A stretch of 64,000 bases of DNA, taken from NCBI GenBank assembly GCA_965645245.1, contig OZ287075.1, positions 1 through 64,000 on the forward strand, in the 5' to 3' direction. This document shows, piece after piece, positions 1-64,000 of this stretch. The DNA comes from Massalongia carnosa. Taxonomy: Eukaryota. Position 1 is the first letter of the stretch; each line of letters opens with the position of its first letter. The translations under genes were made by a program, and so were the position numbers. The notes under the pieces are model-generated. The model was not told the DNA's origin and did no database searches. It saw only the letters and a program-made list of their open reading frames with translations.

Positions 1-174
1 CCCTAACCCTAACCCTAACCCTAACCCTAACCCTAACCCTAACCCTAACCCTAACCCTAACCCTAACCCTAACCCTAACCCTAACCCTAACCCTAACCCT
101 AACCCTAACCCTAACCCTAACCCTAACCCTAACCCTAACCCTAACCCTAACCCTAACCCTAAAACTAACCCTAA
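1..174. repeat. Telomeric repeat (CCCTAA)n, ~27 perfect units plus a variant unit at the junction
   Basis: Perfect CCCTAA array from base 1 to ~162, then AACTAA-CCCTAA before unique sequence. Confidence 0.99.
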
Positions 175-1189
175 AACTGAGGTTCAAATTGAATAGTGAG
201 GCCTGGGACGTCTGAAAGTATAGCTGAAACGCGTTTGATGACCATCTTCCAAGTCTCTGAATACTCTCATCCAGCATCCCGTAGTCGGCGGCGTGTTATG
301 CTGCTCCTTTTCTGAAGCTGTGTCCCGAGTATGCCGAGTCGTTGATGCCGGCGGCTATCAGTCTCTTTTTCAGGGATGCTATGACGGAGGCTCTGGTGAA
401 TACGGTGCCGAGACGAAAAAGCGGGGATGTAGATGGCTGAGGATCATTTCTGAAAAGACGCCGTAGTGCTGTCACGGGGCAAGTGCTCTCATTGGTCGCT
501 GCCAGCACTATCTGAACTCGTGAGTGATTTGTGTCTGTTTTGCTTCTTTTGAGACGTAATGTCGCGTATTGATCGTTCTCGGCGAATGAGATGTCACCTC
601 GTGTAGGTTTCAATCTCTGAAAAGATGTCTTCTTACGATCGGCGACAGTGTAGGTGATTTCCCCGAGTCTGAGGAACCCTGCCCATGCAACTTTGAATGT
701 CGCGTCGATGTTGAGGTCTTCGGCCGAATGAGCGGGAATACTGGTGATTTTTGTCACTAATTCTTTTGAAATGGGTAGGCGTCTTCTTTTTGTCTGAGAA
801 AAGATCCTTTTTCCCCCTTTCAGCATCAATTGAAGTCTCGGCCCCTCGAATGGGGTGAGGCCGTATCCTCGGTCTACATGGTATGATCTGAGGCCAGCGA
901 GGTAGCTCGCTGCCGTCTCTGGTTTTATCTTTCCCTGCTTGGGTATGCCGCCCCCGTATAGTCGACCGGCTAGCCATTCCTCGAGGAACTCGGTTGTTGC
1001 AGGCCACGACGTGCGTCCCGTCGTCGCGCAGAATGCCTCGTATGAGTCGATCGCCGTCCCGTACCATTTTCTCGTGTCCGCCGAGTGTCCGTGCCAGACG
1101 AGGCGTTTTACCAGGGCTGACCCTGGTGTGGAGGATAGGTAGGTGGAGGGAGGTTCATCGAATTGTATGGGTTCTGCCAATGAGGGCAA
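175..1189 (-). pseudogene. Tyrosine recombinase of Ngaro #1
   Basis: Motifs FLR, KTD and GHSFRKGAA; premature TAA at 296-298, then the frame continues HAADYG...LGRWSSNAFQLYF into the telomere repeats. Confidence 0.92.
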
Positions 1190-2258
1190 AAGTTAGCCAA
1201 TCTTTCATCATCAAAACGTGACAGGGCATCTGCTAGTCTATTGGAAGTGCCACTGATCCATTGACAACGTAGTACGATGTCCCACTTTGCAGCTATGGAC
1301 AGTATTTCTCGTAGAGGCGCGTTGGCCGGTCCCTTGAGGGTTAGATTCGTGAATCCTGTGTATGCTGTGTTGCTGTCGGTAAAGACAAGGATCTGTCGAT
1401 GTCGCCATGTCGGCGCCCATTTCTGAAGGATTAGAAGGATAGCCTCGACTTCTCGGACGTTTATGCTCGGTGATTCTTCCTGATTGAGGACTAGGACTCG
1501 GGCCCTACATGCGTTTTTTTGATTCACGAGCTCGTTGTCTTGTTGAAAATAGCCTCCGAGACCCGTGAGGCATGCATCCGTATGCACCTTGATCGTGTCT
1601 CGTGTTGACGTCTCGAAGAAGACAATACCGTTGAAGTCCACTAAAAGTTTGTTCCACCAGATGAGATCCTGTCTGACCCATGTGGGAATTCTTCTTTTGA
1701 CCCGACGATGACTGCCCGAGGGAAATGAGGCTATAAAATTCCAGAATAATCGTAAGAAGACTCGGCCCAATTTGACTGCCTGTGCGCAGAAGCTTAGGAA
1801 GCCCGCTATTGACTGCATGTCGCCGAGGCTGATTGTCGTCTCGTTTAGTGCCTTTGTAGTGATGATTCTCGCTTTTTCCAGCTTGGCCGCTGGCAGACGA
1901 ATAAGACTGTTGATGGTGTCGACCTCGAGTCCGAAGACTGTCGCTGTCGTTCCCTCGGCGTCTTTTGAGTCGTTTCTCGGGATGCCGAGAATGTCGGTGA
2001 GAATGTTGTAGGCTTTTGTTTCTTGGTGCAATCGTTCTGACGATGTCTCGGATGGGAAAATTGCAACGAAGTCGTCTAGATAGTGATGTAATCTCCATTG
2101 TAGAAAGGATTCCAAAATCCAATGAAAGCCTTCCGCAAAAAGATTGAAGATGAACGGGGCCGTCGACAGTCCGAACGAAAGGCATGTCTCGGTGTAGAAT
2201 TCGTCATTCCATCCGAAACCCAGAAGCCATTGATGATGAGGTGCGACGGGAACGTTTC

Positions 2259-2745
2259 TGTCACGAAATCAGGTCGAGGGCAAGGGCAAAGGCAAGGTGG
2301 GTTGATGGTCAAGCTTATTGATGGAGTCTATAGCTATGAATCTAGGCTAGGCTAGGTTGGCTATTTAAGACGTTCGACAAAGAATCAGAACTTCCATGAT
2401 TCGACTTCTTTCTTATATCTTTGTCCTCCCATATTCATCTTTCTAGGGTGGCGGCGAATGATGTCTAGTCAGTGCGATGATGAATGAGGGGCATTATAGC
2501 GGCAATAAGCACGATGGGGTCAGCGAGGAGACGGGAGATGTCAAACATCAATGCGAAGCTATTAGACATGATAATAGTCGAAAGACGGGAATAAATCATC
2601 AATGCGAGGCTGATTAATGATCAGTAATCGGCGAATTCGAAGAATGATATGAGGGTCCCGAAGGCATGGCACGACGTCCGTGAGTAGTCATCAGATCAAG
2701 GCACGTGATAGAGGCACGTGGTGAGGTCGGAGGCATTTCATGACA
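2259..2745. mobile_element. Solo LTR (487 bp)
   Basis: TGTCACGAAAT...ATTTCATGACA termini; TSD GTTTC (2254-2258/2746-2750); interrupts the Ngaro RT. Confidence 0.9.
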
Positions 2746-3311
2746 GTTTCGAAAGGCGTCTTTGACGTCTCTTTTCACTATGACAGCACCTTTGCCTGTT
2801 TAAAATAGGAGGGATGGATGGAGAATGATGGACCCAATGCACAGAAAATAGGTGGCAGAGTGCCAGAAGTCTCTGGATAGTACAGAACTTCTATGAATGA
2901 AATAATTCAGATTATTGCGACTGATCTCTAAGCTATGCGTAGGAGTGATGTTATATACATGTTGATCATAGAACATTCGAGATTCTACTCGAACGTCTAT
3001 AGACCTGAATTTCTAAGCATCGAAGATACCAGAAATTCTCAGATGTAACTATTCCCATATCAGTAAAATACGCGAGGGCATTCGCATATTACGTCAGATA
3101 TGATCTAGCTGGCTTGGCATTCGCAACACTCCCACTGCAAAGTCAGCTGAGAAATTTTATCAGAAAAAATACCTGTATCCCTAACTCCTAAACCGTTTAT
3201 CAATCTATGTCAATTCACCTCTTCCGTATGCAATTTGAATTTGGTTTGGACCTGTTGTGTGCAATCTGATTTGGGTCCATTAGCTCCTACTGAGCCTGTG
3301 TTCCCCTTTTC

Positions 3312-6300
3312 TTATTCCACCTCTTGCACACCAAGCTTGGCTCGTAGTTCTTTGAACATGGTTGCTCCCAAGGGCTTGGTGAATATATCAGCTATCATCT
3401 CGTGTGTGGATACGTGACCAGTTGAAGCATAGCCATCGTTGATGACTTCGCGAAGGTGGTGGAGTTGGATGTCTATGTGTTTTGATCCGCTATGATGCTC
3501 GGGGTTTCTGATCAAGTCGAGGGTTCCCTGATTATCACCGTTCAGCTTGATCGGGAAGTTCATATGCTTGCCAAATCCCAATTCATTCATCCACCTTGTC
3601 ACCCATACGATATCCTTGCCTGCTTGGCACATGGATGAATATTCTGCCTCCATTGTTGACGTAACCACTGATCGTTGCTTCTTGCTTGCCCAAATCACTG
3701 CCCCATTGCCCAATAACATTGTATGCCCGTAGGTTGACTTGCGGTCATTGACGTCATCGCCGTATGCGGCATCCGCAAAGCTAATGAGATCACCGTTACG
3801 GTTATGGTCGTCTACGAGGGCTAGGTCGGCTGTCCCTTTGAGATATTTGAGGACTCGGTCAAGGGCTGTTCGGTGCCTCATGGCTGGATCATGCGTGTAC
3901 TGACTGAGTTTTCCAACTGGAAAGGCGAGGTCTGGCCTCGTGCTTACCATAGCGTACATGACACTGCCAATACGCTTCTGATATTCTAATTGATTGGTTC
4001 TGGGCTCGTCAGCCGTTGCAGGTGTAAGGCTTTCTTTCTATTGGAATTTGCCTAGATACCTGAATATTTGCGACCGAGGTTCTTTTGCCTCCTGCTTACT
4101 AATTTCCAGATTAGGCAATCATATGCTATATGCGAAAAGCTTCAGATTTCGGCACGACTTCGGCAAGTACGAGGAGGCAAAGGTATGCAGCAAAAATGCT
4201 ACATTTCGGAGGCAATTCAGCTGTTCATGATCACTGAGTGTCTCGGTGTCTCCGGTCAGCAATAAGGTGTATTTTGCCCAGCTGAAAAGGTTCAACGGAA
4301 GCAGGTTCATGCATTTGATATAGGCCGAGATGGAGGCCCTCAAGCAGTATAAAGAGACGATGATTCCTCATGTAATTTAGCTATTCAGTCGTTCAGAATT
4401 CAGTTCAGCAGATAGCTAAATTTGGAGTATCTTCACTGGAAATACGGAGTACCTGCATCACGTTTGCCAAGCACTTATCTTTGCCTATCCTTGATAGCCC
4501 TAGACCCTCTTCTCCTGCATCCCGCTGCCGTATGCCTGGTTGATTTTTTGTTCAACACTTTCCCGTCTAGTGGTGTTAGTACTGGATTGGCGTTATCCAT
4601 CTGGTAATCGCGAAGGAAGTTCTTGATGTAGTTGGATTGATCGAGGAAAACCCGTCTTCCTTCACGTCGAATGCGAATACCCAACACGTACTGTGCTGGC
4701 CCTAGGTCTTTCATTTTGTACTCACGATTTAATAGCTCTTTGTCATCTTTGATCGCTGCCTTGCTCTTTGAGAAAATTAGTAAATCATCTACGTACAACG
4801 CGATGATTACGTGCGAGGTTTGGTTGACAAAGACGCAATTATCGCCTGTGAGGGTCTTATAGCCAATAGAACGCAGGAATTTAGATATTCTTTTGTTCCA
4901 CTCTCGTCCAGATTGCTTCAATCCGTAAAGGCCCTTCCGTAGTCGTAATACGCAGTCTTCATAGCCTGGTGGTGGCGTGAGGCCTTCGGGCATCTCCATG
5001 TAAATAATTTCTTCTAGATCCGCTTTAAGATAGGCATTCGGAACATCCATTTGCTCGATTTCAAACCCGAAGTATGCTGCGAGCGACAAAAGCATCCGCA
5101 AAGATTCCTGACGGAGTGTGGGTGAAAAGGTCTACTCGTAATCTAGGCCGAATATTTGTGTATATCCTCGTGCAACTAGGCGGGCCTTGTAGCGGTCTAT
5201 GAAATTGTTGACCGTATATTTTATCTTGAATACCCATTTGGACGTCACGATATTTCTGCCATGCGGCCGCTTACAATACTCCCATGTGCCATTAGCAATG
5301 AGGGCACAAAGCTCCTCGTCTATTGCTATTAGCCATTTACGCCAGTCAATGCATTTGATGGCTTCTTTATAGGAGCGGGGTTCGGATAGCTTGGGGGTTT
5401 GATAAACTTGCTTGTGACCACTCTGGTCTAGGTTTGCGTCCATGTCTGCTTTCCGAGCTATATGCCCGTGTGCTTTATCGAAGCCGTACTTATCAAATGG
5501 CTTTCGCTCCCGCGTTGATCGACGAGTAGGCTTATTAGTAGAGGTTTGTATGGTAGAAGAAGAAGAATTGATGGTTGATGAAGATACGGAAGTGGAAGGG
5601 TTCGTAGGAGTGGAAGAGTTTCGATTATGATTTTGCGACCGGAATGTTGAACCATCTGGTCGCTGATAAGCATTAGGGGAGGAATCAGTGATAACTTGCT
5701 GATTTTCAGGATTTGATCCTGAATCCCCTCCTGAATTTTCGTCTCTAACCTGATTTTGAACACCCTCAGGCGCTCCCACTTGATCAGAATCAGGTTTATT
5801 TGTGTCATCCTCGTTATCAGTACTATTGTCGGCAGCATCATTAGTGACGCCGGACTGTACGAATAACTCGCGATCCTCATTTGGTTTTGCTCCTCCTAGA
5901 ATAATCCCGCCGGGTGTATTTTCTAGGAACTTAATTGAAGTATGCCATTCTACCTTGTTCGTTTTTGGATTATAAATGCGATATTGGTTTGAAGAGTGAT
6001 ATCCGACGAAAATTCCTTGCCAGGATACTTTATCCAGCTTGGATCGATTTTCCTTCGGGATATGAACGTGAACCAAGCAGCCAAAGGTGCGTAGATGGCT
6101 AATGTCCGGTTTTTGCTCCGTCCATTTTTCTTCGGGTGACTGGTTAACTTTGGCGGTAGGGAGGAGGTTTCTGAGATAGTTAGCAGTTATTGCTGCTTCT
6201 CCCCAGAAGGAATGAGGTAATTTCGCCCATACGAGCATGGACCTAATCATTTGAACGATTGTTCGGTTATATCGTTCCGCAACTCCATTCTGTTCTGGAG

Positions 6301-8409
6301 TATACGGTGTAGTGGGTTCAGCGCGAATGCCATCGGGTCGAATAAGTTCCATGAATTTCTTGTACTCCTTAGCATTATCGCATCGGAATTTGATTACTTG
6401 CTGATTCTTTTCTCTTTCAACGACATTCATCCATTCTTTGATAGCTCCATAAATGGTTCGTCGGTTTTTAAGGAGAATTAGCCAGGACTTCCGTGTAAAG
6501 TCATCAATCAATGAAATAAAGTACGAATGGCCTCCGAGGCTAGCCGTACGATAGGGGCCCCAGATATCCGTGTGAATCCTGGCCAATGGCCGGACTGTTT
6601 TCGAAAACGGCTCGTGACTGACCACTCGAGTTAACTTGGTAAAGTTGCAGATAGAACATGAAAGTTGTGTAACAGTTGGTGAAAAGGAAGTTATTCCAGA
6701 CGCATAGCGGTATAAATCCTGGAGTCGTTTTGGGCTGGGGTGACCCATTCGGGCGTGCCACAGTCTGTATTCACGCTCTTCTGGCCTTTCTTGACCTACA
6801 GGTGATACCGATTTTTCTCGCGTGCAATCTCTTGCTATTATTGTAGGCTTGTTCGACGATTTAGGATCTTCGGGGTTGGCTTCCTCGATATTTTCGCTGA
6901 TTTCCGCGAATGCCTGTAAGGCAACCTGAGAGGTCCGCAAGAAATACGTACGTCCTCTAAGAAAACCACTGGCCACTGAGGTACCCTTCCGCAGGATCTC
7001 CACACCTTTTCCATGAAACAAGACATTTAACCCCTTTTTGTTTAATGCCGAAATAGACAGTAGGTTTGCATCCAGTTGGGGTACGTATAAAACATCGGTC
7101 ATGCGAATGGCAACACCATCGATATCCACAGAAATATCACCCTTACCCTTGCTCCAAAGCCTCTGGCCATTAGCAATTCGAATTGGGGTGCGGTGGTATT
7201 CGAATTTCGTGAAGATATTTCGCATATAGGTCATATGACGTGAAGCACCAGAGTCTAGCATCCAGCCACTAGTTTTATCCTCTGCACCTTCACGGACTTC
7301 AAAAATTTCTTCTAATTTTTCAACTTTCTCATCAATAACCTCCTCTTTTATATCCACGGCCATCCACCCCTCATCCTCACTGGCACCATCGTCAAAGTCC
7401 TCTTCATTGGCCGGCCGGGCAGTGCCTTTGCTTCGGCCACTGAAGTTGGAAGAACTGGTATTGCTCGTGGAGGTAGGCCTAGTGGTACTCCGTGATTTCA
7501 ATTTGGGTACAGGTTTTGATGTTTCGGATTTGGACTTCGGTTTCCTCCGTTGCTCAGGATGGGTGCGTTCCCATTCCTGGCCTTCGTCGGTGTCATCAAG
7601 CCAGCTCCAGCAATAGATTCGGATATGTCCAAGTTTCCCGCAATGGTCGCACTTCTTTGGTGGCCCTTTACCCTTTTTTTGCATTCGCTCGATGGGCATC
7701 CTCGACAGAGTCATCCTTTTCGAATTTTAGTCGCTGCTCCGTCGCTTTCAAGGCCTCCTTAGTTGCTTCCAAGGTAAGCTCGGGTTCCCGTTCCAATAAA
7801 AGCTTTGTTGTATCAAATGCAGGGTCCTCCACGGCACTCATCAGGGCTATGGCCATCAACGCATCGTGAGGCTCAAACTCCGATTTTATGTCCGCAATCT
7901 GGACTCGTAAGGTCTCAAGGGCCCCTGCTATATCATCGATGGAGTCGCTGGATCCAGCCTTGTAGGTATAGAATCGCTTCAATAAATAGTTGATTCTTCC
8001 TCTGGCGTGGACTCCATGGACCTTCTTTAGAGCGTCCCAGGCGGCTTTGGATGTTGTTTTGTTTCGAAGGAGTCAATTGGCTTTTCTCACAGTTGGCCCG
8101 TATCCATTTCAATGCGTTGGTATCATCGTGGTCCCATTCGTCAAAGTCTTTTGGTCGGGTTACTGTATCTGGTTGAGGGGTTTTTCCTTCTACTAACTTG
8201 AGGACTCTCATAGATTTAAGCTGAATCCACATCTCTTCCGCCCAGGTTAAATAATTATCGGCACCTAGCTTGGGCTCTACCCTTATATCCCCTTTCCTTA
8301 CCGGTTTTGTATACTGCCCATCGGGGCCAGAAGATGAAGAGGAAGGAGGGGAAGGCCTGGTCATACTTGCTGGTGTATTAGGGTCTGTGGAGTCGCGTTG
8401 GTCCGCCAT
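3312..8409 (-). pseudogene. Copia A gag-pol (zinc knuckle, PR, IN, RT, RNase H)
   Basis: CDHCGKLGHIRIYC, WMLDSGAS, WHARMGH, QNGVAER, YVDD, FADAAY; frameshifts near 8070 and 7690, stop at 5132, solo LTR insertion. Confidence 0.93.
4039..4557. mobile_element. Solo LTR (519 bp) inside copia A RT
   Basis: TATTGGAA...TTCAACA termini; TSD CTTTC; removal restores PLDGKESLTPA. Confidence 0.88.
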
Positions 8410-9373
8410 CTCGTTATGTATAACCTCGAAACTAACACAAGAAAATCACTCGGCAGCACTATAGGCTAACCGGGCTCATAACCTGTTTAAAATAGGAGGG
8501 ATGGATGGAGAATGATGGACCCAATGCACAGAAAATAGGTGGCAGAGTGCCAGAAGTCTCTGGATAGTACAGAACTTCTATGAATGAAATAATTCAGATT
8601 ATTGCGACTGATCTCTAAGCTATGCGTAGGAGTGATGTTATATACATGTTGATCATAGAACATTCGAGATTCTACTCGAACGTCTATAGACCTGAATTTC
8701 TAAGCATCGAAGATACCAGAAATTCTCAGATGTAACTATTCCCATATCAGTAAAATACGCGAGGGCATTCGCATATTACGTCAGATATGATCTAGCTGGC
8801 TTGGCATTCGCAACATTGCCCTCTGACAGAATCAATCGAATAATGTCGTCGAGTCTGGCGTATTGTAATTTGGATGCCTCTTCTGGAATGTTGTCGTTGA
8901 CTGATGTTTGATTGGGATGAGACAGATGATGAATGCGTCGCCATCCTCCGTCATGTTTCGGGACCAAGCCGAGGGGGGAGGCCACAAATGGCTGACTCGG
9001 GGCGGCTATTCGTCTGACTCGGCCCTTCCTGAGGTCCTCTTGAAGCTTATTCTCGATCGTTTCCGGGTCCTCATTTCGCTGATGTCAGATTTTTTTCGAT
9101 CCGAAGGATGTCTGTGGGGCCTTCGTATCCGATTTGTACTCCGAAACGAAGGATCATGGGCAGATGGACTCGGAGGGGGCCCGGATACTCTTGAAGTAGG
9201 GTTGCCCATGCGGACGGTACGAGGGGAGAGGGGCTGTCTTTCAAACGCTGACGAGATGCGTCTACGAGTTGAAACGAAGGGATTGTATTTGGTCTGATTG
9301 GTGCAGGTAAGCAGGGATGGGACGTCATGAATTCAGCAATTGAAGCTATTCTACTGCCTCCTGCACCAACCCC

Positions 9374-10456
9374 CTATTTCTTCGTTGGGCATGTCTTCTG
9401 GCCATGCCCAGCCGCGCCGCACGATTTGCATTTGTGCTGTCGGTAGCACGACGGCCAGGTGCAGGTGCCGCTGTTGTACTTGTCGCAGATTTCCCCCGCT
9501 GCTTTCTCGGCCCTCTCGGCCCTGTCTCCTCTCGGGGTCGGTCGTCGGGACGGCGGGGATCGTGAGCGGCGACGGCGTAGGACTGTGAGGGGGGTGCAGA
9601 ATCGAGCTTGGAATTCGTCGGGCATTTTCCATTGGGATGCGTCGGATGGCTGAGACGCGATGATGTGGGTGTGGATTTCGATGGCGAGTGGGAGGACTGC
9701 TTCCTGCCACTCGTACACCTTGGCCAGCGTGAGGATTTTTCCGTGGAATGCCGACATGGTGGCGTGAAGCTGTTGACTCGATTTCCCGAAAAGACTGACC
9801 ATGATCGAGGTGTAGTTGACGAAGCTCTCGGTCCAGACGTCATGAACTGTCTTTCCGAAATCTTTGTAGGTCCCGGATGCCTTTCTTAACCTCAAGGCGC
9901 CGTCTTCAATGCCGATGCGGTCTTGATCCTTGTATGACTCGTATTGCATGCCGTGCATGTGTCGGAGGCGGGAGAGGTTGATAGCTTTGAATTTATTAGA
10001 AAAGATCTTGATGATCTCGTCCTGTGGTAGGCCCGCGAAACGGGGTGCTATGCCTCTTACTTCGAGAGGGATCTCACCTAGGTCCTCGTTGTCATCGCCG
10101 ACGACACGACTCGGCTTGCCAGCAGGAATGATGGCCGCTATTCGGGCGTCAGATTCTCGGCGCATGCAGTCGATTTCTAGCTGCATTTTTTCCACCTCCT
10201 TCTCGGCGACCAATGCCTTGGACTCGGCAATTCTAGCCTCAGCCTCGGCCGCCTTCGCTTCCGCCTCGGCTTTCTTCTTTTGTAGGGCGAAGATTTGATT
10301 GGATTGGGCCTGCGTCAATCCGACAATCTCCTGGGGTCGGGGACTATGTCGTCCATCAAGGTGCTTTGGGAACGGGTGTTCGTCATTGGGAGGTAGGGGC
10401 ACCGAGACAACGTGAGGTCGACGACGAGTCAGTGAGATTGGAAAAGCAGCAAGCAC
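9374..10456 (-). CDS. gag: Gag-like ORF1 of Ngaro #1
   Basis: Coiled-coil N-terminal half; C-terminal CDKYNSGTC...C...H and CKSC...H...C fingers; start codon uncertain. Confidence 0.85.
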   Translation of the reverse strand: MLAAFPISLTRRRPHVVSVPLPPNDEHPFPKHLDGRHSPRPQEIVGLTQAQSNQIFALQKKKAEAEAKAAEAEARIAESKALVAEKEVEKMQLEIDCMRRESDARIAAIIPAGKPSRVVGDDNEDLGEIPLEVRGIAPRFAGLPQDEIIKIFSNKFKAINLSRLRHMHGMQYESYKDQDRIGIEDGALRLRKASGTYKDFGKTVHDVWTESFVNYTSIMVSLFGKSSQQLHATMSAFHGKILTLAKVYEWQEAVLPLAIEIHTHIIASQPSDASQWKMPDEFQARFCTPLTVLRRRRSRSPPSRRPTPRGDRAERAEKAAGEICDKYNSGTCTWPSCYRQHKCKSCGAAGHGQKTCPTKK

Positions 10457-10514
10457 TGACAGCGAGGTAGGGGCACCGAGACAACGTGGGGTCGACGATG
10501 AGTCAGTGAGATGG
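10390..10514. repeat. Two ~50-bp direct repeats at the 5' end of Ngaro #1
   Basis: gaggtaggggcaccgagacaacgtg.ggtcgacga.gagtcagtgagat at ~10390 and ~10464. Confidence 0.85.
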
Positions 10515-11811
10515 ATGAGGCCGAGTGAGAAGAAGTGGATGAGGAAAGAATTTTCAGAGGGTGATTCTTAATTTACTTTGACTCAGGGGCCTCACGTGAC
10601 ATAGAACCTTCTCATATATTGAGATCTGTCTACATGGCTATTATATACTGCCTAGCACGCCAAGACTCACAGGGCTGCGCTACACCCGCAAAGGGGTTGG
10701 AGGATAATTTAACAATTATAGATAAAACATTTATTTCGTTGACGTCGAACTACCATAAAGAGTATCACAAATTCATATGCTATCTTGTCAGGCGATTTGA
10801 GGTCACATGACCCACGAACCCCTATGAGATATCCCTCAGTTAGCTAGCCTAGACCTCCCATAGATCAATACACACCACTCCTTTTCACCCATAATCCACA
10901 TTAGCCCATACAGCTTGATACTTATGAGCCCGGTAAGCATAGAAGCTTCAAATTCCTGCTCATTGATCTAGTTGAATAAAACCCTCTTCCCAAATCGATC
11001 CAACAAAACGATCAAAATGGAGGAGACCAACAAAGCAACGATGATCGCCCTAACTCCCAAGAATTATCATCTATGGATTAGGGAATTACAAGGAATATCC
11101 GAGAAAGCGAAGGTATGGCAATATGTGGACCCCAATGGTTCAAAACCGGAGCCCGAAGAGGGAGAATATCCGGAAGTTTCACAATATCAAGTCCCTATTC
11201 AAGCACAGCCAGCAGGTGGAATTGCTTACCCCAATATAGAAGGTGGAGTTGTAATAGCCACCAAATCGGCTGAGAAATACGGCGATTTATCGGCTGAGCA
11301 AAAGGAGGACTATAAAATAGAGATATCAGCCTATAAGATGAAGGAAAAACAGGTGGAGAAGGTCGCCCAAGGACTTAGAATAGTGGACAATGCATTAAAG
11401 AGCTCCACACGAGCATACATCCCCCCCAATAAGATGGCTTCATCGGTTAGGGAAATAGTGAAAATTCTGGCTGCAAGATATAAGCGGTCAGATGACCAAG
11501 TCAAAGAGCAATTGCATGAGCAATTTCTAGCCCTAAAAACCCCGCCCATTAAAGATAAAATAGAGGCATGGTGTAAGGAAGCTGTCGTCGATTCTAATCA
11601 ACCGCTATTAAACTAAAATTTATCTACAAAAGAAGAAAAGAATTATTGTGCGCGACTCGCTAGAAATATCTGCACCGAGTGTCGCGCTAGCCTCGTGTGC
11701 TCCCGTGATCCCCACTTCCATCTCAGCCTTATGTCAGGCTAGGACCCTGACACTATCCCCCCCTTCTATTGGCGAGGTCTCCGAAGCGCTAAGTGGCAGG
11801 CGCCCTGCCAG

Positions 11812-14800
11812 CTAGCCTGATTCTTGATTGTCATCTATTTTTGTTAGATCATCTGGTGCTTTGGGTTTCTGTGGATGTTCTCGATGGTATTGGTGGATTT
11901 TGTCCTTTGAATTCTTGAAGTCTGTCCATGATTGCCAGTAAGGGTTCGCGTTCCATTCATCCCAATTTCCAATGAAGGTTGCTTTGTACTGCACCCCGAA
12001 CTTTCTTGTTTCGCGGCAGTCTATTATTTCGAGGACTTCCCATTCTTCGTGGGCATCCTCTTCGTCGTTTTCGGTTATGGCTATGGGCGGTCCAGTCGGT
12101 AAGACTTGTCCTGGGAATGGGTTGGAAGGTGCGAGATGTAGCTTCCACGGATGAAAGATGGGGGTAAGCCCGACGTTCTTTAACTGATCCGGGATCTCTA
12201 ATTCGTATGCCTTATTGTCGATAATTCTTATTATCTTCCATGGTCCTATGTTCTTGAAGCTTAATGATCTGCTGGGTCTTTCTGAAGCAAAGTGCTTGGC
12301 GTTTACATAAACCATGTCCCCGATTTTGTATTCGGGGTGAGGTTGACGGCCTTTGTTTGCGTGACGTGTTTGTTCTTCCTGAGCCCACGCTAATTGATCT
12401 CGGAGCCAGGTTCGCATGGCTTCTTGACGTTCTATGATTTTGTCAGCATGCAGTATCTCTGCTTTTCCTTTTCCTTCGTATGTGCCTGGTGGTTCGATGC
12501 CACAGCGTGGGTGGAAGCCATGGTCTGCGAAGAATGGAATCATTCCCGTTGATACATTTACATGATTGTTGGCGGCAAACTCTGCGTCTGAAAGATAATC
12601 CACCCAGTTGTCTTGTGTGTAATTGACGTATGCTCGGAGATAATTTTTCATTACCTTGTTGGCGTTTTCGGTTTGACCGTCTGTTTCGGGATGATGTGCA
12701 GATGAGAATTTTATTCTCACCCCGTATCTTTCGCAAACTCTTTTCCATAAGTGAGCTGTTAGTTGACTACTGCGATCGTTGACTGTTGATATAGGAAATC
12801 CGTAAGAGGAGAATAATCTCCTGGACATCGCATCCATCAGTTCATCAGTAGAGAGAGAGGTTAGTGGTTCGTATAATCGTCTTTTCGTTAAACGATCTAC
12901 TATCACTAATATGTGTTGATAGACTCTGTTTCGTCTTCGAAATTCTGGAAGGAATTCGACGAAGTCCAATGACACGTCCATCCATTTTCTATTTGGGATG
13001 GGAAGAGGATTCAGCAGGCCTTGCTTCTTGTCGTTGTATGCTTTTGATCTTCGGCATACGGAGCAGTTAACTGCGTATCTCTTGCAGTGATCCTTCATTT
13101 CAAACCAGAAATAATTTTCTCTCATTATCTGATACATACTTTTGTATCCCGGATGGCCCTGTAATGGTGGTTCGTGATGCTTTTTCAGTAAATGTAGCTG
13201 CAATGGCTCGTAATCTGGTACGTATAGTCTTCCTTTAACATACAGCTTGTCGTTTTCTAGTTTGAGGTCCCCCATTGCTAGCTTTATTCCTCTTTTTATG
13301 AGGTTCAATGGTAGTTTCCTCAGTTCCTTCCTCTTCGCTGCTACTATGTCTTGAACTGTTTCGTCTTTTTCGTAAGCTTCTTCAATTAGTTCCTCCAAAG
13401 TCTTCGTTACTGAGCTCTCGGTCTCGTCGATCACTGATGTAGGTTCTGCGTTGGGTTCCTCCAATCCTGTTGTGTCTTCCTCGATGAATTCGCTTTGATT
13501 ATCTTGATTGTTATCGTCGTCGTCGTCCGCTGTGTTTGCGCAGAACACGACTGCTAACGCTTTTCGTACATCGTCATCTAGTTGATGCTCTTGAAGCAGC
13601 GTTTGAAACTGATGTTGCTCTCTGATATCTTCGAATCCTTTCGGGAGATCTTGAGAGCGTCGAGTAAGCGTATCCGGTTTCTCTCCTTGCTTTCCCGGTC
13701 GATACATAATCTTGAAATTAAATTCGGAAAGAAATTCGGCCCATCTGGTTTGCCTTCTATTTAGCTGCTTCGTGGTCATGAAGTGCTCTAAATTTTTGTG
13801 ATCGGTGTATACTTTGACAGGTTTATCAGGAGCAGCACTCGCAACCTCGGGGCGCCAGACTTCGAAGCTCTTTACAATAGCGAGGAGTTCCTTATCATAA
13901 ATCATATAGTTACACTCGGCAGGGGTCATCTTCTTGGAAAAATAGGCTACCGGTTTCAGTACTCCATCGTGCATTTGAGAGAGTACTCCGGCGCTGACAA
14001 AATCTGAAGAGTCAGTCTCGACCCATGTTTCCAGGGCCGGATCGTAATGTGCTAAGACGGGAGCGGTGGTGAACGCAATTTTTAAATCTTCGAAGGCCTT
14101 TTGACAATCTTCAGACCATACGAACGAATTATACTTGGTTCGTTTCTTTCCTGATTTCGTCGTTATTTGTTCGCCCTTTGTTAATTCTGTGAACGATCTC
14201 GTCCGTTGCGAAAATCTCGATATAAATCGTCGATAAAAATTCGCAAAGCCTAAAAATGCTTGCACGTCTTTTACAGAGCCTGGGGTCTCCCATTTCAGAA
14301 TCGCCTCGATTTTCTCCGAGTCCATCTTTATTCCATCGGTGGTAACTATCAATCCAAGATACTTTACTTCCGTCACAGAGAATTCGCATTTGTCTATGTC
14401 CACTTGCAGTCCTTTCTCCTTCAATCGAGTTAGAACTTTTAACACTTGTTCGGAATGCTCTTCTTCCTTTTCGCTATAAATTAGGACATCGTCCAAGTAC
14501 GCAGTGCAGAAGACGTCTAAGTATTCTCTGACTGTATCGTTAATGAAGCTCTGAAAGGTTCCCGGAGCGTTGCAGAGACCGAATGGCATTACCAGATATT
14601 CGAACTGACCATATCTGGTATTGAAAGCCGTGAGCCATTCGTGGCCTTCCTTCATTCTCATACGATTGAAAGCGGTAATCATATCCAGTTTTGTGAACTT
14701 CTTGGCTTGTGATAGTTTTCCCATCGTTTCATTTATCAACGGTATTGGGTACCTGTTCTTGATCGTGATGGAGTTTAAGGCTCTATAATCTACGCAAAAT

Positions 14801-15843
14801 CTTAAACCACCCCCTGGTTTTCTAACTAAAAGAACGGGGGCTGCTGCGCTTGACGAACTTGGACGAATGAAGCCTTTTCCCAGATGCTCGTCGATGTATT
14901 TCTTAACCGCGTCCAATTCTTGTTCTGACATGGGTTTATAGTTCCTTACGTACGGAGCTTCTTTTCCCGCTTCGACATTTATCTGATGATCCTCCTTCCG
15001 GTGTTCAGGCAGTTCATCCGCCTTGTGCTTCATGAAAACATCTATTAAGCTGTGATAAGCTGCTGGGACTCTCTTCAACAACTCCTCTCGGGTGTATTCC
15101 GGTTTTCCCTTCATGAACTTGTCGTAATCTCCTGATGTCACTGCTCCGGTGGTAGTTGCGCAGAAGACCTTCTTTATTTCTCGAGGAATCCATAGATAGC
15201 TGTCGTGATCCTTCTTCCTGGCTATTCGAAAGAGGTGTTTTGCGTTGACTGGAAGAACTTCGATGTCTTCCTTAGGCTCGATCCTATTCTTAACCTTGCT
15301 TCCCACAGCGAATTCGGTGCAAGTTATCCCTCGTGTAAGACATCCTTTTTCAAGACAATCTGATGAGTTGAACTTCATCGTTCTCTCTTTCCAATTGATG
15401 ATTGGGTTGTGCGTTTGCAGCCATCCATCCCCTAAAATGACTGCATACGCTTCTAGTTTTGCCAAATAACATAAGACTTGCTCTTCGTGATCTCCGATTT
15501 TCACGTCGATCAAGGCGGCCTTCGAGAGGAGCTGTACTACCTCTCCATTTCCCAAAGTAAGTTTGACCTTCTTATCCAATTTGAAGGTGTTCAATTTGTG
15601 TTTACGCACAAAGGATTCGTCAATGAGTTCAGCTTCACTTCCATTATCGATAAGTAAACGGGTTTTAATTCCAGCTATGCTAGTTTTAAAAACTAAATGC
15701 ATGCCCTCGATTTTCTTTTCAGTATCGCGGACAGCACAAGTAGAGACCCTAACCATTTTCGTTTCAGTGTCACCGTTCCCATTAACCACATCCTTGTTTG
15801 TAAGCCCTTGATCGCGATTTCGATCAAGGACTAGGCTTTTCCC
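11812..15843 (-). CDS. pol: Gypsy Pol (PR-RT-RH-IN-chromodomain), uninterrupted, entered by -1 frameshift
   Basis: LLIDNGSE, YLDD, ETDSSDF, HHPETDGQTE, GPW, EEWEVLEIIDCR chromodomain; 1325-aa ORF. Confidence 0.95.
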   Translation of the reverse strand, partial: GKSLVLDRNRDQGLTNKDVVNGNGDTETKMVRVSTCAVRDTEKKIEGMHLVFKTSIAGIKTRLLIDNGSEAELIDESFVRKHKLNTFKLDKKVKLTLGNGEVVQLLSKAALIDVKIGDHEEQVLCYLAKLEAYAVILGDGWLQTHNPIINWKERTMKFNSSDCLEKGCLTRGITCTEFAVGSKVKNRIEPKEDIEVLPVNAKHLFRIARKKDHDSYLWIPREIKKVFCATTTGAVTSGDYDKFMKGKPEYTREELLKRVPAAYHSLIDVFMKHKADELPEHRKEDHQINVEAGKEAPYVRNYKPMSEQELDAVKKYIDEHLGKGFIRPSSSSAAAPVLLVRKPGGGLRFCVDYRALNSITIKNRYPIPLINETMGKLSQAKKFTKLDMITAFNRMRMKEGHEWLTAFNTRYGQFEYLVMPFGLCNAPGTFQSFINDTVREYLDVFCTAYLDDVLIYSEKEEEHSEQVLKVLTRLKEKGLQVDIDKCEFSVTEVKYLGLIVTTDGIKMDSEKIEAILKWETPGSVKDVQAFLGFANFYRRFISRFSQRTRSFTELTKGEQITTKSGKKRTKYNSFVWSEDCQKAFEDLKIAFTTAPVLAHYDPALETWVETDSSDFVSAGVLSQMHDGVLKPVAYFSKKMTPAECNYMIYDKELLAIVKSFEVWRPEVASAAPDKPVKVYTDHKNLEHFMTTKQLNRRQTRWAEFLSEFNFKIMYRPGKQGEKPDTLTRRSQDLPKGFEDIREQHQFQTLLQEHQLDDDVRKALAVVFCANTADDDDDNNQDNQSEFIEEDTTGLEEPNAEPTSVIDETESSVTKTLEELIEEAYEKDETVQDIVAAKRKELRKLPLNLIKRGIKLAMGDLKLENDKLYVKGRLYVPDYEPLQLHLLKKHHEPPLQGHPGYKSMYQIMRENYFWFEMKDHCKRYAVNCSVCRRSKAYNDKKQGLLNPLPIPNRKWMDVSLDFVEFLPEFRRRNRVYQHILVIVDRLTKRRLYEPLTSLSTDELMDAMSRRLFSSYGFPISTVNDRSSQLTAHLWKRVCERYGVRIKFSSAHHPETDGQTENANKVMKNYLRAYVNYTQDNWVDYLSDAEFAANNHVNVSTGMIPFFADHGFHPRCGIEPPGTYEGKGKAEILHADKIIERQEAMRTWLRDQLAWAQEEQTRHANKGRQPHPEYKIGDMVYVNAKHFASERPSRSLSFKNIGPWKIIRIIDNKAYELEIPDQLKNVGLTPIFHPWKLHLAPSNPFPGQVLPTGPPIAITENDEEDAHEEWEVLEIIDCRETRKFGVQYKATFIGNWDEWNANPYWQSWTDFKNSKDKIHQYHREHPQKPKAPDDLTKIDDNQESG

Positions 15844-17480
15844 GCCTCAGAGTCCGCTCCCGAATCTGTTTCTACTGTCCTCATGGTGCTCAAGTTCTTG
15901 TCCCTGTATTGAGGACAAATGGTATCGTTTCCTCGATGTCCTGATCCCCTGCATGCCCAGCATCGGCGTTGACGGGAGAGGGACTCGCGCTCGTCGTCCT
16001 TCAGCTTCTTTGGGTTTGGGTCTGGATCATACCAGGTGCCTACCCAACCGACCGGTTTGACTATCGTTGGCATCAGCTTCGCATTAGGCCGATCATCAGA
16101 TTTCTTGGAGCTGGTTTGATTGATGGAGGATGAGGCGGACTTTCCGCCGGAGGACTGGGTTGAGGATTGTCCGCCGGAGGAATTGCTTCGTTGGCTGGAA
16201 TTCTTCGTTGCGGCTGGTTTATCGGGACGAGGAAAGTGGTGCGCCACATCTTTGCGGCGGTCTTCGATTCTTCGTGCTTCGTCAAGTAAAGGGCGAAAAT
16301 CAGTAAAGACTGAACCCATAAGAGAGTTGGAGATGCTAGGCTTTAACGTCACGAGGAACTTCTCAATTCGCTCGTCAACGGGAGTTTTGGCTTTCTGCCA
16401 TAGCTTGAAGATTCGGTGATAATACTCGCTGACGCTTTCGCCCCCTTTCATGGTGACGGTGAGGAGTTCTTTCTTGGCGTCGCGGCTCTGGAGGTGAATG
16501 CCCATATAGTGCTCTATCTCTTCGAATAAAGCGTCGGCCGATAGTGAGTCTCCCATATCCACTATCCAAGAGTGCATAGCCCCGAAGATCGGCTCTTCCA
16601 TTTGAGAAAGCGCGTAACCGACCTTTTCGTTCTCATCGGCGTAGAGGGGTGTGCGTCTGTCTTCAGTTTATTGCGGACGGAGTACGCCCAAGGGCTATAC
16701 TCCTCCGAGTCCTCACCTTTAAGTGGCTTGCTAGGGTTTATACCACGGGGTCGCCACTTCTGGGGGTTGGCGTTGGTGCTTCGGGTAGTAACGGTATCTT
16801 CTCGTTGATGACGTGGTGTTTCCCGTGTTTCCGCTAACTGGCGGACCAGGGAGTCTATGTCTTTCTGTACTCTCTCTTTTGCTATAGTCATTGCCTCCAA
16901 TTCGATATCTCTATGCGATAGTTCTTCTTGCGCGAGAAGGGCTTCTCGTTCGGCATCGTCTTTTTCCGTGATGAGACGTTCATGTACTTGTTTGTAACGT
17001 CTGTTGATCTTTTTGGCCTCGCCAAGCTTCTCCAGGTCGCCCTGCAAGGAGATGTATTTGTTGAATAGGGTCTTGTCGTATTCGAGCGCTCTCGCGAGGA
17101 AGTCATACCATCGGGGTCCTTCTTTCTCGTCTCGCAAGATGCTCTGCAATTCCTTCAAATTGTGTGCTGCAACGTGGGACGGATGTTCCGTGGCATCCTT
17201 CTCGTAATATGGATGATTGGAGACATCGATCTTCTGAAAAAAACTCCTTTTCTTTTTCACGTCCTGCTCTTGGGATTTTTTCCCACGTCCCCTCCGTTGT
17301 TTCTTTAATCTGTTCGTTCTGAGGTAATTCGGAGTCTTCAAACGTTCCCGGCATGCTGCTATCCGAGCGAGACGAATGACGGGAGACGGAACGAGCGCGG
17401 GTGTTAAATGCTAGGCCGGTCTGGGCCTCTGCGGGAGGGGCTACGGCCTTTCTCGCCGTCATTGGCGTTTTTGAGCTCAT
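15831..17480 (-). pseudogene. gag: Gypsy Gag with two frameshifts
   Basis: Matches the intact 548-aa copy at 47057-48703; +1 nt near 17240 and +2 nt near 16650; CWACRGSGH knuckle. Confidence 0.92.
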
Positions 17481-18107
17481 GACTGGATTCTGAAAATGGG
17501 AAAGCTTAACTCCCTGATTCGAAACGTTCTGGAAGTTCTGGAATTTGGATCGGTTTGGATTCGCACAAACGATCAATCTGGAAAGTTACTGAAACGGGTT
17601 TTCACCCTATCTGGAAGAAAGTTGCTGGATGGGACCTCGTCCCTACTGGAAGTTCTGGAAGAAAGAATACTAATAGGTAGATAAATTGTGTAAGGAAGCT
17701 GTCGTCGATTCTAATCAACCGCTATTAAACTAAAAGTTATCTACAAAAGAAGAAAAGAATTATTGTGCGCGACTCGCTAGAAATATCTGCACCGAGTGTC
17801 GCGCTAGCCTCGTGTGCTCCCGTGATCCCCACTTCCATCTCAGCCTTATGTCAGGCTAGGACCCTGACACATGGGTAGCTGATTGGGAGAATATTAAGGG
17901 ACAAATTGTTGAGCTAAATGTAACGGGCCTATTTGGCTCCGAGACCATATTCATCAATGAATTTCTCCAATCAGGGAAGAAATGGGCGCCCAATTTCTGT
18001 GAAAACTGGGTAATGCAGCATAGGGCTGCTAAGACGACGGTTGAATTTTACGAGACAACCAGGGAATATCGTTTAGCCGTGGAATCATTCCTGAATGAGG
18101 CAAAATC

Positions 18108-21100
18108 TGTCAAATTATAGGATAACTAATCCTAAACATCAGTGGTAACTCAGGATGATATATCCGAAGGGTTATTCCGGCCCGACTAGACACGTGGCCT
18201 CCCCCCTTAGATAGATTCCCGCTTTTCCACATCCTCCACAATACAATCAACATCTACCCAATTCCCTGATCATGCCTTTTGACGCTTATATATTTGACAG
18301 TTATGAGCCCGGATAGTCGTAAAGACACCGCAAATCGTCAAGAGCATTAAATTCTTAAATTCAACGAGACAGCAATCGCGAAAATGGCAGCAGAATCCAA
18401 AACGATGTGGACAATCCTAGAGACATCAGAGGATTGGGAGACGTGGTATGATGAATTGAAAACGATATCAGCTAACGAGTTTTGGAATATGGCAGATCCA
18501 GACCAACCTACTGTTCTTCCTGCGGCAGCTCCCTACAAGCCGGTAGTAGCAGACATAGTACAAGGAGAGACACTATACACAAACCTCTCAGCCGCAAATC
18601 AGCTAATGTTCGATAATGCAAGAATACATTACGAGTCGGATCAGAAAGACTATATAAGACAAGAAACCTCGTTGACGACGATAAGAAAACACATAGTAGA
18701 AACAGTTCCGATCACAAACCGAACGAGCCTGAAAGCGAGTATGTCAGTAAAGAAGTGTCTCATTATCTTACGAAACCTTATGGCACCTCCGACGGGACAT
18801 TCAATGGCGTTGGCGAAGGAGAAATATGATAAGTGTTAGAATGTACAAATCAGGTTACTTCATTTCAGCCGCACTCACCTTCTACCGCACGAGTATGGCG
18901 CACGCTAATTGCTAGACGTATCGCTAGTCTAATACTAGCATACCGTACATTGTCTATAAATCTAGCTATTCCCACTATATAGAACAACAGCAAGCGTTCT
19001 ATCCTCTATCTACTATACTAACTTTTGATAATAAGTTGCTTAGGATGAAGGCGAAACCACTAGACTGGTTGGATAAGTGGGAGAAGGTAGTAGCCAAGGC
19101 CCGACAACACGATTTGTCGGAGTTGAAGCACGGAATATGGCTTGGAAATATGTCGTCGTGGATGAAACCACACGCACCAGAACTATCCTATGCACTTCGA
19201 TCCAGAGGCAACGACGCCGCAAGAAATGACATATCGCAATATCCAGAAGTCCTACGAGAAATCCGAGAATACTTGAGAGATGGAGTGAAGCAGACGGTCC
19301 GGGGAACCGCGTTCCAGACGTTAGTGGACGACGAAGACGAAGATGGCCTACTAGAAGAAGTAGCCAATACAGTTACTAAGAGAAAGAGGGCAAATACAAC
19401 TGGACAATCTCACCGTGGAGGGAAAAGGCACAATAAGATATGCCCTGCGTGTGAAAGACCAGGCCATAATCTCGAGAACTGTTGGTTTATATTCCCAGAA
19501 GGGAAACCAGATGACTACACTCTAGGGAAAAGGAAAGCCGCTGGTCGGTTGTTCAGTAAGTTCTATAAGTTGAATCTACCCCCACCTCCCAAAACCATAC
19601 GTGACCTGGAGGGTCACATGTTCGAGTCTCACTTCATCGATGCCATCAGAGAACATCTCGGTGAGCATGAGAAGATGGAGACGTTTGAACTAGTCGAAAG
19701 CAAGCATACCATAAGACATCAAGTGCTGGACTGTATGTGGGTTTTCACCTACAAGACAGACAGTGATGGCTATCTGGTAAAATGCAAAGCTAGATTAGTA
19801 GTATGTGGGAATTAACAAGAGGTTGGGGAACTAACAACACGAGCGGCCACTTTGGCCAGCTCAGCATTCAGGTCCATGATGGCGTTAGTTGCGAAGTATG
19901 ATCTGGAAACTAGACAACTCGATGCAGTAAATGCATTTGTCAACTCTCCGCTGGACGAGGTGGTATACATACGTATTCCACCAGATTATCCCTTCACAGG
20001 TAGGCATTCGCATTCGCCGTCGAGCGGGCGGGCACTGAGAAGAGGACGAATCTACCAGAAGACCAAACAGCGGCGACCCCTGGTGAAATGATGACTTCTG
20101 TAAAAGGAAGGCCTTCACACCCAAGAGAAAACGCGGCCAGTCTAGGTGAGAAACCATTCTGGAGAACTAGTCGACAAGGATTGATCACCCTTGAATCGGT
20201 ATAGTCCCGGACAGTAAAGCTCAAAGGTGGAAGAGGTTAAATCAGAGATGTGGTCTAAAACAAAAATATGTGTTAAGACTGAGAAAAGCACTCTACGGCC
20301 TGAGACGGTCACCATATCTATGGCAGAAGCTTCTGTCAAAAACATTTCAACCCATGGAATTTAGGGCCATACCTCAAGAATCATGTATAATGATGAGAGG
20401 CGGAATCCTAGCATTCTATTATGTGGATGACACGGTATTTTGTTACCACAAATCGATCGAGGGTCAGGCCTTGAAAGCCATCGAGCATTTATGTTTAATA
20501 TACACCATGAAATCACTGGGGGAAATCGAATGGTTCTTAGGAATCAGAGTCATAAGAGATAGGTCTAAACGACTTCTATGGCTATCCCAAGAGGCCTATA
20601 TTGATAAGATGGCTAATAAATTCGATGTTCAACTAGATAAGAAACTACCAGATACTTCTATGATATCAACTCAATATAGAGTCTCAGAAAACAAAGCTTC
20701 CCATCAGTCCATTCACTTATATCAACAAAGGATAGGAACCGCCCTATTCGCAGCCATAATCACCAGACCAGATATCGCATTCACGGTGTCCAAACTATCC
20801 CAATTCTCTATAAATCCTTCCGATGAACATCACCAGGCAGCGATGCGAGTCCTAGAATACCTATACGCCACCAAAACCCTGGCGTTTCAATATGAAGGAA
20901 AACAAGAAAAAGGGATACAAGGGTTTCTATGTGCTAGCGACGCGTCATTCGCGGACAACAAGGATAGGAAAAGTTCTCAAGAATATATAATGACGCTGTT
21001 CGGAGGACCGGTTGCATGGAAAGCAAGCAAACAGGCGACGGTGACCACATCGAGCACTGAGGCCGAATTGCAGGCCTTGTCGGACACCACCAAAGAAGCA

Positions 21101-21759
21101 ATGTATCTAAGACGACTGTTAAAGGCCATCAAGGTGAGACTGGAGGGACCGGTGATCATCGACTGCGACAACAAACAGACTATCAACTTGATAACTAGTG
21201 AGGATATGAAGCTTCAAACTCGGCTTCGCCATGTGGACATACATAATCACCGGTTGAGACAGGAATATCAGGCCGGTAGGGTGTCGATAAGATGGTTGAC
21301 CACAGCTAAGATGCCGGCGGACGGATTAACGAAGGCCTTATCAAGGCAGAAGCACGAGGGATTCATAAGATTGATAGGATTGGTGAACATATCGGAAAGA
21401 TTGGACTCGATACGAAAGATGGAAAGTTTGAAAAATCGTCTAATGCATTCACAATCGGGCGTTCAGGTGGCGTGTTTCGGAGGACAAAGCATCAAGATGA
21501 GGAATATAAGGGATTATACTGGACTGATTCCAGATCTATAAACGGTGTTTCTAGATCTGAGGGGGTGTGTCAAATTATAGGATAACTAATCCTAAACATC
21601 AGTGGTAACTCAGGATGATATATCCGAAGGGTTATTCTGGCCCGACTAGACACGTGGCCTCCCCCCTTAGATAGATTCCCACTTTTCCACATCCTCCACA
21701 ATACAATCAACATCTACCCAATTCCCTGATTATGCCTTTTGACCCTTATATATTTGACA
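18108..21759 (+). mobile_element. Ty1/copia element C, internally deleted (no PR or IN)
   Basis: 192-bp LTRs at 18108-18299 and 21568-21759 (4 differences); PBS; gag from 18384 with CPACERPGH; RT/RH ~19700-21541 (YVDD, SDASFAD); no TSD. Confidence 0.92.
18834..19030. mobile_element. Solo LTR (197 bp) in copia C gag
   Basis: TGTTAG...TTGATA termini; TSD ATAAG; removal restores KYDK-LLRMK. Confidence 0.85.
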
Positions 21760-23043
21760 GTTTTCGATTGGGGTCCCCATAAATTCGTTCCAATAATTCC
21801 AACATTTCCTCTGCAGTCTCGAAAGGTTTGGCGGCCCCTTTCCTCAGTCTGGCTTCTATGTGTCGCATGGCATCACCATTCACTCGGTTCTCTACATAGG
21901 CTTTTCGCAATATCTCGGTTGGCATATGGTCCTCATTAGCCAACAACTTGCTTCGCATTTTGGCTAGCCAATGATCGATGTTCGGTTCCTTTCCGTCGAA
22001 AAATACCGGTGGGTCAGGAAGCTTCATGGGACGTTTTTCCTTCTGACTGATGGTGGAAAAAGAGGTAGTAGCGACATCCGGTCGTCGCTCTTCTATCAAT
22101 GTCAACCTAAGCTTTTCGACTTCCTTTTGTAAGTAATTCACTACTCCTTCTTGTTGTTCTGTCAGGGAGAGGAGTCGGCTCGTGGTGTTCTTTCCTTTGG
22201 CCGCTTCAGCTTGGGCCTCTTCATAACTTTCCTTGATAGCTAGGATCATCTGTAACACTGCCTGCTCATCCTGGAGCATCCATGTCCTCAGATGTTCTAT
22301 GGTCTGGATCATGGAAGGGTCTTCTGCTTCCAGTTGAGTTTCTTCTTCTAGCAGGGCTGGATAATGAACGGAGTCCTGTTCTGGTTCTAGTTCTAGTTCT
22401 TTTTCATGACGATTCGCCATGGTCTCTAATTCTGGTTCTGGATCTAAATAGGGTTCTGGGTGCCACGCTGTAGGGGTGGGGGCCTTCTGGTTCTGGATCT
22501 ATGGGGTAATTCTGGTTCTGGATGCCACGCTGTAGGGGTGGCGGCCTTCTGGTTCTGGATCTGTGGGGTGGGTTATTTTGTATCCTCCACGATGGATAGT
22601 AGGGTAAAAAGAAATCTTTGATATTATGTGACGGTTCAACCAGGATGTGGAATTGACTATTTACTGGGAAGCTATGCACTAGAAAATATCAAAGATGCAG
22701 AAAGGAAACAAGCAAAAGGTGCTCTCTCTAGGAGTCTATATAGATAATCGCTTTGCCCGATCCAGCTGTTTGTGTCTCCATCAATAAGTGAACAGTTTGG
22801 TCAAACAGTCTTTCTGCCCTTTGCCCCTTTCATCTATTTGGGTTTGCTTTAGAAGGTCGTTCCGATGCGTCCCTTTCAGTCCTTTCAGACCTCCGTTGCT
22901 TGCCCCTATGATTGCTAAAAGGGTTGAGTAACGGAAGCGGTTAGTGCGCCGGCAGATGCCGTACTTTCCTTTGATTAGCCTTGGGTGGATGTGGTTGAAT
23001 CGTGACAGATAGAGTCTTGTATCTCTCCAGCCCTCCCCTGACA
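21760..23043 (-). mobile_element. Truncated gypsy-like element: 5' LTR 22627-23043 and gag N-terminal part 21760-22420
   Basis: TG...CA termini; gag with KLPDPPVFFDGKEP..IDHWL motif; cut by the copia C LTR. Confidence 0.82.
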
Positions 23044-23278
23044 AGAAGGAATATTAGAGAAGAAAAGAATTTAAATTATTATAAGAATCAGAGTTTAATA
23101 AAGGAGAGAAATGAAAGAAGGAAAGAATAAATATATGAATCAAGATTAGAATATGAGGAATAGTTAAAGGATTAGGGGAAAAAAAGATAATAATTAAAAT
23201 TAGAGGAGAAAAGGGGTCAGAAAAGTACAGAATAAGAAATTAAGTGAGAAGATGAGAAAGAAATACGATTAACGTGAA

Positions 23279-23720
23279 GATTGATTTGATTTGATTATAC
23301 TTCCGCCGTTATATCACCGGCAGAAGGCCGGCCCATGAGGGAGATGCTATATAAGCTATATACTAAGTAGAAAACCCAAAGGTAAAAAACTACTCCTGCG
23401 TATCCGCTTCATCGGGGGTTCGCCGCTCCCGGGGATCGATTCCAGTATCTCGAAAATCTGCGATACCTGTTTTTCAAACTGAAGAGAGACTGCCTGTATA
23501 CTTGGTTCTTGATTTGAAGGTCTCCTGCCACCAAAAAAATTAAGCGAATATGTAATTCGCTTAAAAGAGACCTCTCCTGCACGCGAGATTAATCGAAGAA
23601 CTTTTAAATAAGCGAACCTTATATAGAATTAACCGAATTCTGAGATGATATGTAACAAAATTATTAATCATATTCATGATATTCAGAATTTTACGCTGAA
23701 TACAAATCTGAATGAATTTT
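23279..23720 (-). mobile_element. Possible degenerate LINE 3' end with (ATCAA)n tail
   Basis: Short TTGAT tandem at 23279-23296 next to degraded coding-like sequence; no intact ORF. Confidence 0.3.
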
Positions 23721-23986
23721 AATAATTGAACAAGAAGCGACTAAGTAATTGCCGATTTCAATAAAGTTTACCTTTAAATTTTAAAATTCAAATATTAATG
23801 CTTCCCTCGGGACCTGAGGGAAGCATTACGTGACATTGAAGTTCTTTGAGAGCGAAAAACATCGTTCCGACCACTTCTATCATCCTGCTTCTTCGTGAAA
23901 GTGAAGCTGAGCCAGCTGCGCGATGCGATCAATGAAACTCTATACGCCGCCGACTTGACGAAACATGATCGATTTCATCATTGGAT

Positions 23987-24099
23987 TGTAATACGGATGG
24001 CGCTAGAGGGATACGTGATCGCCTATGGCGGTTGCGGGATTAACTAGCGTGGACCATGCCGTAGTACGAAGTCGCATAAGCCGTCGAGGCTGACACACT
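23987..24099. mobile_element. Left-end fragment of the 1030-bp LTR-like element at 48770
   Basis: ~112 bp nearly identical to 48770-48881; cut by the hAT TIR. Confidence 0.85.
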
Positions 24100-27000
24100 C
24101 AGTGTTCGCAATGGAGTGATTCTTAATGGATATCCACTCCATTTAATCCACTCCAATCCACTCCAAAGGTTTTTTTTTTAAATGGAGTCCATCCAATAAG
24201 GTTTTAGGCTTAATGGAGTCACTCCAATAAGGATTTATCTAATGGAGTGGACTCCATGGAGTCCAATGGATTAGGGCCTAAAAATAGGTGGTGTTTTAGG
24301 TATAGCTCCAGGGGCCTTAAAGCTATGGTAATTCCCACATTTTAAGTGATATTTCACTTGTTTTACTGCTTTTATTCGTGTCAACCTACAAATATCACTT
24401 GCTATGGACTGAATTTGCTTCTATTTAAACTAGAAACCACCAAAATCCGTCCCGAACCGTACTTGCAGTGATGTCTGATATTAGTGACGATACAACTACA
24501 ACCCGCCCCGACCCTGGCGAGACAGAGTCAGTATTTGAGCTTCCTGGAGCATGTGATATCGACGTTCCTGAACGTATTACGCGTGGCAGAAAGCGTACGG
24601 TTGGTTCAGCAGAGCTTGGGAATGAAGCTTCAAGAGTATTGATCCATATCCTTTATTTAATCAAGCTTATATATTAATATATGGCAGAGGTCTCCATCCC
24701 AGTCAGCCCTGAGCTTTTCTCGACGTTCCCCTGCACCCTTCACGACTTCCCAAGCTACGGAGCGTCCCCATATCATCCTGAGCGGCACTATATACTCTGA
24801 GAACGACAGGAACGCTCCTGGTAACCATTCCAGCAGCCCTTCTAGGCCGTCACCTATAACCTCTATTGAAGGCAGGGTTATTGGTGGCCGGTTTTCGTCT
24901 CCTACAAGTGGAATAGCTTCAAAGAGAGCTAGAGCGAGCCGTAGTTGGATATGGGATTGGGGCACCAAGGCAGAGAGGGAGGGCAAGGCCTATTGGGTGT
25001 GTAACAAATGTAAAGTACCAGATTTATACTTATTTGCCATGTTTGCTATGAAAATTTGTATAGAACTCAGTGTAATTCCGCCCATTTTATATGTACCGAA
25101 CTATCGAGTTGTCATTTTGACATGTACTATACATTTGTCCAATATCTATTTAATTTATATTAACGATTATTAAAGCTAATTAACTACAGGTGTTGCAGAC
25201 GGTTCTAATACTGAGTATATGATCACAAACGGCACTGCTTCATGTGGAGAGCACTTACGAAAGGACCATAATCTTGTTCCACCTAAGGAAGCAGCTGCTA
25301 GGGCATCTATCTCTGTTGTTGAACATCTTCAACAATGGGTAGTAGTTGCTCCTTTTAGTCCAGAAGTCTTTCGACAAAAGCTCTTACGATTTCTTTGTAT
25401 TTGTCATATTCCTTTTGCCATTGTAGAGCAGCGTGCTTTTCGAGACCTGCTTTTATATTCAAGTCCGTATTTACGAGGCAATGATACACTCCCCAAGTCG
25501 GGCAATTCCATTAAAGCTGCACTATTAGAGATATTTCTAGCTTGTCAACTTGTATTGATTCAGTTATTAGTGGAAAGCAACTGCCAAGTCCATATATCCT
25601 TTGACTTATGGTCGTCTCCTAATAATTTCTCTATGCTAGGTCTTTGCTGTCACTTTATTGATCGTTCCTGGCAAGCACGTACAGTGATTCTTGGCATGAA
25701 GCGTCTTATTGGACCCCATAGTGGAGAGAATATGTCAAAATTAATAGTCAAGGCCCTTGAAGTTTATAAACTAGGGGGTAGGCTCGGCTACTGTGTTTTG
25801 GATAATGCCGGTGATAATGACACTTGCTTGAGAGCAGTCGAGGAACATCTCCTTTTGCAGGGAGTTAGGTGGGACGCTGATACTCACCGACTAAGTTGTT
25901 TCGGCCATATCGTTAATCTCGTGGCAACTGCATTCTTAGAGAACAAACCTACGAAGCAAGCGCGTCAACGACTCCCAGGGGAGCCCAAGGCAGTCTGGAA
26001 ACGTCCAATAGATGCTATTACGAAGCTTCATGTGATTATTGTCTTTATAATGGCCACCGCTCAAAGGATCGAGCAGTTTGAAGGGATTAATAAGACGATT
26101 CAAGACCCTCTCTTGCATCCAATTAAAGAGCAAATCACTAGATGGTTTTCAACTCTTAATATGCTTCGACGGGCCATTCAAATCAAAGACTCTCTTGATC
26201 TATTCGTCCATCGTAACTCTGAGCAATCATTTACTGAGAAGACTCTTTTTGATTCGCAAATGACGGTTGACGATTGGAACTACGCCAAGGAAGTGATTGC
26301 TTTTATGGAACCACTCGAAGAGCTTATGATGAGTTTACAAGGAAGAGAGATGTCTGGTATATTATATAAGCTTTAAATAACTCGATAATCACTAAGCTTT
26401 TAATAAGGAATAATGGTTACGCTCACCAAGTGCTCCCTTCATATGATTTAATAAAAAAGGGGATGGAAGAGCAGCTATTTGGCTTTGAGCTTGATGAAGT
26501 CGATCAGTCAAACCCACAGGAACTAGCTAGTAAACGACTGGAACTGAACATTATTAACGCCATGCAAAAGCTAGAGAAATACCGTCAACTACTCACTTCC
26601 CCTATTTATTTAGTGGCCGTCGTCCTGATGCCCTGGTATAAGTGGACTTATTTTGAGGATAGTATGAGTGCTAGTGACCTTGCTCAAGCTCGTACGAAGG
26701 TCCAAAAACTTTGGCAAGACTTATATGCAAATATAGATGTTGCTGAAGATGATACACCGTCACCTGGAAGTCAAAATAATAAGGTATATTAACACTTATT
26801 AATATAAAAACACGGCTAACTATATTTGTAGCACGCTAAGCCCTCCCTTTTGAAGGAACACCTTAAAAGGAGTACAAACAAAGCTAAATCCACTGTCAGA
26901 GATGAATATAGACGGTACTGTAATACAGAACCAGTTGATGAAGATGGTTGCGGGTTCTCTGGCCACTTAGAATGGTGGAAAGCTCACGAGCCTCACTATC

Positions 27001-27908
27001 CTAGACTAGCTCAAATGGCCAGGGATATATTCTCTGTGCCTGGCATGAGTGCAGAGGTCGAACGCTTGTTCTCTTCGTCCAAATTGATGATTCCAGATCA
27101 TAGGAATCGTCTAAAACCCGACTTTATTGAGGCAGGAGAGTGTATTAGAAGCTGGGCCATGGGTGGGCTAGTTCTAGGAGACTATTTCGAGTACTTACCA
27201 GCGTACCAGAAGGCAGGAGAGAAGTTCGGGGATCAAGGGAACCCATAGGAGGTGGGATGAGTGCATGGTTGCCAAGGGGGCTAGAAGTTGATATTTGCTA
27301 TGTTTGATGGCAAATTTGGCATTGCTGGAAAGGTTCTTTTAGGTATCTTTTGAATTTTTCCTAGTTAATTTTAGTTGAAAGGTTCAAAAACTACTTTGAG
27401 TTCGTGGAGAACAAATGCAAAAACACTCCTTCGTCATCACTTCAACATCGCAACCTCAATCTACCACCTATATTTCAGACTCTACCCCCTAGCCGAGGTT
27501 TACCGGGCCATGGAAGGTGCGAAAATCCAGCCAAAATCATCAAAACACAAAGGTCGTCGTCCTCGCTTAGCTGGGTCGTCGTCTCGATTAGGCAATTTAT
27601 ATCTACTACAAAGTGGTTTCACGCTCGAGGGAGGTTCCGGAAAGGTTTGTACGCACTGCACTTCAGTGGAGTCCATGGAGTCCATGGATTAAATGGATTA
27701 AATGGATTTAATCCAGTGGAGTCCACTGGATATACTCCACTGGAGATCCATGGACTCCGATCCACTCCATCCATTAAATATATTCCTTAATGGAGTCCAA
27801 TCCATTAAGGTTTAATCTTAATGGACTCTAATCCATATAGGTCTAGACTTAATGGATTGGATTGGAGCGCCACTCCAATCCAATCCAGTCACTCCATTGC
27901 GAACACTG
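24100..27908 (+). mobile_element. hAT DNA transposon
   Basis: 20-bp TIR CAGTGTTCGCAATGGAGTGA; subterminal TGGAGT/ACTCCA/ATGGATT repeats at both ends; no 8-bp TSD. Confidence 0.95.
24471..27248 (+). CDS. hAT transposase, 5 exons (~24471-24635, 24688-25009, 25190-26356, ~26408-26783, 26832-27248)
   Basis: BED finger (SWIW..CNKC..HLRKDH) split by an intron; SFDLWSS, LDNA, CFGH, TRWFS, SAEVERLFS; exon 3/4 phase ambiguous. Confidence 0.88.
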
Positions 27909-28299
27909 GTTAGTTCAGTTCAATTTAGTTATAGAGCTTCAAGCGCAGCATATCAGTCTTTTCATTGATTCAGTGCAGCTCCCTCAGCCCCTTTTATTTC
28001 AACAGAGGGCATGCTATCAACTTGCTGTTGGAGTGACGACGAAGATGTTTGCGGTGAAAGTGAGTTTTTAGATCACCCCGGCTGTGAAAGGATTTCAGGC
28101 GTGTCACTGCCGGTAATCCTTCCTTGCCAAGGCAGAAGATGCATTGAATAGATTTACAATCGATTGAGATGAAGTCTGAAAGACTCGGCGGATCAAGGAC
28201 GGATAGCGGTGTTACATCTCGTTCGGGCCTGTTATTCGAGGCGGAATGCTTTGAATAGTGTGCACACCTGGCTTCCTATTAGCGTCCCAGCTGACTAAC

Positions 28300-28630
28300 C
28301 TGGCTGCGATAACATATTCGCAGCCAAGAAGTTGAATATGAGCTTACCCCGCATCGGATGAATGGTGCGGTCCCTCCAGCAACACTTCTAGAATGCATCA
28401 ACCCACTGCTCACGGACGAAACTGCCGAGTGGGCAGAAACAAACCCGGATGCCGCCCGCCTCCTCGCAGACGAGGAGCTCACTGCGGAGACTGCCCTTGC
28501 TTTCCGGAATCTATTTCGGGAAAGATTCTCTGCAAGATCCATTGACTCCTTCACGGTGAGTTTCGATATAGAAATTAGTGAGCTGAAGCGAAAGCCCGAT
28601 GAGCCCATTACCTCCTATTATAAACACAGC
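28300..28630 (+). pseudogene. Degenerate retrotransposon gag fragment
   Basis: AEWAE...FRERF...ISELKRKPDEPITSYY resembles the retrotransposon-gag domain. Confidence 0.6.
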
Positions 28631-29842
28631 CCAACCAGCAACCCGCACGGCATCCACAATGTGCAGTAGTAGCAACGGTAAATATATCTTCTTTCCAAAC
28701 TCACAGCTTTACCTTCCTCCCTCAGGCTAAATCATATTTACCCGTACACAGAAAGGTAGAAGACAAACAAAATGGTAAACAGAAATGCATAAAGCGATTG
28801 ACAGAGGAGTCGTGAACAGGATGACGATGAACATGAGGATGGGGCTAGGATGACCTTGATAAAGGCACCTTTGTTGTCAGCAACTTTTGGTCCTCTTGTC
28901 TTGGCTTATCATGCCCGCACTCGCCCACCTCCTTATGACCACAGTCTTCTCGCAGCCCCCGCCTGGTTGCGCGCAAGACTATCGAAGATTACGGCCATTT
29001 CATGTAGGTGGCCTGCTCTGGCCAAACTCTAATAATTTTCCGCTTGATCATGCCAACTTAACGTCTTATAAAAGGTCTACTTTTATGTCCTTGCAATGCG
29101 GATTTAAGCGACGGCGCCAAGTCTCAACAACTTAGTCCGGATAGTTAGTTATATGTTCAACCGAAATTATTGCCCCAAAAGTTTGATTCCGCTAGGCAAG
29201 TGCCAAGCTTTGATCTTTCTCTAATATATTGCACACCATGCTTTCATCAAGTAACGAACGTACCCACTCATGAATAGTATGATTCACGTGTAGGTATAAT
29301 AGCATGATTGTCATTGAAGGTAATTACCAGTCATACTATAGAAAGCTGACATAACTAGATCAGGCGGACGGCTGGCATGTGATGTATGGAATATTTAATC
29401 GACTATCGCTTCTAGCTAGCTTTCTTTAGCTTCCCCCTTGTTATGATAATTCTCTGGCCAAGTGACCATAGTGGATGAGGGAGGTGAAACCATGCTCATC
29501 ACCGAAGTCGAGGCCACAGGGCAGCTCGCTATTATAGCTTGTGCCTAAGGAAGGATGTCTCGATATGGGATTGAGCGTGCTGTTATGCAGGCTGCCACAG
29601 AGACAACGAGTTGAGATGTGGGATAAATCAACGGCAAGGCTTTCCATCATTCTTGCTATGTATACATAGAATCTTTGGGCGTCTTTTAATATTATTTTGT
29701 ATATCTAATTGATCGACCTCGCTATCCTCCAGTTAATTAGCTCTATTAATTCCGTCCGATGCAGAACCCAAACCCCAATACCTTTAGAAATGTAAGCCAT
29801 CACGGCAGTGATGTGTGAGTCCAGGATTGTAAATGCCGCAAC

Positions 29843-30549
29843 ATGGGTCGCCCCCTTGCTAAAGCGAAGAGCCCGAGCAAGGGCAAAGCGACTGCCAGCA
29901 AGAGTCCTGTCAAGGCTAGGGAAAAGGCAATCCCCCAACGGCTGCGTACCGACAAGGACCCGTCTACCGTGAGCTGCCTCCGCTGTTCCAAGCGGTTGAA
30001 GTTTAAGGGTAGTGGTCCTTGCGTGTTTAAGCCGGGGTGCACTATCTACACATTGTGTACAAAGAAACATGCTCCTTGCTTTAAGGTAAGTGAGCTTGAC
30101 CAAACCCGTATGCTGTCCTGACGTAATCCGCAGGTGCCTCGTTGGTTTCGCCACCATGTGGCAGGACTCGAAGAGGAGGCAGTTGAGATGGCTGACATTG
30201 ATGACGCAGATGAGTGGCGTACTGCGTTTACTCGTCTGCGTGCGTGGGTGGTGCTTTATACACCAAGCGTGTAGAGCGCTACCTGCGCATTCATCGGGTG
30301 AAGGATAAGGATGTCCCGCGGGCCACCCTTCTGGTACTCGGTCGACTTACCGACGCCGCCGAGAAGATGCTCAAGGTGATGAAGTGGCAGGTCAGCTGTC
30401 AACTGAGCTTGGCTGTGTTATCTTACTGATTCCTGTAGGCCAACATGCCTGTGGATGATGAGGACGAGGATTTTGAGGGGTTTGACTCGGACACGTCGAG
30501 TCAAATCGACGAGGAGGACGTGGATGCGGCGGAGCTTGAGCCTGCCTAG
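29843..30549 (+). pseudogene. Three-exon Cys-rich (Zn-cluster-like) protein with acidic tail, ~200 aa, one frameshift
   Basis: Exons 29843-30085, 30134-30390, 30439-30549; GTAAGT..CTGAC..CAG and GTCAGC..CTGAT..TAG introns; CLRC-x11-C-x5-C..C-x6-C. Confidence 0.7.
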
Positions 30550-31174
30550 ATTATTTTTCCTTTTGTTTTCCCTTTATTTACTTGTGGCCTTCGGCTAGCA
30601 CGTGGCTCAGTGGCGGTGCTTGGATGGTTCTTGTGCTTCTTTTTAGAAGCGTTTAATCCATTCCTCATTTGTCGCCTTTAAGCTTGATTGATTGTGACCT
30701 GAAATGAATGTGCATCTCAGTTGAGTCGTCGTCGTTTCTTGGGTGGCCCACCACTTGGTGGTTATTTGGATACTGTTGTAATGTGCAAAGTCACCCGGCT
30801 GATGCCTAGTAAAGTGTTCAGAGTCACATAGTACCGCATTGGGATTAGTGCGTTGGTGAGAACATTAGGCAACACATAACGACCTCGAGAAGCACCGCAA
30901 AACTTCTATGAACATTCCCATCGAGTCATAAATTGGATATGAGTCAATCACCAATCTTAGATTTCTAGGAAGCAGGAAGGTGAGTCATAGGGAGAACGGT
31001 TTTCGGCATGTTTTTCTATCTATATAAACACGGTCCTTAGATAGGTAGATAAAAAAAATATCAATCGTTTCAAAAGTGAGCTTTTTACTATGCCAGCAGA
31101 GCTTCAATTACAATAGGTTATGAGCCCGGAAAGCAATTTTTTCTTCCGCATAAATTAATCTATCTATTCTGTTG

Positions 31175-31717
31175 CTAGTTCGTGTCAATCTCGTTATATT
31201 GCTACTAAGTATGTTTGGGCTATTGCTCACAGCCCCCGGCCTCGAGAGGGGGACTCGATAAGGGCCTTGCTGTCTACTAATGTAAGACCCTCTCGCAGGC
31301 CTTGGGCTGTGAACAGACTCCCTCTATCTAAGCGACAGAAGAACTGGAGTGGGTGGGTGGGAAAGAAAACGTTGCAAACAGTGCTATCAAAATGCTATGC
31401 TTTTTGATTGTCTTGAGATGTGAGATGATGAGGGATACCGTCTGGGACCTCCTCTTTATATATCTTCTTCCTATTCTCCTTGTCCTACTCTACCATCCCA
31501 GTATGCCCCATCAACGCGGCCCATAGCAAGGCATACACAAATCCGAAACCTAACTGTCGTCCGAAGGATCGATGCGGTGCTAAGATCTCTATGCCGTGCT
31601 GAGACATCCTTATGGTGCTGAGACATCTATGCCGTCCGAGAGATCCATGCGGTGCCGAAATCAAAGCGGGAGCTGTCTCGATTAACGACGCACTAGCTCT
31701 CAGCATAGCCGAACTAG
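31175..31717 (-). mobile_element. Solo A+B repeat of the Ngaro #2 family
   Basis: 543 bp matching 41973-42515; ends CTAGTTCG...CGAACTAG. Confidence 0.93.
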
Positions 31718-31781
31718 TTTTTCAAAGTTACGAAGCCATACTTCTCTTCGTTCCATCCATCAGTTCTCCTATTATTGGACC

Positions 31782-34700
31782 ATGTCTGGAAAAGAGAGCG
31801 ATTCCGCAGCTCCCGCGAAAGAGGGCACAACCCCTGATGGATCATATTCAAAAGCCATTCGAAAAGGAGACTATAAAGTAGAGCCGAAGCTTGGGTCCAA
31901 CAACTATCTGACCTGGGCCGATGACATGCAACTTCTTCTCAAATCTAAAAGGATGTGGAGGATAGTAAACGGGGCCATTTCTTCTCCAGACCCTGTCACC
32001 CATCCGAAAGACTATGAGGAATGGTTTACTGATGACACTCAGGCACAGCTCTGGATCAGGGGCAATATAGAAAAGTCTCAATATGTCACTGTTAGGAACA
32101 AGGAGACCGCAAAGGATGTTTGGGCAGCATTGAGGAACGTCCATGGAGTCAAAGCCAAAAGCAGAATATGTGTGCTTCACAGAAAATTCTATACATATGA
32201 AATGTCAGTCGATCAACCTATCGATGAGGTCGCCAATGAATTGCAGAACCTTGCGATGGAAATCGCAGATATAAAGACTTCAGAACAGCCATCAGATCTG
32301 TCTGTGGCCATGACCCTCATAAACGCCATTAAGGACCCAGCTTATGACACCGCGAAGTTCATCCTTGAAGACCTTGGTGATCCCACATTAGAAAAGACTC
32401 TGGAAAGCCTAAAACGGGTGGAGCAACGACTAAAAGATGGGCAAGAGACCGAGACGGCCAATAAGGCCATTAACAAGGGTAAGGCAATCCCCAAATGCTC
32501 ACATTGCCCAAAGAGGCATAATAGCAATGATTGCTGGGACTGGCAGGACAACACAGATGAAGGTAAAAAATGGGTCAAAGAACACCCTAATGAGGTGAAA
32601 CCTAGACCAGAAAATAACCGAAAACCAAAGAGTGATAACAAGCAGTCCAAAAACAAACCGAGAGGAAGGGGGGCAGCACGAGCAGCAAAGGATGAATCGA
32701 ATAGTGATAGTGAGAATAGTGCGTGGATGGCGCAAGATGATCAACACTCACCTGGATGGGTAATCGACTCAGGAGCCTCCAGGCATATGACATACAACAA
32801 ATCGATCTTCACCCAAATCAAGCCATACCGGACCACCATTAGAATTGCAAACGGCGAAAAACTCTTCTCCGTAGGAGTAGGTACGATTTGCACCAATATC
32901 GATGGGAAAAATATCCGGATGACAAACGTTCTATTCGTGCCTGAACTAGACGTCAACTTGCTATCAATTGCAGCCCTTAATCGGAAGGGTTTGAACGTTT
33001 CATTTAACCGGAGAGGTGTCGAGATTTTCATGGATGGTACTTTGGTCGCTACCGGAATTCTTAGGGGACGGGCGTACTTCCTCCACACATCTCATGTGGC
33101 CCTCGAAGCCCATGATGAAAATGATGATTTAGATGGCCCCGAACCACCGGCAAACCTTAAATCAACCACATATCTGACCTTGCTTTCCTCCGGCGAAATT
33201 CAACCCAAAACTCCTCCTCCTATTACCCCTGACTGCATCGATAGCGATCCAGTGGGAGCACCCAAAGAGACCACCAATGAGGCCACCAATGAGGCCCAAT
33301 ATTGGTTATGGCACACACGATTGGGGCACCCCAATGATATACGACTTCAACAAGCAACAGGGAAGAAATTTTCAAAGGCAATTCTGGACCTACCGTGCCA
33401 GATTTGCAATTTAACTAAGATGACCCGTACAATCAGCAAAATTCCTTTCTCGAAGGCAAATAGACCACTCGATAGAATACATACTGACGTTTGGGGTCCA
33501 TATAAGAAGGCCAGTTTAGGTGGGCATACCTAATTCGTTTCTTTGATAGACGACTATACCCGAAAATCTTGGCTCTTCTGTATGAAAAGTAGGGCAGACA
33601 TATACCGCATCATAAAAGACTGGAAGGCAATGGTCGAGTTGGAAAAGGGGCTCAAAATCATTCGCTTTCGTGCTGATAATGCCAAAGAGTATAAATATCT
33701 CGCAGAGCAACTTCAGCCATTAGGAATTCGTATGGAGCCAACCACCGCATACACGCCCCAGCAGAACGGTGTCGCCGAAAGATTCAATAGAACCATTGTT
33801 CAAATGGTAAGGTCTATGTTGGTATGGGCCAAATTGCCACAATCTTTCTGGGGGGAAGCAGCAGTAGCAGCAAACCACCTCAGAAACTTCTTACCTACCA
33901 CCAACACCACGTCGCCTAATGAGTCTTAGACCGGGCTAAGACCTAACATCAACACTCTTCGTACGTTCGGATGCGTCTCTTTTGTGCATGTCCCAATGGA
34001 AAAACGCTCCAAACTAGATAATGTGTCATATCAGGCAATATTCACCGGATATCATTCAAGCAATCAATATAGGTTATAAAATGTGGAAACAAAAAAGGTG
34101 GAAATTCAGACTTCAATAAAGTTTGATGAAAAAAGACCGGGGGGATCCTTACTTACAAAAGGCCTATCATCCCCGTCCGTCGTCCTAAATGACGATGACT
34201 CTTCCGATGACAATGAATCGTCACCACCAACCAAAAACCCTGCTACTGATCAAGTGGGAGTTCCTACTAATGGTGATCAGCACCAGGGCGATGGTATTCA
34301 GCATCAGGATGATGATGCAGGTGCTCAGGATAATCTGCACCAAGATGATGCAGGTGCCCAGCACCAAAACAACCAAACTCAGGAGACAAATAGGACCCCT
34401 TCTTCATCACCTACCAGACGTTCCAACCGCAGGAAAGATGTGTATAACCGATACGAATCCGATAACTCTTATGGAAACAAAAAGGACCGGGACCGGGCAA
34501 ATATAGCAAAACAACCATCCAAAGTGTACGAGCCGCAGTCATATAATCATGCCATGCAATGCACTGGCCATCGCAAATGGAAAATTGCTATTCAAGACGA
34601 ATTAAATGCTCTTGCCGCCAATAATACATGGAAATATGTTGAAAGACCAGCAGATAAGAACATCATCACCGCTAGATGGGTCTTCAAAGTGAAATATACC

Positions 34701-36068
34701 CCTACTAACCATGTTGACCGCTATAAAGCACGATTAGTAGCAAGGGGCTTCAAACAAATCCCCGGGACAGACTATGGGGACACGTTTTCACCCACCCTAA
34801 GGTATGAATCCTTACGAATGCTCCTATATTTCGCATGTAAATATAACTTCCATATTGAGCAAATGGACGCACCAAATGCATACTTGCAAAGCTCCCTAGA
34901 TGACGAAATCTATATGGAGCCTCCCCAAGGCTTGGTGCTTCCCCCACATCTGACGAACCATGTGTTGCGCGTTCTGAAAGGACTCTATGGTCTCAAACAA
35001 TCTGGCCGAGGATGGAATAAAAAGATAACCAATTATCTAACATCCATTGGTTTCAAAGCGCTCTCAGGAGACAATTGTGTGTTCGTTAATCACACTACCC
35101 ACGTTATCATTAGCCTTTATGTTGATGATTTTCTGATATTTTCCAAAAGCATGACAGCCATAAAGGAGCTCAAAAGTCTACTAATAAAGGAATATAATAT
35201 GAAAGACTTAGGGCCAGCAAAGTTCATCTTAGAGATTCGCATACGTCGCGAGAAAGACAAAATAATGATTGACCAATCATCTTACATTCCCAGCTTCCTG
35301 CAGAAATATAAGACGGATAAAGCAAATTCAGTCCTTACCCCTATGATCAACTATGATGCATGCAGTCCTGCCATCGTCAACGAACCTAGGACAAACCAAT
35401 TAGAATATCAAGAACGGATAGGGAGTTTGATGTTTTTGATGATCAACACGCGACCAGACATTGCCCAAGCAGTTGGAAAGCTTAGTCAATATACGCACGA
35501 TCCAGCAATTAGGCACCGAAACGCGGTAGACCATCTCATGAAATATCTGAATGGGACCACGAATTTGGCACTTACCTACGAACCCAATGACACCGGACCC
35601 ACTAGTTATGCTGATGCAGCGTATGGTGATAACCATGATAGAAAATCATCATATGGCCACGTTCTGATGCTAGGAAACGGGGCAGTTATATGGGCCAGTA
35701 AGAGGCAACGGTCAGTCGTCACATCCACCATGGAAGCAGAGTATTCTTCCATGTGCCAGGCTTCAAAAGATATAGTGTGGGCAACTAGATGGTTCGGAGA
35801 GTTGAACTTCTCCAAAGATATGAACCTACCAATTATCCTAAATGGCGACAACCAGGGTACGCTCGATTTGATAAAAAACCCTGAGCACCATAGTCGGTCC
35901 AAACATATGGATATTCAGCTTCATTATCTTCGGGAGGTCGTTGAAGACAACTATGCCACTATACAGCACGTATCCACTCACGATATGGTGGCAGATATCT
36001 TCACTAAACCACTGGCGGCACCTATCTTTCGAAAGTTGCGCGAGAAATTAGGCCTAAGAGAGGCATAG
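31782..36068 (+). pseudogene. Copia D gag-pol
   Basis: WVIDSGAS, WHTRLGH, QNGVAER, YVDD, YADAAY; in-frame stops at 33531, 33927 and ~34076. Confidence 0.93.
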
Positions 36069-36759
36069 GAAGATAGAGGACGCTTCATCATAAGGCCACC
36101 TAAATTGACCACATAGGCCACACAAAATCAGATTGGAAACCGGCGTTTAGGATATTATTACTCACCTGGCAACTTTGCAGTGGGAGTGTTGTAATGTGCA
36201 AAGTCACCCGGCTGATGCCTAGTAAAGTGTTCAGAGTCACATAGTACCGCATTGGGATTAGTGCGTTGGTGAGAACATTAGGCAACACATAACGACCTCG
36301 AGAAGCACCGCAAAACTTCTATGAACATTCCCATCGAGTCATAAATTGGATATGAGTCAATCACCAATCTTAGATTTCTAGGAAGCAGGAAGGTGAGTCA
36401 TCGGGAGAACGGTTTTCGGCATGTTTTTCTATCTATATAAACACGGTCCTTAGATAGGTAGATAAAAAAAATATCAATCGTTTCAAAAGTGAGCTTTTTA
36501 CTATGCCAGCAGAGCTTCAATTACAATAGATACCTCTCATCATTGCTCGCGGTCTCGACCTCTATTCATATATTCATCTAATATATGTAACTTGTTGACA
36601 TTCGTTCTGTTCCGCCTACATTATAAATCGTTTAATTATATTGAATGTTCAACTTCTACAAGCATTGCCTAGCCGATAGATTAGATCTTATCTCATCTAA
36701 TCTAATCTCATAGAGGCTCGGATAAACTATTATCATCTCGCTTAGCAGAGGTGACCAAC

Positions 36760-38087
36760 CACGCGGGGGACAAAAAAAAATCTACACCAAAATTTAACCG
36801 GGCTCAACTCCCTACCAAAACACAAGCAATTTACATACGATTTTGATAGGATAATTATCATTATTATGAATTCTAAACATATCGAGACTCCTACCAAAGC
36901 TAAAATTCAGGGAGCCGTTGAATTTTGCGAAAAGCGAGGCATTTCTTATCACAAAGAGGATGTTTTTCGCACATTTGATGTGGAACGTACGAGGGGCTAT
37001 GCATACCTGCGTGAAGGAGCCTCATCACGCCGTCATCATAATAATTCCGATGTTTCTGAAGCTCGTGGGCGTCACAAAATTGTTACGCCTAAATTGATTA
37101 GAGAAATGGAACGGCTATTGGAAGAAGAAGGTATGGAGGCGCGCGCTCTTACATGGGAGCAATTGGGCTTCGAAGTAGGCCTAGACTGCAGTGGCAAAAC
37201 CATTCAACGAATCATGGGCACCATGGATTATCACAAATTCTTTGCGTGCAGAAAGGGATGGGTGAACGAGAAGACAAGAAAGCTTCGTATGAAGTGGTCA
37301 GATGCTATGCTTTCTAGATATCCAAATGCAGAAGACTGGAAACAAGTTCGATTTAGTGACGAAGTGCACTTTGGATGGGGACCTCAGGGCAAATTACGCA
37401 TCATACGAAGATTAGGTGAACGTTATTGTCATGATTGTATGCAAGAAGCAGATGAACCAGACGAGGCCGCCAAGAAGAGACATCACTGTTGGGCTGCTGC
37501 AGGTCATGACTTCAAGTCAGATATCTACTTTTACAGAGTTCCTGGAAACTCCAATGGAAAGATGAGTCAACGAGTCTATATCGACTCTATATTGGAGCCT
37601 ATTGTGAAGCCCTGGATTGAAGCAAAACACGATTTCGTCTTAGAAGAAGACGGTGATTCTGGACATGGACCAGGCAAATCAAACATTGTACGCACTTGGA
37701 AGCAGAACAACGATCTGAAGCACTATTTCAACTGTCCATGTTCACCTGATTTGGCCCCCATAGAAAATTGCTGGCAGGCCCCGAAGCAATATTTAAAAAA
37801 ATATCCTCATTGGGATGATGATACGACCAAGGGGCTAATTTATGAGGGGTGGGCGAACGTTTCCCAGGCATTTATCAATGAACGGGTGTCTACTATGCCA
37901 GATAGATTGAGAGCTGTTTTGGATGGTGAGGGTAAAATGACTGGTTATTGAATAGATTGAATGAATTGGATGACTGGTTGTTGAAATGGTGATTATCCCA
38001 TCAAAATTGTATGGAAATTGCTTGTGTTTTGGTGGGGGGTTGAACCCGGTTAAATTTTGGTGTAGTTTTTTTTTTGTCCCCCGCGTG
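36760..38087 (+). mobile_element. Tc1/mariner-superfamily DNA transposon
   Basis: ~100-bp imperfect TIRs starting CACGCGGGGGAC; flanked by a CCAAC direct repeat. Confidence 0.95.
36866..37951 (+). CDS. DD37E Tc1-like transposase, intact, 361 aa
   Basis: FSDEVHF, EEDGDSGH, SPDLAPIENCW; 37 residues between the second D and the E. Confidence 0.95.
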   Translation: MNSKHIETPTKAKIQGAVEFCEKRGISYHKEDVFRTFDVERTRGYAYLREGASSRRHHNNSDVSEARGRHKIVTPKLIREMERLLEEEGMEARALTWEQLGFEVGLDCSGKTIQRIMGTMDYHKFFACRKGWVNEKTRKLRMKWSDAMLSRYPNAEDWKQVRFSDEVHFGWGPQGKLRIIRRLGERYCHDCMQEADEPDEAAKKRHHCWAAAGHDFKSDIYFYRVPGNSNGKMSQRVYIDSILEPIVKPWIEAKHDFVLEEDGDSGHGPGKSNIVRTWKQNNDLKHYFNCPCSPDLAPIENCWQAPKQYLKKYPHWDDDTTKGLIYEGWANVSQAFINERVSTMPDRLRAVLDGEGKMTGY

Positions 38088-38589
38088 CCAACATAAAAGG
38101 AACAGATCGCTCTGCACTCCGTAGCAACTCTGTATCCTTAACATCATGGTCATACAGGCCCCTATCTTTACATAGTCATATAGCCATAGTCATAGACATA
38201 TTCAACAGGTTATGAGCCCGGAAGGGCGCTATCGATCATACAGGAATCGAAGCAATTCTTATCCGCAGCATCACGATGCAAAATCATTAGCTGAGCATCA
38301 TTATCCTTTCTCGAAAAGAACTAGACGGACAATGCAAAGACTAAATCTCTACTTGCTTACAGACCTGAATCAGGCGGGATTCGCACCCGCAAATCTAGCT
38401 AGTTGAACAGCTTCGTGAAAGCACATCATGACAACCCCTCAATCAGATAGAGACGTTTAACAACAACGCCACCTGATCCAGCGTTCCCTACCTACAAAGG
38501 GTTATCAGAAAGAGCATGGAACATTCTCTTTATATCAGACCATCAGAATGCTCTCATGCCCGAATATCTGAGAGGCACTCCGGAGGATG

Positions 38590-39230
38590 ACGTTGACCCA
38601 GAGGCAGACTCCAGTGTACCAATTCCATTGTTTGACCTCTGCTACATCACCATCCATTTGACTTTTGACCCAGAGGCAGACTCCAGTGGACTAGCTTCAA
38701 GGTTTGACCTCTGCTGCATCATCACTCATTTGACATTGACCCAGAGACAGACTCCAGTGGACCAGTTCCAATGAGTGACCTCTGCTGCATCATCATTCAT
38801 TTGACTTTGACCCAGAGAAAGAACTCCAGTGGACCAGTTCCAACGATTGACCTCTGCTGCATCATCAGTCATTTGATTTTGACCCAGGGACAGACCTTTT
38901 CACTGAGTTTTGTTCAAAAACCGCGCAGCGCGGCCTTGACCACTCATGAAACTCTGATTTCTGCTGAATCATTAATTGACTGACGTTGACCCAAGGGCAG
39001 ACTTCATTCTGACTTTTGCTGCATCACCACTCAACTTACTTTGACCCAGAGACCGACCATCTAAACTATCTTTCAGGGTCCGATTTCTGCTGAATCATCA
39101 AATGACTGACGTTGACCCAAGGGCAGACTTCATTCTGACTTTTGCTTCATCACCACTCAACATACTTTGATCCAGAGACAGACTTCGGAAATTCAGTTCC
39201 AAGGTTTGATCCTTGCTGCATCATTCATTA
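38590..39230. repeat. ~71-72-bp minisatellite in the copia E leader
   Basis: GACCCAG units at 38595, 38667, 38738, 38809 and 38881, then degenerate copies. Confidence 0.85.
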
Positions 39231-39632
39231 ACAGACTTTCTGACTAGTCTACGCGTATACAGATGGAGTAATCAGACTTCAATTATGCAGAACGCCTCAA
39301 TCGGGAAATTCGGAATCCGGAAAAAACCTTATTCCATTTAACAGGCCCGGGCTATTTAATGGAACGGTCAGACCGTGGTTCCGACAGCCCCCTATCTTCA
39401 CACCACCAAGTGAAAGTTCCACCATCTGAAGAGAGTTCTTTCATGAGGGTACAAGCGTTGTGGCAAAGAAAGGAACATCACAGTTTGATGACAAAGGAAG
39501 GGAAATGTTTTGTCTATAACTAGATCACATATTCCCATCTCCATTCTTTCCAGTGCACATCCTACTCCTACACCAATCTCAGAAACTTAGATACCTTTCA
39601 ATCTACAGAAGTTTACTAGAGACCTCTTCTTC

Positions 39633-39870
39633 ATCTTCATCTGACTCTCTTCATCTGACTCTCTTCATCTGACTCTCTTCATCTGACTCTCTTCATCTGA
39701 CTCTCTTCATCTGACTCTCTTCATCTGACTCTCTTCATCTGACTCTCTTCATCTGACTCTCTTCATCTGACTCTCTTCATCTGACTCTCTTCATCTGACT
39801 CTCTTCATCTGACTCTCTTCATCTGACTCTCTTCATCTGACTCTCTTCATCTGACTCTCTTCATCTGACT
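39633..39870. repeat. 14-bp tandem repeat (CTCTTCATCTGACT) x ~17
   Basis: Perfect array ending 5 bp before the gag ATG. Confidence 0.97.
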
Positions 39871-39875
39871 TCATC

Positions 39876-40811
39876 ATGTCTCTTCCTGACATCAACAGTT
39901 CCACAGAGAAGCCTCACCTTCTAGAGAACTCGGAACACTACTCAGCATGGGCTAGTTACACCAGAGGTATTCTGCTGAAGAATAACTGTGACACAGCCAT
40001 TCTGGAAACCCAACTAGAGATCTCATTGGACTCCATCAGAGAGAGCCTCATCGTATCAGGGTTTACTCTGGCCAGTCTTACTACAAGCATCCTCGTCAAA
40101 GAACTTCGGGATGATAAGAACAGACAGAAAACCGAGATGACCAAGGCTATTGGAATCATCCATGGACTGGTTGCACCATGTCACTACAACCTCATCAATA
40201 ACAAGACCGCTGCCGAGATGTGGGCCATTCTGAAGAATAGATTCCAGGACGTGGCACCAATGAGCATCACGGATGTCATCTTGAGGGTTAGTACGAAAAA
40301 GATGAGAGACTTCGACACAGTCAGTCAATACTGTTCAGAGTATGACGGTGCCTTCATTCAGATCAAGGGCATGTTGATCGAAGAGGTCAAGGTGAACGTC
40401 GACTCCATAGAGTTTGTACTGCAGGGAATGCTGCTTGGTAACTGCACAGACAAGTATGACCCGCTCACTGCACAACTCCGCAGGGACTGGACGCACGACA
40501 CCACAAACCTTTCGGAAACAACAAAAATCCTCATAGTCTATGCACGAAACCTAACTGTCAAGGCTTTTCACACTGGCGCTTCCAACAGAGGTAGAGCACC
40601 TATCGGAAGTTGCACCGTTCCAGAGTGTGTAAATAGGAACAGAACACGACATTGGCCAGATGAGTGTTTCCAGAAATTCCCCCATCTAAAACGGGCGAGA
40701 GGAGACACGGCTGAATCAGGGAGGGTCAAGAGACAAAAGAACTCCAAGCCAGAAGTCACCACGTCAACTCCAGACACCACAGTCACTACAATTCCCACAG
40801 TGAGCAGTTGA
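39876..40811 (+). CDS. gag: Copia E Gag
   Basis: 311-aa ORF with TAAEMWAILK and C-x4-C-x7-H-x4-C; pol follows in frame after TGA. Confidence 0.88.
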   Translation: MSLPDINSSTEKPHLLENSEHYSAWASYTRGILLKNNCDTAILETQLEISLDSIRESLIVSGFTLASLTTSILVKELRDDKNRQKTEMTKAIGIIHGLVAPCHYNLINNKTAAEMWAILKNRFQDVAPMSITDVILRVSTKKMRDFDTVSQYCSEYDGAFIQIKGMLIEEVKVNVDSIEFVLQGMLLGNCTDKYDPLTAQLRRDWTHDTTNLSETTKILIVYARNLTVKAFHTGASNRGRAPIGSCTVPECVNRNRTRHWPDECFQKFPHLKRARGDTAESGRVKRQKNSKPEVTTSTPDTTVTTIPTVSS

Positions 40812-42699
40812 CTCACAGTGGTCATGACTACCACTCTACAGAAGGTCATGACCATTAACCATCTCAACAGAGACACCTGGCTACTAGACAGCGCAGCGGA
40901 CATGCACGTATGCAACCACAGGCCGTCGTTCATCAATTACATAACACGCTCCACAGGTCTGGCAGGATCAACATCAGATGGCACGTCTCCAGGGAGGGGA
41001 ATGATCCGGAAAACGTTGGCACTACAGGACGACTCACCCTCGTCAGTGTTAATACTGAACAACGCTCTTTTCATTCCAAAGTCTCCAGTGAACCTCGTCA
41101 GTCTGGCACTACTCAACCAAAACAACATCTACTATGACAATTTTAACTGGACCCTATTCAACGGGATCAGTCAGAACATCATAGGCTATGTGCCAAGAGT
41201 CAATACAAACTATGTACTAAAGACCTTGGACGCCCCAGCGTGGCTACACATCTTATGCAGACAGATGAGAGCACCTTTCAGTGGCCGAACACATCAGTCT
41301 ACCACACGTCAGCCATAACAGACCTGTCAACATGGCATGCGCGCCTTGGTCATTTGAACCTGATCATCTGCCGAGCTTTTCTGAAAAGACTCGATGTGTC
41401 GTACTCAGACAACGTGAACAAAGATTGGTACTGTTCATCCTGTGAACTCGGAAAGGCCACTAAGATATATAACCGGACACCTCAGGAGAGAGCAATAGGC
41501 ATCTTTCAAAAGGTTCATTCCGATCTAGTAGGACCCATCAAACCAGCAGGACTTCTTGAAGAACAGTACTTCTTTACCTTCACCTGCGATGCCAGCAGAT
41601 ACACTCATGAGTATACAGGCATCAAGAAGAGCGAATGGTTTGATCATCTGTTGACATACTACAGTCTAGCTCAGAACAAGACAGGAAAGAGCAAAGCCAA
41701 TAAACATCTTCGAACTGATTTCGGCACAGAACTTCGAAGTCTGAAATCGGATGATTGGTTCCTGAAAGAAGGGATAACGTTTGAACCCTCCACACCGTAT
41801 TCACAGGAACAAAACGGTGTGTCTGAACGAACAGGCAGAACTATCATGGACATGACTAGATGTACCATCATTGCAGGAGGCATTCCGGACTACCTATGGA
41901 CAGAGGTGGTTTTAGCTATGGTTCACACAAAAAACGTCAGACCTACAAATGCTGTTAACCGATTAGACCACACTAGTTCGTGTCAATCTCGTTATATTGC
42001 TACTAAGTATGTTTGGGCTATTGCTCACAGCCCCCGGCCTCGAGAGGGGGACTCGATAAGGGCCTTGCTGTCTACTAATGTAAGACCCTCTCGCAGGCCT
42101 TGGGCTGTGAACAGACTCCCTCTATCTAAGCGACAGAAGAACTGGAGTGGGTGGGTGGGAAAGAAAACGTTGCAAACAGTGCTATCAAAATGCTATGCTT
42201 TTTGATTGTCTTGAGATGTGAGATGATGAGGGATACCGTCTGGGACCTCCTCTTTATATATCTTCTTCCTATTCTCCTTGTCCTACTCTACCATCCCAGT
42301 ATGCCCCATCAACGCGGCCCATAGCAAGGCATACACAAATCCGAAACCTAACTGTCGTCCGAAGGATCGATGCGGTGCTAAGATCTCTATGCCGTGCTGA
42401 GACATCCTTATGGTGCTGAGACATCTATGCCGTCCGAGAGATCCATGCGGTGCCGAAATCAAAGCGGGAGCTGTCTCGATTAACGACGCACTAGCTCTCA
42501 GCATAGCCGAACTAGCTAGTTCGTGTCAATCTCGTTATATTGCTACTAAGTATGTTTGGGCTATTGCTCACAGCCCCCGGCCTCGAGAGGGGGACTCGAT
42601 AAGGGCCTTGCTGTCTACTAATGTAAGACCCTCTCGCAGGCCTTGGGCTGTGAACAGACTCCCAATCCCCAACATGGAACGACCCGCTTGCGGTGTTGT

Positions 42700-43755
42700 T
42701 CAGGACCTAGTGACTGGATTGTGAGGTTCCGTGGGTAATGTTTGAAGGCGTTTTGAGGCGTTAAGAAGGTAAGTGGGGTGGGTTTGTATGTAAAGCTTGT
42801 ATGCGTCTGACTTCCATCTTCCTAGCATCTGAATCTCGTCTTCGGTGAGTCCTGCCCGTCGCGCTGTTGTTGCCGCACCTCTTCTGAACGAGTGGCCAGA
42901 GAAATTTCCTATATAGCCCAAGTTCCTTAAGGTGGATTTCATCGCTGTTGTAATGTAGTCTCGAGTGAAGGACTGACCGTTTTTAAAGAGTGGTGCGGCC
43001 GGAGAACTTGGGAATCGCCTATATAAATTTGTAAGAGAAGCTAGTGCACAAGCAACATCGTTGGTAGCCGCAATTGTCAGTGTTATGCCTCGGCGAAAGG
43101 GATCGGTTTTGGAGACTGGTAGAGAGAGCTGTAGGTGATCTGCTTCGAACCTAATAGATTTTCTGGTGAGGTGCCATTGATCAAAGCTTGGGTCTAGTAC
43201 ATCTTGCGTTGTGTAAGTAAATTCTCCGGCTCGTAAGAAGCCTGCAAACGCTAAGCAGTACGCCGCATGTAAATTTGCGCCTTTCTCTTTCGTTTGATCA
43301 AGACGACTTAGCAATTTGATTAAGATCTCTCTAGTAATTGGTAACCTTTCACGTTTCTCGGCTTCACCGTTCTTTCGCTTTATGCCAGTAAGGATGCGAT
43401 CTAACACCGGGTGATGAAATACGTCGAGATTACCGAGGCCCTTATCTATCTGGCATGATCTTATGCCCGTCAAGTAGCTCTTAATAGTTTTTGGTTGCAG
43501 GCGTCGTTCACCCAACGCTGCGATCCACGAAGACAGCGTCCGGATGTTGGCTGGAAATGGTGGCGCGTTGAGGTTTACCCTACAGTAAAGAACGTATCCC
43601 TTTCTTGCCGTTGTGTATAAAGATCTTGTCTTAGTGGCCAGGCCCCACCAGAGGTATCGTGCTGCGATTTCGTCTAGAGGTACCTCACTGTACCAAGATG
43701 GGGGTGGATCGCGTCCTATATTGCTGAGGGTAGAGCCTGAAACTGAGGGATTTTG
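42700..43755 (-). CDS. Tyrosine recombinase; open frame with no upstream ATG
   Basis: FLRAGE, SKTD, GHSFRRGAA, GRWKSDAYKLY; frame open up to the TGA at 43756-43758. Confidence 0.95.
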   Translation of the reverse strand, partial: QNPSVSGSTLSNIGRDPPPSWYSEVPLDEIAARYLWWGLATKTRSLYTTARKGYVLYCRVNLNAPPFPANIRTLSSWIAALGERRLQPKTIKSYLTGIRSCQIDKGLGNLDVFHHPVLDRILTGIKRKNGEAEKRERLPITREILIKLLSRLDQTKEKGANLHAAYCLAFAGFLRAGEFTYTTQDVLDPSFDQWHLTRKSIRFEADHLQLSLPVSKTDPFRRGITLTIAATNDVACALASLTNLYRRFPSSPAAPLFKNGQSFTRDYITTAMKSTLRNLGYIGNFSGHSFRRGAATTARRAGLTEDEIQMLGRWKSDAYKLYIQTHPTYLLNASKRLQTLPTEPHNPVTRS

Positions 43756-45332
43756 TCAGCCAGTTTCTTCAAAAGTCCTCTAGACAAGAGATCAGCAATA
43801 TAATTTTCTTTGGATGATATCCATCGCGCTTCTATCTGGATATCATGTAATGCAGCTAGCATTGTAATTGCCCGCAGGGCATGCATTGCTTGGCCTCGTA
43901 TAGAGGTTTTATTCACTCCTTTCGTGACAGCGTAGCTATCACAATAGAGGATTAAATGACTACCCTTGCATATAGGTAGCCACTTTTTCATAGCTTGAAG
44001 AATTGCTGTCATTTCTTTGACGTTGATATGCTTTGCCCTAAGGCGCGTAGTAAAGCGTGTGCTAAAAGCCTGCCGGGCTGCTTGTATATTATGCAAATTT
44101 TGATCCTCGCTGAGGATAAAGCCGCCCATACCATATGAGCCGGACGCATCTGTCCATATTCTCATAGTATGTCTAGTACGGTTGAGCAGATGTATGCCAT
44201 TCCATTTAGGTAGGAAATGATGCCACCATAGAAGATCAGCCCTCATGTCCTTGTTAAGATGGATTAGTTTAGAGGTTACGCTTGCCGTAGCATTGAAAAG
44301 ACGGCGTAGAAAGGCTCTTCCTGGTTTTACCACTCTGGCTGCAAAGCATAAGAATCCTAGAAGAGAGTCGAGTTCCTTCCTGGGTATGGCTTTTTTATTC
44401 AAAGCTGCCGATACTAGGGTCTTTGCTTTTAGTAACTTTTCGGAAGGCAAGCGTGCTTCCATGAGCGCGGTATCGATTTCAATGCCGAGGAAATCGCAAG
44501 TCGTTCCAGTTCTGTTCTTTTCGAGCTTGATTTTCATGCCAAGATCTTTACAAATGTTGTGGAAAACTTGATCAAACTTTTCAGCATCTGGTCCGGTGCT
44601 GACTATTATTAAAAAATCATCCAAGTAATGAATAGCGTCTTTCCAACCACAGTTGTACAATATCCAGTTGATACCCTTCGCGAACAGATCAAAAAGGAAC
44701 GGCGACGTTCTCAGCCCAAAGGGTAAGTATTTATCCATCCAAAAGGAATCCTGCCACTTGAAACCTAGTAACCACCAATCGCTTTTTGCTACTGGTATGT
44801 GGCGAAAAGCGTCCGCAAAGTCTCTTTTAATAAGAATACACCCTGGCCCGCGTTGCTCAATCAACCTAATGGCTTCGTCGAAGCTGGTATATTCCAGGGA
44901 GCCCCAGTCTTCCGGTATGTGGTCGTTGACTGAGCTACTCTCCGGATACGATAGATGATGGATTCGCCGCCAACCACCGTTAGCCTTTGGTACAAGGCCT
45001 AATGGGGAACATATAAAGCAAGAAGGAATGTTGTTGACTTTCTCCAACCGATTACTAGCTATTTGTTCTTCGAGGTCATTGGTAAGAACTTCCGGTGCCT
45101 CATTTGCAGAGGCAAGATTATCGCTAATAATGAGTTGATGTGGTCCTGTATAACCAACTTTGGCACCGTAGGTGATGATATCGATAATTGTTTGTGTGTA
45201 AGTGCGATCCGGGTGATTGGCCAAATGTTTCTCCCAGCCTTCTTTCTTCAATGGGCCCGGTGGGATCTTTGTTAGATTGTCCGTCAAGGTGTATGGAAAG
45301 GACTCCGCGATGGATAAGAATGGGGCGGTTAG
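43716..45332 (-). CDS. pol: RT/RNase H of Ngaro #2
   Basis: SPLGLVPK, PFGLRTSP, HYLDDF, WTDAS, NYIADLLSR; in frame with gag after TGA. Confidence 0.95.
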   Translation of the reverse strand, partial: LTAPFLSIAESFPYTLTDNLTKIPPGPLKKEGWEKHLANHPDRTYTQTIIDIITYGAKVGYTGPHQLIISDNLASANEAPEVLTNDLEEQIASNRLEKVNNIPSCFICSPLGLVPKANGGWRRIHHLSYPESSSVNDHIPEDWGSLEYTSFDEAIRLIEQRGPGCILIKRDFADAFRHIPVAKSDWWLLGFKWQDSFWMDKYLPFGLRTSPFLFDLFAKGINWILYNCGWKDAIHYLDDFLIIVSTGPDAEKFDQVFHNICKDLGMKIKLEKNRTGTTCDFLGIEIDTALMEARLPSEKLLKAKTLVSAALNKKAIPRKELDSLLGFLCFAARVVKPGRAFLRRLFNATASVTSKLIHLNKDMRADLLWWHHFLPKWNGIHLLNRTRHTMRIWTDASGSYGMGGFILSEDQNLHNIQAARQAFSTRFTTRLRAKHINVKEMTAILQAMKKWLPICKGSHLILYCDSYAVTKGVNKTSIRGQAMHALRAITMLAALHDIQIEARWISSKENYIADLLSRGLLKKLADKIPQFQALPSAI

Positions 45333-46487
45333 TCATTGCCTTGATGGGAGAGGCATCGAATTTGGGTTAGAGGGTTGATTTTTTCCATTTGTACAGTCCA
45401 TCGCCCGATGTTGCTTTCCACATTTCTCACACACATGTTGGAATCTACAATATACGGGACAGTCTTTGCCATAGTTGTATTTCTTACAGATAATCTTTTC
45501 GCCTGAGGTTTTGAAAGCCGTAGAATTATCGTCCGGTTTTGCAAAGTAAGCGGACGGTTTCCGCACAAGATGCCTTTCCAAGGAATGGTCCATTTCTTTC
45601 CATCCATCCGGGTTGTCAATCCCGCGAAAGGCTCGAGATTTGTGGAAATTCAAATGAAAGATGCGAACCGAGTCCCAGGTGTAGAAGGCGTATAATGATA
45701 GAAGATGGTCCTGATAAGCCATGAAGGCTCTCATCAGGTTTATCTGGAGACCGGGGTGTGCAAAGTGTAGTAGTATCATCCAATATACCCCGAGACATCG
45801 TATCAAATGAACTATCCCTTTGATATCTTTTAAGGAGCCATCTTCTTCTCTCGTGGCGATTTCCAGACCTTCTCCGAGTTTGACGTATCTAGAGTTGGTT
45901 TGAACTCCGTCGATGTCGGTACATAGCTTGGTAATGTTGATTGGGTCAAACGTATTCTCGGAGATTTGCTTTATCCATATGGGCTTGATAGTGGGATATT
46001 CGTTCATAAGAGAAACAAAACGAGGATCCATACCTTCTGTATACAATGAGTTTGGTCGATGCGGTGGAAATGATGTCGGAAATAATAGGGAAGGCTGTTG
46101 AGCTGAGGCTACTGGCCCAGGGACCACGTCTCGGGCACGTGCTTGTTGGGTTTCGATATCCCGCCTAAGACTTACTCTTTCTCTTTCCTCGGCTTCCCTG
46201 CGGGACATTTCGCGTTGTGCTCTAAGTTCAATAATGTCATCAGGGGTGCGAGAACGGGTTTCCGGTATAACAGGCCCTTGTGAGGAGGAATTAAACGCTG
46301 AAGATGGAAGAGGAGAAGGTTGAGGATGGCTTTGAAGGGTTGCCGTGCTGTCTTGTGAGTCGGGTACTTCGACGTCTGGGTTGGAGTTGGCTAGATTTGC
46401 CCTAGCTCTAGTTCTAGTACGGGCTAGAGTGCTGCCTTGTGTGCGGGAGGTAGGCTTGGTGATTCTGTTGGAGATGCGGGTGGCCAT
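45333..46487 (-). CDS. gag: Gag-like ORF1 of Ngaro #2
   Basis: Likely start MATRISN; C-terminal CKKYNYGKDC..C..H and CEKC..H...C fingers. Confidence 0.88.
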   Translation of the reverse strand: MATRISNRITKPTSRTQGSTLARTRTRARANLANSNPDVEVPDSQDSTATLQSHPQPSPLPSSAFNSSSQGPVIPETRSRTPDDIIELRAQREMSRREAEERERVSLRRDIETQQARARDVVPGPVASAQQPSLLFPTSFPPHRPNSLYTEGMDPRFVSLMNEYPTIKPIWIKQISENTFDPINITKLCTDIDGVQTNSRYVKLGEGLEIATREEDGSLKDIKGIVHLIRCLGVYWMILLHFAHPGLQINLMRAFMAYQDHLLSLYAFYTWDSVRIFHLNFHKSRAFRGIDNPDGWKEMDHSLERHLVRKPSAYFAKPDDNSTAFKTSGEKIICKKYNYGKDCPVYCRFQHVCEKCGKQHRAMDCTNGKNQPSNPNSMPLPSRQ

Positions 46488-47056
46488 TTTTGGAGGAGAG
46501 GGATTTGAATAGAGTAAATTTAAGTGTAGTGGTTGTATAAATTTGAATTGGGTGAAAAGAAAACGTTGCAAACAGTGCTATCAAAATGCTATGCTTTTTG
46601 ATTGTCTTGAGATGTGAGATGATGAGGGATACCGTCTGGGACCTCCTCTTTATATATCTTCTTCCTATTCTCCTTGTCCTACTCTACCATCCCAGTATGC
46701 CCCATCAACGCGGCCCATAGCAAGGCATACACAAATCCGAAACCTAACTGTCGTCCGAAGGATCGATGCGGTGCTAAGATCTCTATGCCGTGCTGAGACA
46801 TCCTTATGGTGCTGAGACATCTATGCCGTCCGAGAGATCCATGCGGTGCCGAAATCAAAGCGGGAGCTGTCTCGATTAACGACGCACTAGCTCTCAGCAT
46901 AGCCGAACTAGTTAAAAACTAAATGCTTGCCCTCGATTTTCTTTTCAGTATCGCGGACAGCACAAGTAGAGACCCTAATCATTTTCGTTTCAGTGTCACC
47001 GTTCCCATTAACAACCTCCTTGTTTGTAAGCCCTTGATCGCGATTTCGATCAAGGA

Positions 47057-48703
47057 CTAGGCTTTTCCCGCCTCAGATTCCGCTCCCGAATCTGTTTCTA
47101 CTGTTCTCATGGTGCTCAAATTCTTGTCCCTGTATTGAGGACAAATGGTATCGTTTCCTCGATGTCCTGATCCCCTGCATGCCCAGCATCGGCGTTGACG
47201 GGAGAGGGACTCGCGCTCGTCGTCCTTCAGCTTCTTTGGGTTTGGGTCTGGATCATACCAGGTGCCTACCCAACCGGCCGGTTTGAATATCGTTGGCATC
47301 AGTTTCGCATTCGGCCGATCATCAGATTTCTTGGAGCTGGTTTGATTGATGGAGGATGAGGCGGACTTTCCGCCGGAGGACTGGGTTGAGGATTGTCCGC
47401 TGGAGAAGTTGCTTCGTTGGCTGGAATTCTTCGTTGCGGCTGGTTTATCGGGACGAGGAAAGTGGTGCGCCACATCTTTGCGGCGGTCTTCGATTCTTCG
47501 TGCTTCGTCAAGTAAAGGGCGGAAATCAGTAAAGACTGAACCCATAAGAGAGTTGGAGATGCTAGGCTTTAACGTCACGAGAAACTTCTCAATTCGCTCG
47601 TCAACGGGAGTTTTGGCTTTCTGCCATAGCTTGAAGATTCGGTGATAATACTCGCTGACGCTTTCGCCCCCTTTCATGGTGACGGTGAGGAGTTCTTTCT
47701 TGGCGTCGCGACTCTGGAGGTGAATGCCCATATAGTGCTCTATCTCTTCGAATAAAGCGTCGGCCGATAGTGAGTCTCCCATATCCACTATCCAAGAGCG
47801 CATAGCCCCGAAGATCGGCGCTTCCATTTGAGACAGCGCGTAACCGACCTTTTCGTTCTCATCGGCGTAGAGGGGTGCGTCTGTCTTCAGTTTATTGCGG
47901 ACGGAGTACGCCCAAGGACTATACTCCTCCGAGTCCTCACCTTTAAGTGGCTTGCTAGGGTTTATACCACGGGGTCGCCAATTCTGGGGGTTGGTGTTGG
48001 TGCTTCGGGTAGTAACGGTATCTTCTCGTTGATGACGTGGTGTTTCCCGTGTTTCCGCTAACTGGCGGACCAGGGAGTCTATGTCTTTCTGTAATCTCTC
48101 TTTTGCTATAGTCATTGCCTTTAATTCGATATCTCTATGCGATAGTTCTTCTTGCGCGAGAAGGGCCTCTCGTTCGGCATCGTCTTTTTCCGTGATGAGA
48201 CGTTCATGTACTTGTTTGTAACGTCTGTTGATCTTTTTGACCTCGCCAAGCTTCTCCAGGTCGCCCTGCAAGGAGATGTATTTGTTGAATAGGGTCTTGT
48301 CGTATTCGAGCGCTCTCGCGAGGAAGTCATACCATCGGGGTCCTTCTTTCTCGTCTCGCAAGATGCTCTGCAATTCCTTCAAATTGTGTGCTGCAACGTG
48401 GGACGGATGTTCCGCGGCTTCCTTCTCGTAATATGGATGATCGGAGACATCGATCTTCTGAAAAAACTTCTTTTCTTTTTCACGTCCTGCTCTTGGGGTT
48501 TTTTCCCACGTCCCCTCCGTGGTTTCTTTAATCTGTTCGTTCTGAAGTAATTCGGAGTCTTCAAACGTTCCCGGCATGCTGCTATCCGAGCGAGACGAAT
48601 GATGGGAGACGGAACGAGCACGGGTGTTAAATGCTGGGCCGGTCTGGGCCTCTGCGGGAGGGGCTACGGCCTTTCTCGCCGTCATGGGCGTTTTTGAGCT
48701 CAT
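47057..48703 (-). CDS. gag: Gypsy Gag, intact, 548 aa
   Basis: Coiled coil, retrotransposon-gag domain and zinc knuckle. Confidence 0.92.
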   Translation of the reverse strand: MSSKTPMTARKAVAPPAEAQTGPAFNTRARSVSHHSSRSDSSMPGTFEDSELLQNEQIKETTEGTWEKTPRAGREKEKKFFQKIDVSDHPYYEKEAAEHPSHVAAHNLKELQSILRDEKEGPRWYDFLARALEYDKTLFNKYISLQGDLEKLGEVKKINRRYKQVHERLITEKDDAEREALLAQEELSHRDIELKAMTIAKERLQKDIDSLVRQLAETRETPRHQREDTVTTRSTNTNPQNWRPRGINPSKPLKGEDSEEYSPWAYSVRNKLKTDAPLYADENEKVGYALSQMEAPIFGAMRSWIVDMGDSLSADALFEEIEHYMGIHLQSRDAKKELLTVTMKGGESVSEYYHRIFKLWQKAKTPVDERIEKFLVTLKPSISNSLMGSVFTDFRPLLDEARRIEDRRKDVAHHFPRPDKPAATKNSSQRSNFSSGQSSTQSSGGKSASSSINQTSSKKSDDRPNAKLMPTIFKPAGWVGTWYDPDPNPKKLKDDERESLSRQRRCWACRGSGHRGNDTICPQYRDKNLSTMRTVETDSGAESEAGKA

Positions 48704-48769
48704 GACTGGATTCTGAAAATGGGATAGCTTGATTCCCTGATTCTAAAAGTTCTGGAAGTTCTGGAATTT

Positions 48770-49799
48770 TGTAATACAGATGGCGTTAGAGGGATACGTG
48801 ATCGCCTATGGCGGTTGCGGGATTAACTAGCGTGGACCATGCCGTAGTACGAAGTCGCATAAGCCGTCGAGGCTGACACACTGCCATCTTGCCCCGAAAC
48901 TTCGGAGTTATTGTTATCACGTTCTTGACTACTTACAGATCAAACACCTGTCGAGGCCGTGGTGGTAGATTGCCATGGAGTGTAAGGCGGACTCCTGTGG
49001 AGACGCCAAGGAACTCTATATGGGATCTACTGGCCTACTCGGAGCTACTGGATCTCTGGATGGTTCAAGAGAGGTAGCAGGAGGCACGGCTCGCTGGACG
49101 CAGCTTGAGCTAGGCTCCCCGGTGTAAACTTCAGCTTCAACCTTTATTACTACGTTGGTAGTGATGTCGGCTGAATGAACCTACATGACCTCGTTGTCTA
49201 GACCTTGTGTCTAGAGGCAGGTCCGCAGTGTAGCGAGGTATTCAGTCGGAGGTAACCTTCCATCACTAGGTAGTGGTGACGGCGAAATGAAGCTACATAG
49301 CCTGAGGCATGTAGTGAGGGATCTAGCCGGGGGTAGAATTGTTCTACCTTGCAAGGGAAGATCTAGAAAGCTGCTCGAGGCTGACTAGATGATCCAGCGA
49401 ACGCCGAGTTCGTGGATGGATCCTGAGGGATGGTTGGATGTAATGCGATAAAGTCGGATGTGGATTGCAAGGCTGTAATGCTCGCAAGACTCCCAAGGCT
49501 TGCAAGGCTCCTAAGGTTCCAAGGCTCCCAAGGCTATAGGCTTGGGGTGAGTAGGATAAATATCAGAACGAATCTTGTAGTATTCGTTAGCAATTAGTCT
49601 TTATTCTAGGAACAACCTACGTTTGGGTCTCGGACGAGATCTCTTGGTCTAAGCACTTCCACATCCATTAGTTCTTTGGATCACGTATACTCTCGGAGAC
49701 TAGCACGTAGTAGCTATCTTCCTCCTCTCACGCTGAGCATTTCCCCTTTCGAGATTAGTGTCGCTCGTGATAAGCTTACTGGTCTCGTAGCCCATTACA
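48770..49799. mobile_element. 1030-bp non-coding LTR-like insertion
   Basis: TGTAAT...ATTACA termini; TSD AATTT; empty site visible near 17542. Confidence 0.88.
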
Positions 49800-50128
49800 A
49801 ATTTGGATCGGTTTGGATTCGCACAAACGATCAGTCTGGAAAGTTACTGGAACGGGTTTTCACCCTATCTGGAAGAAAGTTGCTGGAACGGGACCTCGTC
49901 CCTACTGGAAGTTCTGGAAGAAAGAATACTAATAGGTAGATAAATTGTGTAAGGAAGCTGTCTTCGATTCTAATCAACCGCTATTAAACTAAAATTTATC
50001 TACAAAAGAAGAAAAGAAACATTGTGCGCGACTCGCTAGAAATATCTGCACCGAGTGTCGCGCTAGCCTCGCGTGCTCGCGTGCTCCCCCCTTCCATCTC
50101 AGCCTTATGTCAGGCTAGGACCCTGACA

Positions 50129-53100
50129 GTTTTCCCTCTATAAAGTTTGCCTCATTTATTTATCGTTTCTTTTTCCTGATGATTGCTCTATTTCCCTCAC
50201 ATTAAGGGGCGTTCGGCCCGTTTGCGGGAGTTGTAGAGGGTCAAATTATAGATGCCCTCACCTTTTTGGCCCTTCTTTTATCTATGGAGACATTAGGGCT
50301 GATATCTGGTTCAGGTGTTTCTATCGGCGTTTCCAGTTGCATGGCCGTTGATGAGCGAGTTATTTTCTCCTGTACTTCGTCCTGACTAGGTGAGTTATCT
50401 TCTATGGTCAATTGCTCTATACGCTTATTGACTGATAAGTCTAGCCATTCTTCTTCCTCACTATCTATCTCCTGAAATGCGGGGCGTGGTTCAACTACAT
50501 GAAACTCTATAAAGCTCGTTTTTTCAGTCTCCTTTAGCAATAGCTCCTTATTCGACGTATAGGCGCTATAAAGCTCATCTTCGTTGGATATGATGTCTCT
50601 ATAACCGCTGATATCTCCCTTTTCTGGATTCCATATCCTGAAGATATTTGTTGAATCATAGCCAAACAAATAGCCAACAAATGCCCTAGGTTTCAACTTA
50701 TTGCTTTTGGGGGGAGCATCAACCCCTATTAGCAATGGATACGCTTTGCAACCAAACACCTCTAGATAAGCCAGCTCGTATCTGACTGATTGACCCGGAT
50801 TGGTCAGTTTCTGCAATTTAACCAATGGGGAGTCCCATTCCAGAGCTTTATTAGGGGTTCGATTCATCAGATGGGCTGCAGCTAAATAACACTCGGGATA
50901 CAGGTCTTCTGGTATTTTTGCATATTCCCTGATGTATCGAGCTTTTTCTGTTAATAGGGCTCCGAAACGCTCCGAAACGCTATTTTGCTCAGGGGTATTC
51001 TTTGCTGACCATGACCATTCTATGCCTTGCTGACTGATCCATGCTTCTAGGGCTTTTCCTATTGATGTTTCTTGCCCCGTGCGAATCGTGGTTACCATTA
51101 AATTAATGGAAATGCCAGCTCTATCGCATTGATTGATCAAGCTTTTGAAGATGGGCAATAGGGTCTTTTCCTTATGATCATTCAATGGATAAACCCATCC
51201 ATATAAGGTAAACTTGTCCGTAAAATGAGCTATACAGCTCGTTCTATCGAACCCCTTATCATTGATGGTTAGGTCGAAATGAAGCACCTGATATAGCTTG
51301 ATGGCACGCCCTGACGGAGCTTTATTGATGACTCTATGCATTTTGGAGACTGCACACGTTTCGCATCGAATGGTCCTAGGTGCGTTTTCACCCCCTACGC
51401 CTTTTGAAACTGTCACCTCATCGATCTTCTTTAGCTGGTCAATCACCTCTGGCCGGCAATGACCGAGGCGAAGATGTCATTTCCATAGAGTTGCTTTTGA
51501 CGTATCGCGTGGCTGCACAGAGTTAGCAAACCCTATATCTATGGATTCAAGGTTATATTCTATGATTGAGAGCCTATAGTGCTCCTTTATTTCACATATT
51601 TGTTGCCCTGTCTCCTTAACTATAAGGGTATCAGTAAACATATCCCAGAAAAAGGCTCGTTTTTTCAACTTATTGGCCGAAACCAACGTCACTGATGAAT
51701 CAGGAATATAAGCTGTTCCTTCGAATAATAGCTCCCTTTTCTGGCCATTCAATAGGCCATTTACCCTCATTGTGCTATGATCATGGATTTTCATCTCCCC
51801 GTCGGGGGTGTCCACCCACATGTCTGACGAAGTTGGGGTTATCTCTCCTATAAACCGTGATTTATCATAGGTCAGAGGTTATCGAATCCAGAGTCAAAGA
51901 TGACGCTTTTATGCAAGGGTTATATGCCCTAGATATAACGTTCGCAAACGAGAAAGATTGACTAGGCAATTTAATATGATTGCCCTGATTATGTTGATCA
52001 TTCTCTGCTTTTTGGGAGCTCTTTTTGACTGACTCCTCAGTTATTCCATCTAGTATGTTGGTGTCGGTAACCTTCTTAATTGCCATGAAAAACCGAATGT
52101 TTGACTGAATTTTCTGACGTATTTCATTGCATACGGTTTTATCTTCCTTCCTTGCAGGGGGGCGAGCTGATTTGACGATATATAGGCATATACTGAACAG
52201 GTGTATTTTCCCACATGCGTACTTTCTATCCTTGAATCTGGCCTCTTTTGATTGGCCATTCTATTGACTTGATTGGCTAGGCCCCGGACCTTTATTTTCG
52301 TCCTGCATTTGCACCTGCAGTGAGGCTGCATTAGCTTGATTTCTAGACGTTCATTGTGCCTCATTCAGGAATGATTCCATGCTAAACGATATTCCCTGGT
52401 TGTCTCGTAAAATTCAACCGTCGTCTTAGCAGCCCTATGCCGCATTACCCTGTTTTCGCAGAAATTGGGCGCCTATTTCTTCCCTGATCGGAGAAATTCA
52501 TTGATGAATATGGTCTCTGAGCCAAACAGGCCCGTTACATTGAGCTCAACAATTTGTCCCTTAATATTCTCCCAATCAGCTACCCATGCCTCTATTTTAC
52601 CTTTAATGGGCGGGGTTTTTATTGCTAGAAATTGCTCATGCAATTGCTCTATGACTTGGTCATCTGACCGCTTATATCTTGCAGCCAGAATTTTTACTAT
52701 TTCCCTAACCGATGAAGCCATCTTATTGGGGGGGATATATGCTCGTGCGGAGCTCTTTAGTGTATTGTCTACTATTCTGAGTCCTTGGGCGACCTTCTCC
52801 ACCTGTTTTTCCTTCATCTTATAGGCTGATATCTCTATTTTATAGTCCTCCTTTTGCTCAGCCGATAAATCGCCGTATTTCTCAGCCGATTTCGTGGCTT
52901 ACATAACTCCACCTTCTATAATAGGGTAAGCAATTCCACCTGCTGGCTGTGCTTGAATAGGGACTTGATATTGTGAAACATCCGGATATTCTCCCTCTTC
53001 GGGCTCCGGTTTTGAACAATTGGGGTCCACATATTGCAATACCTTCGCTTTCTAGGATATTCCTTGTAATTCCCTAATCCATAGATGATAATTCTTGGGA

Positions 53101-53387
53101 GTTAGGGGGATCATCGTTGCTTTGTTGGTCTCCTCCATTTTGATCGTTTTGTTGGGTCGTTTTGGGAAGAGGGTTTTATTCAACTAGATCAATGAGTAGG
53201 AATTGAAGCTTCTATGCTCTCCGGGCTCATAACTATCAAGCTGTATGGGCTAATGTGGAATATGGGTGAAAAAAAGTAGTTTGTATTGATATATGGGAGG
53301 TCTAGGCTAGCTAACTGAGGGATATCTCATAGGGGTTCGTGGGTCATGTGACCCATTGCGGGTCATGTGACCCCTAATCGCCTGACA
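50129..53387 (-). mobile_element. Copia B copy 2, degenerate: LTR 53234-53387, gag, PR and IN
   Basis: Reverse match to 10786-11571 and 17870-18100; integrase CETC, TPEQNSVSER, VFGCKAY. Confidence 0.9.
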
Positions 53388-54076
53388 CATATAAAGACTA
53401 AACGACAATCTCGGAAGCTGGACTGGAAGAAGCTTGGAAGATTTATCATAAAGAAAGTCGTTAGCAAGTACGTATACGAGTTAGATCTTCCTGCCTCCAT
53501 GAAAGTTCATCCTGTGTTCCATGTCTCTCTCCTAGAACCAGTCTCTCAAAACCCCCACGTCGGTCACATACCCGCTCCTCCCCTCCCGTCGAAGTTGAAG
53601 GTGAAACAGAATAGGAGGTCGAACAAATTCTGGACTCCCGTTTCTTTCGAAGACGATTACAGTACCTGATCAAGTGGACTGGTTGGGAAGCACCCGACTG
53701 GACCGAAGCAAAGGACGTTACCCACTGTACAGACCTTTTGGAAAACTTTTATCGATTGAGGCCTACCAAGGCTGGTGGTCCTCGCGAAACTCGGACCTAA
53801 TAGAGGAGCTAGTGTCATGGAGTGACTGGGCACCTGGACTAAGCCTAATCCGATTCAGTTAGGGCAACTGTAAGTGCCAATAGTGTCATGATAGGGACTC
53901 GGGTAGAAATTGGATCAAAATCCGGATTGGGACTGGTTTCACTCGTCAGTCTTATACACGCCCACGTTTGATTTTCTGTTTCTTTTCTCCTTGTCGAACG
54001 TCTTGTCCACCTAGTTAGACAATCAAGTCATACGTTTGCAACACCTGTATTACCAACTTGACCTCGCACCGTAACA
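53388..54076 (+). mobile_element. Gypsy 3' remnant: IN C-terminus/chromodomain, PPT and LTR 53813-54076
   Basis: KLDWKKLGRF, HPVFHVSLLEP, YLIKW; LTR related to 54763-55108. Confidence 0.82.
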
Positions 54077-54169
54077 TTAAACACATTTGAAATTTCTGAA
54101 ATTTCTGAAAATTAATTATGATTATTAGTAAGCAAAAATTTTATCACTTTAAACTCCATATTTTCGTTC

Positions 54170-55235
54170 GCCGCGCAAGACCAGACAACGGCCTGTATCG
54201 AAATTGTCAAAAGAGTTTCATCACAAATGCATGCAACAAAATAGCCAATAAACTTCGAGGTCGGGCAGGACGCAAGAGGGCCCCTGTCGTCACTCCAGGA
54301 ACGCTGAAATACGCCTGGGCCAAGAGAATGACATCGGAGGCATATAACCCTCCAACACCGACACCAAATCCACCATGGGCCGAATCCCCCCGAATCTCGC
54401 CCGAGAAATAGGGGAGGCACGCGCCGCTCATAACAAAATAACTGCTCAAATAAAAAGACTAAACACATTTACATGACAGGCCTCGTGGAGATCGTATCAG
54501 GAACACACACCCGTTCCCACCCCGAAACAATCAGGTTTACTCTCAAAAAAAGGCATCAAATTGCACGAAACTGTAGCCAATGCGGAGAGCGCGCTAGCCA
54601 TTCAGATACGCTCAGAAAAGAAAGGCCTAGCGGCCTTCCTAAATAGCCACCGAGTCCCAGACGTCTTGTCCCCGAACTGCTCATGTGGCTGGGACAAACA
54701 GACTGCAAAACACATGTGATCATGTTTTGCAAACTCAACGACAACAGAAAAACTCTGCTAAATGTCACGGTGCGAGGTCAGGTAAGAACTCAGGTGGTGT
54801 AAACGTGTATTACTTGATTGTCTAGCTAGGTGGACAAGACGTTCGACAAGGAGAAAAGAAACAGAAAATCCAACGTGGGCGAGTATAAGACTCTGGCGAA
54901 CGGAACTAGTCCCAATCCAGACGTTGATCCAATTTCCCCAACTCCCTAGCATGAAACTATCGCCATGACACTATTGATAGTCGGAACACTTACCTTTGAA
55001 CCGGATTAAGCTTAGTTCCTTTCGGATGGCTAACCGGCTAGTCCTTCGTTCAAGCAGCTAAGGTTGATTCAATGAACTAACTGGCAGGTGCCCAGTCACT
55101 CCATGACACTAAATACGATAGGTACAAACAAATATCGATTAAGCACTGAGTCATCTAAAGCAATGAAACTAGTTACAAAGTGGCTAATGAAGACAGGTTT
55201 GTTGTCACAATATTCCCTGACAGCACAGCATCTTT
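54170..55235 (+). mobile_element. LINE (Tad1-like) ORF2 C-terminal remnant
   Basis: GLAAFL..RVPDVLSPNCSCGWDKQTAKH..MFC zinc knuckle; KWLMKTGLLSQY tail after the LTR. Confidence 0.75.
54763..55108 (-). mobile_element. Solo LTR (346 bp)
   Basis: TGTCAC...ATGACA termini; TSD CTAAA. Confidence 0.9.
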
Positions 55236-55467
55236 ACTGCTAACAGTAGGCATGATTTTTTTCATTTTTCATAATTGTCTTAGGTCAAAGTTTTTTTCAT
55301 GGAGCACACGGCTGGGCCCCGGAGGGTCCTCGGTCGGACACAGGATTGCATGGTTTTTCTTCCTCAAAAGGTTTTCCATGTACTATAAACCTAGATAGAC
55401 TCGCCCGCATGAGCCGGCCTTCGGCCGGTACCACATCGGAATAAGAATCATCATCATCATCATCGTA

Positions 55468-56162
55468 CGCTGCGCAACGGGTTGAGTTTTCGCCACAAAA
55501 TAACTTTTTCGCAACCGGGTTTTTCTCTGAAAACTCAACCCGGACACCTAAAATCAGAGGTTCGCCACAAACTGGTTGGGTTATCAGTAGAGAACCCCGT
55601 GTCAAGGGACTGGATTGGATGGTCAAGCTTTCTAATTGACTGAGTCTATAGCTACAGCTAGGCTAGATTGGCTATTCAAGACGTCGGACAAGGAGCCAGA
55701 ACTTTCGAGACTCGACCCCTTCTTTTATATCTGTTCCTCACTTCCTTACCCCTTTGCTTCCTTGATCTTCGATGTCTCCTATTCATCTCCTTTTGCTAAG
55801 TTAATACGAAGACACCTAATGGGACCGGGTAATTATGGTTTCGAAGATCGGAGGCGGAGCCGTACATGATCTAACCGCATCGAGAAAGGTCGGAACAGCG
55901 CGCACTGACTAATGAAGCTGTGGTAGGTCCAATGAACCCGCGGTAGGTCCAATGAATCCGCGGTAGTTCCAATGAACCTGCGTTAGGTCCAATGAACCTG
56001 CGTTATGTCCAATAAACCTGCGTTAGGTCCAATGAACCCGCGGTAGCTCCAATGAACCTGCGGTACGGTAGGTAGAGACAGGATAGAGGGGGCAACTAGG
56101 GATAAGGCCGAGATCCTTTTGGTTCGAAGCCGTTTCATGACACCCCGACCCGTTGCGCGGCG
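55468..56162. mobile_element. MITE (~147 bp net) with TA TSD, split by a solo LTR
   Basis: TA-CGCTGCGCAACGGGT ... ACCCGTTGCGCGGCG-TA. Confidence 0.75.
55600..56142. mobile_element. Solo LTR (543 bp) with ~8 x 20-bp tandem repeat
   Basis: TG...CA termini; TSD CCCCG; homologous to 59211-59753. Confidence 0.92.
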
Positions 56163-56862
56163 TATATTTTCGTCAAATTTTCATATTTAATTTGCAGAAA
56201 AAACTGACCGGGTTGAACGGACCTGATATTACCCTTCTAGGGCTCATGTCCTCAGGAGCCCGATGTAGAAGTTCTGTATAACTTCATGTCGCAAGTAATT
56301 CTACTATCCAGCACCAGTTCTACCTCCCATTGTTCTTCTCCTTCTACTTCTATAGGTAGAGGCGGTTCAGATATTATGTTCGGGTCATATCTATAAGGTT
56401 CCAATAGGGAAACATGGAACACATGATGAATACACTTCAATAACGGAGAAAAGTTGGAGTTTGTAGGCCCGTTTTCCTATAGGAGAGACAATTTCGTATG
56501 GCACGTAATATTTGTAGTCCAGTTTTTTGGACGGACGAGTTGATTTAATATTTTTTGCGTTCAGGAGGACTTTATCACCCACATTATACGTCTTGGGAAT
56601 ATGTTTCTGATCATAATATTTAGCCTGGGTACTTGAAGCTGTTTGTAATAATTTCTCCAGGTGTTTTCTTTTGTCTATTATTTCAGTGGCCAGGACGCGT
56701 GAAGCAGGAACCTCGGACCCCTTTTCAATCAGAATTTCGTCTCCCCATTTGGGCGCTTCTCCAAATATAGCTTCGAAGACGGTCATTTTTATGACAATAT
56801 GTAAGTTATTATTATAAGCGAATGCCGCCAAGGGTAACCAGTAAGTCCAGTCATCCTGTTGA

Positions 56863-57279
56863 CGTTACGTAGACGCACCCTGAAAATGGCGTTAGCAACC
56901 CAGTAGACCTGGAGGATAGGCTAGAGCTAGGGATACGGCTATAGGTAAGATAGAGGACGTCATGTGACTAGGGGCACGCTAGTCTGGATCAAGACACCAA
57001 GTGACCGCCAAGGCCACTAGGGTGACCACTTGGTCACCAGTGACCATGGCTTGGACACCAGTGACCGCTTAGTCACTAGGAGTCATGCTTAGCGGTGACC
57101 AGTACTGAGACCCCCAGCACCCATCATGTATATATGGAAGCCTATCTTCCCTTAGCTAGATTCCTCGCGGTTAACTCACTAGTAATCCAGAAGGGGATAT
57201 TCCAGATAACTCTAACCCAGTTCATACTTGATTGCCCATGTACCTCTACTGACCATAGAGACGTTGCACTGACGTTACA
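56863..57279. mobile_element. Solo LTR (417 bp)
   Basis: CGTTAC...GTTACA termini; TSD GTTGA; removal restores YVNYQQDDW. Confidence 0.88.
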
Positions 57280-58040
57280 GTTGATAATTAACGTAGCATC
57301 GTAGATATTGTTCCAGTGTCTGATTTTGTCTCTCGGTTTGACCCTTCGTTTGTGGATGAAAGGCTGTACTGTAACTAAGTCGAATTCTCAAATGATAACA
57401 GAAATGTGACAAGTACTTTGAGGTGAATAAACTACCCCTATCCGAGACAATAGATACTGGCATACCGAATTTGGTAAATATTTCTTCCACTAGGACGTCA
57501 GCTATGATTTCAGCATTCCAGTCCTTTCGTGCGGGAATATATCAAGAATATTTGGTATACAGATCCACCATGACAAGAATCGCATCAAAGGCCACGGTTC
57601 GGCGGAGACTCGGGGGCAGATCCGTTATAAAGTCTATCGTCCAATTTTGTCTAGGCCCTTTTGGTACGGGTATGGATTCTATAATCCTAAGGGCTTATGT
57701 CTGGACGATTTGCCTTGATAACAACGAGTACACGTTTCCACATAATTCTTGATGTCCTTGACCATTTCGGGCAAATAATATTCCCTTAGATCTATTCCAA
57801 CGTTCTAGAATAACCAAAGTGGCCCGAATTGGGATTATCATGATTCTGCCGCAAAAGTTCAGCACGTAATAGACCAGGAGGAATATACCATCTATTGTCC
57901 CTGTATAGGATATTATCCTTCATGTGCCATCAGGTTTTCTCTAGGTCTCCTTCGACTTCGCCCCCCGACTCCCGCCCGTCTCGGAGCTGAGCGCCTGACG
58001 AGTCTTCGTTACCCCCCCTCGACGCGTCATGTAGTCGTCC

Positions 58041-58488
58041 TGTTGCGAATTTCCTAAGTTGCCGCATCTTCTTGAGTTCCCGTATAACGATTTTTAGCTA
58101 AGCTCAATTGGGTAATCGCAAAATATTTAACGAGTTTGATTTCTAATGTGACGGGATGAGATTTCAAATCACTCTTTTACAGCATAATAAACCGCGAGAA
58201 GATGAATAAGCTATAGTAGCTATTTTGACATATATGGCGACAATGGCCTCATCAGATTATCAATCCTTTCGGCTTCGTAAATTCGAAATTTGCGAAGTTC
58301 AGTCAGCAAAGCCGAATATGGGTAATATTCTTTAAGTATAATAAGTCGTTGATTTCTCATGTATTTTATCTATTCAGTCGTTATCAGGTAGCTATTCAGT
58401 ATAATAAATATTCAGCTATTCAGCACTTATTCTTGTACCTTTATCGTCCCAGAAAATCTGCCTCTCATTATCCAGGCACGTTTCAACA
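58041..58488. mobile_element. Solo LTR (448 bp)
   Basis: TGTTG...CAACA termini; TSD CGTCC. Confidence 0.88.
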
Positions 58489-58814
58489 CGTCCTATAGAA
58501 TTCCGCCCCTCTTCTATCGACGATGCGATAGAGGGCCGGTTTCTTCTCCACTAGTTGACCATGCTCTTGCAGAAGTTGTAAAACGGTGCGTAGTTCTATT
58601 GGGGCGGCCCCAAACGCCGAAATTTTCTCAGATACATTCAATTTCTCGTGTAACTGAGAGGTATTGGAACTACTTCCTGATTTTTCCCCTTAGTTCTTCC
58701 AAAAACTGCAAGAATTTCAGGAATTTCGACAATTTCAGCCGAATCAATTCCAACTCCTTCAGTGGTTTGTTGGGCCTGCGCAGTACTCCGACAATTTTTG
58801 TCGACAACGGGTGG

Positions 58815-59145
58815 TGTTGAATAGGTCTATGACTATAGTTATATGATTATGTAAAGATAGGGGCCGGTATGACTATGATGTTAAGGATGCAGAGTTGCTA
58901 CGGAGTGCAGAGTTGCTACGGAGTGCAGAGTTGCTACGGAGTGCAGAGTTGCTACGGAGTGCAGAGTTACTACGGAGTGCAGAGTTGCTACGGAGTGCAG
59001 AGCAATCTGTTCCTTTTATGTTGGTCACCTCTACTAAGCGAGATGATAATAGTTATCCAAGCCTCTATGCGATTAGATTAGATCTGATATTATCTAGTTC
59101 TAATCTATCGGCTAGGCAATGCTGGTAGAAGTTGAACATTCAACA
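58815..59145 (-). mobile_element. Solo LTR of copia E with an expanded 18-bp repeat
   Basis: Matches 60246-60483; (TGCAGAGTTGCTACGGAG) x6; no TSD. Confidence 0.9.
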
Positions 59146-59210
59146 ATAGATTTGCGAACTAGTTTTTAAACTTTAGTCGACTCGTTCAAGAAATCTCATT
59201 TATCTTCGTC

Positions 59211-59753
59211 TGTCAGGGGACTGGATTGGATGGTCAAGTTTTCTAATTGACTGAATATATAGCTACAGCTAGGCTAGATTGGCTATTCAAGACGTCGGAC
59301 AAGGAGCCTAAACTTTCGAGACCCGAACCCTTCTTTTATCTCTGTCCTCACCTCCTTACCCCTTTGTTTCCTTGATCTTCGATATCTCCTATTCATCTCC
59401 TTTTCCTAAGATAATACGAAGACACCTAATGGGGACCGGTTAATTATGGTTTCGAAGATTGGAGGCGGAGCCGTACTCGATCTAACCGCATCGAGAATGG
59501 TTGGAATAGCGCGCACTAACCAATGAACCTGTGGTAGGTCTAATGAACCTGCGGTAGGTCCAATGAACCCGCGTTAGGTCCAATGAACCCGCGGTAGTTC
59601 CAATGAACCCGCGGTATTTCCAATGAACCTGCGTTAGGTCTAATAAACCTGCGGTAGCTCCAATAAACCTGCGGTAGGGTAGGTAGGGACAGGATAGAGG
59701 GGGCAACTACGGATAAGGCCGAGATCCTTTTGCTTCGAAGCCGTTTCATTACA
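59211..59753. mobile_element. Solo LTR (543 bp), same family as 55600
   Basis: TG...CA termini; TSD TCGTC. Confidence 0.92.
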
Positions 59754-60245
59754 TCGTCATACTATAATTATAACTCGTTCTTCTTTTCTTTCTCGTTTCT
59801 GCCTTATCTGACCGATTCAATAGAGGCACGAGACGTGATCGCCGACGTACTTCAGATTACGAAAAAAAATTTAATTTGTTAAAATGCATGAAATCTTTAA
59901 ATTGATCGATAAAAGAGTTTTTATAAAAAACGCAAGATCAATTCTTCGATTATTTTTGTCGATATGGTGCAAAAAGAAGACCTTTTAAATTTTATTAAAT
60001 CTGATAAAATATTCGTTATTCTTCGCGAAAGAGATTGAGTTAAGTCGCGAATGTGTTTCATGAAGAAATCAAAACTTTTGACAAATAACGTTGTGGAAGG
60101 ATGCACTGGGTTGTATGCGTGGTACACTACTACTAGAAATACAAGAGAACAAATAAACAAGAGAAGTGTTGAATGGCGGTTGCGATTACGGTTATAATGG
60201 CTTGGGCTCACTGCCTTATAACGTGGATAGCGGGTAGTCTAATCT

Positions 60246-63200
60246 TGTTGAATAGGTCTATGACTATGGCTATATGACTATGTAACGATAGGGGCCTGTA
60301 TGACCATGATGCTAAGGATGCAGAGTTGCTACGGAGTGCAGAGCAATCTGTTCCTTTTATCTTGGTCACCTCTGCTAAGCGAGATGATAATAGTTTATCC
60401 GAGCCTCTATGCGATTAGATTAGATCTGATCTTATCTATAATCTATCGACTAGGCAATGCTGGTAGAAGTTGAACATTCAACACCCTCCCTCAAGTTCTG
60501 CCAGAACTTGTTCTGATGATCAAAATTGCGCTGCGCGGTGTGAACTCAGCTAGATGAATTCATGTGAACTTGTCTGATGAAGGAGAAGAATTTGACGGGG
60601 GCAAGCGGTTTGGTCAGTCCGTCCGCTACCATGTGTTCTGATGAAACATAGGTAAGGTCTATTCGACCCTCTGTGACCTCATTCCGTATGAAGTGATGCT
60701 GAATGTCGATGTGCTTAGTCCTTGAATGTAAGACGGGATTATTGGCCAGTGCTATAGCACTCTGATTATCACCTTTCAATGCTATAGCGCCTTCCCTTTC
60801 AAGTACATTCACTGTCGGAGTAGCATCATCCTGCATCAGCCCGAGTTCTGTCATCAATAAGCGTATCCATATGGTCTCCTTAGCAGCTAAGGTGAGTGCC
60901 ATATATTCGGCATCTGTGGATGAGAGGGCAACGGTTTTCTGTCTTTTTGAGGCCCAACTGATTGGTCCATTGTTCAGCATGAAGACGTATCCGGAGGTGG
61001 ACTTGCGGTCTTCCTTGTCACCGGCCCAATCAGAATCGGAATAGCCCTGTATAGACAAATTTCCGCCACCAAAGGTAATGCCTCTGTCTCTGGTTGCACT
61101 GAGATATCTGAGAATCTGCTTGGTTGCCTCCATGTGTGATTTGCCAGGATTTTTGGCATGTCGGCTGACCACTGAGGTCGCGTAGGCAATGTCAGGCCTT
61201 GTTTCTATCATAGCAAACATGATGGAGCCGACGATTGCTTGATACTGTTTAATGTCTGATTCTGAGGCCTGGGATTCATTTCTGAATTGACTGCCTTCTT
61301 TCATTGGGGTGGTGGTACTTTTCGCGTTCTGCATATGAAACTTCTCCAGGACCTTTTCGATGTAGGTAGATTGAGATAGTTTGATTGTTCTGTTATCGCG
61401 ATTTCGTTCTACCTTTAGGCCTAGATAATGACTGATTGGGCCCATGTCCACCAGCTTGAACGCAATGTTCAGTTGTTTCTTGACTTCAGATATCATAGGA
61501 GATCCCTTTGGACCTATGATGTTCAGATCATCAACGAAGGAGGTAACAATTGGACCTCTTATTCCTGCCGAAGAGGAGAAGATACTATGATATGCGTGAA
61601 GTTTGGACAGACCCAGCTTGGTAAGTAGAAATTCGGACAGCCTTTCATACCATAGGCGTGGAGATTGTTTCAGGCCATAGAGAGCCTTGTTCAGTTTGCA
61701 GATCATGCCCGCTTTTTCATATCCTTTGGGCATTTGGACGTAAATCAATTGATCTATTACCCCATACAAGAATGCTGTGACGACATCAAGCTGTTCGATG
61801 TCCAAGTCATGATGAGCTGCTATGGCAAACAATAATCGGAAGGCCATTGGTTTCACTACGGAGGCATAGGTCTGTTCGAAATCTACTCCGTACTGCTGGA
61901 GATAGCCTTTCACCACCCATCTGGATTTTTACCGTGTGATATTTCCATTGACGTCTCGTTTCAGTTTGTATACCCATTTTCCACTGAGAGCAGTATGATT
62001 GGGCTCCATATCCTCGGTTCTGACAAGAGTCCATGTTTCGTTCTCGAGAAGACCGTTGTGTTCATTTTCCATGGAACGACTCCAGCTTTCTGAATGTGGA
62101 CCTTTCATAGCTTGATGGTATGTCTGAGGTTCAGCTATGTCGAGTTGAGACAGTGCGTCATAGTCTTCCAATCCTGATGATCCTTCCTTTTCCAAGGTTC
62201 TGGCAAGAAGAACGAGTGGATCCTCTGTGTCTATGTCATCGTATGTAGGAGTATGATTGGGTTCATCTAAAGCTGTGTCTGATAGAAGAGACAATGCGTG
62301 TTCTATCTGAGCATGCTTTCTGGGTCTGGCACGTCCACGTTTTGGAATCGTTGTGGGGGATGAAATGACTGTTGATTTTGATGGAGTGACTGTATCGGGA
62401 GTCATGATGGCCTCGTATGTAGGAACGTTGGTCTGGTCTTTGGAGATAGCGTCTTCGTGAATGCGCAGATCTTTGACCCTGATGACCCTGTTGTCCTTTT
62501 CCAGAAAGACTCGATAGATTGTGCATCCATCGTACCCACACAAGACTCCGCGTTGGGCCCGAGGTAGAAATTTGGCCGATTTGCTGTTGGCGCCTTTGCG
62601 TTCTTCCTCATGAATGAGGACATACACGGTTGATCCCAACACTCGCAGATGATTCAGAGGAGGTGACTTTGACTCGTAAATTTCAAATGGGGTCTTTCCG
62701 GATAAAGCATTTGTAGGTCTGACGTTTTTTGTGTGAACCATAGCTAAAACCACCTCTGTCCATAGGTAGTCCGGAATGCCTCCTGCAATGATGGTACATC
62801 TAGTCATGTCCATGATAGTTCTGCCTGTTCGTTCAGACACACCGTTTTGTTCCTGTGAATACGGTGCGGAGGGTTCAAACGTTATCCCTTCTTTCAGGAA
62901 CCAATCATCCGATTTCAGACTTCGAAGTTCTGTGCCGAAATCAGTTCGAAAGATGTTTATTGGCTTGCTCTTTCCTGTCTTGTTCTGAGCTAGACTGTAG
63001 TATGTCAACAGATGATCAAACCATTCACTCTTCTTGATGCCTGTATACACATGAGTGTATCTGCTGGCATCGCAGGTGAAGGTAAAGAAGTACTGTTCTT
63101 CAAGAAGTCCTGCTGGTTTGATGGGTCCTACTAGATCGGAATGAACCTTTTGAAAGATGCCTGTTGCTCTCTCCTGAGGTGTCCGGTTGTATATCTTAGT

Positions 63201-64000
63201 GGCCTTTCCGAGTTCACAGGATGAACAGTACCAATCTTTGTTCACGTTGTCTGAGTACGACACATCGAGTCTTTTCAGAAAAGCTCGGCAGGTGATCAGG
63301 TTTAAATGACCAAGACGCGCATGCCATGTTGACAGGTCTGTTATGGCTGACGTGTGGTAGACTGATGTGTTCGGCCACTGAAAGGTGCTCTCATCTGTCT
63401 GCATAAGTTGTGTAGCCACGTCTGGGGCGTCCAAGGTCTTTAGTACAAAGTTTGTATTGACTCTTGGCACATAGCCTATGATGTTCTGACTAATCCCGTT
63501 GAATAGGGTCCAGTTAACATTGTCATAGTAGATGTTGTTTTGGTTGAGTAGTGCCAGACTGACGAGATTCACTGGACACTGTGGAATGAAAAGAACGTTG
63601 TTCAGTATTAACACTGACGAGGGTGAGTCGTCCTGTAGTGCCAACGTTTTCCGGATCATTCCCCTCCCTGGAGACGTGCCATCTGATGTAGATCCTGCCT
63701 GACCTGTGGAGCGTGTTATGTAGTTGATGAACGACGGCCTGTGATTGCATACGTGCATGTCCGCTGCGCTGTCTAGTAGCCAGGTGTCTGTCTCTGTTGA
63801 GATGGTTGATGGTCATGACCTTCTGTAGAGTGGTAGTCATGACCACTGTGAGTCAACTGCTCACTGTGGGAGTTGTAGTGACTGTGGTGCCTGGAGTTGA
63901 CGTGGTGACTTCTGGCTTGGAGTTCTTTTGTCTCTTGACCCTCCCTGATTCAGCCGTGTCTCCCCTCGCCCGTTTTAGATGGGTGAAGTTCTGGAAACAC
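60246..64000 (-). mobile_element. Copia E copy 2: 3' LTR 60246-60483, pol 60546-63852 and end of gag; continues beyond the window
   Basis: QNGVSER, FVDD, YSDSDWAG; stop at 61929 and a 4-bp duplication near 63788. Confidence 0.95.

Follow-up and report, generated by a model that had tools for sequence, protein, structure and literature searches.

Introduction

Ngaro elements of fungi were described by Muszewska et al. (2013; PMC3783388), and their definition is restated in PMC13465315. According to the extracts of these two papers on which we draw, the elements carry gag, RT/RNase H and a tyrosine recombinase (YR) in that order, lack a protease, an integrase and a methyltransferase, have split direct repeats arranged A1 ... 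B1-A2-B2, and have a YR ORF that overlaps pol in a shifted frame; all of these features are shared by the Ngaro elements analyzed here. The same extracts give no mechanism by which YR is expressed, and those of PMC3783388 contain neither "intron" nor "splic" (0 occurrences of each) in the context of Ngaro. Recombinase expression is likewise left open in the extracted literature on YR retrotransposons, where the YR ORF is simply described as overlapping pol or as frameshifted. No natural intron of a Ngaro or DIRS element is described in the extracts of PMC7192593, PMC8547959, PMC3783388, PMC13465315 and PMC6681497, although an earlier description may exist in the founding paper (Goodwin and Poulter 2004) or in a review (Poulter and Butler 2015). 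In contrast to the published accounts, we propose here a conserved intron that would fuse the N-terminal part of Gag to YR (Gag-N::YR).

Three retroelement systems resemble this proposal in part. In avian sarcoma/leukosis virus, the env mRNA uses a 5' splice site located within gag, 3' of its AUG, and the downstream gene borrows the gag start and first codons by splicing, as proposed for the Ngaro YR. However, the virus attaches only six Gag codons to an envelope product, whereas Ngaro would fuse about 150-210 Gag residues, coiled coil included, to an integration enzyme. Foamy virus Pol is made from a spliced subgenomic mRNA and has no Gag part. As proposed for Ngaro, an enzyme of the element thus comes from its own spliced mRNA rather than from Gag-Pol readthrough or frameshifting, but in Ngaro only the recombinase, and not RT, would be spliced, and it would carry the Gag N-terminus. 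Finally, in copia of Drosophila, a Ty1/Copia element, splicing removes pol to yield a Gag-only mRNA. In such elements, a compact genome yields its products in a ratio that is set by alternative splicing of the full-length RNA, as it would be in Ngaro, but the Ngaro event would remove the Gag core as well as pol to reach a third gene. Ty1/Copia elements of Arabidopsis also undergo splicing, according to the extract of PMC5580714.

Results

The window, that is, the whole stretch of 64,000 nt that was analyzed, is from Massalongia carnosa (GCA_965645245.1, contig OZ287075.1, positions 1 to 64,000), and all element positions given here are read on its minus strand. It holds two elements, Ngaro #1 and Ngaro #2, both of which are Ngaro-type YR retrotransposons of the DIRS order. 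Ngaro #2 has split direct repeats, with A1 at its 5' end (46556..46911, containing TATATAAA) and B1 (42663-42516), A2 (42515-42160) and B2 (42120-41973) at its 3' end (41973..42663); the two copies of A (356 nt) are identical, as are the two copies of B (148 nt). The gag ORF (45333..46487; ATG 46487-46485, stop TGA 45335-45333) encodes a protein with 99% identity to database protein P0121. It is followed in the same frame, behind the single TGA, by pol (43716..45332), in which matches to Pfam RVT_1 (2.9e-14) and RT_RNaseH (1.4e-07) occur in one ORF (45332-43719). No integrase, protease or methyltransferase family of Pfam was found in this pol, and the lack of the methyltransferase separates Ngaro from DIRS-like and PAT-like elements; since the YR frame starts within the end of pol, there is no room for another domain such as a methyltransferase. 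The YR frame (42700..43755, stop TGA 42702-42700) has no ATG ahead of the catalytic domain. Its product has 1484 homologues at E<=0.001, several of them labelled integrase by their source, and contains the conserved blocks SKTDPFR and GHSFRRGAA, with a score of 20.4 bits against Pfam Phage_integrase, under the cut-off of 27.1.

Ngaro #1 is a dead relic. Its gag frame (9374..10567) is decayed, with the gag ATG (10386-10384) in another frame; a nested Copia (about 3312-8445) inside pol splits the C-terminal part (1108..2268) from the rest; and its YR frame (296..1192) ends at a stop (298-296), with homology that runs on to the telomere repeat that the 3' end of the element abuts. The YR proteins of the two elements are 35% identical, in agreement with the divergence reported in an earlier note on this DNA.

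That note had proposed that both elements make their recombinase as a spliced Gag(N-term)-YR fusion, on the grounds that neither YR frame has an ATG ahead of its conserved N-terminal domain, that each begins with a fungal branch site followed 15 nt later by CAG, and that each gag has a donor of matching phase. Each of these observations held when read from the sequence. In Ngaro #2, the predicted 5' splice site GTATGG (46028..46033; AAG|GTATGG at 46034/46033) leaves G46034, codon position 1 in the gag frame, as the end of a proposed exon 1 whose coding part (46034..46487) comprises Gag residues 1-151 and the first base of codon 152. The predicted branch-site motif GCTGAC (43755..43760) encodes Ala-Asp in pol, and its TGA opens the YR frame; with the CAG 15 nt past it (43737..43739), exon 2 would start at 43736, which is codon position 2 in the YR frame. 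Donor and acceptor are thus both of phase 1 and would join in frame. Beyond the earlier note, which gave 43742 as an alternative, we found that Ngaro #2 has an extra CAG 9 nt past the branch motif (43743..43745), at a position conserved in relatives, from which exon 2 would start at 43742, again in phase 1. In Ngaro #1, the predicted donor TAG|GTGAGA (10078/10077) is of phase 1 as in Ngaro #2, and the branch motif GCTAAC (1197-1192) and CAG (1176-1174), together 1174..1197, are separated by N15, also in phase 1. The proposed fusion is supported by these predicted sites for Ngaro #2; since the Ngaro #1 copy is dead, a statement on splicing covers only its ancestor. Moreover, GCTRAC and CAG double as pol codons (Ala-Asp/Asn ... 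Gln), so that their conservation between just two elements would prove nothing.

We compared the acceptor region in 79 loci falling into 54 clusters, made up of 77 related Ngaro loci from metagenomes and the two window elements. The stop that opens the YR frame sits within CTRAY in 43 of the 54 clusters (CTAAC 21, CTGAC 16, CTAAT 5, CTGAT 1). An in-frame pol CAG follows CTRAY at N9 in 36 of these 43 clusters and at N15 in 6, Ngaro #1 included, in which the N15 CAG is the sole one present. Synonymous sites were examined in an alignment of 40 cluster representatives anchored on the pol motif ADALSR. The Ala or Thr codon of the branch motif ended in T in 35/35 (GCT 25, ACT 10), compared to a background of 21.5% of 1611 codons and to GCT in 16/40 and 6/34 in control Ala columns, and the acceptor Gln codon was CAG in 32/32, compared to 43.8% of 386; the representatives are mutually related, and binomial statistics on these counts overstate their independence. 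The codons that flank the branch-motif Ala/Thr and the acceptor Gln displayed free synonymous variation, which argues for saturation of those adjacent sites.

At the other end of the putative intron, the GTATGG of Ngaro #2 lies in a gag linker, 12 codons ahead of the first core motif, and a phase-1 N|GT is found in this linker in every relative examined. In one large superfamily, a phase-1 N|GTAYGT (NGT followed by A[CT]G-T) is present in 17 of 19 clusters and the GT itself in 19/19, at a neighboring site about 14 codons further upstream than the Ngaro #2 GTATGG. There, the linker codon is GGT in 16 clusters and AGT in 3, the following codon is ACG (9), ATG (8), ACC (1) or ACA (1), and the next base is T in 19/19; the corresponding backgrounds are 15.9% GGT among 126 Gly codons and 16.4% ACG among 116 Thr codons, and a control Gly column has GGT in 3/18 Gly codons. 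The GT persists where the encoded residues differ (Gly-to-Ser, Met/Thr and Tyr/Phe/Ser/Leu). The phase-1 linker sites of other families are G|GTATGG in Ngaro #2, G|GTGAGA in Ngaro #1, C|GTACGT in L005 and G|GTAGGT in L039, with weaker candidates in L001 (G|GTACTA) and L008/L070 (G|GTAATG); GTATCC, found in some clades, is also weak. Donor and acceptor share phase 1 throughout the families examined, including those in which the sites have moved. The comparison across Ngaro families that the earlier note had recommended came out in favor of its proposal, with donor and acceptor retained both at synonymous positions and where amino acids have been replaced.

Unbiased scans returned the same two places. 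In gag (7 representatives, 430 columns), the sole conserved GT[AG]NG was the phase-1 linker column (7/7), and in pol (15 representatives, 551 columns, 3 offsets) the sole conserved CTRAY was at the C-terminus (13/15), while no column of that pol scan had GT[AG]NG in >=60% of sequences. Of the splice-like signals in the element, only the predicted linker donor and CTRAY-CAG acceptor are conserved by this measure, and the families that share them number in the dozens and are diverged. The Ngaro #2 gag also has a perfect GTAAGT in phase 0 (46175-46170), which would compete with the linker donor and give an out-of-frame product.

We considered that these motifs might reflect protein conservation plus chance, with YR produced from its own transcript by means of an internal promoter and a non-AUG or downstream start. 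Indeed, GCTRAC and CAG are pol codons within a conserved peptide, I-A-N/D-L-A-P-Q-L, and donor-like hexamers are common, with 7 GT[AG]NG sites in the Ngaro #2 gag. However, this explanation does not account for synonymous positions that are fixed without exception where four or two codons are allowed while flanking sites vary, for a GT that is retained through Gly-to-Ser changes, or for scans that reveal no other conserved motif of the donor or branch kind, and we regard it as extremely improbable. Judged by codon choice, the patterns at the predicted donor and acceptor exceed chance, and both signals are constrained at the RNA level.

Pol is made by ribosomal recoding in many retroviruses, and YR could similarly be reached where pol ends, by -1 frameshifting or a comparable event, giving a Gag-Pol-YR polyprotein with the splice-like motifs as by-products. 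The frame relationship would suit such an event, as nearly all loci showing both have YR in the -1 frame relative to pol and overlapping the end of pol (YR is in the same frame in L006/L007/L010 and L038). In contrast, a canonical slippery heptamer (X XXY YYZ in the pol frame) occurs near the overlap in only 4 of 30 representatives and in neither Ngaro #1 nor Ngaro #2. Furthermore, the conserved stop (the TRA of CTRAY) closes the -1 frame just upstream, which in Ngaro #2 leaves about 40 nt with no slippery site, and recoding would leave the fixed GCT/ACT and CAG codons and the conserved gag GTAYGT unexplained. Thus, recoding at the end of pol is very unlikely. We also rejected a small frame-shifting intron at the end of pol, as the 100 nt preceding the branch motif contain only poor GT sites in Ngaro #1 and #2 and pol has no conserved donor-like column.

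Contigs assembled from public runs bear on use of the Ngaro #2 donor. In run X4, a 107-nt GT..AG stretch (45927..46033) is skipped (depth 1024, 1 contig, side 29, both 3); this joint begins exactly at the donor and ends at another acceptor, inside gag, shifting the gag frame such that a stop follows after 12 codons. Use of the Ngaro #2 donor is thus seen in at least one public data set, X4, for which the kind of run, RNA or DNA, is off record. No contig joined 46034 to 43742 or 43736 in runs X2, X4, X5 and X6 (four runs of unrecorded kind, of 6 found, with no RNA run on record); as contigs drop rare forms, a missing gag-to-YR junction in them says nothing about its absence.

A protein from a related family, P0018 (513 aa; sources NCBI and Logan), combines a Gag-N-like segment and YR. 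Its residues 32-110 match Ngaro #2 Gag 78-150 (38% identity, pairwise E 6e-07), its residues 138-487 match YR 16-348 (51% identity, E 1e-130), and the Gag homology ends two residues ahead of the donor codon. P0018 is the only protein >400 aa among 120 YR homologues listed, and it could stem from a genomic deletion derivative or a gene model rather than from an mRNA. Searches for further fusions returned none. With Ngaro #2 Gag residues 1-152 as query, the 1 match among 407 candidates was Gag itself; a search of 1.84 billion representatives with an exon-1 peptide profile gave 93 proteins, none >496 aa, and the 20 that were fetched were all Gag or Gag fragments (20/20). P0018 as query likewise returned 93 proteins, no other of which covers its N-terminal part, the longer matches P0145, P0147 and P0165 having unrelated N-termini. 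No processed Gag-N::YR copy, with a gag match adjoining YR, was seen in the 79 loci (0/79). A 2-copy model of the coiled-coil part of exon 1 gave a self-association score of 0.01, which speaks neither for nor against such association.

These results also speak to whether the two signals are partners. If they are real but not joined to each other, the gag donor would pair with nearby gag acceptors, giving unproductive or regulatory transcripts (a truncated Gag-N protein or a host-silencing signal), the YR acceptor would be served by a different donor, for instance one in the leader, with translation of YR beginning at a non-AUG or internal codon. The sole joint seen from the donor, which ends 107 nt downstream and shifts the frame, agrees with this arrangement, as does the lack of a gag-to-YR fusion among the exon-1 profile matches fetched (0/20 of 93). 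We nonetheless consider it unlikely, because no other conserved donor exists in the gag (7) or pol (15) representatives; because a donor in the leader would give YR no start codon in 22 of 30 representatives, as only 8/30 have an ATG ahead of the YR N-terminal landmark; because the phase shared by every family would be needless if the sites were not joined; and because P0018 joins exactly Gag-N and YR. We infer that the linker donor is spliced to the CTRAY-CAG acceptor.

Discussion

On the evidence of conserved sequence, it is likely that a spliced mRNA of fungal Ngaro elements encodes their start-less YR, fused to the N-terminal portion of Gag. The unspliced transcript encodes Gag and probably also Gag-Pol by readthrough, since gag and pol share a frame and are separated by a single stop. 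YR, in the -1 frame relative to pol and lacking its own start codon, would be reached by alternative splicing. The 5' splice site would lie where the Gag N-terminal region ends, this region being a basic, low-complexity stretch and then a coiled coil. In Ngaro #2, the AAG|GTATGG donor would be joined to either of the two CAGs that follow GCTGAC, removing an intron of about 2.29 kb that holds the Gag core and all of pol. Because both splice sites are of phase 1, the spliced mRNA would encode a Gag-N::YR fusion, of about 496-498 aa, in which Gag residues 1-151 precede YR. The shared N-terminal module may serve to bring YR to Gag assemblies or to the nucleus, the earlier note having suggested loading into particles, and the splicing ratio may set the amount of YR.

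A broader scheme, which we put forward tentatively and which may well be wrong, is that all fungal Ngaro share one alternative intron that hangs YR on the Gag N-terminal module. This basic and coiled-coil module might serve as an address label by which YR enters the nucleus, or Gag assemblies along with the cDNA, in place of the retroviral Gag-Pol fusion, and the efficiency of splicing might set the Gag:YR ratio. The spliced RNA would retain both terminal repeat sets, so that it could itself be copied back into DNA and seed short Gag-N::YR elements, of which P0018 is possibly one.

If true, the conserved intron would supply the missing start codon of YR and explain why the YR frame opens at the TRA within CTRAY. 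Fungal Ngaro would then be the first elements of the DIRS order with a retrovirus-like spliced subgenomic mRNA, and annotation pipelines that now call YR start-less or truncated could model it correctly. The donor and acceptor together define a precise, testable junction for RNA-seq surveys of fungal transposon activity.

The Ngaro elements and the proposed splice

Ngaro #2 is a complete, young Ngaro-type element lying on the minus strand (46911-41973). It begins with repeat A1 (46911-46556), whose 356 nt are identical to A2 at 42515-42160, and carries gag (ATG at 46487 to TGA 45335-45333), pol with RVT_1 and RT_RNaseH domains (45332-43716, in gag's frame past its single stop), the recombinase (YR) frame (43755-42700) and the 3' repeats B1 (42663-42516), A2 (42515-42160) and B2 (42120-41973), all on the minus strand. 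Ngaro #1, at the start of the window, is much diverged, its YR being 35% identical to that of Ngaro #2, and survives as a relic: the gag ATG (10386-10384) does not share the reading frame of the remaining gag, the YR is interrupted by a stop (298-296), and a Copia-type element with gag, protease, integrase and RT frames is nested in the pol (3312-8445, minus). The decayed recombinase gene runs into 29 tandem copies of the telomere repeat CCCTAA (1-174); the start of the window is a chromosome end. Additional Copia and Gypsy frames border Ngaro #2 (39855-42205, plus; 47057-48742, minus), making this a nested transposon landscape close to the telomere. Position 43442 is T in the window and A in three public sequencing runs (X2, X4 and X6), a Lys-to-Met change in YR on the element strand; Met is the state of this residue in several relatives.

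In both elements, gag and pol share one frame with a single stop between them (TGA followed by CTA at 45333-45335 in Ngaro #2; TAG at 9374-9376 in Ngaro #1), which suggests that stop-codon readthrough produces Gag-Pol. For YR, the earlier note had proposed a different route, in which an intron from a donor within gag to an acceptor at the start of the YR frame would fuse an N-terminal part of Gag to the recombinase. On re-reading the window sequence, we found every motif in place: a branch motif (GCTGAC, 43760-43755) followed by CAG (43739-43737) and a gag donor at 46034/46033 in Ngaro #2, and GCTAAC (1197-1192), CAG (1176-1174) and a donor at 10078/10077 in Ngaro #1. The phases are correct, joining donor to acceptor keeps the frame in both elements, and neither YR frame has an ATG ahead of its N-terminal domain. 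However, GCTRAC and CAG also encode pol residues (Ala-Asp/Asn and Gln) that occupy homologous positions in the two elements, so their agreement could reflect protein conservation. Moreover, donor-like hexamers are frequent: the gag of Ngaro #2 holds seven GT[AG]NG sites, one of them a perfect GTAAGT (46175-46170, minus, phase 0) in the Gag coiled-coil region, a potential competing donor whose product with the YR acceptor would be out of frame. The two elements alone are insufficient to decide the question of splicing.

Acceptor codons are constrained across relatives

Scanning metagenome contigs with a YR alignment yielded 79 related loci, from the best 80 of 569 confirmed matches, with 36-56% YR identity and, in many, gag and pol upstream. 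Two loci whose contigs contain no stop ahead of YR were left out, and the other 77, together with the two window elements, formed 54 clusters at 90% nucleotide identity.

In 43 of the 54 clusters, the YR frame begins at a stop formed by the TRA of a CTRAY motif; a CAG that is in frame in pol, and hence phase 1 in the YR frame, lies 9 nt further on in 36 of them and 15 nt further on in 6. Ngaro #2 has both CAGs; Ngaro #1 and locus L055 have only that at 15 nt. The remaining 11 clusters comprise some with a truncated or rearranged junction, the L006 group, in which the motif is present together with an extra stop, and L039, L070 and L076, with a variant layout in which one CAG is still phase 1. 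In the families of four loci (L003, L004, L019 and L067) the usual branch motif is gone, and the YR frame opens at the GCTGAY within the ADxxSR motif upstream in pol, with CAG 15 nt on; L003 and L067 are counted in the 43. The acceptor appears to have shifted position with phase 1 retained.

Codon use was compared in 40 representatives aligned on the pol motif ADALSR (1 of 41 was skipped; in the other 13 clusters every member has an interrupted pol at the junction). In the branch motif, T is the last base of the Ala/Thr codon in 35 of 35 (GCT 25, ACT 10), against a background of 21.5% and control Ala columns of 16/40 and 6/34, and the acceptor Gln is CAG in 32 of 32, compared to 43.8% in the background. 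The flanking Pro, Leu, Ser and Arg codons vary freely. Since the Ala/Thr and Gln codons are fixed while their neighbours vary, the acceptor constraint, judged by codon use, acts on RNA. It corresponds to a branch site of the fungal type, a short stretch rich in pyrimidines and a 3' splice site.

A donor is conserved in the gag linker

Within a large superfamily with the core motif LFPGVER, 19 clusters share donor codons 26-28 codons ahead of that motif. The donor codon is GGT in 16 and AGT in 3, the following codon is ACG (9), ATG (8), ACC (1) or ACA (1), and the next base is T in 19 of 19, which gives a phase-1 N|GTAYGT. Of background Gly codons, 15.9% are GGT, as are 3 of the 18 in a control Gly column. 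The GT is kept through Gly-to-Ser changes, A-Y-G through Met/Thr changes and the T through Tyr/Phe/Ser/Leu changes. About half of the clusters have a second phase-1 site, N|GTGAGA, 13 codons downstream, and the donors of Ngaro #1 and Ngaro #2 are positional counterparts of this neighbouring site. In both window elements the donor lies 12 codons ahead of the first core motif's aromatic residue, as does the G|GTAATG of L008 and L070. Among further families, L005 has C|GTACGT, L039 has G|GTAGGT and L001 a weaker G|GTACTA, and the best donor candidates in L069 and L079 are G|GTATC.

Unbiased motif scans turned up no further donor or branch motif that is conserved. The pol scan covered 15 intact representatives, with 551 populated columns and three offsets. 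In this alignment GT[AG]NG reached 60% of sequences at no column; invariant Val or Trp-Trp accounts for every conserved GT, and the sole conserved CTRAY is at the pol C-terminus (13/15). Among 7 full-length gag representatives (430 columns), the sole conserved GT[AG]NG is the phase-1 linker column (7/7). Thus, as far as these scans tell, conservation singles out a single donor and a single branch/acceptor per element, in the same direction and with matched phases.

We also considered other routes to YR expression. YR is -1 relative to pol in nearly all loci showing both (same frame in L006/L007/L010 and L038). A canonical slippery heptamer lies near the pol/YR overlap in 4 of 30 representatives, and both window elements are without one; an ATG occurs within the YR leader in 8 of 30. 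A small frame-shifting intron at the end of pol was rejected, as the last 100 nt of pol hold no credible donor.

A fusion protein and an observed joint

Among the 120 listed of 1484 YR homologues, P0018 (513 aa; NCBI, Logan) is the sole one longer than 400 aa. Its residues 32-110 align with residues 78-150 of the Ngaro #2 Gag, stopping two residues ahead of the donor codon, and residues 138-487 align with YR, a fusion seen in the protein sequence. A database search with the Gag N-terminus of Ngaro #2 found no fusion protein of that element, and no fusion of the Gag N-terminus to YR was found among 93 matches to an exon 1 profile, 20 of which had their sequences inspected. A coral YR homologue, P0147 (568 aa), has a long N-terminal extension, the first 35 residues of which appear to resemble a SAP-type DNA-binding motif.

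Four public runs, whose kind (RNA or DNA) is unrecorded, were compared with Ngaro #2. One contig of run X4 skips 107 nt (45927-46033) at a depth of 1024, compared to about 1e5. Read on the element strand, the skipped stretch runs GT..AG, and its 5' edge coincides exactly with the proposed donor; its acceptor lies inside gag and shifts the frame, giving Gag residues 1-151 followed by 12 out-of-frame codons. This joint, from a run of unrecorded kind, shows that the Ngaro #2 donor is recognised, with a gag acceptor, rather than that of YR, as its partner.

Implications

The best explanation of these signals is, quite probably, alternative splicing, which would fuse the Gag N-terminal module to YR. 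That donor and acceptor are joined to each other is a step beyond the existence and constraint of the signals, one we consider likely to hold. In the literature searched, which did not extend to the founding paper or the main review, we met no account of natural introns in Ngaro or DIRS elements. Retroviruses and Copia elements provide precedents for the principle. In Ngaro elements, the fusion of the Gag N-terminus to YR may serve to load the recombinase into particles.
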